Source: Verrucomicrobiota bacterium
GTDB lineage: Bacteria; Verrucomicrobiota; Verrucomicrobiia; Chthoniobacterales; UBA10450
Assembly (NCBI GenBank): GCA_041167265.1
Contig: JBEEHG010000071.1
Coordinates: 10,617-74,616, forward strand
DNA: 64,000 bases
Reading direction: 5' to 3'
A program made the position numbers and the translations under genes. A model generated the notes under the pieces. That model was not told where the DNA came from. It saw only the letters and a list, made by a program, of their open reading frames with translations, and ran no database searches. Below, in pieces: positions 1 through 64,000 of this stretch. How positions within the stretch are numbered: the stretch's first letter is position 1; every line of letters starts with the position of its first letter.

Positions 1-535
1 CCACGGCTTCTCCGAAGGTCTTGACGGTGAAGTCTGGTTTCTCGCGCAGCCGCTCGCCATAACCATGATCGATGAAGACCGCGCGGCAGCCGGCCGCATG
101 CGCGCAATCGACGTCGCGCCAGCGGTCGCCGATCATCCAGCTCGCGGAGAGCTCGATGTCGAGAGCCGCCGCGGCGCGCTCAAGCATGCCCGGCTTGGGC
201 TTGCGGCACTCACACGGCTCGCCATGCTCCGCACCCGCGTGAAAACAAACTTCAACACGATCAAGGACTGGGATCAATTCCGCCAGCCGTTGATTTATCG
301 CCTCAACCAGGTCGCGTGTCTGTTTTCCCCGCCCGACGTCGGGCTGGTTGGTCACGACCACAAGGCGGAATCCAGCTTGCTTGAGCCGTTCGCAGCCCGC
401 GACCGCATCAGGCGAAAGCTCCAACTCTTCCGGCGAGTTCGGCGGGCAGGGCGTTCCATTTCGGACAAGGGCGTTATTAAGGACGCCGTCTCGATCCAGG
501 AAGACGCAACGGTTTTTCGCGGCGATCAGGGACAT
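1..535 (-). CDS. gmhB: D-glycero-D-manno-heptose 1,7-bisphosphate phosphatase (HAD family); C-terminus runs off the window
   Basis: Own reverse translation from the ATG at 535: MSLIAAKNRCVFLDRDGVLNNALVRNGTPCPP...VVVTNQPDVGRG...CECRKPKPGML. It shows HAD motif I (DxDG) and GmhB-type motifs. It is absent from the ORF track because no stop lies in the window. Confidence 0.8.
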   Translation of the reverse strand, partial: MSLIAAKNRCVFLDRDGVLNNALVRNGTPCPPNSPEELELSPDAVAGCERLKQAGFRLVVVTNQPDVGRGKQTRDLVEAINQRLAELIPVLDRVEVCFHAGAEHGEPCECRKPKPGMLERAAAALDIELSASWMIGDRWRDVDCAHAAGCRAVFIDHGYGERLREKPDFTVKTFGEAV

Positions 536-539
536 GCAA

Positions 540-2030
540 TCAGGCGATGCTTTCAGCGTCACCTATCCGGGGGCGACTGTCGGCCACGGATCGGTCAGGT
601 TTAATAAAGCGGCCGAGATAGATCGCGATGACCAACAAAGTGGCGAAAGAGATTGGCTGAAGATAGCGCACAGTGTGGCCTCCAAATACGGTCGAAACGA
701 GGAGCGTGACAGTTATGTGAACAAAAAGCAGAAAGGCGTATCCTCGCGTCGTCCGAAAAGCCACCGCAACAGCTGCAGGCAATGGCGCTAATAAGATCAG
801 GAAGTAATATGGCCAGGCTGCTACCGACCACTGTTGAAGAAAGCTCTCCGTCTGTCTGTTTGTATCGATTGCAAGATGAAAGCGGGAAGCGAGCAGGTCG
901 CGCAGCTCCTCTTTCGGTGGATTGCCAAACCCGAAATCGGATCTCGCGGACGCCTTCATCGCAGCCGCACTCCAGTAGTCGGAATAAACGCGCCACCCCA
1001 GGTTCAGGACCCCCAGCGGATTCCGTCGCAGCGCGTTCATCGCAGTTTCCCGCGCGATCCTTTCGGCACCGGATCGTTCTGGATGAATCGTCGAGAATCT
1101 GTCGACCAGGTATCCGGGGCTGAAGCGCTGGTTATCCCTGAAATTCATGTCCTTCAGGTGAAACTCGTCGCCCTTTCTAATCACATCCGCGAGACCGGGA
1201 TCGGGCGAGTCTTCCGGCTCCAGGACCGGCGAAAAAATGGCGAGCTGGATGATCCCAGCTGCGTGCAAATACGCCGGCGGGCGATGAGAGATCCATCCAT
1301 TTGTTCGCTTGTACCCTTCGTGGAGCACAAACATCAGAAGCACACTGATCAACAAATGACTTCCAAGTCTGCCGAAAAGACGGAAGACGACCGCCCGCTC
1401 GAACCCATGCCGAAATGTGCGCCAGACAGCCGGTGAGAATGCGATCACGGGCAGTAAAACTGTATCAAGCTGCACGAGGAGGAGATAACTCATTCTGAAA
1501 CCGATCAGCAGAACAGAAACCACCTGGACCAGGACAAGGTTTCGAAAGCGCCGGTCCCGAAGATATAGAAATGACTGGTAGAGAACGAAAGCGTATAAGC
1601 CGAGACTAATGGCTTCGGTCATGACATAGCGTTCGTAAAGCAATTGAAGAGGATCCAGCGCGCAGAGAAATCCAATTACGAAAGACCAGCGCGCCGCCAG
1701 CCCGAAAACGAACCGGCAAATCAACGCGCCCACAACGGCTGCCGCGGCGCTGATGAGGAGCTGCAGGACAAGAAGTGCAGTCAGGCTCTGCGTCCAGACG
1801 GAAGACCAACGAATGACATACCCGTAGAAATACGAGCGCGCCTCGGGTATCCAATAGGTGATGGCCGTCTGAATGTAACTCCAGGAATCGCCCATCAAGA
1901 GCTTCGGGGTTGGGTCGATGGCAAAGAGCGCAAGCTTGAGAAGAAGAATGGACACACAAAACAGGAGCCATCCCTCGAGTTCGCGTTCTCGAGGCCGCGC
2001 CCCGCGCCCGGTTACTTCGTGCTCTCCCAT
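540..2030 (-). CDS. Polytopic membrane protein, GT-C-like (putative lipid-linked-sugar-dependent glycosyltransferase)
   Basis: Track ORF 540..2333, trimmed to the internal ATG at 2030 (MGEHEV...) because the upstream part overlaps gmhA and is Arg-rich junk. About 10 hydrophobic helices; the first loop reads LLMGDSWSYIQTA. Confidence 0.6.
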   Translation of the reverse strand: MGEHEVTGRGARPRERELEGWLLFCVSILLLKLALFAIDPTPKLLMGDSWSYIQTAITYWIPEARSYFYGYVIRWSSVWTQSLTALLVLQLLISAAAAVVGALICRFVFGLAARWSFVIGFLCALDPLQLLYERYVMTEAISLGLYAFVLYQSFLYLRDRRFRNLVLVQVVSVLLIGFRMSYLLLVQLDTVLLPVIAFSPAVWRTFRHGFERAVVFRLFGRLGSHLLISVLLMFVLHEGYKRTNGWISHRPPAYLHAAGIIQLAIFSPVLEPEDSPDPGLADVIRKGDEFHLKDMNFRDNQRFSPGYLVDRFSTIHPERSGAERIARETAMNALRRNPLGVLNLGWRVYSDYWSAAAMKASARSDFGFGNPPKEELRDLLASRFHLAIDTNRQTESFLQQWSVAAWPYYFLILLAPLPAAVAVAFRTTRGYAFLLFVHITVTLLVSTVFGGHTVRYLQPISFATLLVIAIYLGRFIKPDRSVADSRPRIGDAESIA

Positions 2031-2608
2031 TTCGTCTGCGCGGTTTTCAGCGCGGGATGCGAGACGAGCAAATGCCATACGACGGCTTGGAACGCTTCCG
2101 AGTGCGGCGTCGTGTTCATGGGATTCACGGTCGGAATAATAATGCAAACATCCGCGACCTGCGCGGTGTAGCCACCATCGCGGCCCACGATGCCGAGCAC
2201 CGCGCTGCCGCGCTCTTTCGCCAACTGCAGCGCCGTCACCAGATTCGGGCTTATGTTCTTTTCCGCGTTGCCGCCGCCGACAGAGAAAACAAGTATCGCG
2301 TCCTTCGCGTTTAGCCGGCTGCCTTTTAGCCATTCCACAAAAACGGTGGTCCAGCCTTCATCGTTCGTGCGCGCGGTCAGTTCCGAGACGTTGTCGGTCG
2401 GCGCGTAACATTCCAAGCCGGCGATCTTCCGGAAATCGTTCACCGCATGGGAGGCATTCGCGGCGCTGCCGCCTACACCAAGAATGAAAAGCCGGCCGCC
2501 CCGGGACCGGACCTGCGCGAGAAGCTCGACCGCTTTCTCGCAAAGCGCGGGATCAAGCCCGGCCACGACCTCCGCTGTCTCGCGCAAATGTTGCTCGGAG
2601 TAGCTCAT
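2012..2608 (-). CDS. gmhA: Phosphoheptose (sedoheptulose-7-P) isomerase, SIS domain
   Basis: GGRLFILGVGGSAANASHAVNDF and VFSVGGGN motifs typical of a GmhA-type SIS domain. Sits in an operon with hddA, hddC and gmhB. Confidence 0.85.
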   Translation of the reverse strand: MSYSEQHLRETAEVVAGLDPALCEKAVELLAQVRSRGGRLFILGVGGSAANASHAVNDFRKIAGLECYAPTDNVSELTARTNDEGWTTVFVEWLKGSRLNAKDAILVFSVGGGNAEKNISPNLVTALQLAKERGSAVLGIVGRDGGYTAQVADVCIIIPTVNPMNTTPHSEAFQAVVWHLLVSHPALKTAQTKWESTK

Positions 2609-3345
2609 GGCGTGGTGGAGAATCGCCGTGCGCGCAACGCCTCGTCAAGCTCCGCCAGGCCCGCCGCCGAACCGATCTCGTAGAAACGTTGCTTCACTTC
2701 GTACCCTGCAAGCTCATTTCGAGTAATCAGGTCCCGATAAACGTCAGCCAGATCGAATGCCTGGTTTTCCGGCCAACCCTGTAACGCTTCTCCGCGAAAA
2801 ATCCCGAGGCCGTAATCGATGAACTTCATGTCTGGAGTCGGGTTCTTCTTGTCATATCTATTGATTACTCCGTTATCAAACGCGACATTGCTTTTATCCC
2901 AGCGGCTCTCATTCTTGAATACTGTCATGAGGCCTGGCTTGCCGGTAGTAACAAGAGCCTTGACTGGGGCTGCGTAATCGATCGGCAGGTAAGAGTCGCC
3001 GTATAGCACGAGGAAAGACGCGCCCAGCAAGGGAAGCGCTTTCTTGATCGCGCCCCCGGTTCCGAGTAACTCTGGTCCGTCAAAGGAGTACGAGAGCTCT
3101 ACTCCGAAAGCGGCGCCGTCTCCGAACTCCTCTTCAATCATTTCGCCCCGATACCCGACGCACAACACTGCTTTGGAAAGGCCTGCGGCATGCAACAGAC
3201 GCAATTGATGGGCAAGGAAAGGCTCGCCGGCAACCGTGACCAGAGCTTTGGGGATCTTGTCGGTGATCGGTCGCAATCGTGTGGCTATGCCGCCGGCCAG
3301 GATGGCCACGGGCCATTTGGCCAGGTCGACATCGCAGCCGCTCAT
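2605..3345 (-). CDS. hddC: D-glycero-alpha-D-manno-heptose 1-phosphate guanylyltransferase-like nucleotidyltransferase
   Basis: N-terminal VAILAGGIATRLRPITDKIPKALV (GxGxRL NTP-transferase signature). There is a 4-nt overlap with both neighbouring genes. Confidence 0.8.
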   Translation of the reverse strand: MSGCDVDLAKWPVAILAGGIATRLRPITDKIPKALVTVAGEPFLAHQLRLLHAAGLSKAVLCVGYRGEMIEEEFGDGAAFGVELSYSFDGPELLGTGGAIKKALPLLGASFLVLYGDSYLPIDYAAPVKALVTTGKPGLMTVFKNESRWDKSNVAFDNGVINRYDKKNPTPDMKFIDYGLGIFRGEALQGWPENQAFDLADVYRDLITRNELAGYEVKQRFYEIGSAAGLAELDEALRARRFSTTP

Positions 3346-4322
3346 AAGCTAAGGGTCCTGGTGCCTTCGAAATCGAAACGGAACCGAACTTCTGCGAGGC
3401 CTTTCTCCCGCATGGCATGGCGCAGCTTTACCTTGTCGCCCGCATAAAACATGAGGAAACCCCCGCCGCCGGCCCCTATCACTTTTCCGCCCAGGGCTCC
3501 GTTTGCCATGGCGCAACCGTACCAGGCATTGATGTCGGCGTTACTCATCTCTTTCGATCGCTCTTTCTTCCTCTGCCAATGGACATCCATGAGGCGGGCA
3601 AACTCCTCCAGATCTCCGGCCTCGAGCGCTTTCTCGCTCTGTCTGCCCAGTTCCTTCACGAAATGAAGGTTGTCCATCATCGCGGTATCTGACTGCCTGG
3701 TCTTATCGTCCTGCTCTTTCAAAATAGCCGACGCACTTCGCGCATAGCCGGTGAAAAAGAGCAACAGGTTGTCCTCCAGGTTGAAGAGCGTTTCTTCCGA
3801 AATCTTGAGCGGCGCCGCTTCGACTCTGCCATCCGGCATGAACCGAAAACAGGTAATGCCACCGTAGGCTGCGATGTATTGGTCCTGCTTCCCGATTGGC
3901 TCACCCAGCTTCTCCAGTTCTATGCAGCAAGCCTGCTCCGCCAACTCCGCCGGATGCACGAGATTTTTCTTCAAAGCATGAAACGCTTTCAGGAGCGCCG
4001 TGGTAAAACTGCCCGACGATCCCAGCCCGGTGCCCGCCGGGATGTCCGCCATGCTCGTTATCTCAAGGTTGCGTTCGCGGATATCGACCAGCTTCAGCGC
4101 TTCGCGAATGATCGGGTGCTTGATCTCGTCAATCGTGGCCACTTCTTCAAGGTTCGAATATTTCAGAAGGAACCCTTCTACGAACCGGCGATGGACATTG
4201 ATATAGACATACTTGTCGATGGCCGCGGCGATAAGGAACCCGCCATGCTCGCGGTAATACGAAGGCACGTCTGTGCCGCCGCCGCCCAGTGAAATGCGAA
4301 GTGGTGAGCGCGTAATGATCAT
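3342..4322 (-). CDS. hddA: GHMP-family sugar kinase, D-glycero-alpha-D-manno-heptose 7-phosphate kinase-like
   Basis: RSPLRISLGGGGTDVPSYY N-terminus and the GHMP ATP motif PAGTGLGSSGSF. Pathway context supports the call. Confidence 0.8.
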   Translation of the reverse strand: MIITRSPLRISLGGGGTDVPSYYREHGGFLIAAAIDKYVYINVHRRFVEGFLLKYSNLEEVATIDEIKHPIIREALKLVDIRERNLEITSMADIPAGTGLGSSGSFTTALLKAFHALKKNLVHPAELAEQACCIELEKLGEPIGKQDQYIAAYGGITCFRFMPDGRVEAAPLKISEETLFNLEDNLLLFFTGYARSASAILKEQDDKTRQSDTAMMDNLHFVKELGRQSEKALEAGDLEEFARLMDVHWQRKKERSKEMSNADINAWYGCAMANGALGGKVIGAGGGGFLMFYAGDKVKLRHAMREKGLAEVRFRFDFEGTRTLSL

Positions 4323-5098
4323 GGCAACCGCTTCCGGGCGGTAGCTACTACCTGCCAGCCGAAAGGTGAGTCGAGAAGATTAGCATGAAACAAGGCCCGA
4401 AACACTTTCATCGCGAAGCGGAGCAGGCCCGATGGCTGGCCCGCGGCAGTGCTTTCGATATCCCGGGCGAGGCGCCCGCCTCGCATGATCACGAGCAAAC
4501 GGTAGAGATTGAAAAAAGGGAAGCCGGCAAGGTAAGTGCGCTCCACCGAATAACCCGCCTGCTCGAGGAGCGAACGGATCTTGGAGCGGTTGAAATGTTG
4601 ACGATGGCCGATCTCGCGGTCGAATGCGGAGATGGGGCCGCCCGGAACGGTCACGATCAATTGCGCGCCGGGAGCCAGGTATTCTCGCGCATGTCTAAGG
4701 AAGGCGACGGGATCGTCAACGTGCTCGAGGACCTCGGAACACACCGCGTGGGTGGCCCAGCCGGCAAAGTTCTTCAGCACCGGGGGCGCCTCGAAAATAT
4801 CGGCCACCACAAAAGTCGCCTCTGGCACTTTTCCCTGCGAGATCCCAACGCCGCTCTCACTTAGTTCCGCGCCGACAAACTCGGCCTTCGGAAATATCGA
4901 GTGCAGCTTTTGCACGAGGTCGCCCTGGCCGCTCCCGAGATCGAACAGTCGAATGGCACCTGGCCGGGCGTTCTCGGAAATCAGCCGCCCGATAATGTCG
5001 TGGCGCATGTGTTGCGCCGGATTCCCCGTGGCGGACTCGGCGAAACGGTCCCAGTGGGCATCCCAGTTATCCCGCGCGACGCGAGGTTGGTCAGCCAT
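4319..5098 (-). CDS. Class I SAM-dependent methyltransferase
   Basis: Motif I RLFDLGSGQGDLV and post-I acidic GAELSE, followed later by CSEVLEHV and PGAQLIVTVP. Confidence 0.8.
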   Translation of the reverse strand: MADQPRVARDNWDAHWDRFAESATGNPAQHMRHDIIGRLISENARPGAIRLFDLGSGQGDLVQKLHSIFPKAEFVGAELSESGVGISQGKVPEATFVVADIFEAPPVLKNFAGWATHAVCSEVLEHVDDPVAFLRHAREYLAPGAQLIVTVPGGPISAFDREIGHRQHFNRSKIRSLLEQAGYSVERTYLAGFPFFNLYRLLVIMRGGRLARDIESTAAGQPSGLLRFAMKVFRALFHANLLDSPFGWQVVATARKRLP

Positions 5099-5708
5099 TT
5101 TCGCGTCGCGCCACGGCGAACAGATTCAAGCCCAGCTTATGGTAACGGAGTTTAATGAGGCTCGGCTTGAATCCGGCGCGAACGAGCAGCGGCCACAGGT
5201 CGCGCTTGTCGTAATACATTTTGTGATCGTCCATTTCCAGCTTCGGACTGAGACCAAGACGGAAGGCGGAGAACTCGAGAAAGGTTTTTCCACGCCAGGT
5301 TGGAACGTTGATGAGCAACACGCCCGACGGCTTCAACAATTGCGAAAGAGCTTCGATAACCGAAAACGGGTCGCGCAGGTGTTCCAGAACCGAGATGAGC
5401 AGGACCGCATCGAACCTCTCCGATATCAGTTTGGGCAGCGTCTCTTCAATCGCTCCCTGATAGAACCTGAAGTTCGCAAGGCTTCCGAGTTCCGGAGCCA
5501 GCTGAAAATCGACGCCCACGCCGCGTTTCAGCCGGGGGCTTAGCGCGACCAGCTGAGTGGCCCGATAGCCACAACCTAACTCCAGGACTGCCAGATCGCT
5601 GCCGCTGGGCAGTTCACGCGCGATCGCACGCTGTGAAAGCCAGACGCCCAGTCGGTCGACGAAACTAAGGTCCTCCTGGCCATACGACTTCCGTTCGCGG
5701 TAACTCAA
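5091..5708 (-). CDS. Class I SAM-dependent methyltransferase (start uncertain)
   Basis: Motif I VLELGCGYRATQL, then LLISVLEHL and LKPSGVLLINVP. Track ORF 5091..5894 overlaps the upstream GT2. An in-frame TTG at 5708 overlaps the GT2 stop (TTGA). Confidence 0.7.
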   Translation of the reverse strand: MSYRERKSYGQEDLSFVDRLGVWLSQRAIARELPSGSDLAVLELGCGYRATQLVALSPRLKRGVGVDFQLAPELGSLANFRFYQGAIEETLPKLISERFDAVLLISVLEHLRDPFSVIEALSQLLKPSGVLLINVPTWRGKTFLEFSAFRLGLSPKLEMDDHKMYYDKRDLWPLLVRAGFKPSLIKLRYHKLGLNLFAVARRENG

Positions 5709-6901
5709 AGCCGTTGCTCCGGTGCGACCCGCTGAGCCATCTCCAGAAGCAGGGTGAAACAGAATGTCTGAAAGCCGACAATAATCAGAAGTAAACCAAA
5801 GATGGCCGGATGCGAAATCTCGAACAGCTTGAAGTCCGCGTGAAGGTACCGGTAAACCAAAGCACCTAGTAAAACGATACCTACAATGGCGCATCCGGCC
5901 GAAAGCAGCATGCCGCGGTCGTAACTCAAAACCCGGCGCAGTTTCTTCAGGGAGGTCGGGCGCAACCCATGCATCACCCGCGCCAGGACTCCTATTTGAA
6001 TAGAGCTATAACCAAGAGTCACACAGGTTACTCCAAACAAAAGCCAGTAGAGGCTGAATCCCACGCCCCCAACCGTAATCGGTCCGGCGGAGAGAACGCA
6101 GGCAATCAACGCCCCGATCGCAGTCAGCAGGATACCCGGCTTAAGCAGAAAGGAGTCGGGCGTGTATACGAGCATGACTTTCAGGTTTAGCCAGCCGGCC
6201 ACCCAGGGCGACAACCAACCCATTCGGCGGTGATGACTGAAGCGTCCTTCGCGGTCTTTGTAAAATTTGACGGGAACCTCGGCGGTGCGGAGCTTCAGCC
6301 GCGCTGCTTTTAGCACCATCTCACTCGCGTATTCCCAGGATTGCGACTTCAAGTCAATCCGGTCCAGGGCCGATCGGGTGAGTCCGCGCATGCCGCAATG
6401 AATATCGGAGTAATGACTCCCGTAGATCCGGTTCAAAATCCAGGTGGTCAAAGGGGTTCCGAAATACCGATGCAACCCCGGCATTGCGCCTTTCTCGATG
6501 CTGCCGCGGAACCGGCTCCCCATCACGAACTCGGCGCCGTTGCGAAAAGCCTCCACGAAGGGCGATAGCTCGCGAAAGTCGTAGGTGAGATCGGCGTCGC
6601 CCATGACAATCCACTGGCCGCGGATGTAATTGGAGGCGTCGATATAGGCGCGGCCGAGTCCGCGCTTCGGTGTGCGTAGGACTTCGCCGCCATGCGCCAG
6701 AACTATCTGGGGCGTGTTGTCGGTCGAACTATCAATGATGAGGATTTGACCGCGAACCCCGGCCCGCTCAAGCCCCTCCTTACACCAATCAACAAACTCG
6801 CCCACGGTGATCTCCTCGTTCAACGCCGGAACCACAATGGTGATGTCGGCGGCGCCGGCGTCCGTGCCGGGGGGGAGAAGATGTTCGATTTCCTCAGGCA
6901 C
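5705..6901 (-). CDS. GT2 glycosyltransferase with C-terminal transmembrane helices (polyprenyl-phosphate glycosyltransferase-like)
   Basis: ITIVVPALNEE, IIDSSTDNT and the DXD motif GDADLTYD. The C-terminal third has about 4 hydrophobic helices, as in GtrB/ArnC/DPM1-like enzymes. Confidence 0.8.
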   Translation of the reverse strand: MPEEIEHLLPPGTDAGAADITIVVPALNEEITVGEFVDWCKEGLERAGVRGQILIIDSSTDNTPQIVLAHGGEVLRTPKRGLGRAYIDASNYIRGQWIVMGDADLTYDFRELSPFVEAFRNGAEFVMGSRFRGSIEKGAMPGLHRYFGTPLTTWILNRIYGSHYSDIHCGMRGLTRSALDRIDLKSQSWEYASEMVLKAARLKLRTAEVPVKFYKDREGRFSHHRRMGWLSPWVAGWLNLKVMLVYTPDSFLLKPGILLTAIGALIACVLSAGPITVGGVGFSLYWLLFGVTCVTLGYSSIQIGVLARVMHGLRPTSLKKLRRVLSYDRGMLLSAGCAIVGIVLLGALVYRYLHADFKLFEISHPAIFGLLLIIVGFQTFCFTLLLEMAQRVAPEQRL

Positions 6902-7889
6902 GGGCGATTTCCTCGTGCATCGCTTTCATCGCGTCGGTGATTGCTTCGGAGGAGCTGCGCCGCGCTTTCCACCCCAGCGCCTTGATCTTCGAGCAATCGA
7001 ACCGAACGATCGGCACGTCACCTTTCCAGCCACGATCGCCTCCGGTGTATTCGTACTTCACCTCCGCTGGCGAAAGACCGCTTACTTTAACCGCGAGATC
7101 GGCGATCTCGGAAACCGTGATGTAGTCTTCGCTCGCGACGTTAAAGACATCGTAGTTCCCAATCGCGCGTTCATCGGCGAGCCGGATTGCTGCCAGGACG
7201 TCGTCCACGTGGATGTAGCTCTTCTTTTGAGTGCCATCGCCAAGGATACTTAGCCGGGCCGGATCGGCTTTCAGACGACGGATAAAATCATACCCCACGC
7301 CGTGGGTCTGGCGCGGTCCCACGACATTGGCGAAGCGAAAAGCACGGCCGGTTAAACCGAACATATGACAGTAGGCTGCGATAAGACCTTCGCAGGCCAG
7401 CTTACTCGCGCCGTAGGTAGAAATAGGGATGCACGGCCCGTAATCTTCCGCAAAGGCAACAGTGGGATTCTCGCCATACACTCCGCTGCCAGAGGTGTAC
7501 AGGATTTTCCGAACGCCGTTTATTCGCATGGCCTCGAGAACATTCTGGGCCAAATAGGTGCCTTCCCAGAAATCGATGTCAGGCTGGGTGACGGCCCGCG
7601 CGATGTCCGGATTAGCGGCAAGATGAAAGACCGTGTCGCAACTCGCCATCGCGGCGGTGACCGCGCCAATGTCCTTGAGATCGCCTTGGATGACTTCCAG
7701 CCGCGTGTCGGCCAGGCAGTCGTCGATATAAGAACGCTGGCCCGAGCTGAAGTTGTCGAAGACGACAATTCGTTCGACCGAGGCTCCGTCGAGTAACGCG
7801 CGAACTAAGTGGCTGCCAATGAATCCAGCCCCACCGGAGACAAAGACTCGCTTCCATCCCTCAAGAAAAATGGCCGACACCAGCGACAA
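6894..7889 (-). CDS. NAD-dependent nucleotide-sugar epimerase/dehydratase (SDR)
   Basis: VFVSGGAGFIGSHLV Rossmann motif and the YGASK catalytic YxxxK. Confidence 0.85.
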   Translation of the reverse strand: MSLVSAIFLEGWKRVFVSGGAGFIGSHLVRALLDGASVERIVVFDNFSSGQRSYIDDCLADTRLEVIQGDLKDIGAVTAAMASCDTVFHLAANPDIARAVTQPDIDFWEGTYLAQNVLEAMRINGVRKILYTSGSGVYGENPTVAFAEDYGPCIPISTYGASKLACEGLIAAYCHMFGLTGRAFRFANVVGPRQTHGVGYDFIRRLKADPARLSILGDGTQKKSYIHVDDVLAAIRLADERAIGNYDVFNVASEDYITVSEIADLAVKVSGLSPAEVKYEYTGGDRGWKGDVPIVRFDCSKIKALGWKARRSSSEAITDAMKAMHEEIARA

Positions 7890-7928
7890 TCATGGCACCG
7901 GTGGAGGTGTCAACTCCAGCCAGGATTG

Positions 7929-9539
7929 CTAGGCACCAACGATTTGCTCGAGCCGCGTGCGCATGCGCCCGCCTGCCGCTTCAAGGCTAAGAAGCCGCTC
8001 GATGCCTGGCCGGGCCCGCGCCGCTCGAGCCCTGGCTTCTTCGGGACGCTCGTAGACCTCGCGCATGTAAGCAGCCGCTGTTTTGACGGAAGGTTCGGCC
8101 CAAACATTTCCGCGGCTGTAAATAGGGCGGTCTTCATTTATCTCCACGAGTTCATAGTCGACCAATAGACTGTTGTCTCTGTTCATGAAGTCGAGATTGC
8201 CGGAATACCCGCTGGCGATCACCGGTGTCCCCAGGAGCATCGCTTCGGCAAGGCCGAGGCCGAATCCTTCCGAGCGGTGAAGGGAGACAAAGCAGTCGGC
8301 CATCTCGATCAAGCCATACGCCCGGGCGCGCGTCATCAGTTCGTCGAACAAAATCACGTTCGGCCCCGTTATTGTCTCGCGCAGCAAATCGAGATCTGCG
8401 CGATGAATGTCGCCCCCGATACTTTTGATCACTAGCGTCGCGCGGTCATCCTGGCGGAAGGCTTCGCGGAAGGCCCGGAATACACCGACGGGATTCTTCC
8501 GATGGATCTGGCTATGCAAATCGAACGTGAAAAGAAAAACGAAGTGGTCTTTCGGAATGTTGAGCGAGGGGCGCGGAACCTTTTCAATTGGACCAACTTC
8601 GACCCCGGGCAGCATCCGGTGAACCGGCCGCGGCATCCGTGCGCGCATGGCCTGCGCGACAAATTCCGTCGGCGACCAGATTTCGTCGACCAATTCGGCT
8701 GCCTCCACCCATTCATCGGGAATTGCCTCAAGTTCCCAAGCCCAGTAGGCGATGCGATAAATATTTTCGCCGGGCCAGAGTCCCGCGCGCTCGTATCCGT
8801 TCTGGAAGTAGGGCGTGGCGGCGTGGGTAAGAATAGTGACGGGATAAGTTTCAAGGCCGAGCCACTGCTCGCGATCGGTCGGCACCGCCCGGCGAGGCAC
8901 AGGGACGTCACGGCATGACGTGCGCAGGCCGACCCGCTCCAAGGCTGTCTTCGTCCAAAACGCCGCCTGCTGGATGCCGGATGGATTACAAAAATGGCTG
9001 AGAATGTTCACACCGTCCAGCCGGCTGCGGTTTCCGGGATACCCGTGCGGAGTCGAAGGGAGGCAGGGAAGAGCCCGTGGCAATGGCTCGCGCAAAATTT
9101 TCCCGTAGGTAGCTTCAATCCAGTCCCGGAATTCACCCCAGCCTTCCGGCGTGAGCGCGGCCGGAAAATACTTCTGCCAGCCCGGCTGCAGCAGGTAGGT
9201 GAGACAGAAGCCGCGGGGCACCTCCGCCACGGACTCGCGGAGAAACCCCAGAATCTGCGCGTCATCGAGGTGTTGATCCGCGCGGCCGTGCGTCGTCAGC
9301 CATTCCAAAAAATGCCGCTGGCCCAGGGGCAGGAGACCCAACGGATAGGTCGCTTGAAGAGCCGGGTCGCTCAAATAGACGTCGCGGACACGCTGGCCAG
9401 ACTCCGCGTCGACGGGGTCCGTCCTCAAACCGGACTGACTCGGGAAAGACGGGTCGTGGATATCCAGCGGCGCCGAATGGAAGGCCGGCGGGCCGGTTGA
9501 GCGCTCGCCGGAGGATCGGAAGCGGACCATACGCAGCAC
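7929..9539 (-). CDS. GT4 (GT-B fold) glycosyltransferase with N-terminal extension
   Basis: C-terminal SLHRSEGFGLGLAEAMLLGTPVIASGYSGNLDF (EX7E-type motif). Paralogous to the C-terminal half of 35850..38285. Confidence 0.8.
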   Translation of the reverse strand: MLRMVRFRSSGERSTGPPAFHSAPLDIHDPSFPSQSGLRTDPVDAESGQRVRDVYLSDPALQATYPLGLLPLGQRHFLEWLTTHGRADQHLDDAQILGFLRESVAEVPRGFCLTYLLQPGWQKYFPAALTPEGWGEFRDWIEATYGKILREPLPRALPCLPSTPHGYPGNRSRLDGVNILSHFCNPSGIQQAAFWTKTALERVGLRTSCRDVPVPRRAVPTDREQWLGLETYPVTILTHAATPYFQNGYERAGLWPGENIYRIAYWAWELEAIPDEWVEAAELVDEIWSPTEFVAQAMRARMPRPVHRMLPGVEVGPIEKVPRPSLNIPKDHFVFLFTFDLHSQIHRKNPVGVFRAFREAFRQDDRATLVIKSIGGDIHRADLDLLRETITGPNVILFDELMTRARAYGLIEMADCFVSLHRSEGFGLGLAEAMLLGTPVIASGYSGNLDFMNRDNSLLVDYELVEINEDRPIYSRGNVWAEPSVKTAAAYMREVYERPEEARARAARARPGIERLLSLEAAGGRMRTRLEQIVGA

Positions 9540-9592
9540 GCTACCCGCGCGAGGACGGCGGACAAGCTGCGAAGCAGAGGCCTTTTTTTTTC

Positions 9593-9622
9593 TTGACGGT
9601 GCTCCGGCAGGACGCCTACCCT
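9593..9622 (+). promoter_or_regulatory. Possible sigma70-like promoter for the beta-helix gene
   Basis: A T9 run, then TTGACG (9593-9598), an 18-nt spacer and TACCCT (9617-9622), located 46 nt before the ATG at 9668 in a divergent intergenic region. Weak -10. Confidence 0.2.
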
Positions 9623-9667
9623 CGCCGCTTCACCCCGGAGCTCTAACAATCAACCCCTAAACTGCAT

Positions 9668-10573
9668 ATGAAAAAATCCCTGATTCTAAAACTCCTCTGC
9701 TCCGGCGCACTTCTCGTCGGCTTTTCGACGGGCGCTTTCGCTCAAGCCACCCGCACCTGGGTCTCCGGTGTTGGTGATGACGCCAATCCATGTAGCCGCA
9801 CCGCTCCTTGCAAGACGTTTGCCGGCGCCATCTCCAAGACTGCAACCAACGGTGAAATCAACGTATTGGATCCAGGCGGTTTCGGCGGAGTGACCATCAC
9901 AAAACCAATTACCATATCCTCGGAAAACTTCGAGGCTGGCGTTCTCGTCAGCGGCACGAACGCCATTGTAGTTAATACCCCAAACGCTTCGGATGCCGTG
10001 ATCCTTCGGGGACTCGACATTGAAGGACTCACTACTGGTTTGAACGGCATCACCGTTATTACCGGCGGGACCGTCCAGGTCGAGAAGTGCACGATTAACC
10101 ACTTCACGGTGTCGGGCATTAACTTCGTCACCACCGTTGCCAACTCGAAGCTGAACGTGCTCGATACCATCGTGCGCAACAACGGCAACTTCGGCGCCTC
10201 AACGGGCCAGGGAACGCTTGTTAATCCGACAAACGCCGTCACCGCCCATTTCAATAATGTTCGGTGGGAGAACAATGTTGCCGGCCTCAAGGTGCAAGGC
10301 AACTCCAAGAGCAGCGTGAGCAATTGTTTGGCGGGCGATAACGCGTTCGCCGGTTTTTCCGCTGCGACTTCCCCCGCAGTCCTGAACATTGAGAATAGCG
10401 TGTCGACCCACAACGGCACGGGCGTCGTCGGCGCTCCGGGCACGAACGTCCGCCTCGGCAACAACAGCATTACCGACAACGGGGCAGCTACCGGCGGTGG
10501 CGGGACCATCTTCTCGTTCAAGAACAACGATTTCGACGTAGCGGCTGGCGTTACGCCAATCAATCCCCAGTAA
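9668..10573 (+). CDS. Secreted right-handed parallel beta-helix repeat protein
   Basis: Signal peptide MKKSLILKLLCSGALLVGFSTGAFA/QA. Gly/Asn/Thr/Val-rich repeats of about 22-25 aa (NGITVITGG, NNGNFGA, HNGTGVVG). Confidence 0.8.
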   Translation: MKKSLILKLLCSGALLVGFSTGAFAQATRTWVSGVGDDANPCSRTAPCKTFAGAISKTATNGEINVLDPGGFGGVTITKPITISSENFEAGVLVSGTNAIVVNTPNASDAVILRGLDIEGLTTGLNGITVITGGTVQVEKCTINHFTVSGINFVTTVANSKLNVLDTIVRNNGNFGASTGQGTLVNPTNAVTAHFNNVRWENNVAGLKVQGNSKSSVSNCLAGDNAFAGFSAATSPAVLNIENSVSTHNGTGVVGAPGTNVRLGNNSITDNGAATGGGGTIFSFKNNDFDVAAGVTPINPQ

Positions 10574-10585
10574 CCTTGTTTCGTA

Positions 10586-10620
10586 TTCCCTCCCGGCTGG
10601 AACAACCGGCCGGGAGGGAA
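10586..10620 (+). terminator. Stem-loop terminator candidate after the beta-helix gene
   Basis: TTCCCTCCCGG (10586-10596) pairs perfectly with CCGGGAGGGAA (10610-10620), and the stem can extend inward. It starts 13 nt after the stop. No U-tract. Confidence 0.5.
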
Positions 10621-10901
10621 TCAACCTTCGGGCCGGTCCTTTTCATCCCTGCGGATTTGCCCTGAGAAACTTTCAGGCGACGCGCGGTCTATCACGCGGG
10701 GGACGTCGCTTAAATAGCTGCGGCCAGCCCCTCCTATTGCGTTCCCTCTCTTAAAACGCGGCAGGCGATCGCTCGCACCCTGAACTTCGCGTCGCCCGTG
10801 TAACACAAACGCTGCGCGAGCATACCAGGCACGTCACCGAAGGGCCGTTCGCACGCCGCCCTGCTCGAGCGTGCGGGATTGCCGAGGCTTTGAAATCTGT
10901 T

Positions 10902-11582
10902 ATGAGACGACGGTTGAAATTGCCCTTGATCATTCCCGACGAATTGCACCGCAACGCCCCGGAAGTGCACGCTTTGGGTCCGGAGCACACTGGCTCGACC
11001 TTGATTCAACTTGCCCTGCGCCGAATTGGACTAGACGGTCTGTCGGATTGCGATGTTCTCGACGTCGGGTGCGGAGTGCGTTTCACCCAGGCGATAATCA
11101 ACCGCAATATTCCCATCAAGAGCTACACCGGAATCGACGTCTACCTTCCGCTTATCGAGTACCTTTCGCGCGAGGTTGACGATCCACGTTTCTCTTACGC
11201 CCACTGGCCTGTGGAGAACGGCCGATACAATCCCGGGGGCGTGAAAATGACTCCAGAAGCCAACTTGCCAATCGAAGGCACATTCGACGTCATCTGGCTT
11301 TTCTCCGTCTTTACTCATCTCGACCCGCCCGACGCCAATTCCATTCTGGCAATTCTCCGGCGTTACATTCGACCGGCTGGCACTCTCTTCTTCTCGGCCT
11401 TCCTCGATAATTCGGTCGATGATTTCGAGGCAAAAATCCCGGAGCAGCCGCTGGACTATCCGTGCTATTCCGAGAAGTACATGCGGCACCTCGCTACGAA
11501 GAATGGGTGGATCGTGTCGTCAATTAACGGCCCCGAAGAGTTCATTCAACACCATCTGGTGTGTCGGGTCGCACCGGAGTGA
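10902..11582 (+). CDS. Class I SAM-dependent methyltransferase
   Basis: Motif I VLDVGCGVRFTQ, then DVIWLFSVFTHL and IRPAGTLFFS. The first ATG is at 10902; the track start at 10890 is TTG. Confidence 0.75.
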   Translation: MRRRLKLPLIIPDELHRNAPEVHALGPEHTGSTLIQLALRRIGLDGLSDCDVLDVGCGVRFTQAIINRNIPIKSYTGIDVYLPLIEYLSREVDDPRFSYAHWPVENGRYNPGGVKMTPEANLPIEGTFDVIWLFSVFTHLDPPDANSILAILRRYIRPAGTLFFSAFLDNSVDDFEAKIPEQPLDYPCYSEKYMRHLATKNGWIVSSINGPEEFIQHHLVCRVAPE

Positions 11583-11678
11583 TAGCTTATCAATCGTCAG
11601 TCTAGCAATCTCGCGCAGATACCAGCAGGGCGGGGCAAGACCTATTATCCGCAGCTTGATGGAATTAGAGCGATCGCT

Positions 11679-12701
11679 GTGTCGGCTGTGTTGATTGGAC
11701 ATCTAATCCCTTTTCCATTCCTGCAAGCAACTGTGGGATGGGGAGACATCGGAGTTATAATGTTCTTTTGTCTCAGCGGCTTTTTAATTACTGGCATTTT
11801 ATTGAGCATTAAATCTCCGGCGGCACGTGGAAAATTCTCGGGCCTGAAATCATTCTACATCCGTCGCGCCCTCCGCATCTTTCCCATCTATTACCTTACG
11901 ATTGCGATCGCAATAGCAATTGGCTACCAGCCCGCACGGGACCACGCCGTTCGCTTCCTTACTTATAGTCTTAACCTGCCGGGCTTGGGTTTATCGGAGA
12001 ATTTAGGCGCCCTCTCGCATTTTTGGTCCTTGAGCGTCGAAGAGCAGTTTTATCTTTTTTGGCCGGTCGCTGTTTTGTCGTTACCGCGGCCCGTTCTACC
12101 CCGGGTAGTCCTTGCGCTTATCGGATTATCCCTCCTCTATAAAATCTCCTTCGCGGCTGTCGGAGCGCCCTACAAAGTAATCTTTTTTCGCATACCTGGA
12201 TGTATTGATTCATTGGGATTGGGTTCACTTTTGGCCCTCCAGCACGATCCGTCGAGAACCTCGGAGAGGGTTCGCCCGTTTGTAATCGCGGGAAAGGTTG
12301 GGGGATGTTTGTGGGTCGCCATGACGGCGCTCCGAACGGTGCTGGGTATTGATCCGTTCTACCGCGGGTATCTACCGTTCGGCGTTCTCTACTTCTTTGT
12401 TTCCGCTCTCACGTTTACAGGCCTGATTGCCAGTGCGCTTACGAAATCGGAGGGTTTGCTCAGCCACGCGCTGGAAAACCCCTGGGCGGTTCATCTTGGA
12501 AGGATCAGCTATGGTGTGTACGTGTATCACTTCATTATCCCTTATCTGCTCGGCTGGGCTAATGGTAAGTATCTCCTGCATATGGAGTCCCCTTGGATTT
12601 TAGCGCTCTTGAGCGTCGGCCTGAGCCTCTTGGCGGCTGAGTTTTCGTGGCGGTTAATCGAAAGACCCTTTCTCAACTGCAAAAGACGTTTTCAATATTG
12701 A
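11679..12701 (+). CDS. Acyltransferase family 3 membrane O-acyltransferase (true start probably upstream, see findings)
   Basis: FFCLSGFLITGIL, FWSLSVEEQFY, and about 10 TM helices. The conserved LDGIRAIAV motif lies in-frame upstream of the called GTG. Confidence 0.75.
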   Translation: MSAVLIGHLIPFPFLQATVGWGDIGVIMFFCLSGFLITGILLSIKSPAARGKFSGLKSFYIRRALRIFPIYYLTIAIAIAIGYQPARDHAVRFLTYSLNLPGLGLSENLGALSHFWSLSVEEQFYLFWPVAVLSLPRPVLPRVVLALIGLSLLYKISFAAVGAPYKVIFFRIPGCIDSLGLGSLLALQHDPSRTSERVRPFVIAGKVGGCLWVAMTALRTVLGIDPFYRGYLPFGVLYFFVSALTFTGLIASALTKSEGLLSHALENPWAVHLGRISYGVYVYHFIIPYLLGWANGKYLLHMESPWILALLSVGLSLLAAEFSWRLIERPFLNCKRRFQY

Positions 12702-12789
12702 GTGCACCGAAGACAACGGAAGTAATCGTCGCCCGTGTGCAAGAATTAGGAGTCACTTAAGCCGTCAGGCTCGACGGTTTGTTATCGGA

Positions 12790-13557
12790 TTACGTAACGG
12801 CGGTCTCTCCGACAATAAAAAGCAGGTCGGTCCGAGATGTGTAGACGGTACGCTCTACTTTGCATTCGGTGATTCCGAAGTCTAGGTGTGTCAGTTCTTC
12901 GAGAACTCCGTCTACAGTGCCGTGCCGGATGGGTGGTTCGACCTCGAGACCCTCCGATCGATTCCAGATGAAATCGGTTGAAGGTATTACGTCGATAGCT
13001 AGAACAAGAAGCCCTCCAGGATGCAGCCACTCCCGGCAAAAGCGCAAGGTCTGCTTTCTTGCCTGCGCGGGAAAGTGCGCCAGCGAACTGATGGAGTAAA
13101 TGGCATCGAATTTCGCGCGGGGGACGAAGTCTGCCATATCGCAATGATGGGCAGTAAGATTAGGGTGCAAGGCGCCGTAATCGAAGAATCCCCATTCGCT
13201 CCAGTCCGGCTGGGTGGGCGGTGTCCGAATGCTGGGATGCTTGTCAACGCAGTCGACAAACATGCCCCGCCTGGCGAGGAAGAATGGCACCGGGTTCAGG
13301 CCTGCGGCGATGTCTAGTAACCGAGATCCAGTGGGAAGCCCTTCGAGCTTCTCAGCGATCCAAGGGTAGTTGATCGTATGCGGGTAATGCCGCGTATAAA
13401 AGCCGAAGGCTTGGCGGGAAATGTCAACCAGCTCCTCGAGCAGGTCGGGCCTGGGGGCGGCAGCGAGGGCGCGTTGCAGTTCGATTTCCGGGATGTCAGT
13501 CGGATGCAAAGAAGTGCTGGGTGAATTCATCTCAATTACGGCGGCCCTCCCAGACAA
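12790..13557 (-). CDS. SAM-dependent methyltransferase-like protein
   Basis: RLLDIAAGLNP (motif I-like), FDAIYSISSLAHF and LHPGGLLVLAIDV. Confidence 0.65.
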   Translation of the reverse strand: MSGRAAVIEMNSPSTSLHPTDIPEIELQRALAAAPRPDLLEELVDISRQAFGFYTRHYPHTINYPWIAEKLEGLPTGSRLLDIAAGLNPVPFFLARRGMFVDCVDKHPSIRTPPTQPDWSEWGFFDYGALHPNLTAHHCDMADFVPRAKFDAIYSISSLAHFPAQARKQTLRFCREWLHPGGLLVLAIDVIPSTDFIWNRSEGLEVEPPIRHGTVDGVLEELTHLDFGITECKVERTVYTSRTDLLFIVGETAVT

Positions 13558-14492
13558 TCCTGGCCGAACGGCAAGGTTGGACCAATCACTCTTCGCACGT
13601 GCTCCTGGAATATTTTGTTTACACCGGAGACCGTGGAATGCAGGAACTCCTGGTAGCGGTCCTCGTGGCTAAATATCGTCTTTCGTTCGAACTCGTGAGT
13701 GCGCAGGTAGTGGAATATCTTTACGTTGTCCAGTTCCTCAGGAAAACGGATGATGGCCCGTTCATCATTCGGAAAATTGTAGCGCATGGGTAAGGCACAA
13801 CTGCGCGCACCTATACGTGTGACTGCCAAAGCTAGCGCGACTTGACCTGCATAGTACGGTTCAAAGAGTCGCTCGATGACTTTCGGTCGCAGGTCGAGGT
13901 AGGCATTCGCGAACTCGTGGAAAATCGGCCTCGGAATGAAGACGGCGCCGTCGTTCACATAGAATGGCGCTATCGTATTTTCTTTCATGGCGGTTGACTC
14001 AACGAGCGAATAGCTTTGGCGGAAGTCCAAAGGCCTGGTCACCAGCCCGTCGGCCACACTTAACCATCCTTGTAACGCCGTCATCCCGGGAGGGACGGGG
14101 AAGGGCAGGTGCGCCATAACACCTGCAATCGCATTGATCTTGGCAACATATTCGAGCACGTCTTCAAAGCCGCCCACCGGCAGCGTATCTGCGTCCATCC
14201 TGACCAAAACATCGGCGTCGATGGGCGCCCAACGAAACGATCCGTCGATTTGGGCATAAAACACCGGTGTCTTCTCGGATTGACTTCGCGGGGCGAGGAC
14301 GAACGTCACTTCAGGAAAGTCCCTGCGCCAGAACTCAATGACATTGCTGTCCAAGCTACCACCTACACACACGAGGATCTCTGGTTCCCATTCCTGCCAA
14401 TTCAGGTTTCGACAAGCCGTAGTAAAAGCGGCCACCTGGGATAAAAACGCGTGTGATCCGTCAGCGGGAATCAGAAAGGCAACTTTGGGCAT
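13536..14492 (-). CDS. Putative GT-A-fold glycosyltransferase-like protein
   Basis: N-terminal beta-strand KVAFLIPADG and a DXD-like VRMDADTL. No closer family recognised. Confidence 0.45.
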   Translation of the reverse strand: MPKVAFLIPADGSHAFLSQVAAFTTACRNLNWQEWEPEILVCVGGSLDSNVIEFWRRDFPEVTFVLAPRSQSEKTPVFYAQIDGSFRWAPIDADVLVRMDADTLPVGGFEDVLEYVAKINAIAGVMAHLPFPVPPGMTALQGWLSVADGLVTRPLDFRQSYSLVESTAMKENTIAPFYVNDGAVFIPRPIFHEFANAYLDLRPKVIERLFEPYYAGQVALALAVTRIGARSCALPMRYNFPNDERAIIRFPEELDNVKIFHYLRTHEFERKTIFSHEDRYQEFLHSTVSGVNKIFQEHVRRVIGPTLPFGQDCLGGPP

Positions 14493-14676
14493 CGTCTACT
14501 TGATATTAGCACAACGGTCGTTCGCGCATCCGTGGAGGACGTGAGGGGCGCAGCGTCCCAGTGTCGATGTGGCCCAATGGTAATGCTGTTGCACAAACGT
14601 GGCGAATCGTTTTCTTTGCGTGATCGCGAAGGCGAGGTTGAACGATAAATGTGCCGCCTTATGCTCCGCCAAGTTC

Positions 14677-16599
14677 ATGTCCTATCTCCCATCTCGACCG
14701 GTCATTATCACCGGGATGCACCGCTCGGGCACCTCGCTGACTGCTTCTTTTCTGGCCGACCTCGGAGTTCATCTCGGAAACCAACAACTCCGTTCTGATC
14801 GGACCAATCCGCTGGGTTTTTTTGAGGATGTCGGTTTCGTGGAATTACAGGGCCGAATCCTGGCGGCAGCGACTCAGGAAGGAGATGGTGGACATCGCGA
14901 CTGGGGCTGGACGGAAAGCGAGTCGTTTGATCGAAGCTGTTTGCCTGGGTATTGGCCGTTCGCGCAGGACTTAGTCTCGGCCCGCGCTACCGGGCCCGGC
15001 CCCTGGGGATGGAAGGACCCGCGGACTAGCTTGCTCCTCGACTTCTGGGATGACGTCCTCGGCGGACAAGCGGTCTACGTGCTTCTTTATCGCCTGCCTT
15101 GGGAAGTCGCCGATTCCATTCAGCGGCTGGGCGCCAATGTATTCCTCGAAAATCCCGAATACGCCTTGCGCATTTGGTCCTTTTACAACCGCCACCTGTT
15201 GGACTTTTACGGAAGACATTCAGACAGGGCCATCCTCGTCAACTCGAATGCCCTCCAGCGCAATCCAGGAGGTTTCGTGGATCTCCTGCGAAACAAGCTT
15301 GAGCTCGATCTGGGCGACGCACCATTTGACGAAGTTTGGCGCCAGAAGCTGTTTCGCTCATTCGACCCTGACGATCCGTTAATTTCGCTGACGGCTGCGA
15401 CCTCGCTCGAATGTTGCCGCCTGCTCTCGCAACTCGATTCCGGTGCGGACCTTTCCGCAGCGGGCCTTTGGAATACCGCTCCGATCGACGGCCAGCGTCT
15501 CCGGCCAGCCGACCCTGTCGACCTTTCCGTTGTCATCCCTTGTTATAACCAAGGCGAATTCCTGGTGGACGCCATTGCGAGCGTGGAAAGGACTGCGGAA
15601 GGGAAATGCGAGCTGGTTATCGTCAACGACGGATCAACGGAGCGGAGAACGATCGATGTGCTCGATATTTTGCGGAAGGCTGGCTATTACATCCTCGACC
15701 AGCCCAACGCCGGCCTGGCGGCAGCGCGTAACAACGGAATCGCAGTGGCGCGGGGCCAATACATTCTGCCGTTAGACGCCGATAACCGGCTTGCGCCCGG
15801 GTTCATTGCCTCAGCCATCGACCTGCTGAACAAACAAGCCGACATTGGCGTGGTGTATGGCGATCGGCTGGACTTTGGAGCCCGCTCCGGACGCGCGCAT
15901 ATCCCTCCCTTCAACCTTAACCTCCTTCTGCGCTCGAATTATATCGACGCGTGCGCGGTCTACCGGCGCGAGATCTGGAGAAGTTGCGGCGGCTACGATG
16001 CCGGCGCCGCCGTGCTGGAGGATTGGGAGTTCTGGATCGCGACGGCGAAGCGCGGCTGGCATTTCTGCCGGCTAGCTAACCCAACGTTCGAATATCGGGT
16101 CCGTCCTAACTCAATGCTGGCCCTGGCTGGGCAGGATATCCAGAGTTCGACTCATGATTACATCCTTCGCAAGCACCGTACGCTCTATCAGGAGCTCATT
16201 CGAATGGATAAGCTTTCGGCCGAGGACGTAGCAGCAATATCGCTCGAGGTGACCAGTGCGCCCCCGCGAGAAGTTAACGCTTCCGCCACCTTCAAGCTGA
16301 ATGCCAGGGTAACCAACGCCTCGAACAAGGTCCTTTATTCAGTACCGCCTTGTCCCGTTCGTCTGGCCTATCATTGGATCGAAAAAACTACCCGGCAAAT
16401 CGTCGTATTAGATGGCAACCGGAGCGGACTGTTTCCCGGAGCCAATCCGAACACGTCCGAGTCCTATCCGTTAACCATCCTGGCGCCGGCCGAGGCTGGT
16501 GAATACGTCCTCCAGATTACCATGGTGCAGGAGGGGGTCTGCTGGTTTGAAAGCATCCGGGCGGAAATCCTGCAGGAGTTTGGGGTGTTTGTCGTTTAG
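14677..16599 (+). CDS. Fusion protein: N-terminal sulfotransferase domain, GT2 glycosyltransferase domain, and C-terminal ~120-aa shared beta-rich module
   Basis: PAPS 5'-PSB-like ITGMHRSGTSL and 3'-PB-like WKDPRTSL. GT2 motifs LSVVIPCYNQGEFL, VNDGSTE and LDADN. The C-terminus ends ...GEYVLQITMVQEGVCWF. ATG at 14677. Confidence 0.75.
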   Translation: MSYLPSRPVIITGMHRSGTSLTASFLADLGVHLGNQQLRSDRTNPLGFFEDVGFVELQGRILAAATQEGDGGHRDWGWTESESFDRSCLPGYWPFAQDLVSARATGPGPWGWKDPRTSLLLDFWDDVLGGQAVYVLLYRLPWEVADSIQRLGANVFLENPEYALRIWSFYNRHLLDFYGRHSDRAILVNSNALQRNPGGFVDLLRNKLELDLGDAPFDEVWRQKLFRSFDPDDPLISLTAATSLECCRLLSQLDSGADLSAAGLWNTAPIDGQRLRPADPVDLSVVIPCYNQGEFLVDAIASVERTAEGKCELVIVNDGSTERRTIDVLDILRKAGYYILDQPNAGLAAARNNGIAVARGQYILPLDADNRLAPGFIASAIDLLNKQADIGVVYGDRLDFGARSGRAHIPPFNLNLLLRSNYIDACAVYRREIWRSCGGYDAGAAVLEDWEFWIATAKRGWHFCRLANPTFEYRVRPNSMLALAGQDIQSSTHDYILRKHRTLYQELIRMDKLSAEDVAAISLEVTSAPPREVNASATFKLNARVTNASNKVLYSVPPCPVRLAYHWIEKTTRQIVVLDGNRSGLFPGANPNTSESYPLTILAPAEAGEYVLQITMVQEGVCWFESIRAEILQEFGVFVV

Positions 16600-17492
16600 A
16601 CCGTTATGGCCGCCTGGGCCCGCATCGCCGCCTGAGAATTGGTCAACTCGCAATACCTTTCCATTCGCGCCACCCGTTCGGGCGAGAAAAGCCCTTCCTG
16701 TTCCAGAATCCGGTTGACCTCAGCGATTTCCGCGGGATTTGAGGGGGCCCCGAATGGGTGCCAGGTGCTGTCGTAAAGGCCTATGTGCGCGACATAGTCT
16801 ACTACTGCCAGCTGGCGCGTTCGGGCTGCGATCGAGTTCGGATGCCATTTCATCAATTCCCAATCCACATCTCGGTCGCGATGGTGCGGAAAAGGCACGC
16901 ATGCGGCAAGGATCTCTCTTCTCATGATGAGGCAGAGACCGCGCTCTATCGTTTTTACCCTGACTATGATCGTTTGACCACGGAATGGATAGGGCACCTC
17001 AGCTATGGTCTCATGCTCGATGGAGTCGTGGCCGCTAATAACGGCGAAATGGCTATTGCCCTCGAGGATCTCGATCATATCCTGGACGGGCTTCTTGAAG
17101 TAGGCGTCTGCATCCGCCACCATCACGTGCGCAGGGGCACGGTAGCCGGCGAACTCGCAGTCCTGGGTCACCAGCTGGGAGAAGATATTCACGACGAAAG
17201 GTATCCCCATGTTCTGGGGCAGGAAGACCTTGAAGAGGCGATGCTCCTCGCAGCTCAAGCTCTCGATATACCGTGCCGTTTCCGCATCGCTGCCATTGTC
17301 GAAAATCCAGATTGACGCTTCAATCCCGGCTAGCTGGCGAAGCAATGACGTGAAGCTCGCCTGGAAGAGGTCGCTTCGATTCCATACCGGCAAGCACACC
17401 GCGAGCCGGTAGGAAGATCCAGCGGCAGGGCCCTGCCTGGCAGGACCTTCTTTGGTTACGTGGTTTTGCTCAGCTCTAAGCTCGTCAAGCAT
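16596..17492 (-). CDS. GT2-like glycosyltransferase
   Basis: LAVCLPVWNRSDLF, IFDNGSDAET and VADADAYF (DXD). The stop overlaps the convergent 14677..16599 stop (TTAG). Confidence 0.6.
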   Translation of the reverse strand: MLDELRAEQNHVTKEGPARQGPAAGSSYRLAVCLPVWNRSDLFQASFTSLLRQLAGIEASIWIFDNGSDAETARYIESLSCEEHRLFKVFLPQNMGIPFVVNIFSQLVTQDCEFAGYRAPAHVMVADADAYFKKPVQDMIEILEGNSHFAVISGHDSIEHETIAEVPYPFRGQTIIVRVKTIERGLCLIMRREILAACVPFPHHRDRDVDWELMKWHPNSIAARTRQLAVVDYVAHIGLYDSTWHPFGAPSNPAEIAEVNRILEQEGLFSPERVARMERYCELTNSQAAMRAQAAITV

Positions 17493-18040
17493 ATCCCCAA
17501 AACCCGAGGGTCCGCGTTCACTCCTAACGATTTTGGCGATGCCGCCTTCGGCGTCCGGAACTCAAGTGTAAGTGTCCCGCCGTCCTTGGTGATCTCAGCC
17601 GGAATAGCGGCCGTGAATTCAGCGACGTTTCCGACTTGCCATTCCGCTACTTTTTGTCCATTCGCGTAAAGCTCGACCGGTTGAGTTGGAAGCTCGGGCG
17701 GGTGATTCAGCGCGGCTATGTTCACCTTAAGCGTCAACCCGCCAGCAACCGCGGATATTGGCAATGCCAGTTTGGCTGAAGTTCCCTCCGACCAGGTGAA
17801 ATTGGGTTCGGACGCGCTCCAGCCCGAGACACGGTAACGTTCGCTCTGCGCGCCGGCCTTGAATTCGATGCGACGGCCTACCACGTCGCCGGTGGCGGGA
17901 GCGGATTCGGGGGTGGAAGTCGTTTGGGTTGAGCTGTCACAGCCCGCCTGAGTGATCAATGCCAGAGATACTACCGCCGTCGCCGCCCACCCAGTTCTTG
18001 ACCGAAGCCTCGACGACAAAGACGATGATGTTTGATTCAT
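17456..18040 (-). CDS. Putative lipoprotein with beta-rich domain
   Basis: From the ATG at 18040: MNQTSSS...VVSLALITQAGC (lipobox-like) followed by a Ser/Thr linker. Domain GWSASEPNFTWSEG...DPRVLGICL. Confidence 0.6.
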   Translation of the reverse strand: MNQTSSSLSSRLRSRTGWAATAVVSLALITQAGCDSSTQTTSTPESAPATGDVVGRRIEFKAGAQSERYRVSGWSASEPNFTWSEGTSAKLALPISAVAGGLTLKVNIAALNHPPELPTQPVELYANGQKVAEWQVGNVAEFTAAIPAEITKDGGTLTLEFRTPKAASPKSLGVNADPRVLGICLTSLELSKTT

Positions 18041-18163
18041 AGAGTCGAACTGAGCCAAACTGGGTAGAGTGTCAAGTCTGCCACGTCCTAATTTAATGGC
18101 CCCCCGATTGGCGCTAGAAATCTGGTGGCGCGGCGGGCGCGAATTAGCATATGATACCGCGGT

Positions 18164-20173
18164 ATGATCGAGACGACGATTCCCGAAATCAACGTCGCTG
18201 AATTGATGGAGCGGGTGCGGGTGGAGGCCCGACGTTGGCGGCCGCTATCATCTCGGTTGTCGCCGGTTGCGACTACGGACGGGGCGGTCTCGTTGCCCCC
18301 AATTGCGCGCTTGCCAGATGCTCCGTCCATCTGGGTGCCGGGCCCGATTAAATCGAACAGGCCGCGGCTCGATTCTCTCCTCCAGACCGCCGGGGAGAAA
18401 ACCGGGATCGGTTCGCGCATTCCCAAATTTCTTCGCCGATTTTTTCGTAAACAGGGGGCGTTTAATCGCGTGGTCCTCGATACCATGGCCGCCCTGACCA
18501 AGAGTAACGACGCCCTGACGCGTCGTCTCGGTGACGTTTGCATTATCGTGGGCCAATTTAACAACTGGCTCACCGCCGTCCATGAGCAGAGCGATGCGGA
18601 CGCGAACTGGATGAAAGCGGCCGCCCCCGTTATTTCAAAAGTCGCCCTGCTCCAAGCTCGGGTCGAGCTCTTAGTCAGCGAGTTGGACGCGGACCGCAAA
18701 ACGCAAGCTTCATGGCCCGACGACCAGAAACTGCTGGCCCGTAAAATCGAGGCGCTCGCGCGCGAACAACGCCGGCTGGTGGAGCGGCTGGATCTGGCGG
18801 AAACAGCGACCACTGGCAAACTCTCCGAACTGAGTAAGGCTATCGAAGAGAACCGCCCGCTGGTCCGCGGCCTGCAGGATCAAATTCAAGCGGCTACGGC
18901 GAAAGCGCAGCGAACCGCTGACACTGCGGCTAACCACGCGCGCGCAGAGCTGGCCCGGATTGATCAACAAGTCAGCTCCTTGGATAAGCGTCTCGTTGTG
19001 GCAGCCGCGGCGGCGGCAGAAACCGGGACGACTATCGAGAAGCAAATCGACCAGTCGCAGCTTGAGGTTCGAAATCTAAAACAACAAACAGAGGCCTTGG
19101 AGCAACAGATCGGCGAACTCGAAGAAAGCCTCACCAAATCCGCGGCTGAACGCGACCAGCGAACCGAGCAGCTGCGGCACCAATTCGACCTGGGAGGCGA
19201 GCATCTTAGGAACCTCCAGGTCCAGGCGGACCGCCTGGGGATTCACATCAACAATCTCCAGGCATTCGTAGACAAGCATGCGGCCGAAGCAATTGCCGTT
19301 GATCATGGATTGGAACGACGGATCAACGACCATGTCGGCCTGGCTAAGAGAGTTTCCGTAGTGGAAGAAAGGGCGCTAGACGATTCGGCCTTCATTAAGG
19401 GGAGGCTCTCCGAATACGGCGTTCTGCTTCGGAGGCTGCTCGGAGACGGTCACGATGGCGCTATGACAGAACGCGCAAAGACGAAACAGTCATCGAGAGC
19501 AGCGCACGGTCTGGATTCCTTCTATGTGAGTTTCGAGAACCGTTTCCGCGGATCGAGGAGCGAAATCAAACAACGAGTCGCCTTTTACCTGCCGTTTCTT
19601 CGCGACGCGCGCGCCGGTCTGAAGGATCGGCCCCTGCTCGATGTGGGATGTGGCCGCGGCGAATGGCTGGAGCTTCTCCGCGACGAAGAGCTGAAGGCCG
19701 AAGGCATAGATCTAAATCTGGCTATGGTCACCGTTTCGAAAGAGCACAAATTGGATGTCCGCGCTGCTGACGCCGTCCCGTATCTGCGTTCGTTGCGCGC
19801 GAATTCCCTCGGGGCCGTGACCGGCTTTCATATTATCGAGCACCTGCCGTTCGAGGTTTTAATGGATTTGTTCGCGCAGACCCGCCGCGTTCTTAAGCCG
19901 GGAGGTATCGCTATCTTCGAATCGCCCAACTGTAAGAACCTCGTTGTGGGGGCGTGCAACTTTTATGTGGACCCCACCCATCGCAATCCTGTTTTCCCCG
20001 AAACCGCAGAGTTCATGTTGGCGTCGCATGGCTTCGAGCGGATAAGGATAGAGTACCTATCCCCGGTGGTGGGAAGGTCGTTAGGTGACAGCCAGGAGTT
20101 TGCTACCCTAAACCAGTTGCTATATGGTCCTCAGGACTTCGGCGTAATCGCGTACAAGCCCGAGAAGAAATGA
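18164..20173 (+). CDS. Coiled-coil protein with C-terminal class I SAM methyltransferase domain (chain-terminating-methyltransferase-like)
   Basis: N-terminal INVAELMERVRVEA, then about 300 aa of heptad-rich sequence (QLEVRNLKQQTEALEQQIGELEESL). C-terminal motif I LLDVGCGRGEWLELL. Confidence 0.75.
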   Translation: MIETTIPEINVAELMERVRVEARRWRPLSSRLSPVATTDGAVSLPPIARLPDAPSIWVPGPIKSNRPRLDSLLQTAGEKTGIGSRIPKFLRRFFRKQGAFNRVVLDTMAALTKSNDALTRRLGDVCIIVGQFNNWLTAVHEQSDADANWMKAAAPVISKVALLQARVELLVSELDADRKTQASWPDDQKLLARKIEALAREQRRLVERLDLAETATTGKLSELSKAIEENRPLVRGLQDQIQAATAKAQRTADTAANHARAELARIDQQVSSLDKRLVVAAAAAAETGTTIEKQIDQSQLEVRNLKQQTEALEQQIGELEESLTKSAAERDQRTEQLRHQFDLGGEHLRNLQVQADRLGIHINNLQAFVDKHAAEAIAVDHGLERRINDHVGLAKRVSVVEERALDDSAFIKGRLSEYGVLLRRLLGDGHDGAMTERAKTKQSSRAAHGLDSFYVSFENRFRGSRSEIKQRVAFYLPFLRDARAGLKDRPLLDVGCGRGEWLELLRDEELKAEGIDLNLAMVTVSKEHKLDVRAADAVPYLRSLRANSLGAVTGFHIIEHLPFEVLMDLFAQTRRVLKPGGIAIFESPNCKNLVVGACNFYVDPTHRNPVFPETAEFMLASHGFERIRIEYLSPVVGRSLGDSQEFATLNQLLYGPQDFGVIAYKPEKK

Positions 20174-22569
20174 AATTGGCGGTAGTTATCCCCTGGTTTG
20201 GCCGCCTGCTCAAAGGCGGCGCGGAACAACAAGCATGGCAGATTGCCACCCGCCTGGCTGCCCGCGGCCACCATGTCGAAGTCTTGACGACGTGTTGCCA
20301 GTCCTTTCAGGACGATTGGGCGACTAACCACCTGCCGGCGGGCGAGACTAACGAACCGGAAGGTTTTAGAACTCGCCGGTTCCCGGTGGAACCGCGGGAC
20401 CGCGCGAGCTTCGACTCCGTTTGTGCAAAGTTGAGCAAGATTCCTCGTGAGACATTGAAGCCCGGGGTTTTCCCTGTTCCACTGGAACATGCTCGTATCT
20501 TCGTTGACGAATTAATCAGATCATCTGCACTTCAGCAATTCCTTGTAAGTCAACGCGAGAAATTCGATTCCTTCATTTTTCTGCCCTATCTCTATGGTCC
20601 GATCATCCACGGCCTGATGGCTGTCGGCGATCGCGCTTCTCTTCAACCCTGTCTTCATGATGAGGCCTACGCTTATTTGCCGCAGGTCGCTGCCGCCTTC
20701 TATCGAGCGCGCATGCTTTTCTTTAATAGCGAAGGCGAGGCCGAACTGGCCGCTCGACTCTTTGGGCCTGGCATCGCCCTCAAGTCCGTCGTGGTCGGAG
20801 AGGGCGTCGAGACTCGGCCACCAGAGCCGCTAACTGATGAGGTGGAACCGGCCAAGTTCGACCGTTTCGTTCTTTACCTCGGTCGCAAGGAGTCCGGTAA
20901 AAATACCGACCTGTTAGTCCGGGCATTTGGCCGCTTCCGTCTTGTCCGCCCCAACTCGTCGCTTCGGCTGGTCTTGGCCGGTCATGGCTCCGTGGAGTTA
21001 AATGGCTATGGCGACTACATCACTGACCTGGGCCTGGTGTCGGATGCGGAAAAGGAGCAGTTGCTTCACCACTGTCTTGCGGTCGCCCAACCGAGCGTCA
21101 ACGAGAGTTTCTCCCGGACAATGATGGAAGCCTGGTTTCACGGTAAACCGGTCGCGGTCAATAGTCAGTGCCTGGCTACCTCGATTGAAGCCCGGAACGC
21201 CGAGGGCGGCTGGATAGCCGGAGATGAAGAAGACTGGGCCGCGCTATTTGTCGAGATCGATCGCGCCCAGCCGGAAGAGCTGCGGAGGCTGGGCGAAAAC
21301 GGGAAGCGCCGCGCGAAGCTGGTGGCTGACTGGGATAAGGTTATGGACCGCTATGAGCATGAGTTGAAGCTCATGAGGCCGCCGGCCCACGATTTCCGGT
21401 CCATTGACGTCTCCGCCCCTTTGGGCATCCATCAGTTTCTTCCCAACCTTTCCTACGGCGACGCTATCTCCAATGAGGCCATGTCGATCCGCTCCCACCT
21501 CCGCGCCCGTGGCCTCCACTCAGAAATCTACGTCCGTTTCATCGATCCGCGGGTAGCTGATCAGTGTTCAATATTTTCGCCCGACGCACTTAATGCCTCT
21601 TCGGCGATCATCTATCATCATAGTATTGGAACCGAAATTACCCCGCATGTCCTGAAGTACGGCGGCCCAAAGTGTGTCATCTACCATAATATCACCCCGG
21701 CGGAATTCTTTGAGTCTTACCGGCCGGACTTTGCGGCCATTCTTCGGCAAGGGCGCGAAGACCTTCGTAAACTGGCGTCTCACTTTGACGTTGCGGTAGG
21801 CGATTCGGCCTTTAATGTGGAAGAGCTTGCTCGGTGCGGCTTCCGGGATCCCGGCGTCTTATCGATCTGCGTCGATCCTGGTAAATGGGATACTTCGCCG
21901 GACGAGTCGCTCATGCGCAGCCTCCAGGACGGACGCACAAATCTCTTATTTGTCGGCCGCATATCCCCAAACAAGAAACAGGACGACTTAGTCCGTGCGT
22001 TCCAACAGTACCTAAACTTTGATCCGAACGCCCGGCTGATTCTTGTTGGCACCCTCGAGCAGGAAGATCCGTACGCGGAGGAAGTTCGCGCTCTCATCGC
22101 TTCCGGTGGGCTCGAGCCCTCCGTTATCATCACGGGCAATATCTCTGACTCGCAGCTCGCGGCCTATTATCGGACGGCCCATCTTTTTTGGTCGATGTCG
22201 GAACACGAAGGATTTTGCGTGCCTCTCATAGAGTCGATGTGGTTCGATGTCCCTGTCTTTGCCTTCCGTAGCTCTGCGGTCCCCGAAACGCTGGGGAACG
22301 CGGCTTTAATGTTTGCCGACAAGGCTGATCTGCGCGCCGTTGCCGCTCTTGCGAAGATAATCGTAGACGACAAGACGTTAGGAGCGACCCTCATCCGCAA
22401 GCAGCGCCAACAACGGCAGGCATTTTTGCCGTCTAAGTTTGAACCGCAGTTGACAAAGCTTGTCGAGCGCCTCTTACCGCGCCGGGATAGCATCACGTCC
22501 TCAGGGAAGCGACGGACCGGTCCGCGGCCCGCCGCTTCTCCCCGCCGGGAAAGCTCAGCGCACGTATGA
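20170..22569 (+). CDS. Tandem GT4 glycosyltransferase (two GT-B modules in one 799-aa protein)
   Basis: Two EX7E-type regions: SVNESFSRTMMEAWFHGKPV and SMSEHEGFCVPLIESMWFDVPV. The start overlaps the upstream stop (ATGA). Confidence 0.8.
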   Translation: MKLAVVIPWFGRLLKGGAEQQAWQIATRLAARGHHVEVLTTCCQSFQDDWATNHLPAGETNEPEGFRTRRFPVEPRDRASFDSVCAKLSKIPRETLKPGVFPVPLEHARIFVDELIRSSALQQFLVSQREKFDSFIFLPYLYGPIIHGLMAVGDRASLQPCLHDEAYAYLPQVAAAFYRARMLFFNSEGEAELAARLFGPGIALKSVVVGEGVETRPPEPLTDEVEPAKFDRFVLYLGRKESGKNTDLLVRAFGRFRLVRPNSSLRLVLAGHGSVELNGYGDYITDLGLVSDAEKEQLLHHCLAVAQPSVNESFSRTMMEAWFHGKPVAVNSQCLATSIEARNAEGGWIAGDEEDWAALFVEIDRAQPEELRRLGENGKRRAKLVADWDKVMDRYEHELKLMRPPAHDFRSIDVSAPLGIHQFLPNLSYGDAISNEAMSIRSHLRARGLHSEIYVRFIDPRVADQCSIFSPDALNASSAIIYHHSIGTEITPHVLKYGGPKCVIYHNITPAEFFESYRPDFAAILRQGREDLRKLASHFDVAVGDSAFNVEELARCGFRDPGVLSICVDPGKWDTSPDESLMRSLQDGRTNLLFVGRISPNKKQDDLVRAFQQYLNFDPNARLILVGTLEQEDPYAEEVRALIASGGLEPSVIITGNISDSQLAAYYRTAHLFWSMSEHEGFCVPLIESMWFDVPVFAFRSSAVPETLGNAALMFADKADLRAVAALAKIIVDDKTLGATLIRKQRQQRQAFLPSKFEPQLTKLVERLLPRRDSITSSGKRRTGPRPAASPRRESSAHV

Positions 22570-23735
22570 CGGACTCTCCCGAAACCGAAGGAAGCGGTTT
22601 GGCGCGACTTCAGTCTGTCTGGGAGAGCCATGCCAGACAGGACCCTTTGTGGGCCATTCTTACCGGTCCGGACAAAGTCGGGCGCAAATGGAATCTCGCC
22701 GAATTTTTCGGGACTGGCCTGCACGAAATCGACAGTTTGTGTGATACGCTGGCCCTTCACGAAATCGGCTTCGAGCCCGATGCGGCCCTCGACTTTGGCT
22801 GCGGTGTCGGTCGGCTGAGTCAAGCGCTCTGCCGGAGGTTCCAGCACGTGTCTGGCATCGACATCTCCCCAACGATGATAGAAACGGCCGAGCGCCTCAA
22901 CCAACACGAAGGCAAGTGCAGATACTTTTTGAACGCGCGCTCCGATCTCCAGTTGTTTCAGGATGAGACGTTTTCGTTCATTTACTCAAATATCGTCCTT
23001 CAACACATCGCTCCTGCTTTGACAAAACAGTATCTCGCCGAGTTCTCGCGGATTTTGAAGCCCGACGGCTTGTTAATCTTCCATTTGCCAAGCCGCTTTA
23101 ACGAAGCCAAAGGATTGCCTCCCGAAGCATGGGTTGCCTCTCTGCAATGCGCCGACCAACAATTCTCTTGGCCGGCTTCTTCGAGCGTCGCTGCTCAAGT
23201 CCGCATCCAGAATAAGAGTCCTGTCCTCTGGGAATACGAACCAAGGATGCCGATCTTACTTGGAAACCATTGGATAGATGATAGCGGACAAACGGTCCGC
23301 CAGGACGACGGGCGCGCCCTGCTGCCAAATTCATTGTCTCCCGGAGCTATCGCTGAAGTCGAGATTGAGATGAGAACGCCGCCGTCGCCGGGACGGTATA
23401 CGGTCGAGTTTGACCTCGTGCAAGAAGGGGTCTCCTGGTTCAAAGACAAAGGCAGCGGGACAATCTCGGTGCCTGTAGAAGTCGTCCTTCCCGCGTCCCC
23501 CCGGCCGGTGACCCTTGAAAACAATCAGGAGCACTCGGCGGACGGGGCCGAGCCAGAAAACACGGGAACGAAGGATTCATTTGAAGGATTCAGCATGTGG
23601 TGTATCCCACGTTCGGAAGTAATGCGGTTATTGTATGATCATGACATGCGCATCGAATACGTGGAACTTTCTCCGTGCGGCGGGCCCGGATTTCAAAGTT
23701 ACGCTTACTTCGCGCGGAAGACCGTGACTGGATAA
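22566..23735 (+). CDS. Class I SAM methyltransferase with inserted shared beta-rich module
   Basis: Motif I ALDFGCGVGRLSQ, IYSNIVLQHI and LKPDGLLIFHLP, then the module ending GRYTVEFDLVQEGVSWF, then a terminal MTase strand. Confidence 0.8.
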   Translation: MTDSPETEGSGLARLQSVWESHARQDPLWAILTGPDKVGRKWNLAEFFGTGLHEIDSLCDTLALHEIGFEPDAALDFGCGVGRLSQALCRRFQHVSGIDISPTMIETAERLNQHEGKCRYFLNARSDLQLFQDETFSFIYSNIVLQHIAPALTKQYLAEFSRILKPDGLLIFHLPSRFNEAKGLPPEAWVASLQCADQQFSWPASSSVAAQVRIQNKSPVLWEYEPRMPILLGNHWIDDSGQTVRQDDGRALLPNSLSPGAIAEVEIEMRTPPSPGRYTVEFDLVQEGVSWFKDKGSGTISVPVEVVLPASPRPVTLENNQEHSADGAEPENTGTKDSFEGFSMWCIPRSEVMRLLYDHDMRIEYVELSPCGGPGFQSYAYFARKTVTG

Positions 23736-23850
23736 GGCGACAGTATGGCGGCCCAACAAAGATATTGGCCCAAGGCAGCACGGGATGGCGCGGCATCAGC
23801 CTGGAGCTCGTGCTGTTTGGCCCGCTATTCCCCCTTTTCGTTTTCAATCC

Positions 23851-24777
23851 ATGAGCGCCGCTAACGCCGTTCTGCCCGCCTTGAATACCCCTGTGCTGCC
23901 ATCGTTACTGCTGCCGTTAAGACCGCCATTACCTCTGCCAGCCGGGCAAACGGAGGAGACGCTCCGCCTGTTGTTTGAGTCAATCGAACTGGAAGGTTCG
24001 CCAAAGGAGGAATTCAGGACATACTGGCAGGAAGATTGGCCGCGGTTCGTCCACACTTTGGGAATGGTCGATCGGTTGACCGGCGCATGTCTTGAACTCG
24101 GGTCCAATCCATACTTCACCAGCACCTTGCTGCGTTTTTTCACAAAATTGGAGCTCACCCTGGCGAACTACTTCGGGCCCCATTTTCCAGGGAATTCCTC
24201 TCAGAAGCTCAAGGTCCGCAATCCCCATACTGGGCGGCTCGAGCATTGCACCATGGAGTTCGCGCATTTCAACATCGAGGATGCGGCCTTCCCATTCCCG
24301 GACGCGTCCTTCGCCGTTGTGCTTTTTTGTGAAGTAATCGAACATCTGCAATCGGACCCGGTGAAGGTGTTACTCGAGATCAAGCGCGTCCTTGAGCCTG
24401 GCGGTCATTTAATCCTGACGACTCCAAATGTTAGTCGCCTCGAGAACGTCGGCCGGATGATTGCCGGCGTGAATATTTACGACCCCTACTCAGGCTACGG
24501 CGCCTATGGCCGACACAACCGCGAATACAATAAGCACGAGCTCGCGTTGCTTTTGCGGTACTGTGGTTTTGACGTTGAAGTTTTGTTCTCCGCTGATGTT
24601 CATGATAATATTACTTCAAGCCTCTTTTCCCTGGACGATATTGTGCCCCTGGTAAAGTTCCGGCAGCACGATCTCGGGCAGTACCTATTCAGCCGCTCCC
24701 GAAACTCGCGCCGAGCGGGCCGCAAACGGCCGGCATTCCTTTATCGTAGCTACCCGCCAGGCGAGCTCGATCCCTAG
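23851..24777 (+). CDS. Class I SAM methyltransferase
   Basis: CLELGSNPYF, VVLFCEVIEHL and LEPGGHLILTTPN. ATG at 23851 (the track start at 23785 is an upstream alternative). Confidence 0.75.
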   Translation: MSAANAVLPALNTPVLPSLLLPLRPPLPLPAGQTEETLRLLFESIELEGSPKEEFRTYWQEDWPRFVHTLGMVDRLTGACLELGSNPYFTSTLLRFFTKLELTLANYFGPHFPGNSSQKLKVRNPHTGRLEHCTMEFAHFNIEDAAFPFPDASFAVVLFCEVIEHLQSDPVKVLLEIKRVLEPGGHLILTTPNVSRLENVGRMIAGVNIYDPYSGYGAYGRHNREYNKHELALLLRYCGFDVEVLFSADVHDNITSSLFSLDDIVPLVKFRQHDLGQYLFSRSRNSRRAGRKRPAFLYRSYPPGELDP

Positions 24778-24850
24778 AAATGAATTTCATTGTTTTTATC
24801 AAGTCCGCGACCGCAAATCCTCGGACCTGCGTTCTCATAAGTTCCCGCCA

Positions 24851-25942
24851 ATGACACCGGACCCTCGGCCGGATTTGCTGACCGGGATGTCGGATGAGGC
24901 GTTCGTCCAATTATGTTACCGACGCTTGCTCGGCCGGGAAGCTGACGAAGGAGGCCTTGGCGCGAACGTGGCGGCGTTGCGCAACGGTCTTTCCCGTTTC
25001 GATGTGGTTGTGGGCCTGGTAACGAGTCCCGAGTTCTACACGGTTCTTACGAAATCCACCTTCGGCGATTTCAAGCTCCCCCGCCTGCAGGAGATTCGTC
25101 CGGAAAGTTTTGAGGTATTGACTACCTCGTCGGGCGATAAGACAAACACCTTCCGCGTTCGAGACGCTTCGGATTATGACTGGCTGGAGCGGATGATTCT
25201 GGAGCACGGTTATTACGAAAAGCCGGGTGTCTGGTCCCTCGCGGTTGACCAGGATAAGAGAATTATTGCGGAGATCATCGGTCACTTCGGAGTTCGTCGC
25301 TGTCTGGAGCTGGGCTGCGCGACCGGTCCGGTCCTTAAACTTCTCTTGGAAGCGGGAATCAAACCGGAAGGTGTGGAGATCAGCCATATGGCGCTGGCCC
25401 TGGCTTATCCCGAGATTAAAAAGAGAATTCACTTTGGTGATTTGCTGAATCTCGATCTGAAGGATGAATACGACATGATCATTGGGATGGATGTGTTCGA
25501 GCATCTTAATCCCAACAAGATCTCCCAATATGTGAACCGATGTTTCAAGCTGCTCCGGCAAGGCGGCTATGTCTTTACCAATATTCCCGCTTTTGGAAAC
25601 GACCGCATTTTCGGCGAAGTATTCCCTCTTTATTTGGAGGCGTGGCGAACCGAATCCTCCCAAAAATCTCTGTTTTCTCTGTTGAATGTCGACGACGCTG
25701 GGTGGCCTATCAATGGGCACCTGATTTGGGCGACATCGCGATGGTGGCAGGGCATTTTCGAAGACGCCGGATTCTCGAGAGAAACGGGAATCGAACAAGC
25801 TCTCCATCAAGTATACGATCCGTTTTTTCTCGCGTCTGCTCCCGCACGAAAATCGTTCTTCGTTTTCTCCAAGGACGCAACCTCGGCTGACACGGATCAG
25901 ATCGCGCTTTCCATCGGACGAAACGGCTCGTCATGCCTGTAG
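24851..25942 (+). CDS. DUF4214-like N-terminal domain fused to a class I SAM methyltransferase
   Basis: FVQLCYRRLLGREADEGGL...LVTSPEF (DUF4214-type) followed by motif I CLELGCATGPVL and GMDVFEHL. Confidence 0.75.
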   Translation: MTPDPRPDLLTGMSDEAFVQLCYRRLLGREADEGGLGANVAALRNGLSRFDVVVGLVTSPEFYTVLTKSTFGDFKLPRLQEIRPESFEVLTTSSGDKTNTFRVRDASDYDWLERMILEHGYYEKPGVWSLAVDQDKRIIAEIIGHFGVRRCLELGCATGPVLKLLLEAGIKPEGVEISHMALALAYPEIKKRIHFGDLLNLDLKDEYDMIIGMDVFEHLNPNKISQYVNRCFKLLRQGGYVFTNIPAFGNDRIFGEVFPLYLEAWRTESSQKSLFSLLNVDDAGWPINGHLIWATSRWWQGIFEDAGFSRETGIEQALHQVYDPFFLASAPARKSFFVFSKDATSADTDQIALSIGRNGSSCL

Positions 25943-26038
25943 GTGACGGACACCAAACTCGATGATTTGGCTGCGTTGGCACGGCGGGAGGAAAGCGTAA
26001 GTAGCGGGTCGTTTATTACCAGTCGAGCTTCATCCAGC

Positions 26039-27271
26039 ATGAGAGTCGCTTTTGTTGTTCAGCGCTGTGGCCAGGAAGTGGTAGGGGGCGCGGAATCCCA
26101 CTGCTTGCAGGTTGCACAACGGATGGCGAAGTATTGGCGCACTGAGGTGCTTACCACCTGCGCCCTGGACTACATGGAGTGGCAGAACCATTATCCGGAA
26201 GGGACTGAGGAGATCGGCGAGACCGTCGTCCGGAGATTTCTCGTGGATCAGCCGCGCGATGTGGCCAGCTTTAACAATTTGTCCGGTGATCTCGCGGGCC
26301 GGCGGGCGACCGCAACCCTGGCGGAGCAGGAGCAATGGATGCGCGCGCAAGGCCCGATGTCGACTCCGCTTCTTCAGTATCTCCGCTCGAAACGTCACGC
26401 ATACGACTTCTTCATTTTCTTCGGGTATCTGTACGCGACCACGTATTTCGGGTTACCCATTGTGAAGGAGAAGGCGTTTCTCGCCCCGCTCGCGCACGAC
26501 GAATGGCCAATCTACTTCAGCATGTGGGACAACTTGTTCTCGCTCCCCCGCGGGTTCTTCTTTAATACCGTCGAGGAACGACAATTTTTAGGACGGCGCT
26601 TTCCTTTCTTGGAACTTTCGGGCCCGGTGGTAGGCATTGGCGTCGAGGCGCCCTCAACCTTGAATCCGGAGGAATTCCGCGAACGCTATGGTCTCTCGAA
26701 GCCGTTCCTTCTTTACGTTGGGCGCATCGATGCCTCAAAGGGTTGTGGAGAGCTATTCGACGCATTCATCCGGTTGCGTGATAGTGATGCGATCGCGCAT
26801 CGACTGGTATTGATCGGCAAGGAAGTTCTGCCTGTTCCCTATCACAAGGACTTGATTTACCTTGGCGTGCTTTCCGATGAGGCGAAATGGAACGCCCTGG
26901 CGGCCTGCGATTGGCTCGTGGCGCCCTCTCCGTATGAAAGTCTTTCGATGGTGCTATTAGAGGCGTGGACGGCAGGGCGTCCGGCGCTTGTCACCGCGGC
27001 GTCCGAGGTCCTGGTCGGGCACTGCGAGCGTTCGAATGGCGGACTCTGGTTTCATGATTACGATGAATGCGCTGCCATTATTCGAAACGTCGATGAGGCC
27101 ACGAAACAAAGCCTGGGCGAACAGGGGCGAACCTACGTAAGAAACAACTACTCCTGGAATACGATCGAGTCAGCCTTTCTTAAGATGGCTTCCGGTAAGC
27201 AGCAACCGGTTCGCGGTGGCTTCGACACGCGGCCGGGGCTCGAGAGCGCGGCAGGCCACCGCCTAATATAA
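26039..27271 (+). CDS. GT4 glycosyltransferase
   Basis: MRVAFVVQRCGQEVVGGAESHC N-terminus and PSPYESLSMVLLEAWTAGRPALV (EX7E). An alternative GTG start lies at 25943. Confidence 0.8.
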   Translation: MRVAFVVQRCGQEVVGGAESHCLQVAQRMAKYWRTEVLTTCALDYMEWQNHYPEGTEEIGETVVRRFLVDQPRDVASFNNLSGDLAGRRATATLAEQEQWMRAQGPMSTPLLQYLRSKRHAYDFFIFFGYLYATTYFGLPIVKEKAFLAPLAHDEWPIYFSMWDNLFSLPRGFFFNTVEERQFLGRRFPFLELSGPVVGIGVEAPSTLNPEEFRERYGLSKPFLLYVGRIDASKGCGELFDAFIRLRDSDAIAHRLVLIGKEVLPVPYHKDLIYLGVLSDEAKWNALAACDWLVAPSPYESLSMVLLEAWTAGRPALVTAASEVLVGHCERSNGGLWFHDYDECAAIIRNVDEATKQSLGEQGRTYVRNNYSWNTIESAFLKMASGKQQPVRGGFDTRPGLESAAGHRLI

Positions 27272-27280
27272 AACAAGAAC

Positions 27281-29311
27281 ATGCCTTTCGAAGACGCATC
27301 AGCCCAGGACACTGGCCGCATCGCGGCGGTGCCATCCCCCCCTTTGCCCAGACTTTGGATTAGTTTGTACGCGCTGACCATTTTGCTGGCCTGTCTGCAT
27401 ACCGGGCAGAGCATTGTCTTCTTCGATGGGATCCCCGGCGACCTTGCTGATGCGCGAGTGACGAACTGTATTCTCGAACACGGATTCCAATCCATCCTGG
27501 GCTACGCCCGCCTGCTCTCGCCGTCCCAATTCTATCCGGTAGAAGGCACTCTCGTATACACCGATAACCATCTGGGGACGCTTCCGATCTATGCCATCTA
27601 TCGATGGGTTGGCTTTTCCATGGAGCGGTCGTTCCAAGGTTGGTTCTTAACGGTCATCGCCCTTGATGCGGCTTCCCTCCTCTTCCTCTTTCGCAGACTC
27701 CGGATCAGCCGCGCTCTAGCGTGTCCGTTGGCGTTTTTCGGGGCATCGTCCTGTTCCCTGGTCCTCAAGTGTGGTCACCCGCAGGTCCTTCCCTACTTTC
27801 CATTCATTCTGGCTCTGGCCTGTTTCCTTTCTTTTCTTCGTTCGGCAGACGCACGGCTGCTGGCATGGGCGGTCATTTGGTTCGCCTATCAGAATGCGTG
27901 CTACATGTACGATGGATACTTTAGCGTCCTTATTCTTACCGCTGTCTTGGTTGTCTTCATGGCCCTGACGGCACCGCGCGATTTCTGGCCTCTCGTCTCT
28001 CAATCGGCCCGCAGGAATGCCGTATTTCTAAGTTGTACCATCGTCCTTAGTATGGCGGGATTGGCGCTCTTGTATGCTCCCTATGCCGGTTTTAGCTCCA
28101 AATCCGGCACCAGGCCGATGGCCGAGCTCCTCTTGCTCGCCCCGAATCCGGGGGCATGGTTTAGCGCTTCTGCCCAGAGCGCATTCTATTCCGCACAAAA
28201 GTTCTATAAACCTGGCGGTTACATCATCGAAAATACCTTATTCAGTGGCTGGGTTGCCTGGGCCATGACGCTGGTGGCGCTGGGCACGGGGCTCAGGGCC
28301 AGCCGGCCATCTGATTACCGTCTGGCGGCAGTTCTCGCCGGGTCTTGCGTTCTTCTGGTCGGTTTCATTACTACCTGGCGCGGGACGACTGGGAACGCCT
28401 ACCTCTGGGTTGCCGATCATATTTCGAGTCTTCGCGCATTCCGTTCCTTTGCGCGAATCGCGTATTTGTTATTCGTCCTTCAGGCTGCGGCCATCGCGGT
28501 TTTTCTTAACGCCGTCTATGTCTCCACGCGGTCGCGCCTCGTCCGAGTCTTGACTGTCGTGGTCGCTGCGGCGATTGCCGTTGAGCAGCTTTCGCTCGGG
28601 CAGTTTCACTATTCACCCTGGATCGCGCAACTGCGTGTCGCGGGGTTGGTTGAGATGTGGCGGAAAGCCGGCGACCACCAAGTCCTGATTTTTGCGCCTG
28701 GTTACAGCAACCAGGGTGCGGAAACGATCAATACCGACAGCTGGCAGGCCGCTCTCAGTTTGCATAGATTTTCCATCAACGGTTATAGCGGAAACCAGCC
28801 TGCGAATTACGCGCAGTTCCTCAACACGCCGTCGGTCGAAAACGCCAAGGCACTCCTGACAACGTTGGGACTTAACGTTTCGGCCGTTTCCTTAGTTACC
28901 GATTGGCCCGAGGCGGTCAAAGCGCGGCTGGGCATTCAGACCTATACGACCTCGGCACGGATTGTGCCGAAGGCCAAGGCTACCGAAATCACGCTGAGTC
29001 CCGGTGAAGAAGCGACGTTACCGATCACGTTGCACTCCGAAGAACCCGGTGACGTTCCGTGCGACGTGCTCCACATCTACGCGTCGTACCGGCTGTTTGA
29101 CACCCGCGGCGTAAATGTAATTGACCCGCCGTCCCCGCGTACGTTTGTTCACACGGTGCGCCCCGGTGATTCGGAAACGATCGCGCTTCGCATGCAGGCT
29201 CCTCGTACGCCCGGTGTTTACGAAGCGAAACTCTCGATGGTGCATGAGGGCGTAGCGTGGTGGGCGGACATCGGAGCGCCAGGGTCCATCGTCAAATTTG
29301 TTGTTCAATAG
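27281..29311 (+). CDS. Large polytopic membrane protein (GT-C-like?) with C-terminal shared beta-rich module
   Basis: At least 10 hydrophobic helices over about 430 aa, then a soluble region ending ...GVYEAKLSMVHEGVAWW. Confidence 0.65.
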   Translation: MPFEDASAQDTGRIAAVPSPPLPRLWISLYALTILLACLHTGQSIVFFDGIPGDLADARVTNCILEHGFQSILGYARLLSPSQFYPVEGTLVYTDNHLGTLPIYAIYRWVGFSMERSFQGWFLTVIALDAASLLFLFRRLRISRALACPLAFFGASSCSLVLKCGHPQVLPYFPFILALACFLSFLRSADARLLAWAVIWFAYQNACYMYDGYFSVLILTAVLVVFMALTAPRDFWPLVSQSARRNAVFLSCTIVLSMAGLALLYAPYAGFSSKSGTRPMAELLLLAPNPGAWFSASAQSAFYSAQKFYKPGGYIIENTLFSGWVAWAMTLVALGTGLRASRPSDYRLAAVLAGSCVLLVGFITTWRGTTGNAYLWVADHISSLRAFRSFARIAYLLFVLQAAAIAVFLNAVYVSTRSRLVRVLTVVVAAAIAVEQLSLGQFHYSPWIAQLRVAGLVEMWRKAGDHQVLIFAPGYSNQGAETINTDSWQAALSLHRFSINGYSGNQPANYAQFLNTPSVENAKALLTTLGLNVSAVSLVTDWPEAVKARLGIQTYTTSARIVPKAKATEITLSPGEEATLPITLHSEEPGDVPCDVLHIYASYRLFDTRGVNVIDPPSPRTFVHTVRPGDSETIALRMQAPRTPGVYEAKLSMVHEGVAWWADIGAPGSIVKFVVQ

Positions 29312-29364
29312 CTTTGATTTTTTTGCCTACGCGGAGGCCGTCGCTAGAAACTTCGCCACAATAA

Positions 29365-31263
29365 ATGCCAACTCCTCTTAAAGAACCACCGGAGGCAGCG
29401 CCGGCGTCTGCGGACAATCGCTGGCTTTCCGCTTCAAACCGGGTCGCGGACTCGAGTCGGAGCCAGGCCATCCTGCTGGTGTTGCTTGCAGCGCTGTACT
29501 TGTTGTCGTATCTGAGCCAACCTCTCCTGCCCGGGAACAATCTGGAACATCCGAATGGCTGGTGGGGATGGTGGGACCAAGGGCAGTATTTACGGTCCGC
29601 GGCTGCCATTTCGCACTGGGCCCTCGGACCCGAGACTTACTGGTATCCGCTCGGTTATCCTGCCCTTGGGGCATTGTTCTACCGGTGGGTGCCACAGCAC
29701 GCCTTTTTCCTGCCTGATTTGGCGCTGGTTCTGGGCGCCGTCGTCCTGTTTTTCAAAATCGCCAGACGGATGGTCAGTTCGCTTGAGGCAATCCTGCTCA
29801 TCGCGGTTTTTGTCGTTGCTTATGCCGGAACTATAACAATCAGCGTCATTACGCCATGGAACACGATCCCGACCCATTTTCTTTGTTACATGATGATCTG
29901 GCTGGTTGGCTTTCGCGAACTTACCAAGATGCGCATTTACGCCGCGGCCCTCTGCCTGGGACTGATTTATACTTGCCGCGCTCTGGATGCAGCCTGCATG
30001 GGTTTGATCCTTGCGGTTGCGATTCTGCAAGTGCCGGGGTGGCGAGACAAGTTCAAGGTGGGTCTCATTTCCTCTATCGTTGTCGCGATTCCCGTTGGCT
30101 GCATTCTACTGATCAACCGGTCCGTCTTCGGCGCATGGGTTACTCCTTACGAACAAATGAGCGGGCGCATGGGCTTCGGCGCGTATCCGTTCGCTAAGAA
30201 GCTTTTTATACTGCTCGTCGATGGGCGTCCTGTTTTTCGCGAGGGGGATACCGCCTATTTTTCTCATTTCCCATGGCTGGTCCTCGCTCCGGTTGGAATC
30301 GTTTACTTACTGCGGCGCTATGACGCAAAGGCTATAGGTGTCCTGCTGAGCGGTGCGGTAACGTACGCCGCCTATTTCTCCTATAACGATTTCTGGCCTC
30401 ATACGACGTTCCGTTTCGGTCAGATCCACTATCTCTTCTGGACTTTGCCGCTGTTGGCATTGTTCACCTATGCGGGGATCAAGCATTCCTGGAAGAACCG
30501 CGTGGGCCGCTGGAGCTATGGCCTGGTGCTCCTGATCCTGTTTCCAGTCTGCTTTTTGTCATTACAGGAGGAAACCCGGGGCAGAGGCACCTTGGCTCCG
30601 AACTCCACGGTGGATGTTACTCCGATTGAAGGCCAGCACATCGACTGGATTGCTTTTCCGGGGGCGAGCGCACTACCTAAACTATACGTCGACGGCCGGG
30701 AGTTAATGCAGTTCTCGCAGTACGTAGCTCCAATTCGACCTGATGGGACCGCCGCTCTAATGGCTAGTGGCATGCAGGAGAAGAGTATCAAGATCGCCCT
30801 CCAAGGCGTCGCGAACTCACAAACCCCGGAGTTTGGAACCCTGGATTGGCGGCGGCGATGGACACCGAGAACGGCGGTCTTAGCGTTGCAGGATTATCTC
30901 TTCTCACCCACGATTGTTCTGTTAGGCAAAACTCAGAACGTCGATATTATCGGGCCGAAAGGCGAACCCGATGGAGAGCCCGACCAAGTAGTTCGGGTCA
31001 CGCTTCACCAGCGGCTGTTCGATCGGATTCGCGCATGGGAGATTGAAACGGACGATAAGCACGGGCACTGGGTCACAACTCCGAACTCGCAGGGATGGTG
31101 GCTTATCAAGGTTCATGAAAGCCAGAAGAAGGAAGGCAGCGATCAGATCCAGGTCACTCTATGCTTTCCAGATTTCGGCGACTTTGAAAAGGCAAGCGCG
31201 TTCGCAGTGCGCGCGTCGGATGCTAGCGGCCGCTATGTTTTCGAGCGCGAGGTTCGAAAATAA
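29365..31263 (+). CDS. Large polytopic membrane protein, GT-C/ArnT-PMT-like (putative)
   Basis: About 11 TM helices followed by a ~200-aa soluble C-terminal domain. Adjacent to the other GT-C-like gene. Confidence 0.6.
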   Translation: MPTPLKEPPEAAPASADNRWLSASNRVADSSRSQAILLVLLAALYLLSYLSQPLLPGNNLEHPNGWWGWWDQGQYLRSAAAISHWALGPETYWYPLGYPALGALFYRWVPQHAFFLPDLALVLGAVVLFFKIARRMVSSLEAILLIAVFVVAYAGTITISVITPWNTIPTHFLCYMMIWLVGFRELTKMRIYAAALCLGLIYTCRALDAACMGLILAVAILQVPGWRDKFKVGLISSIVVAIPVGCILLINRSVFGAWVTPYEQMSGRMGFGAYPFAKKLFILLVDGRPVFREGDTAYFSHFPWLVLAPVGIVYLLRRYDAKAIGVLLSGAVTYAAYFSYNDFWPHTTFRFGQIHYLFWTLPLLALFTYAGIKHSWKNRVGRWSYGLVLLILFPVCFLSLQEETRGRGTLAPNSTVDVTPIEGQHIDWIAFPGASALPKLYVDGRELMQFSQYVAPIRPDGTAALMASGMQEKSIKIALQGVANSQTPEFGTLDWRRRWTPRTAVLALQDYLFSPTIVLLGKTQNVDIIGPKGEPDGEPDQVVRVTLHQRLFDRIRAWEIETDDKHGHWVTTPNSQGWWLIKVHESQKKEGSDQIQVTLCFPDFGDFEKASAFAVRASDASGRYVFEREVRK

Positions 31264-31268
31264 GAGCT

Positions 31269-32252
31269 CTACCCGGCAGCGCTCGACTGTTGGGTGAGGG
31301 CCTGTTGGACCCGTTCGAGGGTCCGCACCACATCTACCGCCAGTCTTAGCCCGAACCGTTCCCGATTTCCGCCCAGCAGGCCTTCCACGAAATATTTTAC
31401 TTCGCGAGCCAACGGCTTTTCGGAGCCGACCGCCAGGTTGACAGGTTGCGGTAACCGGAAAGTCGGCGGTAAGCTAAAGCGCCCCTCGAAAGACACGTCA
31501 TAAGACCACAACGAGCTGCCGGTGTCATCGTCCTTTAGGAACAACACCGAGTCAGCAAACTGCACCGAGAGGGATCGTCCGCGGAGTGGCGAGAGACAGC
31601 CGGCGACGATCCAGGCTGGACCTTGCGAGGGAAAATCGAGCCGGATCGCGAGCATCTCCGGGTTCGAATGCTGAACCGGGCCGGGAGTAGCGCCGAGAGT
31701 TGCTTGGGCAAGCGGCACTTCAGACATCAGGTCAAGGGACCAGGCGACATCATGTGCGCACCAATCCCAGAGCGGCGGTGTATCCGGGCGAAACGGGCCG
31801 AAACCGGTGCTATTAGAGATAAGGAATCGGATCGGACCGCGGTCTCGGGCGAGTTGCCGGAGTTTTTCGTACGCCGCATTAAAGAGTTGCGTGTGTCCTA
31901 CCAGAACTGGCGTCCCGGCCTTCGCGACCTCGGCCTCCAAGGCAAGGGCGTCCGCGGCGTTCAAGCAAAGCGGCTTTTCCACCAGGACGGGTTTGTTGGC
32001 ATTGAGACACTCCCGCACGATATGGATATGAGTATGCGGGGGTGTGGCCGCGACCACCGCGTCACATCCGCCACTTGCGATTAGCCGGCGCCAGTCGCTA
32101 AAAACTTCGACGGGGTTTCCGACCAGCTTCGCCTTCTCGGGATGCGTCGTGTAGAGCTGACGCAATTCAACACCCGGCAGCTCGTTGATTGTCGCAATGT
32201 ACCGCTCGCCCCAGCGTCCCGCGCCAAGGAGACCCAGAGCGAAAGGCGCCAT
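31269..32252 (-). CDS. Gfo/Idh/MocA-family NAD(P)-dependent oxidoreductase
   Basis: N-terminal LGLLGAGRWGERY Rossmann motif and VLVEKPL motif. Confidence 0.8.
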   Translation of the reverse strand: MAPFALGLLGAGRWGERYIATINELPGVELRQLYTTHPEKAKLVGNPVEVFSDWRRLIASGGCDAVVAATPPHTHIHIVRECLNANKPVLVEKPLCLNAADALALEAEVAKAGTPVLVGHTQLFNAAYEKLRQLARDRGPIRFLISNSTGFGPFRPDTPPLWDWCAHDVAWSLDLMSEVPLAQATLGATPGPVQHSNPEMLAIRLDFPSQGPAWIVAGCLSPLRGRSLSVQFADSVLFLKDDDTGSSLWSYDVSFEGRFSLPPTFRLPQPVNLAVGSEKPLAREVKYFVEGLLGGNRERFGLRLAVDVVRTLERVQQALTQQSSAAG

Positions 32253-32282
32253 TGGAATTTGGAAAAGCCGGCGCTTTCCCGG

Positions 32283-33353
32283 TTATCGCGTTTCCGGGTA
32301 ACTCTGCATTGCCCAGGCGAGGAATCGATCGAGTCCATCGCGCAGCGCCACCGAAGGCTTATAACCAAGCTGGTGGATCGCTTTCGAAATGTCCGGACAG
32401 CGTCGCATCGGTTCATCTGCGGGGTAGGAATCAGGATACTCTATCAGTCGATAGGCGATGGGACGGCCGAGAACGGCTTCTACTTCCTTGACAAGCTCGA
32501 GCACGCTAATCTCCGGAGAGGGGTTGCCAATGTTGTATACCTCGCCTGGAATGCCTTGAAGTAATGCCCGGGTGAACCCAGCTATCGCATCGACAATATA
32601 ACAATAGGTGCGCGTCTGGCGACCCTGGCTATAAACCGAGACCGGTTCTCCATCCACGATTTTGGCGGCAAAATTCGGCAACACCCGATAATCGCCTCGC
32701 CGCATCCCTGGGCCGTAGACGTTAAACGGCCGGACGCTCTTCGTTGGCACACCGGACTGCTGGTGGAAGATCATACAGAGCGTCTCGCCCACGCGCTTCG
32801 CCTCGTCGTAACAAGCGCGCGGCCCAAGGCATGATACATTTCCACGATAAGATTCAGGCGTGGGGACATGGCGCTCGTCTGGATCGCCATAGATCTCGCT
32901 CGAACTAAAGTAGAGAAATGCGCGGGAACGATATTTCTCGCACAACCGCAACGCGTTCTTTGTCCCGATGGTAGCAACCTCAAGGGTTTGGAGTGGATAC
33001 TTTCGGTAATAAAAGGGGCTGGCGATCCCGGCCGCGTGGATAATGAAATCGACTGGCTGGTCGAAGTCGGCGCCTTCCATCGGATTGATGACATCGTGGT
33101 TAACCAACCGGATATTAGGCGTCTGAGCCATGGCCACGGTCGCATCGTCCGAGGTGATAAAGTTGTCTAGAATCGTCAGCTGACACGGCTGCTTTAGTCG
33201 CTCGCTATTAAGATGGCGGAAAAGCTCAATGAAATAGCGACCGAGAAAGCCGCAGCCTCCCGTGAGCATAACGCGCGTCCCACTAAACTCGTCGACCAAG
33301 TCGCCGAGTCGGTCGGCAATCTCCTCGATGTCCTTTGGAAGGTAGCTTAACAT
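32283..33353 (-). CDS. NAD-dependent SDR, UDP-glucuronate decarboxylase-like epimerase/dehydratase
   Basis: VMLTGGCGFLGRYF, SSSEIYGDP and YDEAKRVGE (YxxxK in a UXS/ArnA-like context). Confidence 0.75.
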   Translation of the reverse strand: MLSYLPKDIEEIADRLGDLVDEFSGTRVMLTGGCGFLGRYFIELFRHLNSERLKQPCQLTILDNFITSDDATVAMAQTPNIRLVNHDVINPMEGADFDQPVDFIIHAAGIASPFYYRKYPLQTLEVATIGTKNALRLCEKYRSRAFLYFSSSEIYGDPDERHVPTPESYRGNVSCLGPRACYDEAKRVGETLCMIFHQQSGVPTKSVRPFNVYGPGMRRGDYRVLPNFAAKIVDGEPVSVYSQGRQTRTYCYIVDAIAGFTRALLQGIPGEVYNIGNPSPEISVLELVKEVEAVLGRPIAYRLIEYPDSYPADEPMRRCPDISKAIHQLGYKPSVALRDGLDRFLAWAMQSYPETR

Positions 33354-33354
33354 C

Positions 33355-34653
33355 TTAGTGAACTTGCAATGCAGGAAGAGGAATAATGAATTTACCGCCG
33401 GCCTTGGAGTAGGCCTCGTGCGAACGCATGATCGATTCGGCGAAATTCCACGCCAGGATCAGAACATAATCCGGCTTCGATTCATATAACCGGCTTGAAG
33501 GAACAATAGGCACGTGAAGGCCTGGCGTGAACAATCCTTGTTTTAGCGGGCTGTCGTCGACAACGTACTCTAGGACGTCCGGACCGAGTCCGAAATGATA
33601 CATTAAAGTAGTGGCCTTCGCGGGAGCGCCGAACCCTGCGACGCGCTGGCCTTTACTGCGGAGCTGCTGCAGCAATGACCGTAGTTCGTTTTTACGCTGA
33701 TCAATATTTTCGAAGAACCTCCGATAAGCCGCAGGGCCATGCAGGCCAAGGGCCGCCTCGGCTTTGATCAGGGCGTCGACCGTCGGTTTTTTCCGGGCGC
33801 CCTTGCGCTGTGCAAATCCCCGCAGCGAGCCGCCATGGGAAGAGACCCGCTGCACGTCTACGAGCTCCATGTCATGGAGCTGGAAGAATGTCGCCAATGG
33901 CTTCACTGAGTGGTAGCTCAAGTGCTCATGATAGATCGTGTCAAACAGAGTCTTTTCGAAGACGTCGAGCAGATAGGACACTTCAAAAACAAACGTTCCG
34001 TTTTCAGCCAGCAAAAGTTTGACGGCTTCGACGAAGCCATGCAGGTCATCGACGTGCGCAAATACGTTGTTTGCTGTCACGACTGTCGCCGCACCGTGGT
34101 CCCGCGCCACGGCGCGGGCCAAGTCTTCGTTTAAGAAAGCTGAAATTGTCTTGATGCCGGCAGCGTCGGCGCGTTCCGCAATCAGCGTGGCGGGTTCGAT
34201 GCCAAGGACGGAGCAACCCTTCTCTTTGAAAAAACGTAGCAACGTGCCGTCGTTACTACCGATGTCGACCACGAGCTGGCCTGGAGTGAACTCGAAGCGC
34301 CACAACACGTCTTCTGCATAGCGGCGGAAGTGGTCGACAAACGAAGGCGAGGTCCCCGAAACATAAACGTAATCGCGAAACAGGATCTCCGGGTTGACTA
34401 CGTCCAGCAACTGGACATGGAAGCAATGGTCGCAGAAGTAGATGTCCAAGGGGTAAACGCTTTGGGGCTCATCCACGCGGGCGGCATCGACCAAGGCGTT
34501 GGCCAGCGGCGTCGATACGAGGGAGAAAAGCAGACGCAAATGGACGCTCTCGCAAAGACGACACGTGGTGCGTCGTCGGATTTCCCACGCCGGCGCCGGC
34601 TGCGCAGCCGGCGCGGACACGTCCAATGGCATAACTGGCTGCGACTCCGTCAC
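33355..34653 (-). CDS. Nucleotide-sugar C-methyltransferase-like enzyme (Zn-ribbon, class I MTase and C-terminal domain)
   Basis: CRLCES...CDHCFHVQL Cys4 motif, FRDYVYVSGTS and motif I VVDIGSNDGTLL. The architecture resembles TylC3-type NDP-hexose C3-methyltransferases. Confidence 0.7.
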   Translation of the reverse strand: MTESQPVMPLDVSAPAAQPAPAWEIRRRTTCRLCESVHLRLLFSLVSTPLANALVDAARVDEPQSVYPLDIYFCDHCFHVQLLDVVNPEILFRDYVYVSGTSPSFVDHFRRYAEDVLWRFEFTPGQLVVDIGSNDGTLLRFFKEKGCSVLGIEPATLIAERADAAGIKTISAFLNEDLARAVARDHGAATVVTANNVFAHVDDLHGFVEAVKLLLAENGTFVFEVSYLLDVFEKTLFDTIYHEHLSYHSVKPLATFFQLHDMELVDVQRVSSHGGSLRGFAQRKGARKKPTVDALIKAEAALGLHGPAAYRRFFENIDQRKNELRSLLQQLRSKGQRVAGFGAPAKATTLMYHFGLGPDVLEYVVDDSPLKQGLFTPGLHVPIVPSSRLYESKPDYVLILAWNFAESIMRSHEAYSKAGGKFIIPLPALQVH

Positions 34654-35042
34654 GAGACGAGCGCCACGCGAACCGTGTCTCCTTCATAGTCGGCGGACTG
34701 CCGGCTATTCTTGGCGAAACATAAGAAGACCGAGTCTTCCGTGAATCGCATGGCGTGCTCGTACATCGGCGGTGTATAAAAAACCTGTCCCGCTTCAATC
34801 GACACTGCCTCCGGTTCGGCCTTACTGCCTACGGGACGTTGGTAATAGATCATGCGGCCCGACTGCAACCAGCAGTAATGGTAGTCGGTCTTATGGAAAT
34901 GATTCGCGCGGATCGCTCCCGCCTTAGACGAAATAAGTAGGACGCTTCCAAACGGCGCCTCCACGAGATTATGTATTGCTCCTCGGTCATCCTGAAATGG
35001 GGGTGGAACCGCCACGATCACGTCTTTGTCCGTTTCCTTCAT
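34650..35042 (-). CDS. Small cupin-fold protein, WxcM/FdtA-like sugar isomerase/epimerase candidate
   Basis: 130 aa with FQDDRGAI...RANHFHK...YYCWLQSG. There is a 4-nt overlap with the C-methyltransferase gene. Confidence 0.55.
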   Translation of the reverse strand: MKETDKDVIVAVPPPFQDDRGAIHNLVEAPFGSVLLISSKAGAIRANHFHKTDYHYCWLQSGRMIYYQRPVGSKAEPEAVSIEAGQVFYTPPMYEHAMRFTEDSVFLCFAKNSRQSADYEGDTVRVALVS

Positions 35043-35072
35043 CCTTTTTCTTTCTAAATCCGATCGGGTCTC

Positions 35073-35756
35073 TTAGGGGACGAACCGGTACTTCAATAAA
35101 TTCCACATGACAAGCAAAACGTGGTGCCAGCGGATCTTTTTCCCCTCGTCATACGAACGCCCGTAGTAGGCGATGGGAACTTCGTATACGATAAGCCGGG
35201 TTCGTAATAATTTCGCGAGCAATTCGGCATCGAACTCGAACCCGTCGCTTCCGATTTTAATGTCTTGGAGTAATGAGCGGCGGAACATTTTATAGCACGT
35301 GTAAATGTCAGTGAGCGTTGTGTTATAAAGCACGCGGGCGGCAAAAGTGATGAGTTTGTTGCCTACATAATGCCAGTAATAGTACGCTCGTTGCGGCTTC
35401 GCCCCGGTCATGCGGGATCCGAGCACTAAATCGGCATTCGCCGAGAGAATCGGCTTCATTAACTCGTGAAAATCCGCCGGATCGTATTCCAGGTCGGCGT
35501 CCTGAATTACCAGGATATCGCCAGTCGCCGCCGCGAATCCAGCCTTTACCGCAGCACCTTTGCCGCTGTTCCGCTCCATGAAAATCAACCGGTCGATGCG
35601 CGGCTTCAACTCCTCCAGGATCGCCCGAGTGCCATCAGTCGAACCGTCATCGACTACGATGATCTCTTTCTCGAGATCAACGTTGACGACGCGATCGATC
35701 AGCTCAGCAATCGTGGTTTTTTCGTTGAAGGCGGGAATGACGACCGATAATTTCAT
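35073..35756 (-). CDS. GT2 glycosyltransferase (soluble polyprenyl-phosphate glycosyltransferase-like)
   Basis: LSVVIPAFNEKTTI, VVDDGSTDGT and IQDADLEYDP. Confidence 0.8.
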   Translation of the reverse strand: MKLSVVIPAFNEKTTIAELIDRVVNVDLEKEIIVVDDGSTDGTRAILEELKPRIDRLIFMERNSGKGAAVKAGFAAATGDILVIQDADLEYDPADFHELMKPILSANADLVLGSRMTGAKPQRAYYYWHYVGNKLITFAARVLYNTTLTDIYTCYKMFRRSLLQDIKIGSDGFEFDAELLAKLLRTRLIVYEVPIAYYGRSYDEGKKIRWHHVLLVMWNLLKYRFVP

Positions 35757-35849
35757 GGGATAACTCTGGGAGGATCATTTGCGAAGCAAAACCCCGCCCG
35801 AGCAATCCGCGACCATCCAAGCGAGTCCGGCCGAGCGCAAGCATAAAAA

Positions 35850-38285
35850 TTACCCCTCGCTCGGGCTCGCCCGGGAGCTCAATCTCGCGTTTTCCGCCTG
35901 CAATTCCTCGATAATATCTTCCAGGAACTCCGCGCTTCGAGGCCGGTCGTTCCGGCGTCTGCTCCGGATCGTGGCGAGGCGCTCATGGATAACCCTGCCG
36001 GCCAGGGTTGGGAAATGCCGGGCCCGGATATCTTCGGCGGCACGTCGGCCTCGCAGCTCGGCTGCCTTACGATTCGCATACACCTCGCAAAGAAGGTTAG
36101 CGGCAGCCGCCGTGTCCGGCTCAGCCCACCGAGACGTGGCCGGATATGGCTCGCGCTCCAAACCCACCGGGCAGAGCCGAAATGGGCAGAGGTAGCTGTT
36201 TTCCGGCGTCATGAATTCTAGGTTGCCGGAATAGCCGGTGGCAATCGTCGGTTTACCGAGCGCCATCGCTTCCGCCATCGTCAGGCCAAAGCCCTCCGAG
36301 CGATGAAGCGAGACGTAACAGTCAACGAGCGCTGTCAGACTGCTGTTTTCAATGGGCGAAAGATAACCGTCCCTTAAAATGATATCGCTCCGGTCGCGCG
36401 CGGCGTAGCGCAGTTTTTCCAGTTCCAGCACGCGTTTATCGCCATTGATTGTTTTAATGACGAGGGCCGGACCCGAGCCGTCGGGAAAGGCTTCGGTAAA
36501 CGCTCTGATTAACCCAACGGGATTTTTTCGCTCGAGAACGCTGAGAAAATCGAAGCTGAATAGAAACGTGAACGTCGCCGGCAACCCCAAATCCGCGCGA
36601 GAGAGCGTGCGGTCGACCTGGGGCACCGGGATTGGTAGCCGGTATTTAAAAACCGGCTTCCGCGAAACTTTGAGGAAAGTTTCACGCATGAATTCGCTCG
36701 CAACCCAGACTTCATCGACATAGTTGAACGCGCCGTGGAGGGATTTGGGGAAGTCCTCAACTTCCCAAAACCAGACGCCAATGGTGTAGCGACCGTGGCG
36801 AAGCTCCGGGCCTGTCTCCTCCGCGAACCGGGGGAACTGATCCGGATTCACGCAGACAAGGTTAATATCGGCGGGTGGCCCGTCGGCGCGGCGCTCGGTG
36901 AAGGGGTGCTCTTGCCGGTTGGCGGTGGCGCCGAACGAAACCGTGTTGAAGGGAATGCCGACCGCCTCGAGCGCTGACAGAATGGAGCGCGCGGCGCCTC
37001 CCAGCCCGAGCTCGGCCCGGAAATAACCGGCAACATTCACGGCAGCCGTCGCGGGATTCGCCGATTCGCGGGCGTTCGCCGTGTTCGCGGCCACATCATC
37101 GGGCGCGAGGACCGGCGGCAGCTCCAGTTCGTGCCGGCCGTAAAGCTGGTACCAATGCCGGAACGCAGCCGCGTCGACGCCGAGCGGCTCACGCACGGCC
37201 TGCGCTACATCCGGCCGATCGTCGAGGACGGCGAGCATGTAGCGAGTGACTGTCGCTCCCGACTTGGTAAGCGGCTCGTTCAACCAGCGGACAAAACCCT
37301 CTTCACCCTGTGGACCGAACGGGCTTGGCGGCTCCGGTGTTCCGTCGCGCCGAAACCTTTCAAGTGCGTCGGAGTAGAGTCGGCGCATGCGATCCTCGAT
37401 TCGCAGACCGCTGGCCATGTTGTCGAAGGGAGATGATAGCCGAAGGGATCGGCCCACCGCGTTTCGCAGCAGGTTGTCGCGATACTCCTCACAGAATCGA
37501 GCCAGCGCCGGGTATTCGCTCAAAAGAATGTGGGGCTCCAAACCAAGATATTTGCTTAGGAGATGCGGCTTGTGGGGATCGTAGCCCCGAAAGTCGAACG
37601 AGCGGAGCGGCCCGCCGTCGACTTTGTAGCCGTCGGCCGCCGCCTCGAAGGTTTTCGGATCGAGGGTCTGATACGAGCAGGCAAAGCCGGGCGATCGCAC
37701 GGTTGCGTGGGGGACGGCATCAAAGGCCGTTTCAAGAGTTTCCAGCCGATCTTCGACAGGGGAATGCCGATGACGGATGACGCTCCCTTCCCACGCTCGA
37801 TCAAACCATGCAGACAGATCCGCCTCCGTTCCGGCGCGCGCCGCGATAAAACTCCGGCCAAAATCCGGGTGGTCGTTCTCGATTCGGGGCGACGCCAGGA
37901 TTGGCGATTCGGGGTTCGGCAATTCCGACTCAGTCAGCGATCCGAACAGCACCGTCGAACATTCGAAATAGGCGGCGACGTCTGCGCCTCGTTTTTCGAG
38001 CACGGTCCGCAACAACGCGGGCCTAAGCAGGGCCGTGATTTCGCGCGCGGTAAGAATCATCGGCAGTCGCCATTCTTCCCCGGCGGGAACGTCAAGATCG
38101 CGCGGCCCCAGGACAAAGGCGTTGGGAATCGCGATCGGCGCTTCGATCCGATCGAGAAAAAAGAGCGCAAACTGAGCGCGGGGATGAAAATTTAGGAAAG
38201 ATTTCGCCAGCACAAGCGCCTGCGCGGCGGTCGCGCTGTGGGCGATCGTGCAGCCAACCAGTGATGTTCTCGCGTTCTTATCCAC
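35850..38285 (-). CDS. Two-module glycosyltransferase: N-terminal GT-A/GT8-like region and C-terminal GT4
   Basis: N-terminal CTIAHSATAAQALVLAKSF... The C-terminal SLHRSEGFGLTMAEAMALGKPTIATGYSGNLEF and ERKNPVGLIRAF parallel 7929..9539. Confidence 0.75.
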   Translation of the reverse strand: MDKNARTSLVGCTIAHSATAAQALVLAKSFLNFHPRAQFALFFLDRIEAPIAIPNAFVLGPRDLDVPAGEEWRLPMILTAREITALLRPALLRTVLEKRGADVAAYFECSTVLFGSLTESELPNPESPILASPRIENDHPDFGRSFIAARAGTEADLSAWFDRAWEGSVIRHRHSPVEDRLETLETAFDAVPHATVRSPGFACSYQTLDPKTFEAAADGYKVDGGPLRSFDFRGYDPHKPHLLSKYLGLEPHILLSEYPALARFCEEYRDNLLRNAVGRSLRLSSPFDNMASGLRIEDRMRRLYSDALERFRRDGTPEPPSPFGPQGEEGFVRWLNEPLTKSGATVTRYMLAVLDDRPDVAQAVREPLGVDAAAFRHWYQLYGRHELELPPVLAPDDVAANTANARESANPATAAVNVAGYFRAELGLGGAARSILSALEAVGIPFNTVSFGATANRQEHPFTERRADGPPADINLVCVNPDQFPRFAEETGPELRHGRYTIGVWFWEVEDFPKSLHGAFNYVDEVWVASEFMRETFLKVSRKPVFKYRLPIPVPQVDRTLSRADLGLPATFTFLFSFDFLSVLERKNPVGLIRAFTEAFPDGSGPALVIKTINGDKRVLELEKLRYAARDRSDIILRDGYLSPIENSSLTALVDCYVSLHRSEGFGLTMAEAMALGKPTIATGYSGNLEFMTPENSYLCPFRLCPVGLEREPYPATSRWAEPDTAAAANLLCEVYANRKAAELRGRRAAEDIRARHFPTLAGRVIHERLATIRSRRRNDRPRSAEFLEDIIEELQAENARLSSRASPSEG

Positions 38286-38288
38286 GGG

Positions 38289-40196
38289 CTAATTATTGGC
38301 CAATCGCAGACGCGGCAGGAGCGCCGCCATGATCTGGTCAACGCACTCGCCGGCTCCGTGTTCATGCGTTCGCACCACGATTTCCGGATCCTCCGGCGGC
38401 TCGTAAGGCGCGTCGATCCCGGTGAACCCTTTTAATTTCCCGGAGCGCGCTTTTTGGTAGAGACCCTTCGGATCGCGTTGCTCGCAGACCGCCAGGGGCG
38501 CGTCGACGAAGATCTCCACGAACTCGGCGCCGGCCTGCAGGGCGATCGCCCGGGCCCGGGCGCGGTCGGCGCGGTAGGGCGAAATAAAGGATGTGATCAC
38601 CACCGTCCCGGCATCGGCCATTAGCTTCGCGACTTCGCTGACCCGGCGAATATTTTCGGCGCGATCTTCCGGAGCGAACCCGAGGTTCGCGTTCAACCCG
38701 TGGCGCAGGTTATCGCCATCCAGCACGTAGGTGTGCATGGAAAGCTGGAACAATTCTTTCTCGAGGCCGCGCGCGATCGTCGACTTTCCGGCGCCGGAAA
38801 GTCCGGTGAGCCAGATGACAGCGCCGCGATGTTGGTTCCGCGCGGCCCGGCGCTCCGCGGTAATTTCGCTTTCGCTCCAAAAAATATTGTCGCTTTTGAC
38901 CGCCCTTTGCTCCGTGTAAACCGCTCCGGAAATAATCCCGCCGCCGAGCAGATTGTTGCCATCAGCCAGAATGAGCCGGCCCGTCGCCCGAACGCGCTCA
39001 TGATTGTCCAGAACGACCGGACGCCGGGTTTGTAACGTCACCTCGCCCACTTCATTGGGGCGAAGTTCGTCGCGACCGGTCGGCCCTGCATCCAGGGTCG
39101 CGGCATCGATCACGTTGCCGACGGCAACCACCTGGCACTCGACGTCCTGCGTCACCAGCTTCAACCGGTAACGTGCTCCAGCTCGCAACGGTTCCTTCGC
39201 GATCCAAAATACCTTCGCGTGGACGCGGTTCGATTCGATGGGCGAATCCGTTTCGTGCGACCCAATGTGGCCCCGCTCAATAAAAATGTGGTCGCGTAAA
39301 GTGATCCCGATCGATTCCCTGGCGGTCGCAGATTCGGTGGATGAACTGGGCCAGCGCTCGATCGTCGCCACCCGCGCCGTTTTGTGATGAGGAGAAAACA
39401 AAAGCTGATCACCCACCCGCAAAGTGCCGGACTCAACCCGCCCGGCCAGGATCCGGCGGTTGTCCATCCGATAAACGTCCTGGATCGGAAAACGCAGGGG
39501 CTGGGCGCCGAATGTTTCCGGCGGTTCCAATTCGTCGATGGCGTCGAGCAGATTCGGGCCATCGAACCATTTCATGGCCGGCTCCGTGTTCTTCGCCACA
39601 TTCACGCCTGTGCGAGCCGATACCGGCACGAACGCGCGGGCCCTTATTCCGAGCTGGCCCAGGAACGCAGCGAATTCCGCTTCGATCTCGCGAAACGACG
39701 ACTCGCTGTAGTTCGCCAAGTCCATCTTGTTGACCGCGACGATCGCCTGGCGAATTCCGAGAAGACTGAGCAGTTGGCCGTGGCGCCGGCTCTGTTCCCG
39801 CGCGCCCTCGTCCGCGGCGATCACCATCACGGCCGCGTCCGCGCTGGCGGCGCCGGTAATCATGTTCTTGAGGAACTCCTCGTGCCCGGGCGCGTCGATG
39901 ATCACGTAACTACGGGCGCGGGTCCGAAACTGGATCTGGGTGGTGTCGATCGTGACGTTCTGCTGTTGTTCTTCCGCGAGCGCGTCGAGCACAAACGCAT
40001 ATTCGAATTGCCGGCCGGCGGCCTGACAGCTTGCGCGCAACGATTCGATCTTCCCTTCCGGCAACGATCCCGTCTCCTCCAGGATCCGCCCGATCAAAGT
40101 CGACTTGCCATGATCCACATGACCAACGAAAACGATCTTGAGCGAAACCGGAGAGTGGAGACCGGAAACCGGAGAGGCCATGTTACTTGTGCGCAC
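38289..40196 (-). CDS. cysNC: Bifunctional sulfate adenylyltransferase subunit 1 / adenylylsulfate (APS) kinase
   Basis: GTPase motifs GHVDHGKSTL, DAPGHEEF and NKMD. The C-terminal APS kinase P-loop reads LTGLSGAGKSTIA. Confidence 0.92.
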   Translation of the reverse strand: MRTSNMASPVSGLHSPVSLKIVFVGHVDHGKSTLIGRILEETGSLPEGKIESLRASCQAAGRQFEYAFVLDALAEEQQQNVTIDTTQIQFRTRARSYVIIDAPGHEEFLKNMITGAASADAAVMVIAADEGAREQSRRHGQLLSLLGIRQAIVAVNKMDLANYSESSFREIEAEFAAFLGQLGIRARAFVPVSARTGVNVAKNTEPAMKWFDGPNLLDAIDELEPPETFGAQPLRFPIQDVYRMDNRRILAGRVESGTLRVGDQLLFSPHHKTARVATIERWPSSSTESATARESIGITLRDHIFIERGHIGSHETDSPIESNRVHAKVFWIAKEPLRAGARYRLKLVTQDVECQVVAVGNVIDAATLDAGPTGRDELRPNEVGEVTLQTRRPVVLDNHERVRATGRLILADGNNLLGGGIISGAVYTEQRAVKSDNIFWSESEITAERRAARNQHRGAVIWLTGLSGAGKSTIARGLEKELFQLSMHTYVLDGDNLRHGLNANLGFAPEDRAENIRRVSEVAKLMADAGTVVITSFISPYRADRARARAIALQAGAEFVEIFVDAPLAVCEQRDPKGLYQKARSGKLKGFTGIDAPYEPPEDPEIVVRTHEHGAGECVDQIMAALLPRLRLANN

Positions 40197-40584
40197 CTTT
40201 TCGCGCCGTTTTTATTGACGACACTGTGATCGCGATAATCTCGTTTGCTTCCGCGCGCAGTTGTTTCACGCGCTTCTCTGCCGTTAAACCCAGTTCCACG
40301 AGGACGTCGATCCAATAGAGGGCTTCGTCGCACTCTTCTTCGACGATTCCCATTTTGGAAATGAAGTCGGCACGGGAGCGCCCGCGCACCGCGGCGCGAT
40401 AGTTCGCTCCAACGCTTGTTCCTGCACGCAACAGCTGTCGCCCGACGGTTTGCGCAACCATCGTCTTCGGCAAATTCTCGACAAGACGCACGCATCGAAC
40501 ACCAAATTGAAACGTCCTGTCTCGGAAATCGCTGGGGTGCGATGCTTCTCTTTCCGGTTTCTGATCTCCTGTTTCCGCTTTCAC
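40183..40584 (-). CDS. Four-helix-bundle protein of the 23S rRNA intervening-sequence (IVS) protein family
   Basis: FQFGVRCVRL...RQLLRAGTSVGANYRAA...RADFISKMGIVEEECDEALYWIDV. The GTG at 40584 overlaps the cysD stop (GTGA). The longer track ORF 40183..40839 overlaps cysD. Confidence 0.7.
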   Translation of the reverse strand: MKAETGDQKPEREASHPSDFRDRTFQFGVRCVRLVENLPKTMVAQTVGRQLLRAGTSVGANYRAAVRGRSRADFISKMGIVEEECDEALYWIDVLVELGLTAEKRVKQLRAEANEIIAITVSSIKTARKGAHK

Positions 40585-41396
40585 ATGAATCCTCGGGCGC
40601 GGAGTTTTTGCATCGCGTGCGGCTCGTAATGGTCCTGGGCGCGGCCGGCCCGCTCGCTCGAGCGCGTCGCTTCCAACTCGGCTATGATTTCCTCGATCGT
40701 GGCCGCGTTGCTTTCGATCGGATGCGTGATCGGCTGGCAGCCTAACGACCGATAACGTTTTCCGCCCCGCGCGAAATACAAAGGCGGGATTGGGATTTGT
40801 TCGCGCTGGAGGTAGCGCCAGATATCCACCTCCGTCCAATCAAGCAACGGCTGGACCCGGACATGTTCGCCCGGCGCGTTCTTGATCGCGAACTGTCCCC
40901 AGAACTGGGGCGGCTGTTGTTTGTAATGCCATTCCGAATCGGCGTCGCGCGGGGAAAAATAACGTTCCTTCGCGCGGGTCGGATCTTCGTCGCGCCGGAT
41001 CCCGGTGATGAGCGCGTCCCATTTGTGTTCCGCGAGCGCCTGCTTCAAGGCCACCGTCTTCAGCTCGTGCGTCACGGTGACCGGATCGTGCGTCTCGTAA
41101 CCGATCCCGCGCGCCCGCGCGTCGGTGTTCACCTTCACGATCAGGTTCAAGCCATATTGTTTGATCGCCCACTCGCGGAATTCGAGCATCTCGGGAAACT
41201 CGTAGGTCGTATCGATGTGGAGAAGCGGGTATGGAATTTTGCCAAAGAACGCCTTGAGCGAGAGCCAGAGAAGCACGTTGGAATCTTTCCCCATCGACCA
41301 CGGCATGGCCATATTGCGAAAGGCATGGTGCGCTTCGCGCAAAATAAAGATGCTGTGGTTCTCGAGCGCGTCGACGTGGGCGGCGGTGGTCATCAA
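40581..41396 (-). CDS. cysD: Sulfate adenylyltransferase subunit 2
   Basis: PP-loop PWSMGKDSNVLLWL. Full-length CysD-like sequence ending ...HYEPHAMQKLRARGFM. Confidence 0.92.
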   Translation of the reverse strand: MMTTAAHVDALENHSIFILREAHHAFRNMAMPWSMGKDSNVLLWLSLKAFFGKIPYPLLHIDTTYEFPEMLEFREWAIKQYGLNLIVKVNTDARARGIGYETHDPVTVTHELKTVALKQALAEHKWDALITGIRRDEDPTRAKERYFSPRDADSEWHYKQQPPQFWGQFAIKNAPGEHVRVQPLLDWTEVDIWRYLQREQIPIPPLYFARGGKRYRSLGCQPITHPIESNAATIEEIIAELEATRSSERAGRAQDHYEPHAMQKLRARGFM

Positions 41397-41437
41397 CTCT
41401 CGGGAATGTGAGGCCGGTTACTCCACTGGAAAAACAA

Positions 41438-41479
41438 AGCCGGCAGACGGATTCGAACCGACGACCTGCTGATTACAAA
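41438..41479 (-). pseudogene. 3' fragment of a tRNA-Thr(UGU)-like gene (anticodon loop to acceptor 3' strand); candidate att remnant
   Basis: Minus strand reads TTTGTAA-TCAGC-AGGTC-GTCGG-TTCGAAT-CCGTC-TGCCGGC-T. There is no matching 5' acceptor, D-arm or 5' anticodon stem upstream, and the T-stem has one U-U mismatch. Confidence 0.6.
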
Positions 41480-41702
41480 TTTACACCCGCTCTCTGTCGA
41501 AAACGGCTCATCCCGGGAGAAAACGACGGAAACCAGCGCAAAACAAGGCAAATCGGGGGGAGAGATTTGTACAAAATCTTTCCAAAGAAACTCACCGAAG
41601 TCAGTTTATCACGGCTCGGCAAGTTGGAGGGCGACCAGCTGCGTGAAGTCGGGGCTCTCCCATCGCTGATGACCGTGAGGAACTCCGCCCGGAACCTTAA
41701 CG

Positions 41703-43784
41703 TTACCGCGCGGCGGTGGTGGGCGGGTCAATTGTGAAAACGTGGACCGCACGGAACTGCGATCGCTCCTGTCGGTTGGCGTCGTCTGGGGCGTGGCTCT
41801 CTCCAATTGAAAGCAACGACTCCACAACGATACCTCGCGCCAGGAGCGCGGCCTGTACGGCGCGCCCACGGTGTGCCGCCAGATCGACATTCGCCCGTTC
41901 TCCGCCGGAGGCATCCGTACCGGCTTCGAGAATGACTCGGTGTTGCCGAGTGTGTTTCAACTGCGCGGCGATCTCGTCGATGATTTCCCACGCCCGGCGC
42001 GATAGCTTCGCCGAATTTAACTCGAAAAGAATTGGTTCCCCGATGCGTTGAGCGGTTTCGGGCCTCTGCACTACAATCGTGGGCTTCTCGCCACTAGCCG
42101 GGTTCACGATAACCGTCGTTCCACCCGTAACGGGCACCAACTCCTTCTCTGATTTTAGTGCGCTTTCGCCCTTTTCCCCCTCTACGTGGGGAGGAACTTC
42201 TCCCTCCGACGGCGGCGGGGGCTCGGGTTCCGGTTTCTGCACCGCCACCGCGACATCGTGCGCCTTAAATTCATGAAGGATCACCATGGCCTGGCCCTGG
42301 GCCGCCCAGCTCTGGGCTGCACCACGAGTGGCGAGCTCACGGAAGTGATTTCGATCTTTTATCGGCTCGGCCGTGACGCCCATCGCGTCCAAGTCACCGC
42401 AGCGAAGAGCAAAGAGATTTCGCGAGCCAGTTTTCGCAATCGTCTCTTGGAGCAATTGCTTGTCGGACGCTGGGGGGGCGGATGCCGACGTTGGCTTGTC
42501 TAGTTCCTGGATGACGAGAGGCTTTTTCGCCTGCTGCGCCCACGCCTTGATGATTTGCTCTGCGGGCAGTCCGCTGCTCCCAAATAAGCGGCTCAGGATG
42601 CTCGGCTTAAGATTCTTCTGATCCACGACGATAGACGCTTCGCATATCGCCTTGTCCGCATCGCGGCGGAAGAGCAACTTCACGTTCGGGATCAATGCGG
42701 TGCCTTCGGGCGTGATAAAGGGCGACAGCAGTTCGAGAAGCTCGGCCGACAATTCGTTGTTCTTCGGCTCAGGCGCGACCACCACGATATCCACAGTGTT
42801 GATGGCCGCGGCCTTCTCTTTCGGTTTCGCGCAACTCACAAAGATCATGCCTGTCATCGCGAGCAAGAGCGGAGCGACAGCGATGAGAGCCGCTTGGCTG
42901 CTGTGCGGCACCGCAACAATTTCCTGATTCGGGTTCAGGGCGATCTGCGTGGCCTGAAAGTCGAGGCATGCGCAGAGCACTTCCGCTTGTGCTTCCGGCG
43001 TCTCTTGCTGCGTCGCGAGATCCATAGCTTCGTCATCTTGCAACGTACCACGGACAAGGAGTACCCAGTCGCCATTCGCGTTTTCCACAAGTTCCTGTTG
43101 GTTGACCGCGACCTTGCGGAGCTTGGAGGTCGGCTTGAACGACAACCGCCGCGCCTCCGTGAATCTAAGATCGCTATCGCCTCGGCAGTAGCGTCTCCAG
43201 TTCAGCGCGAGAAGGAGACGGAAAAAGACGTGCGCGCCAAGGTAGCCGGTCTTCCGGATGTGGAGAAACGCAACGAACGCATACGATACTGGCACGGCGA
43301 CCAAGGCGATGGTCGGATCCGCGCGCTCGATAAAGAAACCTGCTTTCACGAGCGCCGAAGTTGCCAATCCAATCATACCAATCCAGGACAAAACTCGACG
43401 CCAAATCGCGGGTTTGAAAATGCTCGCCCAGTTCTTTTCATCAGGCGTTCGGGCGCGATTTCGGTTAATGTAATATTCCTGCCACGCGGCGGTGCCAGAA
43501 TGCGCGAAGCCCGCCAGAAGCAGGTCGAGCAGGACGAAACCAGCCAGCGCCACGAGGTTTTCGAAAGCGCCGACGGCCCGTAGTTGCCACACCGAATAGA
43601 TTTCCAGGCTCAGCGCCAGGAAAAACCAGATAACGTCGGACGCGACGTTGTCGGTGTCGAAGCAGCCGGGGTGGGTAATCGAGCACTCACGGCTGCCCAG
43701 CGTTATCGGTCGCTTTCTGGTGCTGAGCCACGCACGCTTAACGGCGGCCCGGGGTTCGAATGTTGTGGTTGGGTCAATTATCAT
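41703..43784 (-). CDS. Multi-pass membrane protein with C-terminal OmpA/MotB-like peptidoglycan-binding domain
   Basis: ATG at 43784 (MIIDPTT...). There are 4-5 N-terminal TM helices, another TM near aa 330, a Pro/Glu linker, then FELNSAKL...VDLAAHRGRAVQAALLARG. Confidence 0.7.
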   Translation of the reverse strand: MIIDPTTTFEPRAAVKRAWLSTRKRPITLGSRECSITHPGCFDTDNVASDVIWFFLALSLEIYSVWQLRAVGAFENLVALAGFVLLDLLLAGFAHSGTAAWQEYYINRNRARTPDEKNWASIFKPAIWRRVLSWIGMIGLATSALVKAGFFIERADPTIALVAVPVSYAFVAFLHIRKTGYLGAHVFFRLLLALNWRRYCRGDSDLRFTEARRLSFKPTSKLRKVAVNQQELVENANGDWVLLVRGTLQDDEAMDLATQQETPEAQAEVLCACLDFQATQIALNPNQEIVAVPHSSQAALIAVAPLLLAMTGMIFVSCAKPKEKAAAINTVDIVVVAPEPKNNELSAELLELLSPFITPEGTALIPNVKLLFRRDADKAICEASIVVDQKNLKPSILSRLFGSSGLPAEQIIKAWAQQAKKPLVIQELDKPTSASAPPASDKQLLQETIAKTGSRNLFALRCGDLDAMGVTAEPIKDRNHFRELATRGAAQSWAAQGQAMVILHEFKAHDVAVAVQKPEPEPPPPSEGEVPPHVEGEKGESALKSEKELVPVTGGTTVIVNPASGEKPTIVVQRPETAQRIGEPILFELNSAKLSRRAWEIIDEIAAQLKHTRQHRVILEAGTDASGGERANVDLAAHRGRAVQAALLARGIVVESLLSIGESHAPDDANRQERSQFRAVHVFTIDPPTTAAR

Positions 43785-43827
43785 TGTTCGTGTTTTCACT
43801 TCGGGTGCCTTTCTTTGTTTGCTGCAT

Positions 43828-44049
43828 TTACTCGACTGTCGGTTCGTGAAGTAATCGGGGGTTGGCTCCGCGCCCCAGGTCGACGCCGAGACGGGCTGCG
43901 AAGTCGCCGTCCGACGGCTCGGGCGGCCAGAAGAAGAACAGCCGGCCACGCGGCCCGTCGGAGACGATGATCACGGCGTCCCAGGCGGCGCCGATGACCT
44001 TGGCCTCCACGCCACTGATCGAATCCGAGATTTGCATACAATTTTTCAC
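43828..44049 (-). CDS. Small hypothetical protein (uncertain)
   Basis: A 73-aa ORF just upstream of, and co-directional with, the OmpA-domain gene. The sequence (MQISDSISGVEAKVIGAAWDAVIIVSDG...) is not obviously junk. Confidence 0.3.
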   Translation of the reverse strand: MKNCMQISDSISGVEAKVIGAAWDAVIIVSDGPRGRLFFFWPPEPSDGDFAARLGVDLGRGANPRLLHEPTVE

Positions 44050-44171
44050 GGACCTTTCCTCCCCTCTTCCCTCTTTTGCCTCTGTTCGATCTTGTTGTCA
44101 ATAACGATCTTGACAGATATTATTGAAGTTTTGACTTTCCTCGGCCGCTTTTCTGCTGTGAAGTGATTTCC

Positions 44172-45185
44172 ATGGCCAAACGACATGCACCCGAAGCGGC
44201 GAAGCCTAAGATCAACGAAATCCTCCGGGAGCGGCTAACTCGACAGGAGGGAAACCTCAGACGCGCGGCAGATCGTCTGCAGTTAAACTATCAGAGGCTC
44301 CGCCAAGACCTTTCCGAAAATAATTTTTCCGCCGCGGACTTGCGGATTTTGTGCGATGCGGTCGGGCTCCCGACGGATCCCGTGAAGTTACGCGGTCAAT
44401 ACGAGTTTAAGTCCCGAGCAGGCGTCCGCGGCACTCGAAAGATCCACGAACGCAGACGCGCGATGCTCGCGGGCCCGCTAAAGCGCGACGGTTCCGGCCT
44501 TCCAGCCACCTTTGATTACTATGAAGCACGCCAGGAGCAGATCGCCCGCGTGGTCGATTCGGCCGGAGAAAACATTCAAGGGCTGTTTCACGGACTTGGT
44601 AAACCCGATTCTCTATTTCTTACCGTCATAGACGAGGAGCCTATTCATTGGCAGGAAGAGCAGGCCGCGACAGCACTTCCGCGCGTCGCCGAGGCAATAA
44701 TGAACGGCGCCATGATCGCATACCTGCATCCCAGCGACGAACTCTACGATGAATTGAAACGCTATGGATTTCCCGCCCTCGAGCCGGGTTTTCTCCGCGC
44801 TCGGTTCAAGGATTTCATCGACGTTCTCACGCTGCATCTGCCGAAGAAAGAAAGATCCCGGGTCGAGGAACAGGTAACCCGCATCGGTTTCAGGTGGCCA
44901 ACGATCTGCGTCCCCTATTTCCGGTTTGCTCTCTATCATCACAACCCGGGCGAGCACTCACGGGTGTGGGCGACCGTAACCGTGCCGATGATGAACCGCG
45001 CGAGGAGCACCGAGCGTCAAACGAATCGAGTGATTCTCGAACTCGACAAAACTGCCACCAGCTTCCTTCACGGATTATGTCGAAGGGCTGTCACATCTGC
45101 CCTAAAACAACCGACCGACGAAGAAGTGAGTCGGACAGCAGTCGCTGAATTATTCAGGCGGCTCTGTCCCGGCGCCAAGGAGTGA
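44172..45185 (+). CDS. Hypothetical protein with possible N-terminal HTH
   Basis: A 337-aa ORF from the ATG at 44172. The N-terminal INEILRERLTRQEGNLRRAADRLQLNYQRL looks HTH-like. No family recognised. Confidence 0.55.
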   Translation: MAKRHAPEAAKPKINEILRERLTRQEGNLRRAADRLQLNYQRLRQDLSENNFSAADLRILCDAVGLPTDPVKLRGQYEFKSRAGVRGTRKIHERRRAMLAGPLKRDGSGLPATFDYYEARQEQIARVVDSAGENIQGLFHGLGKPDSLFLTVIDEEPIHWQEEQAATALPRVAEAIMNGAMIAYLHPSDELYDELKRYGFPALEPGFLRARFKDFIDVLTLHLPKKERSRVEEQVTRIGFRWPTICVPYFRFALYHHNPGEHSRVWATVTVPMMNRARSTERQTNRVILELDKTATSFLHGLCRRAVTSALKQPTDEEVSRTAVAELFRRLCPGAKE

Positions 45186-45201
45186 GAAAATCAACCGCTC
45201 T

Positions 45202-46215
45202 ATGAAAACGAAAACTATAATCCTAAGCCTGGCCGCAATCTCTGTTGCGTTATTCGCGGCTCTATTAATCTCGCGCCGCGGCGCCGGGCCGGTTTCAGCC
45301 GGATCACCGCCGGATGTCAATGCGCATAAGCAGCGAATCGCTCTGACCCTCGCATTTCGTCCCGGCGTGGCCGTCGATCTGGGCCTCCTCCAGGCCATTG
45401 AACGGGGCGATCTTGCGAAGCAAGGCTTTGATATCACTCTGAGGCCATACGGCCGGGCCGACCTTATCTTTGCGGCGTTCAAGTCAGGAGAGATTCAAGG
45501 CAGCCTCGGCATTCCTCTCGAACCGCTTTTGGATCAAGCCACGCACGGGGCATATCCATGCCGTGGCTTTCTCGTTTGGTATTTTGATGACAAAACACCG
45601 TATGATGGAATGATCGCGCGCGCCGACGGCGGCGTGACCACAATCGACGCATTACAAGGGAAAGCGGTCGGTTCCCATCCGTCGAAACAAGTCACCTTCT
45701 TCGTCTCTCGTCTCTTCCCTGATTGCTCGGTGAGGCCTTACAACCCGGCCGCGCCGTTGGCGTCTCTGGACTCGGGCGACATGTCGGCCGTCTACGCGTT
45801 GGAACCTTTTCTGAGCGTTGCTCAGACGAACCCGAAATACCGGGTATTAGAGACAAACCTAATCAGCAAGCGGATCTTCAATAATGCCCGCGTTCCGGCC
45901 GCCTTGTCGGTTCTATCTTCGGATTGGATGAACAGCCATCCGACCGAAAGCGCCGCGTTTGTTCGTCTCGCGCGCGCTGCGTACCTCGCCGACGTAAACC
46001 ACCGCGATCAACAATTGGTCGTGAAGATCCTGACCGAGCCACGGTTCGGATTGGCTCCGGACGTTGCCGCGAAGGTCGTGGAACCGGCTTCCTCGCTTCC
46101 GGAGGATTTAGACAAGACTCAATTCACGCAGTTTGCCACGGCCCTAAAGGACGGAGGATTGCTTTCTGGGGACGTTGCTCTCGAAAAGTTGTTGTACGCG
46201 CCGCCAGCCAAGTAG
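45202..46215 (+). CDS. ABC transporter substrate-binding protein, NMT1/SsuA/TauA-like (NitT/TauT family)
   Basis: N-terminal membrane anchor or signal sequence and a periplasmic binding-protein-like sequence. Followed by the cognate ATPase and permease genes. Confidence 0.7.
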   Translation: MKTKTIILSLAAISVALFAALLISRRGAGPVSAGSPPDVNAHKQRIALTLAFRPGVAVDLGLLQAIERGDLAKQGFDITLRPYGRADLIFAAFKSGEIQGSLGIPLEPLLDQATHGAYPCRGFLVWYFDDKTPYDGMIARADGGVTTIDALQGKAVGSHPSKQVTFFVSRLFPDCSVRPYNPAAPLASLDSGDMSAVYALEPFLSVAQTNPKYRVLETNLISKRIFNNARVPAALSVLSSDWMNSHPTESAAFVRLARAAYLADVNHRDQQLVVKILTEPRFGLAPDVAAKVVEPASSLPEDLDKTQFTQFATALKDGGLLSGDVALEKLLYAPPAK

Positions 46216-46221
46216 TCGAAA

Positions 46222-46998
46222 ATGGATATTATTAAAGTCGAGAACGTTGCGAAAACGTTCCGGGGCGCTAATGGCAAAACCGTAGAGGTCTTACAGTCGG
46301 TATCTTTTGCCATTCCTGGACCAGCCATGGTGGGACTCCTCGGCCCCAATGGCGTTGGAAAATCTGTTACCTTGCGAATTCTTGCAGGATTACTGGAGCC
46401 GGACGCCGGGATTGTAACCATCAATGGCAAGCCACCGCACGATGGCCGGATCGGATTTGCACCTGCATCTAGTCCAGTTTTTTCTTGGCGCCGTGCGATA
46501 AACGACATTGCGATTGGGATGGAGCAAACCGGTATTTCGCGGAAGGAAAGGCATCGGCATGTGACCCAGTTCATGAATCGGTTTTCGATCGACCTCCCGC
46601 TCAACGAGCGGATTAATGGATTCAGCTCCGGCCAGAGGCAAATTGCCAATTTTGCTCGCGCCTTCGTTGGTCCGCACCCGCCAGCTGTAATCATCCTCGA
46701 CGAACCCTTGGCGGCCTTGTCCCCGACGGTTCGCGAGGAGGTGCTCCGCTACCTCGGCTCGGTCAGGGAATCTATGCTGGGCGTTGTATTCATCGCGGTC
46801 CATTCGCTTCTCGATGCCGCTCGTCTTTGCGACTGGCTCATTCCCCTCAAGCAACGGCCGGTCACGATAAACCAGAACGACCTAATCCGTGTGAATATGC
46901 CGGCTCCCCGTTCTCAAAGTCTCGCGACGTCGTCGGAATTCCAACAATTGCTCAAGCAGATGGAAACCATTTATCCAGCAATGGCTCCGACGGTATGA
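46222..46998 (+). CDS. ABC transporter ATP-binding protein (NitT/TauT-type)
   Basis: Walker A GPNGVGKS, signature FSSGQRQ and Walker B VIILDEP. Confidence 0.85.
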   Translation: MDIIKVENVAKTFRGANGKTVEVLQSVSFAIPGPAMVGLLGPNGVGKSVTLRILAGLLEPDAGIVTINGKPPHDGRIGFAPASSPVFSWRRAINDIAIGMEQTGISRKERHRHVTQFMNRFSIDLPLNERINGFSSGQRQIANFARAFVGPHPPAVIILDEPLAALSPTVREEVLRYLGSVRESMLGVVFIAVHSLLDAARLCDWLIPLKQRPVTINQNDLIRVNMPAPRSQSLATSSEFQQLLKQMETIYPAMAPTV

Positions 46999-47753
46999 GT
47001 TTCGCGACCCTTAGGGCCAAATTCGGTCTGTCGATCCTCGGAGTTGTAACCACGTTGTTGATATGGCAGGCAGTCGCATTTGCGGCCGGTGACGCTGGGA
47101 CGCTGCCCGGACCCGTGGCAACGGTAATTGCAGCGTGGAAACTGCTCATCGGCGGATATTGGCGAGACCTGCTCGCGACATCGACCCGCGCCTGTGTTGC
47201 TTTATTGTTGGCACTGGTGGTCGGCGTTCCCAGTGGACTGGTTCTAGGCTGGTCTCAGAGACTCTATGATTCCTTTCGCGGGGTTCTGAGCTTCCTGCGG
47301 TGCCTGCCAGCTTATTTGTTGATTGTCGTGTTCGCAGCCGTCGGTCATGGCGGCGAGACCGCTCGCATAGCGACTGCCGCACTGGCGAGCGCGTGGATAA
47401 TCACCGATGAATGCGCGGAATCGTTACGCACTTTGCCCAGCGACCGAATTGACGTGTTGCGAGCATTACGCGCGGGCAACTGGTTCATTCTCTCGCGAGC
47501 CTTGTTCTTCGAGGCGTTAGGCCGAACAATTGTACCATCCGCAAAAACGGCCGTCGGCATCTGCTTTGTGGTGACGACAGTTGTTGAGGCTCTCGCCATT
47601 CCTCCGTACGGCGTGGGGGCGCGTCTCTTAAGCTTCTTTGCCGGGGCGGAACTGGCGCCGGTATTTGGATTCTTGTTGCTGACCGGTCTGGCAGGCGTCG
47701 TATTGAGCGCTGTAGTACATGGCACGGCGCGGAAGATTATTTTTTGGTCGTGA
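46995..47753 (+). CDS. ABC transporter permease (NitT/TauT-type)
   Basis: The ATG at 46995 overlaps the ATPase stop (ATGA). About 6 TM helices. Confidence 0.8.
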   Translation: MSFATLRAKFGLSILGVVTTLLIWQAVAFAAGDAGTLPGPVATVIAAWKLLIGGYWRDLLATSTRACVALLLALVVGVPSGLVLGWSQRLYDSFRGVLSFLRCLPAYLLIVVFAAVGHGGETARIATAALASAWIITDECAESLRTLPSDRIDVLRALRAGNWFILSRALFFEALGRTIVPSAKTAVGICFVVTTVVEALAIPPYGVGARLLSFFAGAELAPVFGFLLLTGLAGVVLSAVVHGTARKIIFWS

Positions 47754-47809
47754 GTTCTTTGCGAAAACGGCATTCACATCCTTTTTGGCTAGGCCAGTGC
47801 GGGACGCCC

Positions 47810-48175
47810 TTGAGATTTGTTCTCTTTGAACACGTTCTCCCTTTCGGCCCCCCCCATTTTGACTTGATGCTCGAGATGGGGCCGCGTCGCAGGCTTTGGG
47901 GACTACAGACCACATCCGATCCGACTGTGAGCCGGCCCGTTACTGACTGGCAGAATCATGGCACTCATCGCCGCCGGTATTTATCCTTTGAAGGCGACAT
48001 CGGGCAGGGCAGGGGATCAGTAAGAATAATGGACGCGGGCCGGTACGTTGCCAAAATCAGCGGAGAGGGTATCCGAATAGAGTTCGCAGGACGCTTAGGA
48101 CGGCGATCATTCGAAATATTTCCCAACAGTTCTGAAAGTCACTTGCGGGCTCACTTCTCTGAAACGACGCACTAA
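47810..48175 (+). CDS. Stand-alone LigD_N-like (DNA ligase D 3'-phosphoesterase-like) domain protein
   Basis: RFVLFEH...PHFDLMLE...W...HRRRYLSFEGDIGQGRGSVRIMDAGRY. The start is uncertain (TTG at 47810, or TTG at 47744). Confidence 0.55.
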   Translation: MRFVLFEHVLPFGPPHFDLMLEMGPRRRLWGLQTTSDPTVSRPVTDWQNHGTHRRRYLSFEGDIGQGRGSVRIMDAGRYVAKISGEGIRIEFAGRLGRRSFEIFPNSSESHLRAHFSETTH

Positions 48176-48482
48176 GGCGGGCTAGTGCTCCAGGTGTCCG
48201 GACATGAAGGTCCAGAGTGATCATCACAGGGCGCGTATCATTGCTTTACGGGAATCGGCACCCCCTTGGGGGGCTGCCCCGTCGGGCCACCGTCACTGAT
48301 CTCTCGGCGGCGATCAGGAAACCCCCTTGATCATCTTCTCCCGGTCAACTCAGGCTACCGAAATTGGTGCGAGGGGGGAAACGGGGGCCATACGGAAATC
48401 TGCGCCAGGTCAGGTGTACGAGTGCTTCAAAAACATTTTTCTCTAACTAATTGCGGCGAAAGCCCCCTTTGGCTTCCCTTCG

Positions 48483-48694
48483 CCCCAAAAAGAGCGGCGC
48501 GACTCCCCAAAAAGGGGAATCTCCAGGAAGCCGGATCCCAAAACGCACCCTCAAAGAGCCACCGCTTTCCAAAGGGAATCCCCAAGTGCGAGCACGCCCC
48601 AAAAGAGAGCCCCGAAAAACTGGCTCCCGAAAAGGCATCCCCAAAACACGCTCCCCAAAAAGGGAACCCCAAAAGACGTCGAGCTTCCCCAAAA
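48483..48694. repeat. Array of about 12 degenerate CCCC(A/G)AAA(A)G short repeats (iteron- or centromere-like)
   Basis: Copies start near 48483, 48505, 48537, 48580, 48597, 48610, 48626, 48639, 48653, 48667 and 48687. The last eight are spaced 13-20 bp apart, mostly 14 bp. Confidence 0.8.
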
Positions 48695-48696
48695 CC

Positions 48697-48710
48697 CCGC
48701 CCCGGGGCGG
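48697..48710. repeat. Perfect 14-bp GC-rich palindrome CCGCCCCGGGGCGG closing the repeat array
   Basis: Read directly from the sequence; it is self-complementary. Confidence 0.85.
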
Positions 48711-48907
48711 CTCAATCGTTAACCCATAAGTCTTTTGCACCAAATCGCCGGGGGCGGCGAGATAGCGATCTCCTTGGCCGTCCGAGACGCGCGAAATGAC
48801 GTAAATGCTTATTCAAAAGGGTCTTACTCTCGATGGGCGAGGATAGATGAAGAAATCCCTCCGTTGTCTTCGCGCAAAAAAAAGCGTCGCAAGTTCAGTT
48901 TTTTCCT

Positions 48908-49348
48908 TTGCTGCGGCGCTTTTTGACCAAGAAGACCAACGTGACAGCGGTATACATAAAACCCCTGACCTCAGCCGAAACCGGAGGGGCTCCGTACATA
49001 CGGGCGAAGGTGGCAGCGAAAGCCACCGGTCTTGGGCTAAGCACCATCAGGCGCATTGGAACCCGCCGGTTCGGAAACGCGGACTACGTCCGAGTCCGCG
49101 ACATCAACGCGTTCATCGTTGGAGAAATACCAGACGAGATTGCGGGAGCTGGCGAGCGACACGTGACCGTAAATCCCCCTGACGAATCCGTTCTCCCTTC
49201 GTCACTGACTCAGGCGGGAAATCCCCCTTTTTCGAATTTTTCCCAAGTGGTGCCCCCCAAGGACAACAAAAAAAACCCCAAAACAGTGCAACCGGCAGAG
49301 CTCAGTCGGCGGCATCACACCAACGCAGGGGCGACCCTGAAGAGCTAA
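48908..49348 (+). CDS. Putative excisionase/MerR-like HTH DNA-binding protein (start uncertain)
   Basis: YIRAKVAAKATGLGLSTIRRIGTRRFGNADYVRVRDINAFI resembles Xis/AlpA-type HTH proteins. The track start is TTG. Confidence 0.45.
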   Translation: MLRRFLTKKTNVTAVYIKPLTSAETGGAPYIRAKVAAKATGLGLSTIRRIGTRRFGNADYVRVRDINAFIVGEIPDEIAGAGERHVTVNPPDESVLPSSLTQAGNPPFSNFSQVVPPKDNKKNPKTVQPAELSRRHHTNAGATLKS

Positions 49349-49369
49349 AACACCTAGAAAGAAACAACC

Positions 49370-49657
49370 ATGGAGACTGAAACCAAAAAAATCACTGAGG
49401 TGACCGGGACCAAACGAATAATGGTCAACAACCTCGACTATGTAAAAGTGGGCATGGCGGAACTTGTCGAACCGTTCTCCAAATACGGGCAAATCAAGGA
49501 AGCGTTCCTGTCAAAACCAACGGCGGCGGGGAACAAAAATGCCGGCTGGGCAATACTCGTCGTAGATGACGAGACCGCCGATAAGATTCTCGGCGCCACC
49601 ATCGTAATCGCCAATCGGGTGGTCCGCGTCAGATTGGCGAAGCCAAAAGAGGAATAA
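49370..49657 (+). CDS. Single-domain RNA-recognition-motif (RRM) protein
   Basis: 95 aa with RNP2-like IMVNNL and RNP1-like NAGWAILVV. The overall beta-alpha-beta-beta-alpha-beta length fits an RRM. Confidence 0.55.
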   Translation: METETKKITEVTGTKRIMVNNLDYVKVGMAELVEPFSKYGQIKEAFLSKPTAAGNKNAGWAILVVDDETADKILGATIVIANRVVRVRLAKPKEE

Positions 49658-49862
49658 CCCAGGAACAGCCAGCTTCCGGCGGGCGATGGGGCCCGCCGGA
49701 GGCTGGCCGTCGCCACGCAGCCCACATTCCGGGAAAAGGCCGACTCATGACATTGTCAACCCCTCGCCGCCCCGACGGCAAGGACAACCGGGAAGTCTGC
49801 GAATGAAGATCGGCGCAGAAAACACCTCCCTGCCGGCAAAGGGGGGCAAGGGAAAACAGCGG

Positions 49863-50447
49863 ATGGCTCGCATCACGGCTAAGACCCTGGACTCTCTGTT
49901 GCCAAACGCCGCTGCCTCGTACCCGCGCCACAGCCACGCTGAACTGATTGAAAAGGGGTTAGAGGCGCTGATGGGCAATCCGCAGCCAATCGTCTACTTC
50001 TGTGCACAAGACCCGGAGATCCAGATTCAGACAGCCGCCACACTCGCAGCATTCGAGCAACGGATCGAGAACAATGCGAAGGCTATAACCCGGGCGAAGT
50101 TCGCAGATGCAAAAGATCAGGAAGCCGGACGAGAAGCCGCAAAAGCATTGCTCGTCCTAAAAGATGATATTCGGAAGAGCGTTAAGGGAATCAGCGAAGA
50201 CGCGAATCAATTCCGGAATCTGGTGGCAACGCTGTCACCGTTATTGCCGATCGCCGAACAGGGCCTTAAACGCTGGCTCGATTTTGTCCAAGATATCAAG
50301 AAAAGGGAGGCCGCCTATAGGAGCAATGGGGAGCAGGCAAGAGCGGACGCGCAAAATGAATTCGCTCAGCAAATTCTAAAGGAAACCTCCGCGCTTCAGG
50401 AAATCATGCGAGCGCTAACCCCCGCGGACGGCCCGCCATCGCCATGA
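49863..50447 (+). CDS. Alpha-helical hypothetical protein (start uncertain: 49686, 49803 or 49863)
   Basis: The ORF ends in an ATGA overlap with the next gene. Helical, charged sequence. Confidence 0.5.
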   Translation: MARITAKTLDSLLPNAAASYPRHSHAELIEKGLEALMGNPQPIVYFCAQDPEIQIQTAATLAAFEQRIENNAKAITRAKFADAKDQEAGREAAKALLVLKDDIRKSVKGISEDANQFRNLVATLSPLLPIAEQGLKRWLDFVQDIKKREAAYRSNGEQARADAQNEFAQQILKETSALQEIMRALTPADGPPSP

Positions 50448-51328
50448 TGAAGCTGGCTGATCTCCCTTTGGAAATTCTGCAAAGGCTGGATGGGTTGTGG
50501 GGACGAATCCGGTATCAGGTCGACAAGGAGGACAAAGATCACGAAAAGAAAATTCTCCATACCCCAGGAAACTATAACTGCGTAGACCAGACCCCGGCCG
50601 CGTTCGCGGCGGCGGTCCTTCGGAACGCCGCCCGTTATTGGGAGAGCCGGAAAGGAAAGGTCGGGAAACGCACTTCGATTATTTTTCACGAATTCATCTA
50701 TTCGTCGTCGGAGGCGGCCTTCTTGTCGAAAACGGAACGCGCCGCAATCGGGGCAGAGATTGTTTCGCTCTTTCCCGACGTTCCCATCCGGCTGGCCTGG
50801 CACGAAGACCCCGTGACCGGGAGAAGCGACTTGCACGTTTTGTTCGGTTATCACACCGAGGAAAATCCCCCCCGAGTCTTGCTCAGCGCCCGTTATGGAG
50901 CCGGAAAACGCTCCTTTTCATTTACCGCATTCATTACCGAAAAACGGATCAACGAGAGCTTGAATCAAGCGCGAGGCCCGATCGAGAACCGGCTCGTCAC
51001 CACCGCCGAGGTTGGCCGGGAACGTCGTCCCAAACGAAACCGCGAAAAGCAGACTCCAGCAGACATCCTGATCACGATTCTTGGGCCGGATTGGGATGGG
51101 GAGCGGAAAAACCTGATCCCCATCCTGAGAAAGAAAAAGATCGCCGTGACTCGTCATAACGACGAGTTCTTGAGCGTGGTCCTGCCCGGCCGCAAGAGGG
51201 CGGTTCGCCTCTATCTGGACGAACTCGTTCAGGCATATGACCGCGCTAAACAGCGGCAAATTGCGGCGGCCAAAACGGCCGCCAGAAAGAAGAGACAGCT
51301 CGGCAGCCAGGCGGCTGACGACCTGTAA
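50444..51328 (+). CDS. Hypothetical protein, weakly relaxase/mobilisation-nuclease-like
   Basis: AWHEDPVTGRSDLHVLF resembles an HxD...HxH relaxase metal motif, but one His is missing. Basic C-terminal tail. The call is weak. Confidence 0.35.
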   Translation: MMKLADLPLEILQRLDGLWGRIRYQVDKEDKDHEKKILHTPGNYNCVDQTPAAFAAAVLRNAARYWESRKGKVGKRTSIIFHEFIYSSSEAAFLSKTERAAIGAEIVSLFPDVPIRLAWHEDPVTGRSDLHVLFGYHTEENPPRVLLSARYGAGKRSFSFTAFITEKRINESLNQARGPIENRLVTTAEVGRERRPKRNREKQTPADILITILGPDWDGERKNLIPILRKKKIAVTRHNDEFLSVVLPGRKRAVRLYLDELVQAYDRAKQRQIAAAKTAARKKRQLGSQAADDL

Positions 51329-51383
51329 ACGGTTGCGTCAACGAATGGTAAACCATCTCGTTAACGTCGAAACGTACCAGGCA

Positions 51384-51478
51384 GTTATATCCCGTAAACA
51401 AAAGCGTAAACGCTTTGTTGACCGGTTCGTTTACACGAACCTCGGGATATAACAGCCATGGTTAGGGTCGACCCCTAA
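51384..51478. repeat. Cluster of inverted repeats (candidate oriT or regulatory structure)
   Basis: An 11-bp perfect IR, GTTATATCCCG (51384-94) with CGGGATATAAC (51443-53), encloses GGTTCG-TTTACA-CGAACC. A TTAGGG-TCGA-CCCCTAA near-palindrome follows at about 51462-78. Confidence 0.6.
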
Positions 51479-51956
51479 GACCCGCAGCCACGCTCGAAGA
51501 CGCTCGCTGGTTGAAGGCGCCAAAGCTAGTCGCGGCGCAGACGCATTTGCGCCCGTCCGTCCGCTCGCGATGCTACGAAAAGACAGCCGGACGGTCGTAG
51601 AACGCGCGCAACCTCACCAGCAATTGGACCCGCCCAAAAGCTGCGATCCGGCTTGAGACTTGGCAAGGCCGGATGCGGTCGTGCCGCAAATTGACGTCCC
51701 GTGCTCCCCGGGCCGTCCAACCAAAATCGCGGCCCGAAACGCCAACCCGAGCGGGGAAGTCTAAACACCGTCAGAAATGGAAATGCCTGTGCTGGCCTCA
51801 GTGCGGAGGGTTGCCGCGCTGGCGCACGGCAACGCTGGCAGGGCTTGTTTCAATTTGCCTCCCGTTCTTCGACCTGTCCTGGGTTTCTTGCCTGCTTGCA
51901 TCTTGGGATTGGTTCGCCGCCGACTGGCGCTCAAGCCGGAAAACATCGAAATCCCA

Positions 51957-52277
51957 ATGGAAAACACAACATCAAACAAACAGAGAACCTTTCTTTCAAC
52001 AGACGGCTTGGTTCGTATCACAACCACAACGCGACCGCGGCGCTGGCCACCACACTCCTTCCCCGTCGTCATCGTCACGCTAAAACCCCGAAAAGGAACA
52101 CGTATCCTGCCCTTGCCTGAAGCCGGGGTAGAATGGATGCCGCGGTACAGCGAAGTCCTGTCGCTGCTTTTGCAAATGGGGTTAACCGTAACCACAGCGC
52201 CGTCGGACAAACCAGAAGCGCGGCGTCTGCGATTCGAAAAACTCAACGCCTGGCGACACCGGAGGAATCGCCGATGA
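51957..52277 (+). CDS. Small hypothetical protein
   Basis: The stop overlaps the AAA+ ATPase ATG (ATGA at 52274-77). The start is uncertain (ATG at 51957 or upstream at 51777). Confidence 0.4.
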   Translation: MENTTSNKQRTFLSTDGLVRITTTTRPRRWPPHSFPVVIVTLKPRKGTRILPLPEAGVEWMPRYSEVLSLLLQMGLTVTTAPSDKPEARRLRFEKLNAWRHRRNRR

Positions 52278-53179
52278 ACAGTGCAGCCCGACCGGCTCGA
52301 TACCAACTCTCAGCCTTCCACGAGCTGCGCGAGTTAGCGGCCGACTACTACGACTTTGATTGGCGATCCCTCCCAGTGTCACCGCGAATGAACGTTCTCC
52401 TCTGTTCGGGAACCGGTACCGGGAAAACATTCCTATCAGCACACCTGGCACGCGAGCTGGGAATCCCACGCCTGCTCTTAACATTCGGAAATTGGATTGT
52501 GAGTGGTGCGCGCGCTCGGGGAGGACTCCAGACGTTGCCACTGTTGTATAGTTTCATCGACCGATACGAACGAGGAATCATCGCGCTCGACGAAATCGAC
52601 AAGATCGCTTCCCCAGACGGGACAGGCGAGTGGACGCGAGCCGTCCAGTTGGAAATATTTTCTGTCTTGGACAAGGTCGTCTTGCCCGGGATCGTGGAAG
52701 CCGGACAGCACGGCGAGGACGGGCCACTATTTACACTGAGGCGAGAGGACATCGAGCGCCGGTTCGCTCGGGGCTACTTCATCGTCGGTAGCGGGGCGTG
52801 GGAGCACCTATGGCGCGCGCCAAGCGCGGCTGGCTTCATCCCGCCTTCCAATGCCGCTCAGCGGCCGACATACGACCAGCTCTTGCAAACGATTCCGGCA
52901 GAAATTCTGAACCGATTTCGCGGAGAAGTTTTATACCTAGGACCGTTGACTAAGGCAGACTACGAATCTCTCCTTGAGGAGACGTTGCATCGCCTTCCGC
53001 AGGAATTCGCGCCGTTCGTTCAAGACGGGGCAGCAAAATCGCTGAATGAAGCGGTTCGGACGCAAAGAGGGTATCGTTGGATCGAGGAATTGGTTGCGAC
53101 AGCGATTCGCGCTGTCCGGACCTGTCAACTCAACAAGCTTCAAATAGGGCCAGCGCGTGAAATGCTCGATCCGAGTTGA
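52274..53179 (+). CDS. AAA+ family ATPase
   Basis: GGAGGA Shine-Dalgarno 8 nt upstream of the ATG at 52274. Walker A CSGTGTGKT and Walker B IIALDEIDK. Confidence 0.8.
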   Translation: MNSAARPARYQLSAFHELRELAADYYDFDWRSLPVSPRMNVLLCSGTGTGKTFLSAHLARELGIPRLLLTFGNWIVSGARARGGLQTLPLLYSFIDRYERGIIALDEIDKIASPDGTGEWTRAVQLEIFSVLDKVVLPGIVEAGQHGEDGPLFTLRREDIERRFARGYFIVGSGAWEHLWRAPSAAGFIPPSNAAQRPTYDQLLQTIPAEILNRFRGEVLYLGPLTKADYESLLEETLHRLPQEFAPFVQDGAAKSLNEAVRTQRGYRWIEELVATAIRAVRTCQLNKLQIGPAREMLDPS

Positions 53180-53335
53180 ACTGAGGGCGGCTTTGCCGAC
53201 GCCAACACGCAAGTCTGCTCCTTCTTCGAATGACACAGTTGATAGAATTGTCGCTAGTTCCGAGCGGTACGCATTTGCCTGTCGGCCAGATGCGCTGGCA
53301 CCTCTTCACTGTTCCAATCTGGGATAGTCGAGTAC

Positions 53336-53878
53336 ATGAAATGTGAACCGCCAGAACAAAAACAGATTGGAGTCTTCCTGCGGGATAGCTCGCATCCCTT
53401 TCGGCCTTACGGCGCTTGTGTCATCCGCATGCAACCGCTTTCCAATTCGCGGGTCGTGTCGATAGATTCACACGCTTTGCGTATAGCCTTTGTTGCTTCG
53501 GAGGTGCGGATTCTTGCCGCCGCGATGAATCGCGCGCATCCGCGTCTACGGACTGACCTGAAGACGCCGATCTACGATGTGAACCGCGGTTACGTTCCGG
53601 GCAAACGGGACGTTCCATTTCTCATCGCGCTCGCGGCGCCCGATAGAACGGTGAAGATAGGAATTGAGACGGTAGCCTCGGTCAGACATCCCGTCGTGGA
53701 GCTCCGATGGAAGGCTGGATCGGCGGTTCGAAAAGCCGGAGCTCACGTGCGATGGATGCCGACGTGGGCCGAGTTTAGAATTTTATACGCGGAGTTCTCG
53801 ATTCCGCCGCACTCCGCGCAAGCCGAAGCACCGTTCTCGAAAACTGTTCGGACGAAAAGCGCCGGACCATACCGATGA
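53336..53878 (+). CDS. Hypothetical protein
   Basis: A 180-aa ORF whose stop overlaps the next ATG (ATGA). No family recognised. Confidence 0.5.
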   Translation: MKCEPPEQKQIGVFLRDSSHPFRPYGACVIRMQPLSNSRVVSIDSHALRIAFVASEVRILAAAMNRAHPRLRTDLKTPIYDVNRGYVPGKRDVPFLIALAAPDRTVKIGIETVASVRHPVVELRWKAGSAVRKAGAHVRWMPTWAEFRILYAEFSIPPHSAQAEAPFSKTVRTKSAGPYR

Positions 53879-54192
53879 TCACGATCAACTTGGCTCCGCT
53901 GCACCCTGTGACCGTAGTCGCAAACGATCAGCGTCGATATCACTTTGCGCGCTTCATCGCGATGTCTGGGCGCTTCATGGTAGTTGAATTACGAAAGACT
54001 CCGGAGGACTCCGGCTTTTTGGTGACTCACGTCATTCTCGACCTCTTTGGTCTACTAGGCGTCGTTCGCGTCGGAACCGTCTCTATTCAGATCGACTGTG
54101 TTAACGTGTCGTTAACGGGAAAGCGCTTCTTACGATTGCAGCCGACGGACGCCCTAGCGCTTAAGATCCGAATTACACCCTCGCACAAGTAA
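53875..54192 (+). CDS. Hypothetical protein
   Basis: A 105-aa ORF, translationally coupled on both sides. Confidence 0.45.
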   Translation: MITINLAPLHPVTVVANDQRRYHFARFIAMSGRFMVVELRKTPEDSGFLVTHVILDLFGLLGVVRVGTVSIQIDCVNVSLTGKRFLRLQPTDALALKIRITPSHK

Positions 54193-54506
54193 TGATTGCG
54201 GATTTGGACACCCCGATGTGTTGCTCGGCGGCAGAACTTGCGGAGCAGGAATACATTGGCCTTCTCAAACCATCACGAAAGCAAATCGCAAAGATGATTG
54301 AGCAAACCTTTGATCAGATCTGGCACGCCCGGCATGTGCAATTGGGCCGGCCCGAACCGGGGGAGGAATCTGCCATTGCAATTGAATCCAAGTATCCAAA
54401 AGAGTTCTTGACGCTATGTGACGATTGCCTCCTTCGCGCTGAGGGGCGGCTGGGTGCCTTGCGATGGGTACTCCACGGTGCGTTCATCGAAAATTACGAC
54501 ACCTAG
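54192..54506 (+). CDS. Hypothetical protein
   Basis: A 104-aa ORF whose ATG immediately follows the upstream TAA. Confidence 0.45.
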   Translation: MIADLDTPMCCSAAELAEQEYIGLLKPSRKQIAKMIEQTFDQIWHARHVQLGRPEPGEESAIAIESKYPKEFLTLCDDCLLRAEGRLGALRWVLHGAFIENYDT

Positions 54507-54632
54507 GTCGCGTTTTTGGTACACCAACGGGCGCAGCAAATTTGTTAACAACCCGTAGGAGGCCGCGAAATCACTTCGACAAAAACGTCTGATATATGCG
54601 AGACTTTGATCCCATAGAAGGGATTCAAAACT

Positions 54633-54848
54633 ATGGCGAACGATGCTCCAGGAATGCGGGGCCACCGGTCTCGGAATCAAGATGGTGAGCTGCGTGACAA
54701 ACGTGACGACACGCACATGGGCACTATCGAGAAAAAGTACGATCGCGACTTCGGCGTCCGCAGCGATATGCAGCTTGGCACATATCTGCGTGAGAAGGGA
54801 ATCAAATCGCTCAACGACCTGATTCACAGCAAACGCGGGCGCAAATAA
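54633..54848 (+). CDS. Small basic hypothetical protein
   Basis: A 71-aa ORF with a charged, non-repetitive sequence. Confidence 0.35.
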   Translation: MANDAPGMRGHRSRNQDGELRDKRDDTHMGTIEKKYDRDFGVRSDMQLGTYLREKGIKSLNDLIHSKRGRK

Positions 54849-55210
54849 CAGAACTGATTCGCATCGCCGATCGCCTTTTTCCAATGTGCCTGGGCCGTCG
54901 GCGCAGGAGGATTTGCACGGGCATGAATTTGCCCGGTTCAGGATGTTTTGACGAACTCGGCGCGCACCGACACCCCACACCTTCTCGGCGATCAAAAGAG
55001 TTGCGAAAGCCCAGCGACTGCTGCGCATACATTAGAAGCGAATAACCCCGGCAGCGCGGCGAGGCCGCGCCACCGGAGTCTGTTCCCCCCAGAACATTTA
55101 GAAATTAAGGGGCTTTAATTTGTGGTCAATAAGGGCCCCCAAAAAACGTTCTCCTAGAGGCCGTGCATAATTGTCGCTCGACTCGGCAATAACGCACTCC
55201 CCGCCCTCCA

Positions 55211-56161
55211 TTAAAGTTCTCCATTCTCGATCCAAGCTTTTATTCGCGTGAATTTTGAGTCCGGCCAGCCCCGGTCCACTTTGGTCCGGAGCAGGTCCGC
55301 TAAGGCCTGTTCTCGAGTGTACCGGGATTGTTTGAGACCACCCGCCGCGATAAACATAGGGATGAGCTCCGAGTCAGCCGCGGCAGGCTTTTCGTGGAGT
55401 AGCGCGGCTTGCAGACCCACGGAAGGATCGGCCCCGGCCTGCAAAAGCATTTCCACTATTTCTTTCGAATTGGTTTGCAGCGCTTTGTATCGTCCCGGGA
55501 TCTTTTCGCGGCGGGCCTCGTAGGCGTCGTAATTCCAGGCGCCGTAATCCAAAATGGCGACCAAAGGATGCCCGTTGTTTTTGTCGGAACCATTGGGATC
55601 GGCTTTCGCGTCCAGAAGCAACCGGACGATTTCCGGCGCGGTCGCGCCGTTCTTGGCGGCCATCGGTAGCGGACGGTAACCGTTGTCCGTGATGTTCGGA
55701 TTCGCGCCGACATCGAGCAAGGCTTTGACACACTGCGTCGCTCTGAGCCGCACAGCATGAATCAGGGCCGGCGGGCGCGGGTTCGCGCTATTTATACTGG
55801 CAGCGGCTCCGTTGCCCAAAAGAACTTTGAGAACTTCTGCCTGTCGAGTATCCACCGATCGGAATCGTTCCACTTCTTCAGGCGAAGGGTTATAGCCGTT
55901 GAATGCTTGGGAAACCGGCTCGATGGCGAGGTAGAGAAAGTCGTTGTCATCTTTCTTCGAGATAAGCGGCTTCACTGTGGAAAGCTGGAGCAGCGTTCTG
56001 AGATCTTCACTTTTTCCGCTAACGACCGCTTGTCGGATCCGGGCGCGATCATCAGCGGCCCAGGCCGATCGAGCATGGAGCGTTACCATCAGCATGATTG
56101 CCAAGCATGGTCGCCAAAGATTGCCAGCGGGGTTGCGTGGAGTCGTTGATCGGGGGCGCAT
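55211..56161 (-). CDS. Secreted ankyrin-repeat protein
   Basis: Signal peptide ...MLMVTLHARSAWA/AD. Repeated ankyrin-type LL(D/Q)xGA(N/D)P(N/S) motifs (LLDVGANPN, LLDAKADPN, LLQAGADPS). Confidence 0.8.
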   Translation of the reverse strand: MRPRSTTPRNPAGNLWRPCLAIMLMVTLHARSAWAADDRARIRQAVVSGKSEDLRTLLQLSTVKPLISKKDDNDFLYLAIEPVSQAFNGYNPSPEEVERFRSVDTRQAEVLKVLLGNGAAASINSANPRPPALIHAVRLRATQCVKALLDVGANPNITDNGYRPLPMAAKNGATAPEIVRLLLDAKADPNGSDKNNGHPLVAILDYGAWNYDAYEARREKIPGRYKALQTNSKEIVEMLLQAGADPSVGLQAALLHEKPAAADSELIPMFIAAGGLKQSRYTREQALADLLRTKVDRGWPDSKFTRIKAWIENGEL

Positions 56162-56226
56162 CGCGTGAGCATAGCACTACCGATAGAGAGGTGTAAAGCC
56201 CCCATTTTGTTTCGGATTCTAGCGGC

Positions 56227-56448
56227 ATGCAGCCGCGTATCCTGCCGCACTTAGTGAAGCGATTGAGGAGACTTCGTGAGGCGGCAAATCTGACGCAAGA
56301 ACAGTTCGCAGAGCAAGCGGGCCTGTCATACAAATATTACCAGCACATCGAAGCCGGGCGAAGGCAGGATCTGCGACTTTCGACTTTGGAACGCCTTGCT
56401 GACGCGCACCGGATTTCCGTGGCTCAGCTCTTACGTCCGGGACGCTAA
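56227..56448 (+). CDS. XRE-family helix-turn-helix transcriptional regulator
   Basis: LRRLREAANLTQEQFAEQAGLSYKYYQHIEAGRR. 73 aa. Confidence 0.85.
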   Translation: MQPRILPHLVKRLRRLREAANLTQEQFAEQAGLSYKYYQHIEAGRRQDLRLSTLERLADAHRISVAQLLRPGR

Positions 56449-57849
56449 GGGGCATCTCGCGCGCACGCGTCCGCGCTTAAGTGATGCGACAATCTTTGCC
56501 TCATCAACAAACCCTGCCTTCTGGAGCTCGCCGACTACCGTGATGAGGCGGTCCTGTCGTTCTTGCCATCCGTGACCACGCAAGAGGTGCGCCTTTGATG
56601 AAAGATCATCGGCATACCCGCGAAGCGAGCCTCCCTCCCGGACCGCACGAACGAGAGCCGAAAGGCTGTTTTCGTGACCCCAGTAAATGAAGTGCATAAT
56701 GCGATCCAGCAGAAATTGCGACATCCGCGCTTTGTGTCCTGGAGTTGCACGACTAAGTTCCAGAAACAGTTCTGTCGGCGCGCCACCATGCACGCATCCA
56801 TCGAGCAGTTTCCGGAGGCTGGCGTCGGTCGGAGGTTCAACAGAAAATACCCTTCGTAGGATGCCCAGTGCGCCAGGCTGAAGGAGTTCGCTTAGGCCCC
56901 TAAACTCGGCAGTATCGACCGAGAAGACACGAAGCCCCAGATCCAACCAACGCGAGGCCTCATCCCATCGTTGAAAGGCGATGTCCGACCGAAATGCCAA
57001 CAGCATCGCTTCAGGTACTAGGTGCCGCGTTTCGGGGGCGTTGAGGAGAAACGCGAGAGCTTCCGCACTGCTTTGCGCCGCACGCTCAATTGCGTATTGC
57101 AGAACTCGTGCATTGTCTGGCGGCGAGACCTTCAGGGCCCATTGAAGCCCCTGCAAATTACCCGTCGTAGCCGCGCGGCTCAAGAGGTGAGTCCATTCTG
57201 CATTGAAACGGCCGTCCTGTTTGCGTAGTAACGGAAGCAAAGCTTCCGCTGTTCCGAATAAGCTTTTTGCCAAGCACAAGTTCATTAGCTCCTCGTGCGC
57301 TCGCTCCACTGGCTTGCGCAGCGAAATGAGACGTGTGCAGAACCGGTCAGCACTAGCAGTGATGCCGCTTCGCAGTACAGAGAGGTAGCGGTTGTCGCTG
57401 AGTTTTGAAGTGATTTCGCCCGTCAGACCGTCGCACGCGTCTCGCTTCCTCAATAGACGCCGCAAATGGACAAGCGCCGCAGCCTCCTCGGTCGATCGCC
57501 GTTTCGTAATCGGCAAGCCTTTCGCACGTCGACGTGCTGCAGCGGCATCGAACAAACTGCGCATACGAAGTTCGCCCTCGTCCGTCAGCCACCGAAAGGT
57601 CGAAGTGCTTCCCTGCTTCGTAGCGAACCGACGCAGCGGTTCGGTCGCGAAGCCTCCACACATGACATAATTGCCTTGTCGAAGCCGCGTTCCGCTTTCA
57701 GTCCATTCAAGATAATCCACGCCGATATAAGGCATTCCCAACCATCGCGTTTTCACCTTCCGCCGGAAGACCCAGACCAGGGGAATGGTAACGCCGTCGC
57801 GGTGTCCGTGCGCGGCCGAGGGAAAAGCCTCGCGACACGAGTCCCTCAT
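56431..57849 (-). CDS. Hypothetical protein (helical-repeat C-terminal half); possibly the downstream part of a frameshifted gene
   Basis: A 472-aa ORF that overlaps the upstream ORF by 143 nt. Confidence 0.55.
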   Translation of the reverse strand: MRDSCREAFPSAAHGHRDGVTIPLVWVFRRKVKTRWLGMPYIGVDYLEWTESGTRLRQGNYVMCGGFATEPLRRFATKQGSTSTFRWLTDEGELRMRSLFDAAAARRRAKGLPITKRRSTEEAAALVHLRRLLRKRDACDGLTGEITSKLSDNRYLSVLRSGITASADRFCTRLISLRKPVERAHEELMNLCLAKSLFGTAEALLPLLRKQDGRFNAEWTHLLSRAATTGNLQGLQWALKVSPPDNARVLQYAIERAAQSSAEALAFLLNAPETRHLVPEAMLLAFRSDIAFQRWDEASRWLDLGLRVFSVDTAEFRGLSELLQPGALGILRRVFSVEPPTDASLRKLLDGCVHGGAPTELFLELSRATPGHKARMSQFLLDRIMHFIYWGHENSLSALVRAVREGGSLRGYADDLSSKAHLLRGHGWQERQDRLITVVGELQKAGFVDEAKIVASLKRGRVRARCPLASRT

Positions 57850-58189
57850 TCAACCAGCGATCGGCTCGGCTTTGCAACGTGGAATGATCAATTACCCGGA
57901 TGAACTCCCCAAATTCATCGAGAAAGTCGAAAAGGCGCTCCGATTGCTCCGAGAAAAGCGCATCAAAGATCTCCTCGAAATCGTAGTTAGGCCATTGCGC
58001 AAACCCCAAATGCTCTCTCCAAAAATTCGACTCCTGTCTTCGGACTACGTCACCGCGCATAGCCCCGAGCGGAGAACTCCACCAAATCGCCACGCCAAGG
58101 TGCGTGCTGCCTTCGATCTCTCCTTTAAGATCTGTTCGTTCGATAAACGGTCCGATCAACGGTGAGGAAATGGCAAGCTCTGGGAACAT
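57707..58189 (-). CDS. Hypothetical protein (only the first ~115 aa look protein-like)
   Basis: MFPELAISSPLIGPFIERTDLKGEIEGS...DRWLNE, followed by an Arg/Gly-rich tail that overlaps the next ORF. Confidence 0.45.
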   Translation of the reverse strand: MFPELAISSPLIGPFIERTDLKGEIEGSTHLGVAIWWSSPLGAMRGDVVRRQESNFWREHLGFAQWPNYDFEEIFDALFSEQSERLFDFLDEFGEFIRVIDHSTLQSRADRWLNEGLVSRGFSLGRARTPRRRYHSPGLGLPAEGENAMVGNALYRRGLS

Positions 58190-58240
58190 TCTGGGAAAGC
58201 TTAATACTTGATGTCGCCGCTAATAGAATCGGCGCTCATT

Positions 58241-59368
58241 TCAGGTGCTCCCAATTGCGGAGGCCACAGCGTGTTGGACCTGATCGCGAAACGGAATCCA
58301 CTTTGCCGCCGGAAATACGCGCCCTTTCGAAGCGTCGCTGTCGTTGAGCCCAAGCTGCGGAATTGCCGACAGCTGCTGGAACAAGGCGGTCTTGATCCGG
58401 CGTTCGCCCTCATTTTCGCCGAGCCAATTAAAATTCAGCCATAGTTCGCCGTCAGAGAGGACGGTAAAAACAGACCTGTGAGTGATTCGCGGCTCGACAA
58501 CGCTGAATGAACCGCGGTCCTTTCCATTACCCCACCGCACCTCTACGCCGGTGAGACCCTTGCAGAAATCGTGGAACGACAGAACAGCGGCAGCCGCTTT
58601 GCGGTCGAGGCGCTTGGCGACATCCTCACGGAACATTTCAAGGGTCCACGCGCGTCGGCCTCCACTCTTCTGGAGGGTAACCGTCCTTTTCACTCGCCGG
58701 GCCTGTTCGGTGTAACCAAATAAAGTGGGCACGACGACGCGCGCGCCATTCAGTTCAAATTGCTTCGCTTCAACGAGGCAGACCTCAGTCCGTTCCATCT
58801 GGCTATTTAGAAACGCTACGATACTGCGAAGCTCCGCCGACGCCTGTTCCATGAAGAAGACCAGCCTCAGCTGCCCTTGCGTGATATTATTTTCGACGAG
58901 ATCAAGCAATCCGTCGACTGACGCGCCAGCCGGCGACTCGAGCCCACGAACGAGTTCGTCGATGTGAACGCCGCGTTTCTGGGCCTGCGCTTCCAGGTAT
59001 TTGACGAGCGTATCACGAGACAGGTAAAACGAAGCGTTCGCCGCATAGTCGAACATTTGGCCAATTACTTCCCGCCGTGAGCGAGTGTCTTTAAAGCGTT
59101 TGCATTCGACCAGGGTGGGCACGCCGTCTTGGTCGATCAGCAGAAAATCCAAACTCCAGCGGCCTTCGCCCGTCCCAGGATCTTCCACATCCATCTCTTT
59201 TTTCACTAACAGCCAGCGCCGCGGATTTTCTGGCGACACCTGGTCACCCGGAATCAGGTTCAGGTTCTTTTCGAGCAGATTTTGCAGTTCCCTTTCTTCG
59301 TTTATGCAGTGGATCGGGACGAAAGCTGCGGTACTTTGATCAGCGGCGACGGAATAAACGCGGTTCAT
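58241..59368 (-). CDS. PD-(D/E)xK nuclease-fold protein, NucS/DUF91-like
   Basis: From the ATG at 59368: ...ERELQNLLEKNLNLIPGDQV...RWSLDFLLIDQDGVPTLVECKRFKD...VIGQMFDY (D...ExK core). Confidence 0.65.
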   Translation of the reverse strand: MNRVYSVAADQSTAAFVPIHCINEERELQNLLEKNLNLIPGDQVSPENPRRWLLVKKEMDVEDPGTGEGRWSLDFLLIDQDGVPTLVECKRFKDTRSRREVIGQMFDYAANASFYLSRDTLVKYLEAQAQKRGVHIDELVRGLESPAGASVDGLLDLVENNITQGQLRLVFFMEQASAELRSIVAFLNSQMERTEVCLVEAKQFELNGARVVVPTLFGYTEQARRVKRTVTLQKSGGRRAWTLEMFREDVAKRLDRKAAAAVLSFHDFCKGLTGVEVRWGNGKDRGSFSVVEPRITHRSVFTVLSDGELWLNFNWLGENEGERRIKTALFQQLSAIPQLGLNDSDASKGRVFPAAKWIPFRDQVQHAVASAIGST

Positions 59369-59610
59369 GAAATCGAGGTGCCAAGCTGATTCTATCGGAC
59401 AGAACGAGCGTCGCCAAGCCGCCAGCCGCCCATGGAAGGCGGTGAAAGCCGCCCCAAACACCAGTTTTCCTTTGATTATCCGCATTGAATCGGTTAACCA
59501 CGAGCCATTGTACAATCGCGTTGACGTAATTTTTCAGGCACCCCCCCGCCTCGCTGCTGAGTCGTCACGATTCCTGCCGCGAATTCCGACGCACGGCCCT
59601 CTTCTTTGAT

Positions 59611-61194
59611 ATGGCCGGTAAAAATATCCTCCTGATCGAGCCGGGGTACAAAAATAAATATCCCCCACTCGGCCTGATGAAGCTCGCCCAGTATCACGGA
59701 CCGCGCGGCAAGAATGACAATGTCCGGTTCATCAAGGGTGAAGATCGGAGGGTCCTCGATACGTGTTGGGACCGGATCTACGTCACTACACTGTTCTCGT
59801 TTGAGTGGCGCAAGATTGCGCAGTCGATCGACTTTGCGGTCGAAGTCTCCGGCGGACAGCCGAACAATGTGTTCGTCGGCGGCATCGCGGCGTCGCTGAT
59901 GCACGAAGAGTTTCTGAAGGAAACGCGCTGGCGCGGAGTGCGATTCATAAACGGGCTGCTCAAAGAGGCACCGGCGCGCTCCCTGCAGCTGAACGTTTTC
60001 GAGGAGGAGCTGTATTCATCTGACGTGTCTTCGCCGCCGATCGAAGATGAGATACCCGATTACAGCATTCTTGCGCATGTCGATTACCGGTACTCCGTGG
60101 TCGATGCGTACTTCGCGTACGCCTCGCGGGGTTGCGTCAGAAAATGCAGCTTTTGCGGCGTTCCGAAACTCGAGGGGGATCTTTATGACACGCCGTCGTT
60201 AACCAAAATTGTGCGGGGCATTGAGAAAATCTACGGACCAAAGAAGGATCTCGTCCTGATGGACAACAACGTGGTCGCTTCTCCGCGGTTCAAGGAGATC
60301 ATCGCAGAAATCCGCGACCTCGGGTTCGTTCGCGGAGCGAAACTGAAGCGTGAAAAGCGACCGCCGGTCCAGCGCCGTGTTGACTTTAATCAGGGGGTTG
60401 ACGCGCGCATCCTCTGCAAAGATCCCATGTATCTGCGCGAGCTCGCCACGATTTGCATCAAGCCTCTGAGGATTGCTTTCGACCACATCGGATTACGAAA
60501 GCCGTACGAGACTGCCATACGTTACGCCCATGCCGTGGGCCTCGATGATCTGTCCAACTACATGCTCTACAATTTTCACGATTCGCCGGCCGACCTGTAT
60601 CAACGCATGCGGCTTAACCTTGAACTTAATGAGGAACTGGGCATCCGAATTTTCTCTTTCCCCATGCGGTACCAGCCGACGAACCGAAAGGACAGGGGAT
60701 TCGTCGGCGAGAAATGGAACAAATACTATCTCAGGTCGATGCAAATCATCCTGCAGGCAACCCATGGAATCGTCAGCGGTGCTCCGCAGTTTTTTCGACG
60801 GGCCTTCGGCGACACTGAGGATGCGTTCACGCGTTTGCTTATTCGGCCGCACAAATTCATTTTTAACCGCGTGTGGTACGAAGAGCTTGGGGGGCGGCAC
60901 GAATATGAAGAATACCTCGCCGACGCAGCGAAGCTAACGCCGGCGGATCAAACCGAGCTGCTGGCGATCCTGGCGGATTACGAAAATCGGCACCATCGAA
61001 CCGTCCAGAACAGTATCGTCAATCCCCGCCTCCAACGTGTGTTCCGCCATTACGCGAGTTTGAACGACCAGGAGGAACAAGAGATTTGGCGGACGCAAAA
61101 AACTCTGCAGAAATCAGCGGGCCGCGCGTTCGAGGTTCCGGACGACGAGCGAGTTGAAGACGCAGGCCTGGAACTCACAGCTGTTTCGGCGTAA
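59611..61194 (+). CDS. Radical SAM enzyme with N-terminal flavodoxin/B12-binding-like domain
   Basis: CX3CX2C at aa 175-182 (GCVRKCSFCG, nt 60133-60156). The N-terminus KNILLIEPGYKNKYPPLGLMKLAQY resembles class-B-type radical SAM openings. Confidence 0.75.
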   Translation: MAGKNILLIEPGYKNKYPPLGLMKLAQYHGPRGKNDNVRFIKGEDRRVLDTCWDRIYVTTLFSFEWRKIAQSIDFAVEVSGGQPNNVFVGGIAASLMHEEFLKETRWRGVRFINGLLKEAPARSLQLNVFEEELYSSDVSSPPIEDEIPDYSILAHVDYRYSVVDAYFAYASRGCVRKCSFCGVPKLEGDLYDTPSLTKIVRGIEKIYGPKKDLVLMDNNVVASPRFKEIIAEIRDLGFVRGAKLKREKRPPVQRRVDFNQGVDARILCKDPMYLRELATICIKPLRIAFDHIGLRKPYETAIRYAHAVGLDDLSNYMLYNFHDSPADLYQRMRLNLELNEELGIRIFSFPMRYQPTNRKDRGFVGEKWNKYYLRSMQIILQATHGIVSGAPQFFRRAFGDTEDAFTRLLIRPHKFIFNRVWYEELGGRHEYEEYLADAAKLTPADQTELLAILADYENRHHRTVQNSIVNPRLQRVFRHYASLNDQEEQEIWRTQKTLQKSAGRAFEVPDDERVEDAGLELTAVSA

Positions 61195-61202
61195 ACAACC
61201 CA

Positions 61203-62597
61203 GTGCTAGCCGTCGCGTCTTCGTCCACAAAACGCCAAAAGCTCGAAGAGCCTGCTGTCGTCGGCAAAGACGTCCTCGAACTGCTCAGCAGTGCGATGTA
61301 CGTCGATCCGCTGTGCATCTACCGTGAGTACATTCAGAACGCTACCGATGCGATTGACGACGCACGGCTTGCGGGTCTCTACGATCAGTGCGCGCCGCGG
61401 ATCGACGTGATGCTGGACCTGCAGCAAAGGTCGATTAAGATCCGAGACAACGGGATCGGCATCCCTCCAAACGTTTTCGCCCGTCGGCTGACGGCTTTGG
61501 GTGCCAGCAAAAAACGTGGGTCCCGAGCACGCGGATTTCGAGGCGTTGGGCGATTAGCCGGACTCGCCTATTGCCAGAAGCTAATTTTCCGAGCGAAGGC
61601 GGCTGCCTCACCTCGCGTTTGGGAAATTCATTGGGATTGCGTAAAGCTAAAGAACCTGCTCCGAGATCACACCTATAAGGGCGACCTGCACGGAATAATG
61701 TCGGACATCATCGAGTTTGATAACATCTCCAGTGAGGGCTATCCCGAGCACTTTTTCGAGGTCGAACTTCGCGGTGTAAACCGGATAAAGAACGATCTTC
61801 TTTTGAATGAAGCGAGTGTCGACGCGTACCTCTCGCAGGTGGCGCCGGTGCCATTCGCTGACGAGTTCGGGTTTGGTGGCAAGATCACCAAGTTTTTGGC
61901 CGAGCACGATGCGGGCGAGACGTACGATGTTTATCTTAACAGCCGCAGCACGCGAATCGTTCGACCATTCAGAGACGTTTTTGCGGCTAAACAACAGCTC
62001 ATAGATCGTTTCGCTGAAATCGCTTATTTCAAAGTACCAGGGATCGAGGGAGAACTGGATGCAATTGGTTGGGTTCTACATCACGGCTATCATGGAGCCT
62101 TGCCCGAACGAAGCGGTATCCGAGGTTTACGTCTCCGCGCGGGCAACATCCAAATCGGAGATGAAAGGATTTTCGACAGCGCCTTTCCGGAACCGCGTTT
62201 CAACGCTTGGTCGGTCGGCGAGGTCCACCTGATCTCGAAGCGCATCGTACCAAACGGGCGGCGCGACGACATAGAGTACAGCTCGCATCAGCAAAACTTG
62301 GTAAAGCACGTAATGCCCGTCGCTAAGCAAATCACCAAGCTCAGTAGGTCGAAATCTGCCGCACGCCACTCTGCGCGGACTGCGGAGTCAGCATCGGCCG
62401 ATGAACTGACGCTCCAGTTTTCGGATTATCTGAATCCGAAGCAGGTTCACCTTTTGAACCGATGCTCCCCCGACAGAATCGAAGCGTACGTTGAGGTTCT
62501 GCAGTTTGTTCAGAAGCATTGCCCCAAGAGCTCGGGTCGGGTGACCGTGAAGCGGATCCTGGAAGCGATTGTCCAACGACTCGAAACCGCAAGGTAA
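61203..62597 (+). CDS. GHKL-superfamily ATPase, Hsp90-like N-terminal domain
   Basis: LELLSSAMYVDPLCIYREYIQNATDAIDDA (Hsp90-type N box), IRDNGIGI (G1) and GFRGVGRLAGLAY (G2). GTG start 8 nt after the radical SAM stop. Confidence 0.75.
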   Translation: MLAVASSSTKRQKLEEPAVVGKDVLELLSSAMYVDPLCIYREYIQNATDAIDDARLAGLYDQCAPRIDVMLDLQQRSIKIRDNGIGIPPNVFARRLTALGASKKRGSRARGFRGVGRLAGLAYCQKLIFRAKAAASPRVWEIHWDCVKLKNLLRDHTYKGDLHGIMSDIIEFDNISSEGYPEHFFEVELRGVNRIKNDLLLNEASVDAYLSQVAPVPFADEFGFGGKITKFLAEHDAGETYDVYLNSRSTRIVRPFRDVFAAKQQLIDRFAEIAYFKVPGIEGELDAIGWVLHHGYHGALPERSGIRGLRLRAGNIQIGDERIFDSAFPEPRFNAWSVGEVHLISKRIVPNGRRDDIEYSSHQQNLVKHVMPVAKQITKLSRSKSAARHSARTAESASADELTLQFSDYLNPKQVHLLNRCSPDRIEAYVEVLQFVQKHCPKSSGRVTVKRILEAIVQRLETAR

Positions 62598-62605
62598 CGG
62601 GGCCA

Positions 62606-63445
62606 TCAAGTACCCGGTGGGACTATCGCGGGCGGCGTAAGGTAGGCTTTCGGAACCTGGCCATCCAGCTTCTTAATGGGTTTTTGCATTAATTCAGCAA
62701 ACTCGCTAGTCGAAAAGAGCGGCTGCAACGCAGAGGATTCGAAAACGAATTCCGCACAGAAGTGCATAAGATTTGTCTTCTTTTGATAATAATAGGGCGT
62801 TTCAAAACTCACACGGAAGTTTTCGGACCGTCCGGTGTCCCAGCAAAAATATGGATAACAAAGCTTCAGCAGGCCCGGGTGCCCCTTTGCTTTGTGACTC
62901 GCGATGCAGTGAGATACGCCACCCCAACCCACTAGTTTGCCGGGGATGTCGTCGGCGAGACGAAGATAATCGTCCAAGCCTTTGTCCTTGAGATTAAATG
63001 TCGTGACCAACAAAAACGATCGGCCCGCGCGTCCTTGGTTGCTGATCAGTTTGCGTAACGCTGTTGTGCATCGAGAGGCAACGCGCTCTGATGGATACAG
63101 AAAGCCGCCATAAAAGTCTAAATTGTAAAGATCGTACGTCTCGCTCGTCTCGGTGAGATAGTCGAGAATATCTCCTTCGTGCCAGCGCATGTTGACTTGA
63201 ACATCACGCGCAATGCGCGCCCATTGAATTCGCATGTCACTGAGCACATCTGGGTCACTTTCGATCGCCAGAACATCAGATAAGCTTTCCCTCCACTCCA
63301 GAACGTCGAGGTATTCAACGCTTGGCATACCGCAATACTGCAGCCCAGTTAGACCGTGGGCAGCGGCAAACTGCCTGATCCGTCGGGCGTCGCGCCGGCG
63401 CAGCTCCCGCTTTTCAACACTGTCAGGAAATCTATTTTCGGGCAT
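62606..63445 (-). CDS. Hypothetical protein with Rossmann methyltransferase-like motif order
   Basis: LQYCGMPS (motif I-like), VLAIESD (acidic end of beta2), GDILDYL and YDLYNLDFYGG (Trm1-type DxDPFG-like motif IV). Motif-level evidence only. Confidence 0.45.
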   Translation of the reverse strand: MPENRFPDSVEKRELRRRDARRIRQFAAAHGLTGLQYCGMPSVEYLDVLEWRESLSDVLAIESDPDVLSDMRIQWARIARDVQVNMRWHEGDILDYLTETSETYDLYNLDFYGGFLYPSERVASRCTTALRKLISNQGRAGRSFLLVTTFNLKDKGLDDYLRLADDIPGKLVGWGGVSHCIASHKAKGHPGLLKLCYPYFCWDTGRSENFRVSFETPYYYQKKTNLMHFCAEFVFESSALQPLFSTSEFAELMQKPIKKLDGQVPKAYLTPPAIVPPGT

Positions 63446-63478
63446 TAAGCCGTTCTAAGTGCACCGCGCCTCGCGCTC

Positions 63479-64000
63479 TTACTCGATGAATCCATGCTGC
63501 TTGAATACGTCCTGCACTGCAGACGAAAGCGATTCCACGGTGTCGTCATCCACCATCGACTCGATTACCGCCAGCACGTCGGACAGCAACTTTTCCGCGT
63601 TCGGCTCCGCATTCACAGCTGCCTCGCCGCTGTCGCGATTCCGTGATGCCTTCCGTCGATTCCCGTTATTCTGCGGGTCGTCCTTTTGCGCTCGCTCCGC
63701 TGCCGCCACGAGCTTCTTGAGAATGGGGATACTCTTTTTCCGCTCCGTTGCTAGCGCTGTAGCGCGAAGTCGAGAGCGAAGCTTGGTCGTCACCTTGCTC
63801 GGCGCTTTTTTGCCAGCCGCTAAGTCACTCTTTCCCGTTTGTTTCGACAATCGCTCCTGTTCAACCAAGCTGTCGTAGATGGTCTTGATATCGAAAGTTT
63901 CGGCTTTACTCGGGTCCTTCCGAATGGCCGCAGCTTTTTCAACATTAGCGATGAACTTCTTGCTTTCGGCTGTCGCCCGAGCATCTGCGATCCGGTCTTC
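63479..64000 (-). CDS. Hypothetical charged protein; N-terminus runs off the window
   Basis: The reading frame stays open upstream of the track start (own translation ...EDRIADARATAESKKFIANVEKAAAIRKDPSKAETFDIKTIYDSLVEQERL...). Lys/Arg-rich middle, acidic C-terminus. Confidence 0.5.
   Translation of the reverse strand, partial: EDRIADARATAESKKFIANVEKAAAIRKDPSKAETFDIKTIYDSLVEQERLSKQTGKSDLAAGKKAPSKVTTKLRSRLRATALATERKKSIPILKKLVAAAERAQKDDPQNNGNRRKASRNRDSGEAAVNAEPNAEKLLSDVLAVIESMVDDDTVESLSSAVQDVFKQHGFIE

Follow-up and report, generated by a model that had tools for sequence, protein, structure and literature searches.

An NBR1-like FW domain carried by three different proteins of a putative glycan gene cluster in a Verrucomicrobiota bacterium

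Why should three otherwise unrelated proteins of one gene cluster carry the same beta-rich segment? We investigated this question in a 64,000-nucleotide stretch of DNA from a Verrucomicrobiota bacterium (GCA_041167265.1 JBEEHG010000071.1:10617-74616; the window, hereafter, at its full length), in which a preliminary description had noted a recurring module in a sulfotransferase-GT2 protein, a methyltransferase (MTase) and a membrane protein. All three segments (~117-122 aa) lie in frame in long open reading frames, and the endings reported for them (GEYVLQITMVQEGVCWF, GRYTVEFDLVQEGVSWF and GVYEAKLSMVHEGVAWW) are found in the translations, which confirms the recurrence of the module. The host genes and their module copies are the following:

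14599-16599, plus strand: sulfotransferase-GT2 protein (666 aa), with a sulfotransferase-like N-terminal part, a GT2 domain (aa 310-431) and a C-terminal module
16237-16596, plus strand: module copy 1 (GT2 type), aa ~547-666, C-terminus of the sulfotransferase-GT2 protein; a diverged FW-like beta-sandwich
22566-23735, plus strand: FW-MTase (389 aa), a SAM-dependent class I methyltransferase interrupted after beta5 by the module; its C-terminal tail (aa 341-389) is conserved
23127-23486, plus strand: module copy 2 (MTase type), aa 188-307; NBR1-like FW (N_BRCA1_IG) domain
27281-29311, plus strand: membrane protein (676 aa), polytopic, with ~11 helices in a GT-C-like layout and a soluble C-terminal region ending in the module
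28958-29308, plus strand: module copy 3 (membrane-protein type), aa 560-676, C-terminus; the most diverged of the three

Pairwise BLASTP linked the GT2 copy to the MTase copy (E = 4e-13, 29% identity over 92 aa) and to the membrane copy (E = 4e-8, 59 aa), and the MTase copy to the membrane copy (E = 7e-9, 43 aa). The three copies are 25-28% identical with 11 invariant columns (MAFFT), and a profile comparison (hhalign) between the membrane-protein family and an unrelated GT-C+module family aligned 106 module columns (probability 98%, E = 1.8e-13). Taken together, these alignments show that the likeness spans the whole ~115-residue beta-domain; its confinement to the short motif VxEGVxWF is ruled out by BLASTP, by the profile alignment and by the AF2 model described below. 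The consensus previously proposed for all three copies holds in part, since N-x-S and HW are common only to the GT2 and MTase copies, whereas the membrane copy has HSEEPG and YRL instead.

The module is the bacterial branch of the NBR1-like "FW" Ig-like domain (Pfam PF16158, N_BRCA1_IG), and is thus an already catalogued domain rather than a new one; the preliminary description had missed it as a known family. FW is the hallmark of the autophagy receptor NBR1 and takes its name from four conserved tryptophans; its known cargo in eukaryotic autophagy receptors is an alpha-mannosidase. Against the PF16158 gathering score of 28 bits, the MTase copy lies above the cut-off (33.8 bits in isolation, 30.5 in the full protein; aa 208-294) and the membrane copy under it (18.5 bits). 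The GT2 copy has no direct match in a Pfam search, and was recovered with E = 8e-26 by hmmsearch with the big profile. We assigned the GT2 and membrane copies to PF16158 because the BLASTP and hhalign links are significant and because 52 of the 57 homologues found with a three-copy profile match PF16158 (best E = 1.2e-72). The best match of the module among PDB sequences is ILRUN. An AF2 model, made for the MTase copy only (pLDDT 94.4), is all-beta with 8 strands, an eight-strand Ig-like beta-sandwich of ~115 residues, and NBR1 (4ole; E = 3e-7, TM 0.62) and ILRUN (6vhi; TM 0.67/0.74) take ranks 1-4 in Foldseek. Further Foldseek matches, to a porphyran-binding CBM, RbmA and the Wzt carbohydrate-binding domain, are weak and of a generic beta-sandwich kind, and the viral structure library returned generic Ig-like matches only. 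CARDB (PF07705; 2kl6 and 3idu, TM 0.56-0.61) was also matched by Foldseek and has in common an N-x-G motif after the second long strand; PF16158 is, however, a far stronger match for the module, and no CARDB match was found by Pfam in the three window copies.

The family signature reads N-x-G-x3-W ... (Y)HW ... R ... PG ... P-x3-G-x-Y ... D-(L/M)-V-x-E-G-V-x-W-F. The NBR1/ILRUN FW domain (PF16158; IPR032350; cd14947; PDB 4OLE, 6VHI) has the same Ig-like sandwich, with the N-x-G-x3-W and P-x3-G-x-Y elements common to both, but in the alignment it has a WR...FG segment where the bacterial branch has its own D-(L/M)-V-x-E-G-V-x-W-F. Nor are the four tryptophans all retained, the GT2 copy having two and the membrane copy two that are adjacent. 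Among 833 bacterial copies, polar residues are strongly conserved (N29 100%, E100 79%, R63 78%, D96 66% and H48 60%), and the aromatics are W35 (93%), W104 (93%), F105 (91%) and W49 (59%). The MTase copy retains W35, W49 and W104, and the GT2 copy is without W35; both W35 and W49 are missing from the membrane copy, where positions 104-105 are WW. Such strong polar conservation points to a putative binding site, beyond the core of the fold.

The three hosts differ in how well their other parts can be placed. In the sulfotransferase-GT2 protein, the GT2 part is clear (Glycos_transf_2, E = 7e-23) and the sulfotransferase part is a weak match (Sulfotransfer_3, E = 0.023; both Pfam); orthologues with the same architecture are 51-91% identical. 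In the FW-MTase, Pfam matched Methyltransf_11 (E = 6e-20, aa 75-172), and a profile of orthologues from which the module had been excised gave one unbroken alignment across the junction (positions 71-255 of 270) to 9sls and 9sm0, two class I methyltransferases of solved structure. This places the module after strand beta5, with the conserved C-terminal tail completing the Rossmann-like fold, and supports the insertion originally proposed. Class I methyltransferases often have substrate-recognition inserts after beta5. Orthologues of the FW-MTase are present in many phyla.

The membrane protein is harder to classify. Its orthologues are 45-92% identical, its long first outer loop has an invariant D57/E66/H67, and its membrane part has no relative in Pfam, NCBIfam or PDB; profiles of its family and of the PMT_2+module family likewise returned nothing useful from PDB sequences. 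Because hhalign between the two families aligned the module only, GT-C membership is unproven, and the apparent resemblance to GT-C is one of layout only (~11 helices, a long first outer loop and a soluble domain at the C-terminus). The AF2 model of the whole protein, built from 6 sequences, is too poor for a fold search (pLDDT 44.9), with the module region as its better part (pLDDT about 55-88). From hydropathy and a positive-inside reading of the helices in this low-confidence model, we predict a periplasmic location for the membrane-protein copy.

The cluster probably encodes a pathway for a methylated and sulfated glycan, three different enzymes of which are fused to the module. Three further features of the window bear on it:

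18164-20173, plus strand: coiled-coil + methyltransferase protein (Pfam MTase at aa 485-591), first gene of a triad; 4-bp overlap between its stop and the start of the following gene
20170-22569, plus strand: tandem GT4 glycosyltransferase (799 aa) with two Glycos_transf_1 stretches, second gene of the triad; 4-bp overlap with the start of the FW-MTase gene
38289-41396, minus strand: CysN/CysC fusion (APS_kinase + GTP_EFTU) and CysD-like gene (PAPS_reduct)

Judged by context, the CysN/CysC and CysD-like genes would supply PAPS to the sulfotransferase part of the GT2-module protein. The FW-MTase is the third gene of the triad, which is kept in Verrucomicrobiota, Cyanobacteria and Acidobacteriota: orthologues of the coiled-coil MTase adjoin FW-MTase genes in four scanned loci (L004, L008, L014 and L040), as do those of the tandem GT4 (E = 0 to 1e-267). 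By gene layout only, a multi-domain GT4 beside a translationally coupled coiled-coil methyltransferase resembles WbdA/WbdD of the E. coli O8/O9a O-antigen, and in the cyanobacterium Chlorogloeopsis the triad is also preceded by a Wzt with a Wzt_C domain, again in keeping with WbdA/WbdD logic; the domain order of our coiled-coil MTase is, however, reversed relative to that system, and the FW-MTase has no counterpart in it. Pfam found no Wzm, Wzx or Wzy in the window, and there is no Wzt_C anywhere in its genome.

Three of the four module copies in this genome lie near the one glycan cluster, within 13 kb, and congeneric genomes show the same pattern (2-3 module genes within about 15 kb). The fourth copy is on another contig, in a 2,696-aa surface-type protein where it is surrounded by fn3, Big_9 and LamG domains. 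A recent duplication inside the cluster is ruled out, the copies being 4-6 substitutions per site apart and each nested with orthologues of the same architecture. The three window copies are old and separate subfamilies, and for each enzyme type, orthologues as little as 37-50% identical still have one copy fused to them.

With 9,777 cluster representatives, the bacterial branch is a very large one. The earlier view of a mobile domain common to cytoplasmic and membrane enzymes was correct, and applies more generally: the module is fused, in many phyla, to MTases, GT4, GT2, sulfotransferase-like and GT-C (PMT_2) proteins, in some cases with a different domain order. We took partners from an exhaustive profile search and a genome scan, word-indexed protein searches (11, 27 and 7 matches) being too insensitive for such a census. 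Named genomes contributed 70 single-module proteins, among them 37 MTases, 10 GT4, 6 PMT_2 (GT-C) and 2 GT2; these counts are biased, since the alignment that seeded the locus scan had the MTase copy at its head and the best-150 list favours multi-copy proteins. In acidobacterial loci, 3-5 adjacent genes all have the module at their end, GT4+MTase and MTase proteins among them, and small module-only proteins (about 180 aa) occur among neighbouring module genes. Unlike NBR1/ILRUN FW, the module also occurs in tandem arrays of up to 14 copies, on secreted enzymes (S8 peptidases, amidases and SpoIID). Some of the 57 homologues match CARDB (16/57), LacZ_4 or NPCBM_assoc as well. Both cytoplasmic enzymes and the C-termini of PMT_2/GT-C proteins bear the module, consistent with its use on both membrane faces. 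A 2012 study (PMC3357945) had already reported bacterial FW proteins as widespread and diverse in architecture, with the domain close to the C-terminus. The partners in our cluster are glycan-building enzymes and differ in this from autophagy receptors and XRE regulators. The XRE-FW transcription regulators of the literature have no obvious link to glycans, which counts against a glycan reading.

Which function would suit these fusions? Among the three that the preliminary description had proposed (binding of glycan, lipid carrier or membrane), putative glycan binding is the one favoured by context. We put at even chances the hypothesis that the module is a putative non-catalytic accessory domain that binds a common acceptor, the growing or finished glycan chain. 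It would keep each enzyme on its polymer, by analogy with a carbohydrate-binding module or the Wzt C-terminal domain. Since PAPS, NDP-sugars and SAM are the substrates of the enzymes concerned, the GT2 and MTase copies must act in the cytoplasm, and the membrane-protein copy would act on the periplasmic side, as predicted; with copies on both membrane faces, one common ligand would have to exist on both, for example a lipid-linked glycan. At their low identity to each other, the copies need not bind one ligand. The module has no sequence relation to any CBM family. The Wzt C-terminal domain (PF14524; PDB 6O14, 8DKY), from ABC-transporter-dependent O-antigen export, is a cytoplasmic beta-sandwich on a glycan-pathway protein and recognises the finished chain, but it sits on a transporter whereas the FW module sits on enzymes, and its structural likeness to the module is weak (TM about 0.54). 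Sequence relation to Wzt_C is ruled out (hhalign against a cyanobacterial Wzt_C-bearing protein, probability 0.3%; no PF14524 match), and the parallel would be an analogy of function only.

Counting against glycan binding, the demonstrated functions of FW domains are protein-protein contacts only: Nbr1 FW binds Ams1, as shown experimentally (PMC9233695), and NBR1 contacts MAP1B (PMC3357945). Docking, which the preliminary description did not consider, is consequently a serious rival and the main one, although on balance we think it unlikely: the sandwich would, as in eukaryotic Nbr1, be a protein docking or oligomerisation domain that binds a partner protein or another FW, so that the enzymes of the cluster form a complex or dimers. 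Several neighbouring genes with one copy each look like carriers of a shared assembly tag, the module-only small proteins could serve as adaptors, and a dimerisation domain would suit the XRE-FW regulators. With two copies on obligately cytoplasmic enzymes and one predicted to be periplasmic, however, the three cannot form one complex, their divergence is very deep, and the long arrays on secreted hydrolases are atypical of a specific docking tag.

Less probable still is a passive Ig-like structural domain (a spacer, or an aid to solubility or stability) that has no ligand and was spread by domain shuffling. Long tandem Ig-like arrays on surface proteins often are spacers, the domains co-matched by the homologues (CARDB, LacZ_4 and NPCBM_assoc) are accessory beta-sandwiches of glycoside hydrolases, and the setting of the fourth genome copy is of the same kind. 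A passive domain would, however, fit poorly with polar and aromatic residues (N29, R63, E100, W104 and F105) so strongly conserved over 833 copies from many phyla, with the long retention of the single-copy fusions, or with an insertion inside the MTase fold at a substrate-proximal position. Very improbable is binding to the membrane or to a polyprenyl-phosphate carrier, by which soluble enzymes would be kept at the membrane, the site of lipid-linked glycan synthesis. The W-F pair, nearly invariant, does sit after a loop and a short helix, and GT2, MTase and GT-C enzymes of such pathways do act at the membrane on lipid-linked substrates, but the module has no amphipathic helix or hydrophobic stretch, the membrane protein would need no such anchor, and many homologues occur as tandem arrays in peptidases and amidases that are secreted.

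This cluster and its relatives provide the first coherent context that we could find for bacterial FW domains, with single copies mostly on enzymes that build or decorate polysaccharides, in many cases on several genes of the one cluster. For annotation, FW tags may help to tell the enzymes of a large glycan cluster that act on the polymer from those that act on nucleotide-sugar precursors. Returning to glycan binding, we offer only tentatively a broader proposal, that the bacterial FW branch may be an unrecognised, putative glycan-binding family that acts on both membrane faces and tethers to their polysaccharide both secreted wall hydrolases and tailoring enzymes (methyl-, sulfo- and glycosyltransferases, GT-C enzymes). 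If this were true, clusters with several tagged genes would mark enzymes acting on one polymer, and the FW domain of eukaryotic autophagy receptors would descend from a binding module of glycan pathways.

The three segments that the preliminary description had aligned as one recurring beta-rich module were recovered in frame, each within its own long ORF on the plus strand, and all of the sequence endings quoted for them were found in the translations:

14599-16599, + strand: 666-aa protein whose N-terminal part is weakly sulfotransferase-like and whose GT2 domain spans aa 310-431
about 16231-16596, + strand: module copy of the GT2 type, at the C-terminus of the 666-aa protein
22566-23735, + strand: 389-aa class I SAM methyltransferase (Methyltransf_11 at aa 75-172)
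23127-23486, + strand: module copy of the methyltransferase type, inside the 389-aa protein
27281-29311, + strand: 676-aa polytopic membrane protein, matching no Pfam or NCBIfam family
28958-29308, + strand: module copy of the membrane type, at the C-terminus of the 676-aa protein

Pairwise BLASTP between the copies gave E = 4e-13 (92 aa aligned), 4e-8 (59 aa) and 7e-9 (43 aa), and a MAFFT alignment of all three showed 25-28% identity with 11 invariant columns. The likeness therefore spans the whole domain, and a similarity confined to VxEGVxWF is ruled out; of the motifs originally listed as shared, however, N-x-S and HW are common to only two of the three copies.

The module belongs to an already known family. 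In Pfam, the methyltransferase copy reaches 33.8 bits with PF16158 (N_BRCA1_IG, the "FW" domain found in NBR1 and ILRUN), above the cut-off of 28 bits; the membrane copy scored 18.5 bits, and the GT2 copy had no direct PF16158 match in the Pfam scan. A search of 1.84 billion cluster representatives with a profile built from the three copies retrieved 9,777 proteins at E <= 1e-3, of which 3,584 reach E <= 1e-10; many have 2-14 tandem modules per protein, and PF16158 was matched by 52 of the 57 homologues scanned with Pfam (best E = 1.2e-72). Among PDB sequences the top match of the module profile was human ILRUN (6vhi, E = 0.027). Modelled with AlphaFold2 from 26 aligned sequences (mean pLDDT = 94.4, pTM = 0.86), the methyltransferase copy has eight beta-strands and one short helix, and Foldseek against the PDB ranked the human NBR1 FW domain first (4ole, E = 3e-7, TM = 0.62), with that of human ILRUN (6vhi, TM = 0.67/0.74) also among the top matches and generic beta-sandwiches at lower ranks (GH123 N-domain, RbmA, a porphyran-binding CBM, CARDB and the Wzt carbohydrate-binding domain). 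Sequence and fold matches thus both place the module in the FW family. Bacterial FW domains occur in "strikingly diverse" proteins, usually near the C-terminus, including XRE-FW regulators (PMC3357945), and the function of the domain is enigmatic except for cargo binding by fungal Nbr1 (PMC9233695); our literature search found no publication tying a bacterial FW domain to glycan enzymes.

Over 833 aligned bacterial copies (numbered by the methyltransferase copy), the most conserved positions are N29 (100%), G31 (82%), W35 (93%), R63 (78%), P85 (99%), G89 (94%), Y91 (86%), E100 (79%), W104 (93%) and F105 (91%); Y47-H48-W49 is retained in about 60% and D96 in 66%. The segment D-(L/M)-V-x-E-G-V-x-W-F is specific to the bacterial branch, whereas the aligned stretch of ILRUN reads WRMCTATGLYYGD.

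The methyltransferase copy had been described as an insertion. With the module excised, the orthologue profile aligns unbroken (positions 71-255 of 270) to two class I methyltransferases of solved structure, 9sls and 9sm0; the module is therefore a true insertion after strand beta5. Orthologues also conserve the tail that comes behind it (aa 341-389, F-x-F-S-M-x-x-I-P-R...Q-S-Y-x-Y-x-A-R-K). Substrate-recognition inserts are common at this site in class I methyltransferases.

The three window copies are separated from one another by 4-6 substitutions per site in a tree built from 191 module copies, and each groups with copies from orthologues of its own architecture (methyltransferase type: 37-87% identity; GT2 type: 51-91%; membrane type: 45-92%), which rules out recent duplication within the cluster. 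Elsewhere, the GT2-type module occurs on sulfotransferase-only proteins and on one methyltransferase, and in other GT2 proteins it sits mid-protein rather than at the end. Nesting by architecture, large distances and varied partners together indicate that the fusions are old and the domain repeatedly shuffled; such promiscuous fusion and varying domain order bear out the designation "mobile domain".

Screening one genome per species yielded 292 confirmed module loci, in Verrucomicrobiota (best matches, Chthoniobacterales), Acidobacteriota, Cyanobacteria, Chloroflexota, Nitrospirota, Thermodesulfovibrionales, Planctomycetota and others. Of 70 single-module proteins encoded at the retrieved loci, 37 have a methyltransferase domain, 10 GT4 and 6 PMT_2 (GT-C), rarer partners being SPOR (3), GT2 (2) and PAPS_reduct (2). 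Methyltransferase, GT4, GT2 and PMT_2 partners recur across many phyla. In Pyrinomonadaceae MAGs (L023 3200-10349, L030, L052, L053 and L065), three to five neighbouring genes each carry a terminal single module, encoding for example GT4+MTase+module (894 aa), MTase_9+module (382 aa), a module-only protein of ~185 aa and a 765-aa protein without a Pfam family. In Chloroflexota/Limnocylindria MAGs (L045, L047, L050, L058, L061 and L064), two or three adjacent large genes carry 4-6 tandem modules each; the one scanned at L045 is an S8 subtilase/peptidase, and these arrays are a secreted, multi-copy use of the FW domain. The module is present in 12 of the 18 other species of the window's genus, at 1-6 copies per species and frequently with 2-3 of them inside some 15 kb; it is absent from all 12 other genera of the order examined, a patchiness typical of variable surface-glycan clusters.

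The module-bearing methyltransferase closes a conserved triad at 18164-23735 (coiled-coil methyltransferase, tandem GT4, FW methyltransferase), with a 4-bp overlap at both junctions. Orthologues of its genes were found at four scanned loci (L004, L008, L014 and L040): two cyanobacteria, Chlorogloeopsis and Scytonema, keep the order and have strong orthologues, one Chthoniobacterales genome has all three genes arranged differently, and in one Bryobacteraceae genome two of them are present, the coiled-coil methyltransferase adjoining the FW methyltransferase. A Wzt gene carrying a Wzt_C domain immediately precedes the triad in Chlorogloeopsis fritschii PCC 6912, which places the triad in an ABC-transporter-type O-polysaccharide pathway in that organism.

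A single large glycan cluster occupies the window from about 2.6 to 41.4 kb. Its genes specify a nucleotidyltransferase, a GHMP kinase, epimerases/dehydratases, a C-methyltransferase, glycosyltransferases of the GT2 (four) and GT4 (five) families, an acyltransferase_3, two GT-C-like membrane proteins, CysNC and CysD for PAPS supply, and the SAM methyltransferases listed here; the list also gives long ORFs of the window that lack a Pfam match.

4319-5894, 10890-11582, 12790-13557, 18164-20173, 22566-25942, 33355-34653: at least nine genes for SAM methyltransferases, one of them a TylC3-like C-methyltransferase
540-2333 (- strand), 13536-14492 (- strand), 44163-46215 (+ strand), 56431-59515 (- strand): long ORFs of 597, 318, 340, 337, 472 and 424 aa without a Pfam match at E <= 1e-4

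The unusually many methyltransferase genes suggest a heavily methylated polysaccharide, and the cluster product is probably both methylated and sulfated. Pfam recognised no Wzx, Wzy, Wzm, Wzt or Wza-type export/polymerase genes in the cluster (2600-41400), nor any of the first four elsewhere in the window, and the window's genome has no Wzt_C domain. A large-profile search found four module copies in this 4.0-Mb genome, three of them within one 13-kb stretch of the window; the fourth (contig C18:105026-113113, L090; E = 2e-25, aa ~2065-2206) lies in a 2,696-aa surface-type frame with RCC1 repeats, Laminin_G_3/LamG, fn3, Big_9/cadherin-like domains and bacterial TSP3 repeats.

Hydropathy shows no hydrophobic segments in the GT2/sulfotransferase protein or the methyltransferase, and their modules are cytoplasmic because the host enzymes use PAPS, NDP-sugars and SAM. 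The AlphaFold model of the 676-aa membrane protein is poor (pLDDT = 44.9); its helix list and hydropathy give about 11 transmembrane helices. If the N-terminus is inside, the short arginine-rich loops (137-143, 186-191, 233-244, 339-347 and 416-423) all fall on one side, from which the long loops, including 48-113 with invariant D57, E66 and H67, and the C-terminal domain with the module are predicted, with fair confidence, to be periplasmic. PMT_2-type GT-C proteins of other phyla bear the same module at the C-terminus, which in the PMT_2 family (ArnT, PMT) is extracytoplasmic, consistent with this prediction. The neighbouring operon on the minus strand includes a gene for a small GT2 of polyprenyl-phosphate-sugar synthase type, which fits periplasmic glycosylation by GT-C enzymes. 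Directly downstream of the 676-aa protein lies a second polytopic membrane protein (29365-31263, + strand, 632 aa) with a C-terminal soluble part of about 230 aa; it matches no Pfam family and carries no module.

The module is fused promiscuously to glycan-pathway enzymes, its genes cluster, the triad is conserved, and so are polar and aromatic positions. We infer a putative binding domain without catalytic activity that would recognise the acceptor shared by these enzymes, the glycan chain, and would keep the GT2/sulfotransferase and methyltransferase on the polymer in the cytoplasm and the GT-C-like protein on it in the periplasm, by analogy with carbohydrate-binding modules and with the Wzt C-terminal domain, to which the FW module has no sequence relation. 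The main competing explanation is a protein docking or oligomerisation domain, protein docking being the one role that has been established to date for an FW domain; an inert spacer, or a membrane or carrier anchor, is a lesser candidate. While the family itself is known, the contextual link of its bacterial branch with polysaccharide-building enzymes is new, and it makes the function of the enigmatic FW domain directly testable.

Follow-up and report, generated by a model that had tools for sequence, protein, structure and literature searches.

The 64-kb window analysed here corresponds to positions 10617-74616 of contig C71, in a draft genome of 82 contigs (4.0 Mb, 59.7% G+C). A short stretch of its minus strand at 41438..41480 (C71 52054-52096), which reads ATTTGTAATCAGCAGGTCGTCGGTTCGAATCCGTCTGCCGGCT from 41480 to 41438, resembles the 3′ half of a tRNA-Thr. 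It consists of an anticodon loop (TTTGTAA), a 3′ anticodon stem (TCAGC), a variable loop (AGGTC), a T arm (GTCGG-TTCGAAT-CCGTC), an acceptor 3′ strand (TGCCGGC) and a discriminator T; the loop, stems and T arm of the tRNA-Thr-like half described in a first-pass annotation of this DNA are thus all present on the minus strand as it had read them. The fragment it reported is real, but the extent it gave, 42 nt ending at 41479, is too short: the sequence repeated elsewhere (see below) is 43 nt long and includes one further 5′ base, 41480. Downstream of the fragment lie cysD, encoding sulfate adenylyltransferase subunit 2 (40581..41393, minus strand; NCBIfam NF003587, 348.5 bits vs. a cut-off of 195), then cysNC and glycosyltransferase genes. 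A small gene for a '23S rRNA-intervening sequence protein' (40228-40520, minus strand; PF05635, 1.7e-16) sits between cysD and cysNC; the stretch of about 440 nt that carries it is found here and in congener G016, and is missing from most other aligned congener loci (a gap at query positions 1201-1642).

No tRNA was called at the fragment by ARAGORN, and the Rfam tRNA model (RF00005) gave it a score of 16.2 bits (E = 6.1), compared to a gathering score of 29. The Rfam alignment forces a pseudo-acceptor, in which the upstream GCGGGUG is matched to the acceptor 3′ strand with the help of non-standard pairs, and the predicted fold of the fragment is no more stable than that of shuffled sequence (z = 0.02). 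A working mini-tRNA made up of the fragment and the upstream GCGGGTG was rejected on the basis of these two values. The fragment is therefore a tRNA half and not a functional tRNA gene, the outcome anticipated when it was first described as an orphan. It should be noted that ARAGORN made a single call in the window, a 96-nt 'tRNA-Pyl (cta)' at 47210-47305 (plus strand) inside the ORF of an ABC permease (46827-47753); given its length and coding context, this call is almost certainly a false positive.

When the whole genome was scanned with ARAGORN, an intact tRNA-Thr(UGU) was found at C71 82205-82280 (minus strand), 7.6 kb past the end of the window and 30.1 kb from the fragment, with which it shares contig and strand. 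The fragment is identical to positions 31-73 of this tRNA at 43 of 43 nt, the block of identity running from the last base of the 5′ anticodon stem to the discriminator base, and the corresponding core within the intact gene (C71 82250..82208) is a direct repeat of it. An exact copy of a given 43-mer is expected about 1e-19 times by chance in this genome; the core occurs in the fragment, in the intact tRNA and otherwise only in an overlapping contig end. A U50-U64 mismatch in the T stem is shared by the intact tRNA, and is therefore a property of the real tRNA rather than a sign of decay in the fragment.

Immediately next to the intact tRNA is a gene for a tyrosine integrase (C71 80995-82065/82134, minus strand; Pfam Phage_integrase PF00589, 3.8e-13, 50 bits vs. 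a cut-off of 27.1), which starts about 140 nt after the tRNA. Its reading frame is intact and the catalytic R, HxxR, H and Y residues are visible. Alignment with relatives places the true start at a conserved AGGATG, giving a protein of 356 aa; an exact look-up of the protein, beginning at either the ATG or a GTG, returned no identical record. The first-pass annotation had foreseen that an integrase would accompany an intact tRNA-Thr(UGU) sharing the 3′ segment, and that the island would lie at higher coordinates. The tRNA was indeed recovered from this contig, oriented like the fragment and beside an integrase, and the two lie on the side predicted for the island.

The interval between the two repeats measures 30,108 bp (C71 52097-82204). 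The part within the window occupies 41481..64000, and another 7.6 kb extends past the window end, up to the integrase and the regenerated tRNA-Thr(UGU). Its G+C content is 55.8%, compared to 59.7% for the genome. Reading from the tRNA, the integrase is followed by four unmatched ORFs, a radical SAM protein, a DndH/HerA/FtsK-like ATPase and a GHKL ATPase, then by a 279-aa ORF, a second GHKL ATPase, a second radical SAM protein and several unassigned ORFs. An ankyrin-repeat protein, an AAA ATPase with weak IetA matches and a block of small unassigned genes come next, and the order ends with a LigD_N-like protein, an ABC transporter set and a 748-aa membrane protein with an OmpA domain; weak PDC-S11 matches were obtained for one of the several unassigned ORFs. 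The ABC transporter set (44163..47753, plus strand) comprises two proteins of 337-340 aa, an ATPase and a permease. The second of the 337-340-aa proteins has a weak, sub-threshold NMT1-like match, on the strength of which it may be a binding protein. The last island gene (41703..43949, minus strand) encodes a multi-pass membrane protein whose C-terminal domain matches Pfam OmpA (5.9e-10) and NCBIfam OmpA-like families.

The genes of the island had initially been described as including mobilisation-like and defence-like ones. The defence-like modules are present: the island holds two separate sets of radical SAM and GHKL ATPase genes, one at window positions 59611-62597, within a stretch of defence-like cargo that includes neighbouring genes (58241..63445), and one beyond the window (locus L001, 9479-13668), where the second GHKL ATPase and second radical SAM gene are accompanied by the DndH/HerA-like ATPase. 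PADLOC matched this ATPase to DndH over the C-terminal region only (8.4e-43). The mobilisation-like label, on the other hand, did not hold, as no relaxase or T4SS component was matched in the island with Pfam, NCBIfam or PHROGs, and the sole FtsK/TrwB/HerA-like ATPase is the one whose best match is the C-terminal part of DndH. No Pfam family for a capsid, portal, terminase or tail protein was found in island ORFs of at least 100 aa, and a PHROGs search with ten genes returned nothing structural; many island ORFs have no match of any kind, and very divergent phage genes could escape Pfam and PHROGs. The attL junction had no match among IMG/VR viral contigs, and no excisionase was matched by Pfam in the island even at E values up to 1. 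Remnants of att sites inside the island were no longer than 11-15 nt, which is the level expected by chance, and there is thus no recognisable tandem array.

We compared the site with that of congeners, locating the cysD orthologue in 14 of them and obtaining the surrounding DNA from 11. In 6 of these 11 (G017, G008, G003, G001, G005 and G006), cysD is preceded, at a distance of 30-90 nt, by an intact tRNA-Thr(UGU), and island DNA is absent from the site; the upstream flank could also be aligned in three of the six. The final 1.37 kb of contig C46, which ends in the same tRNA, can be aligned in G017 and G001 as far as the tRNA end; the alignment of the cysD flank begins at the first base of the core, and the two flank alignments overlap over exactly the 43-nt core (L006 2355-2397 in G017). 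The last 300 nt of the island had no match in the G017 and G001 loci. The comparison with island-free relatives called for by the first-pass annotation therefore has a clear outcome: tRNA-Thr(UGU) directly abuts cysD in six congeners, and this junction is the unoccupied attB.

The sequences that follow the core differ between its two copies. In the intact gene it is followed by CCAGCTTATCGCTCTCGCGATAAGCT, that is, an encoded CCA and a perfect 10-bp hairpin, and in the fragment by TTGTTTTTCC. The hairpin, AGCTTATCGC-TCTC-GCGATAAGCT (L001 17562-17591; C71 82178-82207), has no T tract; it may be a processing signal, a terminator or a protein-binding site. Simple promoter and terminator scans around the two att sites gave nothing usable, the lone 'terminator' falling inside the tRNA. 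None of the tRNAs of the six empty-site genomes encodes CCA, GCCGGCT being followed by CTG, CTC, TTG or CAC, indicating that the CCA of the regenerated tRNA is derived from the island.

On the inner side of the fragment, a non-coding arm (41481..41702, minus strand) separates it from the OmpA-domain gene and is a candidate P arm. It contains one copy of the octamer TGGAAAGA (41577-41584), the only one in the 64-kb window, and two more copies lie in the same orientation between the hairpin and the integrase start. Judging from this distribution, the octamer, a motif picked post hoc, represents a candidate set of arm-type integrase sites.

In a sample of 150 genomes from the order, the integrases closest to that of the island show 45%, 35% and 34% identity, and they adjoin tRNA-Arg(ACG) in G143 and G049 and tRNA-Thr(UGU) in G014. 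A search of genome contigs for related loci gave only an irrelevant 28% match, and soil metagenome contigs yielded integrases that are 88-95% identical. In two of these contigs (L045 and L046), an 88% identical integrase is encoded right after a tRNA-Thr(UGU) with the same CCA; the hairpin is kept except that one G-C pair has become G-T, and hardly any differences occur in the arm as far as the integrase ATG. Beyond the integrase stop codon, these two loci show no DNA or translated similarity to the island and carry NUDIX, GT4 and DegT genes. A third contig (L047) has a fragment of a 95% identical integrase followed by DUF4238 and NERD genes. The fourth, L048 (Ga0073936_10028308, 867-1183), contains a tRNA-Thr 3′ fragment without a 5′ half, located about 140 nt ahead of an integrase gene of the same family that is cut short by a stop after 45 codons, with three TTGGTAA repeats at the place that corresponds to the TGGAAAGA arm; the locus is either a tandem-array junction or a decayed or free attP. 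Its tRNA fragment begins at the same base (ATTTGTAATCAG...) as ours, and this common left boundary of the identical block speaks for strand exchange within the anticodon loop or beside it.

Other congeners were found to hold different DNA at the same place. Inserts of 2.1, 2.6, 4.1, 6.1 and 13.4 kb lie between tRNA-Thr(UGU) and cysD in G016, G009, G002, G018 and G013, respectively, and no PF00589 gene is present in any of these five. A degenerate tRNA 3′ remnant was seen upstream of cysD in G018, and 5′ tRNA fragments upstream of the tRNA in G009 (C4:395872-415711), where an integrase adjoins one of them, and in G002 (C1:2455998-2468038). In G007 (C1:88231-168558), an 80-kb interval is bounded by a 45-nt 3′ repeat and contains no PF00589 gene. 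Neither DNA nor protein similarity was detected between the island and the same-site inserts of G016, G002, G013, G018, G009, G007 and G011, and G014 resembles the island solely through its integrase. The presence of these unrelated inserts in other congeners identifies the tRNA-Thr(UGU)/cysD site as a hotspot.

The physical linkage of the two repeats was also seen in a 163-kb JGI metagenome contig, Ga0467077_0000041 (L043), retrieved via the flanking GT4 gene. The order there is GT4, a 229-aa ORF, the tRNA, the integrase, island genes, the OmpA-like gene, the fragment and cysD, and two loci taken from this contig are exact substrings of C46 joined to reverse-complemented C71, with matching coordinates. 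In that assembly, too, 30.1 kb thus separate the tRNA from the fragment on a single molecule, although the assembly may derive from the same reads. In our genome, C46 and the end of C71 share an overlap of exactly 127 nt, and both contigs stop at the last base of the core. In a de Bruijn assembly, a contig stop of this kind implies a branch in the graph, such as island-free molecules would give. The break at the core end may therefore reflect a mixture of island-bearing and island-free cells in the sample.

We are highly confident that the fragment is the attR core produced when the island's own tyrosine integrase recombined attP with the attB in tRNA-Thr(UGU). The exact repeat, the integrase, the empty sites and the borders bear out the original suggestion of a distal att repeat left by a tRNA-targeting integrase. 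In the mechanism that we propose, a circular element with an attP bearing the 3′ part of tRNA-Thr(UGU) would recombine with the chromosomal tRNA gene (attB), with the island's tyrosine integrase as the catalyst. The attB junction is predicted to read tRNA 5′ half, core, then TTGTTTTTCC (also given as TTGTTTTTCCAGTGG), and the attP junction GGGTGTAA, core, CCAGCTTATCG (also given as GAGCGGGTGTAA, core, CCAGCTTATCGC). Strand exchange would take place in the anticodon loop, and an identity block starting at position 31 would put the element in the 'anticodon-centred' attP class. Island DNA would then restore the 3′ part of the tRNA and add the encoded CCA and 10-bp hairpin, while the original 3′ part would be moved 30,108 bp downstream, to where it now lies 44 nt upstream of cysD. 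The position of the crossover, the arm-type role of TGGAAAGA and present-day mobility are what we infer from these arrangements.

Two other origins for the fragment were weighed. Were it a decayed tRNA-Thr pseudogene, born of a local duplication without site-specific integration, ARAGORN and Rfam would be expected to stay silent as they did here. Such an origin is, however, hard to reconcile with the 43/43 identity, the sharp edge at the anticodon stem-loop with no trace of a 5′ half, the integrase adjoining the intact copy and the related fragment in L048 that begins at the same base; with the flanks of the empty sites meeting exactly at the core, it is effectively refuted and we give it a negligible probability. 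It is also very improbable, if marginally less so, that the tRNA end and the fragment part were wrongly joined in a metagenome bin. The draft is indeed in 82 contigs, with 3.9% estimated contamination and a contig break located at the tRNA. Both copies of the repeat nevertheless lie inside the single contig C71, and the 43-nt repeat alone cannot have caused a false join because, at 127 nt, the contig overlaps exceed it in length. The same arrangement is seen in the 163-kb JGI contig, although possibly from the same reads, and independent metagenome contigs repeat the tRNA-CCA-hairpin-integrase junction.

A more serious alternative accepts the repeat as real and sees the island as a fixed, immobile remnant, with an integrase that no longer excises and 30 kb that have become a mosaic of later indels. 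The lack of a detected excisionase, relaxase, T4SS or phage structural gene points in this direction, as do the integrase-less inserts of 2-13 kb in several congeners, which have the look of decayed islands at the same site. Against it stand the perfect repeats, the intact frame and catalytic residues of the integrase, the presence of TGGAAAGA on both inner arms, and the C46/C71 break at the core end despite a 127-nt overlap, which fits the existence of island-free molecules. We consider an immobile remnant a real possibility, a little short of an even chance. The reading that we can advance only tentatively, and hold to be somewhat doubtful, is that of a still-active, conserved integrase-attP module, specific for tRNA-Thr(UGU), that crosses over within the anticodon loop, supplies a CCA and hairpin of its own and shuttles varied, for the most part undescribed cargo, including the radical SAM/GHKL sets, among soil Verrucomicrobiota.

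Whether mobile or not, the island is a textbook tRNA-integrated genomic island, and its biology is in this sense unsurprising. Such islands are catalogued in Islander (Hudson, Lau and Williams 2015; PMC4383910), where 2083 of 3919 belong to the 'anticodon-centred attP site A' class, the att sublocation classes being those of Williams 2002, as cited in PMC4383910. All the elements by which Islander defines an island are found here, namely an intact tDNA, a fragment in the same orientation on the same replicon and an integrase inside the interval (PMC4383910). The empty-site comparison agrees, the interval being missing in relatives and the flanks joined at the core. As in Islander islands, the tDNA is split and then restored by island DNA, the displaced 3′ fragment is in direct orientation, a tyrosine integrase lies by the regenerated tRNA and the identity block starts at the anticodon stem-loop. 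Our case differs in its host, a soil Verrucomicrobiota draft genome, in its mostly unannotated cargo and in an integrase without a relative above 45% identity in 150 genomes of the order. Integrase-bounded, defence-like genes (DndH/HerA-like, GHKL, radical SAM and IetA-like AAA) are shared with defence islands and integrative mobilisable elements; however, none of the known defence systems was matched in full, PADLOC giving partial matches, and neither a relaxase nor an oriT was confirmed. The relaxase, coupling protein and T4SS required of an ICE were likewise not seen. With tRNA-integrating phages (P4, P22 and HK022-type lambdoid integrases), the island has in common recombination between attP and an attB in the 3′ half of a tRNA, core repeats and, probably, flanking arm-type sites; it differs from temperate phages and prophages in that neither Pfam, applied across the island, nor PHROGs, applied to ten genes, revealed a capsid, portal, terminase or tail family.

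With the repeat, the borders of a 30,108-bp mobile island are known to the base. All of the window from position 41481 onwards is consequently horizontally acquired cargo, including the candidate radical SAM/GHKL defence loci, while cysD, cysNC and the glycan genes, on the low-coordinate side, belong to the native chromosome. The trio of integrase, attP and attB, coming from a poorly studied phylum, is a candidate genetic tool. For the genus as a whole, our data mark the tRNA-Thr(UGU)/cysD junction as a recurrent integration hotspot.

Follow-up and report, generated by a model that had tools for sequence, protein, structure and literature searches.

Repeat arrays that recruit proteins encoded by the element that carries them are familiar in plasmids, phages and islands. 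In the iterons of F, P1, RK2 and pPS10, the repeats are 17–22 bp long and are bound by Rep. Short-repeat arrays act as operators or centromeres in the omega heptads of pSM19035, in ParR–parC of R1 and pSK41, and in ParG–parH of TP228; contiguous units of 7–8 bp, as we describe below for locus L011, are possible in this class. A further class, the Excisionase/Cox/Apl-type arrays, comprises the X1–X2 sites of lambda Xis, the Cox boxes of P2 and the Apl sites of 186, and its proteins serve as regulators and architectural factors alike. Finally, the telomeric repeats of ciliates, C4A4/G4T4, have single-strand binding proteins.

The array analyzed here lies in a JGI metagenome contig labeled by NCBI as a Verrucomicrobiota MAG, of which we studied a stretch of 64,000 nucleotides (the window). 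It shares features with each of these systems without matching any of them. As in plasmid iterons, direct repeats in the same orientation occupy the control region of a mobile element, but the unit is half as long, there is no phasing at about 22 bp, and Rep, a DnaA box and an AT-rich region are all missing. The omega, ParR and ParG arrays likewise have 7–16 short units in one orientation at the head of an operon whose first gene encodes a small nucleic-acid-binding protein, a putative one in our case; here, however, there is no partition NTPase and no recognizable ribbon-helix-helix protein, the spacing is variable, and the element is integrated in a chromosome. With the Xis, Cox and Apl arrays it has in common direct repeats near the end of an integrated element, beside a small gene whose product resembles a winged helix-turn-helix (HTH), but there is no integrase and no Xis or HTH_17 match, the units are more numerous, and their spacing is not one helical turn. 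The unit sequence is that of ciliate telomeres, the units of L011 are nearly contiguous, and a protein of single-strand-binding (RRM) type is encoded alongside; in contrast to telomeres, the array is internal on a bacterial chromosome, has unrelated spacers between its units, and shows no sign of a DNA end or of templated addition. The host island can also be compared with the MOBQ and MOBF modules (R1162 MobA, F TraI), with which it shares a relaxase fold (in a 294-aa protein), an N-terminal Tyr followed by His, and pairing with a hairpin. The hairpin partner is the element at 51325–51485 and not the array, however, and sequence similarity to known relaxases is almost nil.

The array and its relatives

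The array stands in a 750-bp gap between genes (48176–48922), where it is the sole large repeat feature of the operon's non-coding head. The elements of this region are as follows.

48289–48362, plus strand: conserved non-coding block near the left edge of the island, 84% identical to L016 and also present in L003
48483–48694, plus strand: repeat array of 12 units, C3–4 (A/G) A2–4 (G), defined by pattern counts, shuffles and a position weight matrix (PWM)
48483, 48505, 48536, ~48569, 48580, 48597, 48610, 48625, 48639, 48653, 48667 and 48687, plus strand: starts of the 12 units
48697–48710, no strand: perfect 14-bp palindrome CCGCCCCGGGGCGG, abutting the array and probably incidental (sequence, chance count)
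48797–48812, plus strand: conserved box GTGACGTAAATGCTTA, located after the array and ahead of the first gene, common to L011 and L003

The general unit type is CCCCAAAA(G); written as an oligonucleotide, the C4A4-type unit is CCCCAAAAG. On the plus strand there are 10 copies of CCC[AG]AAA, eight of them CCCC[AG]AAA, and on the minus strand there are none. With the degenerate units CCAAAG and CCCCAAG included the count is 12, in agreement with the original prediction, made from the sequence alone, of about 12 repeats of the type CCCC(A/G)AAA(A)G. Start-to-start spacings are 22, 31, 31, 13, 17, 13, 15, 14, 14, 14 and 20 bp, with about six consecutive values of 13–15 bp, and the 14-bp interval that the prediction gave for the last copies holds approximately for the last seven or eight. 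These 14-bp-spaced units carry different spacers and are thus not recent duplicates of one another. Tandem Repeats Finder, proposed at the outset as a check, reports no more than a weak 13/14-bp array (score 42), since unrelated spacers separate the units.

The clustering of units is far beyond chance. Only 30 plus-strand matches to CCC[AG]AAA occur in the whole 64 kb, so that the 10 found within 212 bp place one third of all matches in 0.3% of the window. Out of 300 first-order Markov shuffles, none gave a cluster of more than 3 copies anywhere in the window, and 2000 shuffles at the region's own composition gave a mean of 1.2 and a maximum of 6, versus the 10 observed. The array is also the most C-run-skewed 200 nt in the window, 5.4 sd from the mean. 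Its spacers are G-rich, G makes up 22% of the array, and the region folds better than its shuffles (z −3.7).

The array is real, strand-polar and non-coding. Gene callers disagree over the region or call nothing there, and no tRNA, Rfam or CRISPR-like element was found. In the near-identical locus L002, which is 98.8% identical to the window across the 750-bp gap, the array differs at three places, with a single substitution in a spacer, a deletion of 1 nt and an insertion of 2 nt, all in spacers or in one degenerate unit. A coding repeat protein was considered and rejected, given these frame-breaking indels, spacings that are not multiples of 3, and the lack of an ORF common to the arrays of the compared loci. 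Frames are open across the region because T makes up only 9–12% of its plus strand, as had been supposed. On these points the original prediction is upheld: the array is a non-coding, strand-polar series of direct repeats in the control region of a mobile-looking element, and the conserved one-frame repeat protein that would have contradicted it was looked for in the related loci and not found.

The perfect 14-bp palindrome to which the prediction drew attention is indeed present directly after the array, but it is neither unusual nor conserved. The window contains 8 perfect palindromes of at least 14 bp against 6.2 expected by chance, and this one is kept only in L002, being absent from L003, L004, L011, L015 and L016. 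A role as terminator or nick hairpin was rejected: no T-run follows the palindrome, which is not conserved and not statistically unusual.

A search for the motif in related elements, also proposed originally, found equivalent arrays in seven related modules, linked to genes of predicted nucleic-acid-binding proteins. The modules with an array are those of the window, L003, L004, L011 (two separate modules), L015 and L016, and in addition L137. Their features are the following.

L003: decayed array, the most decayed of all
L004: TCCCCCAAAA(G/C)G, with four 14-bp intervals
L011 to L014: about 16 units, with spacing alternating between 7 and 11 nt (CCCCCAAACCCCAAAGCT)
L011, other module: CCCCAAA(A) units, almost contiguous (CCCCAAACCCCAAAG...), upstream of an HTH-like paralog and an RRM-like gene
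L015: looser, rather degenerate array; the adjacent protein is intact
L016: seven units, spacing 7–13 nt
L137: two or three units

Unit and strand are common to the seven modules, copy number ranges from 5 to 16, and spacing ranges from 7 to 31 nt, with a period of 7–8 nt in the almost contiguous L011 array; that of L004 contains a recent 28-bp tandem duplication. The related arrays lie on the strand of the genes and stop 100–235 bp short of the HTH-like gene, and every related module whose upstream DNA is available has such an array. When units are scored across a whole locus on both strands, no cluster ranks above the array in the window, L004, both L011 modules, L015 or L016. A position matrix built from 56 units reads (T/C)CCCC-AAA(A)-(G), with flanks otherwise unconstrained, and in it the A-run and the following G are as well conserved as the C-run. 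The arrays contain 37–43% C and 11–22% G, with little T, and C exceeds G in all of them. Unit, orientation and position are kept across modules whose adjacent proteins are 43–69% identical and whose spacers are unrelated. The unit persists although spacers and copy number diverge, a sign that the units themselves are under selection; since all of the arrays are related by descent, their common orientation does not count as separate evidence.

Several further observations concern these loci. The two array modules of L011 (5280–6165 and 9725–10600) each include an HTH-like gene and lie 4.5 kb apart in a locus that has no relaxase; the first has its own RRM-like gene. Their neighborhood looks like a defense island because it contains GmrSD_N, HNH_5 and PDDEXK_4 genes, and the L003 island is similarly placed, flanked by nSTAND3/DUF4238 and RHS genes. 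In L137, a stretch at 1630–1690, upstream of a short HTH-like paralog, resembles by eye the 3′ part of a tRNA on the minus strand; ARAGORN finds no tRNA there, and the stretch may be an att remnant. A DNA-pattern scan of GTDB for CCCCAAA(A/G) units with 2–12-nt spacers returned at least 120 arrays (L017–L136) from many phyla, a raw count from which we draw no conclusion; none of these loci encodes the island proteins. PVC-group MAGs are well represented among them, the arrays of L064, L089 and L105 lie at contig ends and look like ciliate C4A4 telomere contamination, and that of L124 is a coding repeat.

The host island and its proteins

To the left of the gap are an ABC-transporter operon and a small LigD_N-like ORF, and to its right are co-oriented genes without family annotation. 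In metagenome contigs these genes recur in the order HTH-like, 95-aa, ~214-aa, 294-aa, ~166-aa, AAA+ ATPase and three small genes, and an 80-aa paralog of the HTH-like protein is sometimes encoded after the 95-aa protein. Because the same run recurs with quite different flanks, it behaves as an island of about 6.6 kb, with the array at its left edge; on all long contigs its context is chromosomal. Its features in the window are these.

48923–49348, plus strand: first gene of the cassette, encoding a 141-aa HTH-like protein; alternative TTG start at 48908
49370–49657, plus strand: 95-aa protein of predicted RRM fold, a single-stranded nucleic-acid binder by fold (profile search)
49803–50447, plus strand: 214-aa helical protein (sequence); its stop overlaps the start of the relaxase gene
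50444–51328, plus strand: 294-aa protein of remote HUH relaxase fold (AlphaFold2 (AF2), Foldseek, alignment)
51325–51485, plus strand: multi-hairpin element of about 160 nt, directly after the relaxase gene (identity, covariation, fold)
52133–53179, plus strand: AAA+ ATPase of the classic clade with a ClpX/Cdc48-like ATPase core; the true start is possibly further downstream
53336–54506, plus strand: three further conserved island genes, of 180, 105 and 104 aa

The 141-aa protein has a conserved basic N-terminal domain of about 70 aa (YIKPLTPAETGGAPYIR..LAAKATGLGLS..RRFGNADYV..VNAFI) that to the eye resembles a winged HTH. It has no match in Pfam, NCBIfam, PHROGs or PDB profiles, and hhalign comparisons with AlpA and Tn916 Xis give probabilities below 1%. 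The Tn916-Xis family is touched by one of 12 relatives, at E 0.081, and not by the window protein. The description of this protein as an Xis-like HTH, given in the original prediction, thus found no support in the Pfam, PDB-profile or hhalign tests.

For the 95-aa protein, the RRM fold is confirmed at the level of sequence profiles. A profile of eight members of the family matches 99 RRM chains in the PDB, among them PABP (3.2e-6), TDP-43, Hrp1, hnRNP A1 and D, and a bacterial ssDNA-binding RRM, and Pfam RRM_1 is the top match, below threshold, in seven of the eight. Wherever enough sequence of an array-bearing locus is available (the window, L003, L004, L011 and L015), the locus includes an RRM gene. 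In L003 (8254–9087) the HTH-like and RRM genes are fused in frame, and the same 267-aa call is found in JGI 3300067032; this fusion, seen in two independent assemblies, ties the two proteins together in function. The HTH-like part of the L003 protein carries a 12-residue in-frame deletion in its conserved core, in the locus with the most decayed array.

The original prediction placed mobilization-like genes downstream of the array, and this holds for the 294-aa protein, which on the evidence of its predicted structure is a remote relaxase. It has eight close homologs and about 90 remote relatives (50% clustering), and Y24, H33, H120 and H131 are invariant in the family. The AlphaFold2 model reaches a pLDDT of 94.8 with a 61-sequence alignment (55 with an alignment of nine sequences), and the PDB structures that Foldseek ranks first against it are without exception conjugative relaxase domains: F TraI (E 9.5e-4), pCU1 TraI, R1162 MobA (TM 0.53 on the target) and NES. 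Pfam Relaxase (PF03432) is touched by two of 61 relatives, at E 0.0017. As a separate observation, the relaxases of the window and L002 (10001–10885) are 89% identical, compared with 97–99% for the neighboring genes, which suggests local recombination or fast evolution of the relaxase gene.

The multi-hairpin element after the relaxase gene recurs in L003 (10882–11056), L004 (10882–11058), L006 (2745–2919), L010 (2110–2284) and L008 (1649–1825). Its nucleotide identity is about 95% where the relaxases are 75–80% identical in protein. It shows seven compensatory pairs, some of them in L008, the most divergent locus, and its ssDNA fold has a z of −7.66 against shuffles. The element itself has no Rfam family match, and the window has none at the gathering score, with one chance-level match (E 0.062) elsewhere. 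All nine relaxase loci have the element, and L011 lacks it. Judged from these comparisons, 51325–51485 probably serves a new relaxase family as its oriT or as a structured RNA. The relaxase gene that the definition of an oriT calls for is present in the island together with this element. The array has no oriT-type hairpin, and its cassette is also found without a relaxase, in L011. Because of this L011 pattern and the linkage of the hairpin to the relaxase in nine of nine loci, the array belongs with the HTH-like and RRM genes rather than with the relaxase, and the island can be seen as containing two separable cis/trans pairs, the relaxase with its hairpin element, and the array with the HTH-like protein, with or without the RRM protein.

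At the left edge, the conserved block contains a small hairpin, CTGATC (48296–48301) with GATCAG (48312–48317), that has one compensatory change in L003; structure across 48280–48420 is not significant (z −0.55, with that single compensatory pair). The ATG at 48805 in the conserved box opens a 13-codon uORF, MLIQKGLTLDGRG, and box and uORF lie within 48797–48846. The uORF resembles the N terminus of a 198-aa protein of L011, in which the corresponding stretch and the HTH-like domain share one frame; the ATG may once have been the start codon, or the uORF may encode a leader peptide. The small ORF abutting the left edge (47744–48175) has a sub-threshold LigD 3′-phosphoesterase domain (PF13298, E 8e-6). 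ARAGORN calls a tRNA-Pyl (anticodon CTA) at 47210–47305, within the ORF of the ABC-transporter permease and likewise in L002, probably a false positive. To the right of the island, an ankyrin-repeat gene is found in three loci (window 55211–56161, minus strand; L006 7727–7906; L011 17306–18557), adjoined in the window and L011 by an HTH_3 gene. They could be part of the island, or they could flag an insertion site common to these loci. PADLOC reports a weak similarity of the AAA+ protein to IetA.

The island family has no annotated relatives. None turned up in 72,556 plasmids, 50,697 phage records, IMG/VR or the GTDB representative genomes, and only a handful were found among 5.8 billion metagenomic proteins. 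Scans of GTDB with the relaxase alignment returned nothing or no usable pattern, and a metagenome scan for relatives returned one short contig. A literature search found nothing on this C4A4 motif or this combination of genes.

Readings of the array

The reading that we favor, with a probability of roughly 0.4, is that the array is a duplex binding platform for the HTH-like protein of the cassette, with the RRM protein as its partner, and that it controls the operon. A protein-binding platform is most likely, rather than an origin, because the array is always next to the genes of two small proteins predicted to bind nucleic acids. Three elements of this reading are inferred: DNA binding by the HTH-like protein, its recognition of these units, and a regulatory outcome. 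The cassette would consist of the array, an interval of 100–235 bp, the small basic HTH-like gene and, usually, the RRM-fold gene, and would head the operon of an island of about 6.6 kb in Verrucomicrobiota. Many copies of the HTH-like protein would load side by side on duplex units of 8–10 bp, C4A3–4(G), which all point the same way, and form a nucleoprotein array ahead of the operon. Its effect would be to set the expression of the island genes, through autoregulation or as an on/off switch, much like the operators of omega, ParR, Cox and Apl. The RRM partner would engage a single strand at the array, either melted DNA or the nascent transcript. Consistent with this reading are the strict linkage of the array to the HTH-like gene, the retention of its units but not of its spacers, its position at the head of the operon, its decay in L003, the sole lineage in which the HTH-like core is deleted, and the fusion of the HTH-like and RRM genes in that same lineage. 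Three points weigh against it. The DNA-binding nature of the 141-aa protein is judged from appearance by eye. The spacing is not helically phased and varies (14 bp in the window and L004, 7/11 in L011, 7–13 in L016), which would be out of the ordinary if a winged HTH bound the duplex cooperatively and suits single-strand recognition no less well. And in L015 the protein is intact, yet the array is rather degenerate. Sigma-70 promoter scans of six loci placed no promoter, and their output was uninformative.

The array could instead act as a single-stranded nucleic acid, a transcribed, C-rich 5′ leader with little structure or a transferred or displaced DNA strand, that is bound by the RRM protein through C4A4 or T4G4 and controls Rho loading or termination, RNA stability or the handling of ssDNA. 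We regard this as the main rival, credible but unlikely. It would explain the free spacing (7–31 nt, down to the contiguous 7–8-nt period in L011), the strict polarity and the telomere-like unit at least as well as duplex binding would. The RRM fold and the presence of its gene wherever enough sequence is available speak in its favor, as do the excess of C over G and low T in the arrays and the hairpin-plus-T-run motifs found just upstream of the first gene in some loci. Yet the L011 module with the largest array has no RRM gene of its own, although one 4 kb away could act in trans, and the RRM of L003 is intact while the array has decayed. The Rho-site features, for which one expects about 80 nt of transcribed, C-rich, G-poor sequence with little structure, are likewise mixed: C exceeds G in every array, but the G-rich spacers of the window and its fold set it apart from classic rut sites. 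A related proposal, also unlikely and put a shade more cautiously, is a novel type of bacterial cassette in which the RRM protein and a novel partner read a telomere-like, strand-polar C4A4/T4G4 array in single-stranded form, either as leader RNA while it is being made or as DNA of a strand that has been displaced or transferred. If true, a bacterial mobile element would have an RRM-based control system whose repeat code is its own, and the cassette would serve to activate or protect a hitherto unknown class of relaxase-bearing islands in Verrucomicrobiota.

The remaining explanations attribute the array to DNA transfer, to replication or partition, or to its composition. The array is probably not the nick site of the island relaxase. 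As a relaxosome accessory site in an extended oriT, comparable to the TraM and TraK sites or the 8-bp TRS repeats of Streptomyces clt, it would be coated by a protein that aids the relaxase or the transfer machine; the relaxase-fold protein of the island and the proximity of the array to the left edge, beside the conserved block with its small hairpin, would fit, but the relaxase-free cassette of L011, the strict linkage of the relaxase to an element 2.6 kb away, and the lack of any detected coupling-protein or T4SS gene make this quite improbable. Nor does the array look like an iteron origin. The original prediction had labeled it an iteron, centromere or origin-like element, or alternatively a site for recombination proteins, and these labels were not supported. 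Searches of Pfam, NCBIfam and PHROGs assigned no island protein to a Rep, ParA, ParM or integrase family, and primase and TubZ families were likewise not detected. No DnaA box (with up to one mismatch) occurs between 47401 and 59475, and an AT-rich unwinding region is lacking, as GC in 60-bp windows never falls below 0.42. Iterons number at least three, are about 17–22 bp long and are spaced by about two turns, whereas here the units are 8–10 nt and the spacing is 13–15 bp. The only NTPase of the island is the classic-clade AAA+ protein and not a partition NTPase. Excisionase-type arrays are not matched either, as there is no Xis, HTH_17 or Cox family hit, no integrase or recombinase family among the island proteins, and no significant att-type repeat between the island ends. 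The origin and centromere labels thus fail on the defining features examined, as the units are short, the spacing varies, partner genes are missing, and the element is integrated in chromosomes, as on all long contigs, with no relative among the plasmids searched. In favor of an origin or centromere of a plasmid-capable element are the non-coding direct repeats in a mobile-looking element and the arrangement of an array and a downstream small-protein gene in the same operon, with binding putative, which resembles the type Ib/II centromere-operators; overall we consider this very unlikely. A G-quadruplex on the minus strand with an i-motif on the plus strand, acting without a specific binder, for instance as a pause site for a polymerase or for transcription, could account for the extreme C-run skew, and the quadruplex potential of the minus strand is real in L011 and L016, whose arrays contain canonical four-run motifs with short loops. 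It is weak in the window, however: there and in L003, L004 and L015 the loops are at least 8–13 nt, with none of 7 nt or less, and a pure quadruplex element would need neither the A-run nor the following G, both of which are conserved. We give it very little credence. Equally little is due to a neutral, slippage-prone tract or a coding repeat. Variable copy number, the tandem duplication in L004 and the open frames would be expected of these, but unit, orientation and position are retained despite the divergence of the adjacent proteins, the 14-bp-spaced units differ in their spacers, and the coding version conflicts with the indels, spacings and missing shared ORF noted above.

Implications for mobile elements of Verrucomicrobiota

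As a kind of element, a repeat array that recruits element-encoded proteins is already known. The novelty lies in its family and unit, in the RRM protein as partner and in the island that hosts it. A bacterial RRM protein as partner is rare in the biology of mobile elements. The cassette and the relaxase with its hairpin together offer a small system, of three short proteins and two cis-elements, for studying the movement or regulation of DNA in uncultured Verrucomicrobiota, and they bring to light a remote relaxase family, as predicted by structure, with a strikingly conserved structured cis-element.

Follow-up and report, generated by a model that had tools for sequence, protein, structure and literature searches.

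The window, which is the whole stretch of 64,000 nt analyzed here, belongs to a Verrucomicrobiota bacterium (GCA_041167265.1, contig JBEEHG010000071.1, positions 10,617-74,616, forward strand). It contains a gene for a radical SAM enzyme, the subject of this work, immediately followed by a gene for a GHKL ATPase. The features of this region are as follows.

58241..59515, minus strand: divergent 424-aa neighbor, which resembles the PADLOC single-gene candidate PDC-S11
59611..61194, plus strand: radical SAM enzyme gene (527 aa, ATG start, open reading frame open throughout)
59611..59925, plus strand: N-terminal Rossmann/B12-binding-like domain, approximately residues 1-105 (AF2 model, Foldseek)
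60106..60666, plus strand: partial (βα)6 TIM barrel, approximately residues 166-352, with six β-α units in the AF2 model
60133..60156, plus strand: CX3CX2C [4Fe-4S]/SAM cluster motif, CVRKCSFC, residues 175-182 (C175-C179-C182)
60721..61119, plus strand: helical C-terminal extension, approximately residues 371-503 (AF2 model)
61126..61191, plus strand: disordered acidic tail, approximately residues 506-527, with the motif P-D-D-E-R-V-E-D-A-G-L
61203..62597, plus strand: partner GHKL ATPase (464 aa, HATPase_c_3 match), starting 8 nt after the radical SAM stop codon
62606..63445, minus strand: dn279, a convergent 279-aa protein and the last gene of a HerA-GHKL-paralog-dn279 module, recurring beside the pair in approximately 10 of 82 loci
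63479..64000, minus strand: 3' part of a second GHKL ATPase paralog (534 aa in full, running off the window end), preceded by a HerA/DndH-C-like ATPase beyond the window

All 27 homologs compared aligned with the radical SAM protein from M1 onward. Its score against the Pfam model PF04055 was 23.7 bits over residues 172-238, below the gathering score of 29.5, and a precomputed match to the same model is present in some close homologs; we read the protein as belonging to the superfamily, though as a divergent member. The family to which it belongs comprises more than 6,880 homolog clusters and is very conserved and unnamed, with no curated family model of its own. Our search of the literature found no functional study or family name beyond one passing mention.

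A preliminary description of this locus had proposed a CX3CX2C motif at C175, C179 and C182, an N-terminal domain that opens like a B12-binding or flavodoxin-type domain and lacks a DxHxxG motif, and a helical C-terminal extension ending in an acidic tail. Each of these features was borne out by the family alignment or by the AF2 model (pLDDT 83, pTM 0.79). The motif CVRKCSFC is the sole CX3CX2C in the protein, and its three cysteines are invariant in 28 aligned family members, and among 83 relatives with less than 50% identity each is kept in 81-83; because of this conservation, both in the family and in distant relatives, the motif is not a chance occurrence. The protein is predicted to cleave SAM reductively at a single [4Fe-4S] cluster. 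No auxiliary cluster, of the SPASM/twitch or any other type, was detected, as only the three cluster cysteines are conserved across the superfamily, and the family alignment showed no conserved cysteine in residues 1-170. C269 and C282 were considered as catalytic cysteines and rejected, since their conservation does not extend beyond the core family.

The N-terminal domain adopts a β-α-β Rossmann/flavodoxin-like fold in the AF2 model, spanning approximately residues 5-103, and matched the B12-binding domain of AerR (7te2) in Foldseek with a probability of 1.0 over 107 columns. Its conserved loop reads E10-P11...K16-Y17-P18-P19-x-G21-L22. At the sequence level, the Pfam B12-binding model PF02310 gave a sub-threshold match only in two distant relatives, and TIGR04072 scored 22.8 bits against a cut-off of 360. 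The DxHxxG cobalamin motif is absent from the protein and from all 28 aligned members. The class B radical SAM enzymes OxsB, TsrM and TokK reportedly bind cobalamin in their structures without the DxHxxG histidine ligand, so the missing motif is compatible with cobalamin use. The barrel carries many polar residues that are invariant in the superfamily, namely E188, D218-N-N220, R255, D258-x-N-Q-G-x-D264, R287-x-A-x-D291, N316-Y317, N321, D324, R332 and S349-x-P351.

The helical extension and the acidic tail are unique to this radical SAM family. Residues 421-500 are the fastest-evolving stretch of the protein. The idea of the C-terminal region as a shuffled target-recognition domain was unsupported, since its divergence, although fast, follows that of the core (r = 0.75) and no mosaics were seen among near-identical cores. 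In the acidic tail, V515-E-D-A518 and L520 are invariant, and the tail may serve as a docking peptide.

The radical SAM protein was compared with characterized enzymes by family models and by structure. Its best NCBIfam matches were to the ladderane-lipid B12/rSAM, PhpK, RimO and HpnJ models, with 15-23 bits against cut-offs of 250-600, and all curated family scores were approximately 10-fold or more under the cut-off; the MiaB/RimO models gave 15-19 bits against cut-offs of 251-357. The best sequence-profile match in the PDB was to RimO (E 7e-4), covering the cluster loop alone. A Foldseek search for the nearest characterized radical SAM enzyme, proposed in the preliminary description, returned for the whole protein a weak match to GDGT-MAS (7tol; best E 2e-3, TM ~0.26); HydG was also a weak match, and BFVD yielded only generic phage COG1032 radical SAM proteins (TM ~0.4). 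Since the matches to solved radical SAM structures are this weak (TM ~0.26), we draw no inference from them about the substrate pocket. PADLOC v2.0.0, viperin models included, had no match for the radical SAM enzyme or the GHKL partner in the window or at the related locus L001. Orthology to a characterized metabolic radical SAM enzyme, the outcome that the preliminary description had set against its own reading, was looked for and none was found in the NCBIfam and PDB comparisons; as judged by these scores, the protein is not orthologous to any characterized radical SAM enzyme.

The Bergerat motifs of the GHKL partner are intact and invariant (E42/N46/D49 in the N-box, D82-N-G-x-G and G111-F-R-G-V-G-R). 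Its fold consists of Hsp90-like N-terminal and middle domains followed by a long C-terminal helix and a helical bundle; Foldseek matched it to Hsp90/TRAP1 (E 2e-15, TM ~0.5), and by sequence it matched the N-domain of HtpG (E 1e-11). With 34-40 bits against cut-offs of 371-455, the partner is not, by sequence, an HtpG ortholog. Because the cluster cysteines, many polar barrel residues and the ATP-binding motifs are all kept and the GHKL fold is of the Hsp90 type, both proteins look functional.

The linkage to a GHKL ATPase noted in the preliminary description proved to be conserved and not a local accident. The GHKL gene lies downstream of the radical SAM gene in 85 of the 86 loci examined for adjacency, usually with a 4-nt ATGA overlap. 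The pairing is kept in relatives below 50% identity and even in one 34-36%-identical relative in which the gene order is reversed. The radical SAM enzyme and the Hsp90-like GHKL ATPase constitute an invariant two-protein core with obligate gene pairing. GHKL proteins of this family are also found paired with HerA or with a PIN-like nuclease. The second GHKL protein at the window end is 25% identical to the first over approximately 365 aa (E 7e-16).

The genes around this core are modular. Among 82 non-redundant loci, a DGQHR/DndB/DpdB-like gene is located directly upstream in 55, often with an 8-nt overlap, and the DGQHR protein matches TIGR03187 at 119.7 bits. A ParB-like-133 aa-SNF2-ParB-like module is present in 37 of the 82. 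An independent scan anchored on SNF2 recovered a relative of the radical SAM enzyme in 47 of 80 loci; each of the other 33 had a flank shorter than 5 kb on one side or both, and every SNF2 locus flanked by 5 kb or more on each side contained a relative. The sole candidate for a broken enzyme gene beside an intact SNF2 module (L248) turned out to be an intact but divergent relative (31% identity), on a contig with only 164 nt upstream. PIN_8+GHKL-paralog and HerA+GHKL-paralog modules also recur among the loci. The window carries the HerA+GHKL-paralog+dn279 variant and has neither the DGQHR nor the SNF2 module. The PDB profile of dn279, which was considered as a candidate for the "PAACC" cyclase discussed below, gave only a non-significant methyltransferase match (E 0.045), and dn279 possibly has a methyltransferase fold. 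At other loci the divergent 424-aa neighbor does not recur next to the pair, and it is probably a separate gene of the island.

Distant relatives were also examined for informative domain fusions. Forms of 680-820 aa add only one or two extra helical repeats to the C-terminal extension, with no Pfam match, and the one informative case was the relative P0212, a natural DGQHR::rSAM fusion.

The radical SAM family is large and horizontally mobile. A core identity of at least 60% is maintained across many phyla, and carriers include soil- and plant-associated bacteria, conjugative plasmids and viral contigs. The family is present on 12 plasmids, seven of them conjugative and including pNL1, and nine copies are on IMG/VR viral contigs. 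Within the host phylum, a relative occurs in 5 of 401 genomes, with genomes of the same family lacking it, and an integrase gene lies near the end of the present island. Neighbors of the pair include SIR2+DUF87, Fic and PADLOC candidate families. Many phage relatives of approximately 300 aa have no GHKL neighbor and probably represent a different subfamily. Culturable carriers are available in Novosphingobium aromaticivorans (pNL1) and among several Rhizobium and Mesorhizobium plasmids. The pNL1 cassette comprises genes for PIN-like, ATP-binding, DGQHR, radical SAM, ATP-binding and large DGQHR proteins, and a Rhizobium plasmid version has the ParB/SNF2 module.

Sequence change in the radical SAM enzyme is much slower than in its partners. 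When proteins were compared over the same locus pairs, the median pairwise identity was 0.70 for the radical SAM enzyme, 0.45 for GHKL, 0.54 for DGQHR, 0.57 for SNF2 and 0.45-0.46 for the ParB-like proteins.

These findings suggest, with a probability that we put at roughly 55%, that the pair is the catalytic core of an undescribed, mobile and modular DNA-directed defense or modification system. The macromolecular substrate guessed at in the preliminary description gains support from the neighborhoods: the neighboring genes almost all handle DNA (DGQHR/DpdB-like, ParB-like, SNF2, PIN-like and HerA), so DNA is the most likely candidate, and the DGQHR::rSAM fusion points to a DNA-bound enzyme. 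We infer from these gene contexts that the substrate is DNA, and further that the two proteins form a physical complex and act in defense. The GHKL ATPase would form a dimeric clamp gated by ATP, comparable to Hsp90, MutL and MORC, that binds the radical SAM enzyme, possibly via the conserved acidic tail, and governs whether it can reach DNA. The enzyme would cleave SAM reductively at the [4Fe-4S] cluster, and the resulting 5'-deoxyadenosyl radical, perhaps aided by a cofactor bound to the B12-binding-like domain, would change the DNA covalently, either by marking a base or sugar or by creating a lesion. The swappable modules (DGQHR/DpdB-like; ParB-like/SNF2; PIN-like+GHKL; HerA+GHKL+dn279) might then tune, read or execute the outcome. 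Within this reading, marking of the host's own DNA in the style of Dpd or Dnd is only slightly favored over marking or damage of invader DNA. A still bolder version, which we regard as speculative, is that a previously undescribed, radical-derived covalent change, for example a cobalamin-assisted C-methylation or other C-C adduct on the base or deoxyribose, serves a new class of mobile immune system either as its lethal lesion or as its self/non-self signal, with the GHKL clamp as the gate and the modules as interchangeable readers or executors.

Several observations count against DNA as the target. The window copy has neither DGQHR nor SNF2, the strongest DNA-linked partners, and the GHKL family, which also occurs with PIN-like or HerA proteins, could be a generic switch for which the radical SAM enzyme is one effector with a non-DNA target. 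In addition, all radical SAM defense enzymes found in our literature search (viperins, HXS and Ophion) produce a nucleotide analog, mature a peptide effector or have no demonstrated chemistry. The pair could resemble viperin and Ophion, with the enzyme making an antiviral or signaling molecule from a metabolite or a free nucleotide, comparable to the ddhNTPs of viperins, and with the GHKL ATPase as an infection-sensing switch. The invariant Asp, Asn, Gln and Arg residues of the barrel would fit a nucleotide-sized polar ligand, the slow evolution of the enzyme suits a conserved small substrate, and the sole mention of "HSP90 + Radical SAM" in print ties the association to a predicted cNMP-cyclase effector (bioRxiv 10.64898/2026.10.19.760177). 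We nevertheless consider such a product unlikely, since the enzyme has no similarity to viperin or to any PADLOC model, its class-B-like layout differs from that of viperin, and the conserved partners (DGQHR, ParB-like, SNF2 and HerA) bind or translocate DNA and do not handle nucleotides; the DGQHR fusion argues against it as well.

The Hsp90-like partner might instead present a protein client, perhaps the product of a neighboring gene, for modification by the radical SAM enzyme in the style of RiPP maturation or enzyme activation. B12-domain radical SAM enzymes often use peptides as substrates, and the fold of the partner is Hsp90-like throughout the N and middle domains. There is also a precedent in the HXS defense system, whose effector is matured by an rSAM enzyme (PMC13128918). 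This role is improbable, given that neither a small ORF nor a protease or transporter gene is conserved beside the pair in the 82 loci, that the enzyme has no auxiliary cluster, and that the modules vary while the enzyme stays approximately 70% identical, leaving no constant client evident except the GHKL protein. Modification of tRNA or rRNA by a MiaB/RimO- or Cfr/RlmN-type reaction, whether to regulate the host or to shut down translation in infection, is somewhat less probable again. It draws on RimO and MiaB as the closest sequence matches near the cluster loop and on PIN-like (PIN_8) partners, which are often RNases; however, the scores are far below the MiaB/RimO cut-offs given above, and these methylthiotransferases have a UPF0004 second three-Cys cluster and a C-terminal TRAM domain, whereas the N-domain here has no conserved cysteines for a second cluster and the C-terminus is all-helical. 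The non-conservation of C269 and C282 makes an RlmN/Cfr-type two-Cys mechanism unlikely, and SNF2, ParB-like, DGQHR and HerA partners act on DNA. Finally, an ordinary metabolic radical SAM enzyme (a lipid, tetrapyrrole or cofactor methylase) beside an unrelated ATPase is close to refuted. It draws on the weak matches to the ladderane-lipid, PhpK and HpnJ models and to the fold of the lipid enzyme GDGT-MAS; against it, all scores are approximately 10-fold or more under the curated cut-offs, the gene is patchy in the phylum and borne on plasmids and islands, it is never in a biosynthetic cluster, and the GHKL linkage holds in 85 of 86 loci.

If the pair acts on DNA, radical chemistry would join methylation, phosphorothioation, 7-deazaguanine and glycosylation among the marks and attacks on DNA in immunity, and Hsp90-like ATPases would acquire a defined function in the conflict systems of prokaryotes. 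Even if that interpretation fails, the enzyme still defines a radical SAM subfamily that is new and obligately paired with an ATPase.

In the class B radical SAM enzymes and their look-alikes (GDGT-MAS/Tes 7tol, OxsB, TsrM, TokK and COG1032), a B12-binding Rossmann domain precedes the CX3CX2C partial TIM barrel, and the present enzyme has a similar layout, with an N-terminal domain that resembles a B12-binding one in fold; however, the similarity is remote (TM ~0.26 to 7tol, with Pfam and NCBIfam matches below cut-off), and the lack of an auxiliary cluster, the helical extension, acidic tail, obligate GHKL partner and DNA-centered context set this family apart. Radical SAM enzymes acting on polymeric DNA have a precedent in phage M6 gp53, which is involved in thymidine hypermodification, and in spore photoproduct lyase (PMC8989533). 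These are SPL-like single-domain proteins with neither a B12-like domain nor a GHKL partner, and no sequence relationship of the present enzyme to them was detected. A separate SplB-like rSAM protein of 374 aa, closer to the gp53/SPL type, is encoded past the window end.

The GHKL proteins described by Iyer, Abhiman and Aravind in 2008 (MORC/paraMORC and MutL-like; PMC2292703) share with the present one an R-M-like operon setting with SF2/SNF2 helicases, nucleases and lateral transfer. The GHKL protein here differs in being Hsp90-like, not MORC-like, by sequence and fold, and a radical SAM partner is not mentioned in PMC2292703. The association of HSP90 with a radical SAM gene in a predicted immune context does appear in the three-gene neighborhood "PAACC + HSP90 + Radical SAM" (bioRxiv 10.64898/2026.10.19.760177, Oct 2026) and was named in no other text found in the literature. 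That neighborhood is given in one sentence with no accessions, so the comparison is by description alone; its third gene is cyclase-like, whereas no cyclase-like recurrent third gene was seen in our 82 loci.

The loci of this family resemble the Dnd and Dpd systems in some of their partners. With Dnd (DndABCDE and DndFGH) they share a DndB-family DGQHR partner and a common defense-island setting, and the HerA beside the window locus matches the DndH C-terminal HerA/FtsK models. They differ in that DndA, C, D and E homologs, like the DpdA transglycosylase, were absent among the neighbors of the window and related loci in Pfam, NCBIfam and PADLOC searches; DndC, a PP-loop enzyme, has no relationship to radical SAM proteins (PMC10853773). 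The Dpd system combines 7-deazaguanine modification of DNA by DpdA, DpdB and DpdC with helicase/nuclease restriction by DpdD-K, and its DpdB ATPase helps DpdA to insert the base (PMC10164549). The window copy departs from Dpd in having no DGQHR gene. Most family loci have, as in Dpd, a DGQHR protein matching DpdB models directly upstream of the position of the modifying enzyme, together with SNF2-type helicases matching DpdE models in a mobile, multi-gene island; DpdC is also missing, and the place of DpdA is occupied by the radical SAM enzyme and its Hsp90-like ATPase.

The gene rSAM encodes a 527-aa radical SAM enzyme and is followed by a GHKL ATPase gene, with which it forms the pair considered here. 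The surrounding locus, which runs on past the window along its contig (L087), has the following features.

58241-59515, minus strand: gene for a 424-aa protein, upstream of and divergent from rSAM; weakly PDC-S11-like
59611-61194, plus strand: rSAM, an open reading frame with an ATG start
61203-62597, plus strand: GHKL ATPase gene, starting 8 nt past the rSAM stop
62606-63445, minus strand: gene for a 279-aa protein, convergent to the pair
62606-64000 and on past the window end (L087 3223-7097), minus strand: HerA-GHKL paralogue-279-aa operon, convergent to the pair
L087 7161-8285 (~2.5 kb past the window end), plus strand: gene for a second, unrelated radical SAM protein of 374 aa, divergent from HerA

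Homologues align with rSAM from residue 1 onward. The protein contains six cysteines and a single CX3CX2C motif (C175-C179-C182). It scored slightly under the Pfam Radical_SAM threshold (23.7 versus 29.5 bits), matched B12-type and MiaB/RimO-type NCBIfam models faintly (15-23 bits versus cut-offs of 250-600) and matched none of the PADLOC models. An AlphaFold2 model built from an alignment of 28 homologues was confident (pLDDT 83, pTM 0.79) and showed the following layout.

Residues ~5-103: Rossmann/flavodoxin-like domain
Between this domain and the barrel units: poorly structured linker
Residues ~166-352: six β-α units
Residues 371-503: helical extension
C-terminal end: disordered acidic tail

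Foldseek searches of the PDB with the whole chain returned weak matches only, to GDGT-MAS (7tol; E 2e-3, TM 0.26) and HydG; the N-terminal domain clearly matched the B12-binding domain of AerR (prob 1.0). The preliminary description, which had placed the cluster motif after a domain that opens in the manner of B12-binding/flavodoxin-type enzymes and predicted a helical C-terminal extension with an acidic tail, was correct in every point, including the missing cobalamin motif: DxHxxG was found in none of the 28 aligned members.

Of 8,000 candidates scored in a word-indexed search, at least 6,880 were homologue clusters; the 120 highest-ranking ones were 67-97% identical to rSAM, came from many phyla and were annotated exclusively as 'radical SAM protein' or 'hypothetical'. 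An HMM search of 1.84 billion representatives yielded 2,168 clusters at E ≤ 1e-3, with the core family falling into one 50%-identity cluster. Among 132 core-family sequences, identity never dropped below 60% over residues 1-400 and fell to ~31% over residues 421-500; the tail motif V-E-D-A-x-L was invariant in the aligned homologues. Across 83 relatives, each less than 50% identical to rSAM, the three cluster cysteines, E188, D218-N-N220, R255, D258-x-N-Q-G-x-D264, R287-x-A-x-D291, N316-Y317, N321, D324, R332, S349-x-P351, R362, W369 and R420 were kept. The conservation of C269 and C282 was limited to the core family, and comparison of conserved cysteines over these relatives revealed no second Fe-S cluster.

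All Bergerat motifs of the partner ATPase are intact. Its profile resembled the HtpG N-domain (E 1e-11), and its model (pLDDT 81) matched the N and middle domains of Hsp90/TRAP1/HtpG (E 2e-15, TM ~0.5), beyond which it has a long helix and then a helical bundle. In 85 of 86 loci, rSAM was followed by a relative of this GHKL; only a 1.8-kb contig departed from the pattern. The two genes overlapped by 4 nt in most loci. The pairing was retained in relatives less than 50% identical, and on a 'bacteriophage sp.' scaffold from faeces, which carries an rSAM of 34-36% identity, the order was GHKL then rSAM, again with a 4-nt overlap. Since the pair is kept despite sequence divergence and a change of gene order, these comparisons argue for a functional, and probably physical, unit.

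Clustering of every ORF lying up to 8 kb from rSAM at 82 non-redundant loci, with families called from our own clusters and HMMs, showed that recurrent neighbours were few. In 55 loci the gene immediately before rSAM encoded a 344-aa DGQHR protein (TIGR03187, 119.7 bits; also matching DpdB models), and the two frequently overlapped by 8 nt; in the 791-aa metagenomic representative P0212 a DGQHR (DndB/DpdB-like) domain is naturally fused to the N-terminus of an rSAM relative. A four-gene block, found in 37 loci on either side of rSAM and in both orientations, encodes a ParB_N-like protein (338 aa), a 133-aa protein, a ZorD/DpdE-like SNF2 helicase (492 aa) and a ParB-like protein (335 aa), a paralogue of the first. 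Other recurrent neighbours were a PIN_8 protein of ~620 aa encoded ahead of a second GHKL paralogue (29 loci), an 844-aa DndB-domain protein (13), a trio of HerA, GHKL paralogue and 279-aa protein (~10), and DUF5131 (8), which adjoined the trio in several loci; these DUF5131 neighbours correspond to PADLOC candidates PDC-M41B/M30B and are 'radical SAM mobile pair A'-like. The PIN_8 and GHKL paralogue genes were translationally coupled (L020 9242-11101 and 28 other loci; 4135-7643 of L089, plasmid pNL1); this pairing, which matched nothing in PADLOC, seems to form a parallel 'effector + Hsp90-like ATPase' cassette.

In an independent metagenome scan anchored on the SNF2 protein, 47 of 80 loci contained an rSAM relative; all 33 others had a flank shorter than 5 kb on at least one side. 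Wherever both flanks reached 5 kb, the relative was present, so the SNF2 block appears, from gene content, to depend on the pair; the pair itself had no such block beside it in over half of the 82 loci. At L248, the sole candidate for a disrupted enzyme gene next to the SNF2 module, the gene proved to be whole and to encode a divergent relative (31% identity).

Neither the DGQHR gene nor the SNF2 block is in the window. The 534-aa GHKL paralogue preceding the 279-aa gene shares 25% identity with the first GHKL over ~365 aa (E 7e-16), and HerA before it (466 aa) matched DndH C-terminal models best in PADLOC. The 374-aa radical SAM protein is PA0069/Rv2578c/SplB-like and 'radical SAM mobile pair B'-like, and occupies the position of DUF5131 in two related loci. 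The 424-aa protein weakly matched PDC-S11, a single-gene candidate in PADLOC (E 3e-8), and nothing in Pfam or NCBIfam; it adjoined the pair in no other locus examined. Given the HerA-GHKL-279-aa operon, which may be an accessory module or a separate system, and a tyrosine recombinase (phage integrase family) gene near the contig end, the window's locus is one variant of the system within a mobile island. The island also encodes a 316-aa ankyrin-repeat protein (55211-56161, minus strand), which matched PADLOC candidate PDC-M72A and Legionella Ank-effector models through its repeats only. Elsewhere in the window, an ARAGORN 'tRNA-Pyl' call (anticodon CTA; 47210-47305, plus strand), unusually long at 96 nt and inside an ORF (46827-47753), may be a false positive.

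The family was found on 12 plasmids, seven of them conjugative, including pNL1 of Novosphingobium aromaticivorans and several from Rhizobium and Mesorhizobium, and in nine copies on IMG/VR contigs. In the host phylum, only five of 401 genomes carried a relative, and genomes of the same family had none. SIR2+DUF87 and Fic genes were neighbours at other loci. A large set of ~300-aa phage radical SAM proteins on IMG/VR contigs (L104-L174) shared 25-37% identity with this family over the N-domain and barrel; these had no GHKL neighbour, and a few were near SNF2 or DUF5131 genes. The temperate phage Marinitoga camini virus 1 (L088 5998-9824) encodes a 360-aa relative (30% identity) without the C-terminal extension or GHKL, adjoining HerA and a NurA-like exonuclease on the opposite strand.

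From the enzyme layout, the obligate pairing with an Hsp90-like ATPase, the modular DNA-centred neighbourhood and the mobility, we infer that an undescribed system of defence or modification has this pair as its catalytic core and DNA as its target. Readings in which the enzyme makes a nucleotide or small molecule, modifies a protein or peptide, targets RNA or serves ordinary metabolism are less well supported. Within the DNA-directed reading, the pair could act in attack or as an effector; in keeping with this, members of the same GHKL family also pair with HerA and a PIN-like nuclease, as though GHKL were a common switch for alternative effectors. Alternatively, the pair could mark self DNA in the manner of Dpd/Dnd, which would fit the DGQHR/DpdB-like partner, the asymmetry between pair and SNF2 block, and the slower evolution of the enzyme than of its partners (median identity 0.70 versus 0.45-0.57).

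A full-text literature search found the rSAM-GHKL system nowhere described. A three-gene association, 'PAACC + HSP90 + Radical SAM', is mentioned in a single sentence, without accessions (bioRxiv 10.64898/2026.10.19.760177). Radical SAM proteins are absent from a 2008 study of restriction-modification operons with GHKL ATPases (PMC2292703) and are named only in connection with DndC in a 2024 reappraisal of Dnd (PMC10853773). That radical SAM enzymes can act on DNA has precedent in phage M6 gp53 and in spore photoproduct lyase (PMC8989533).
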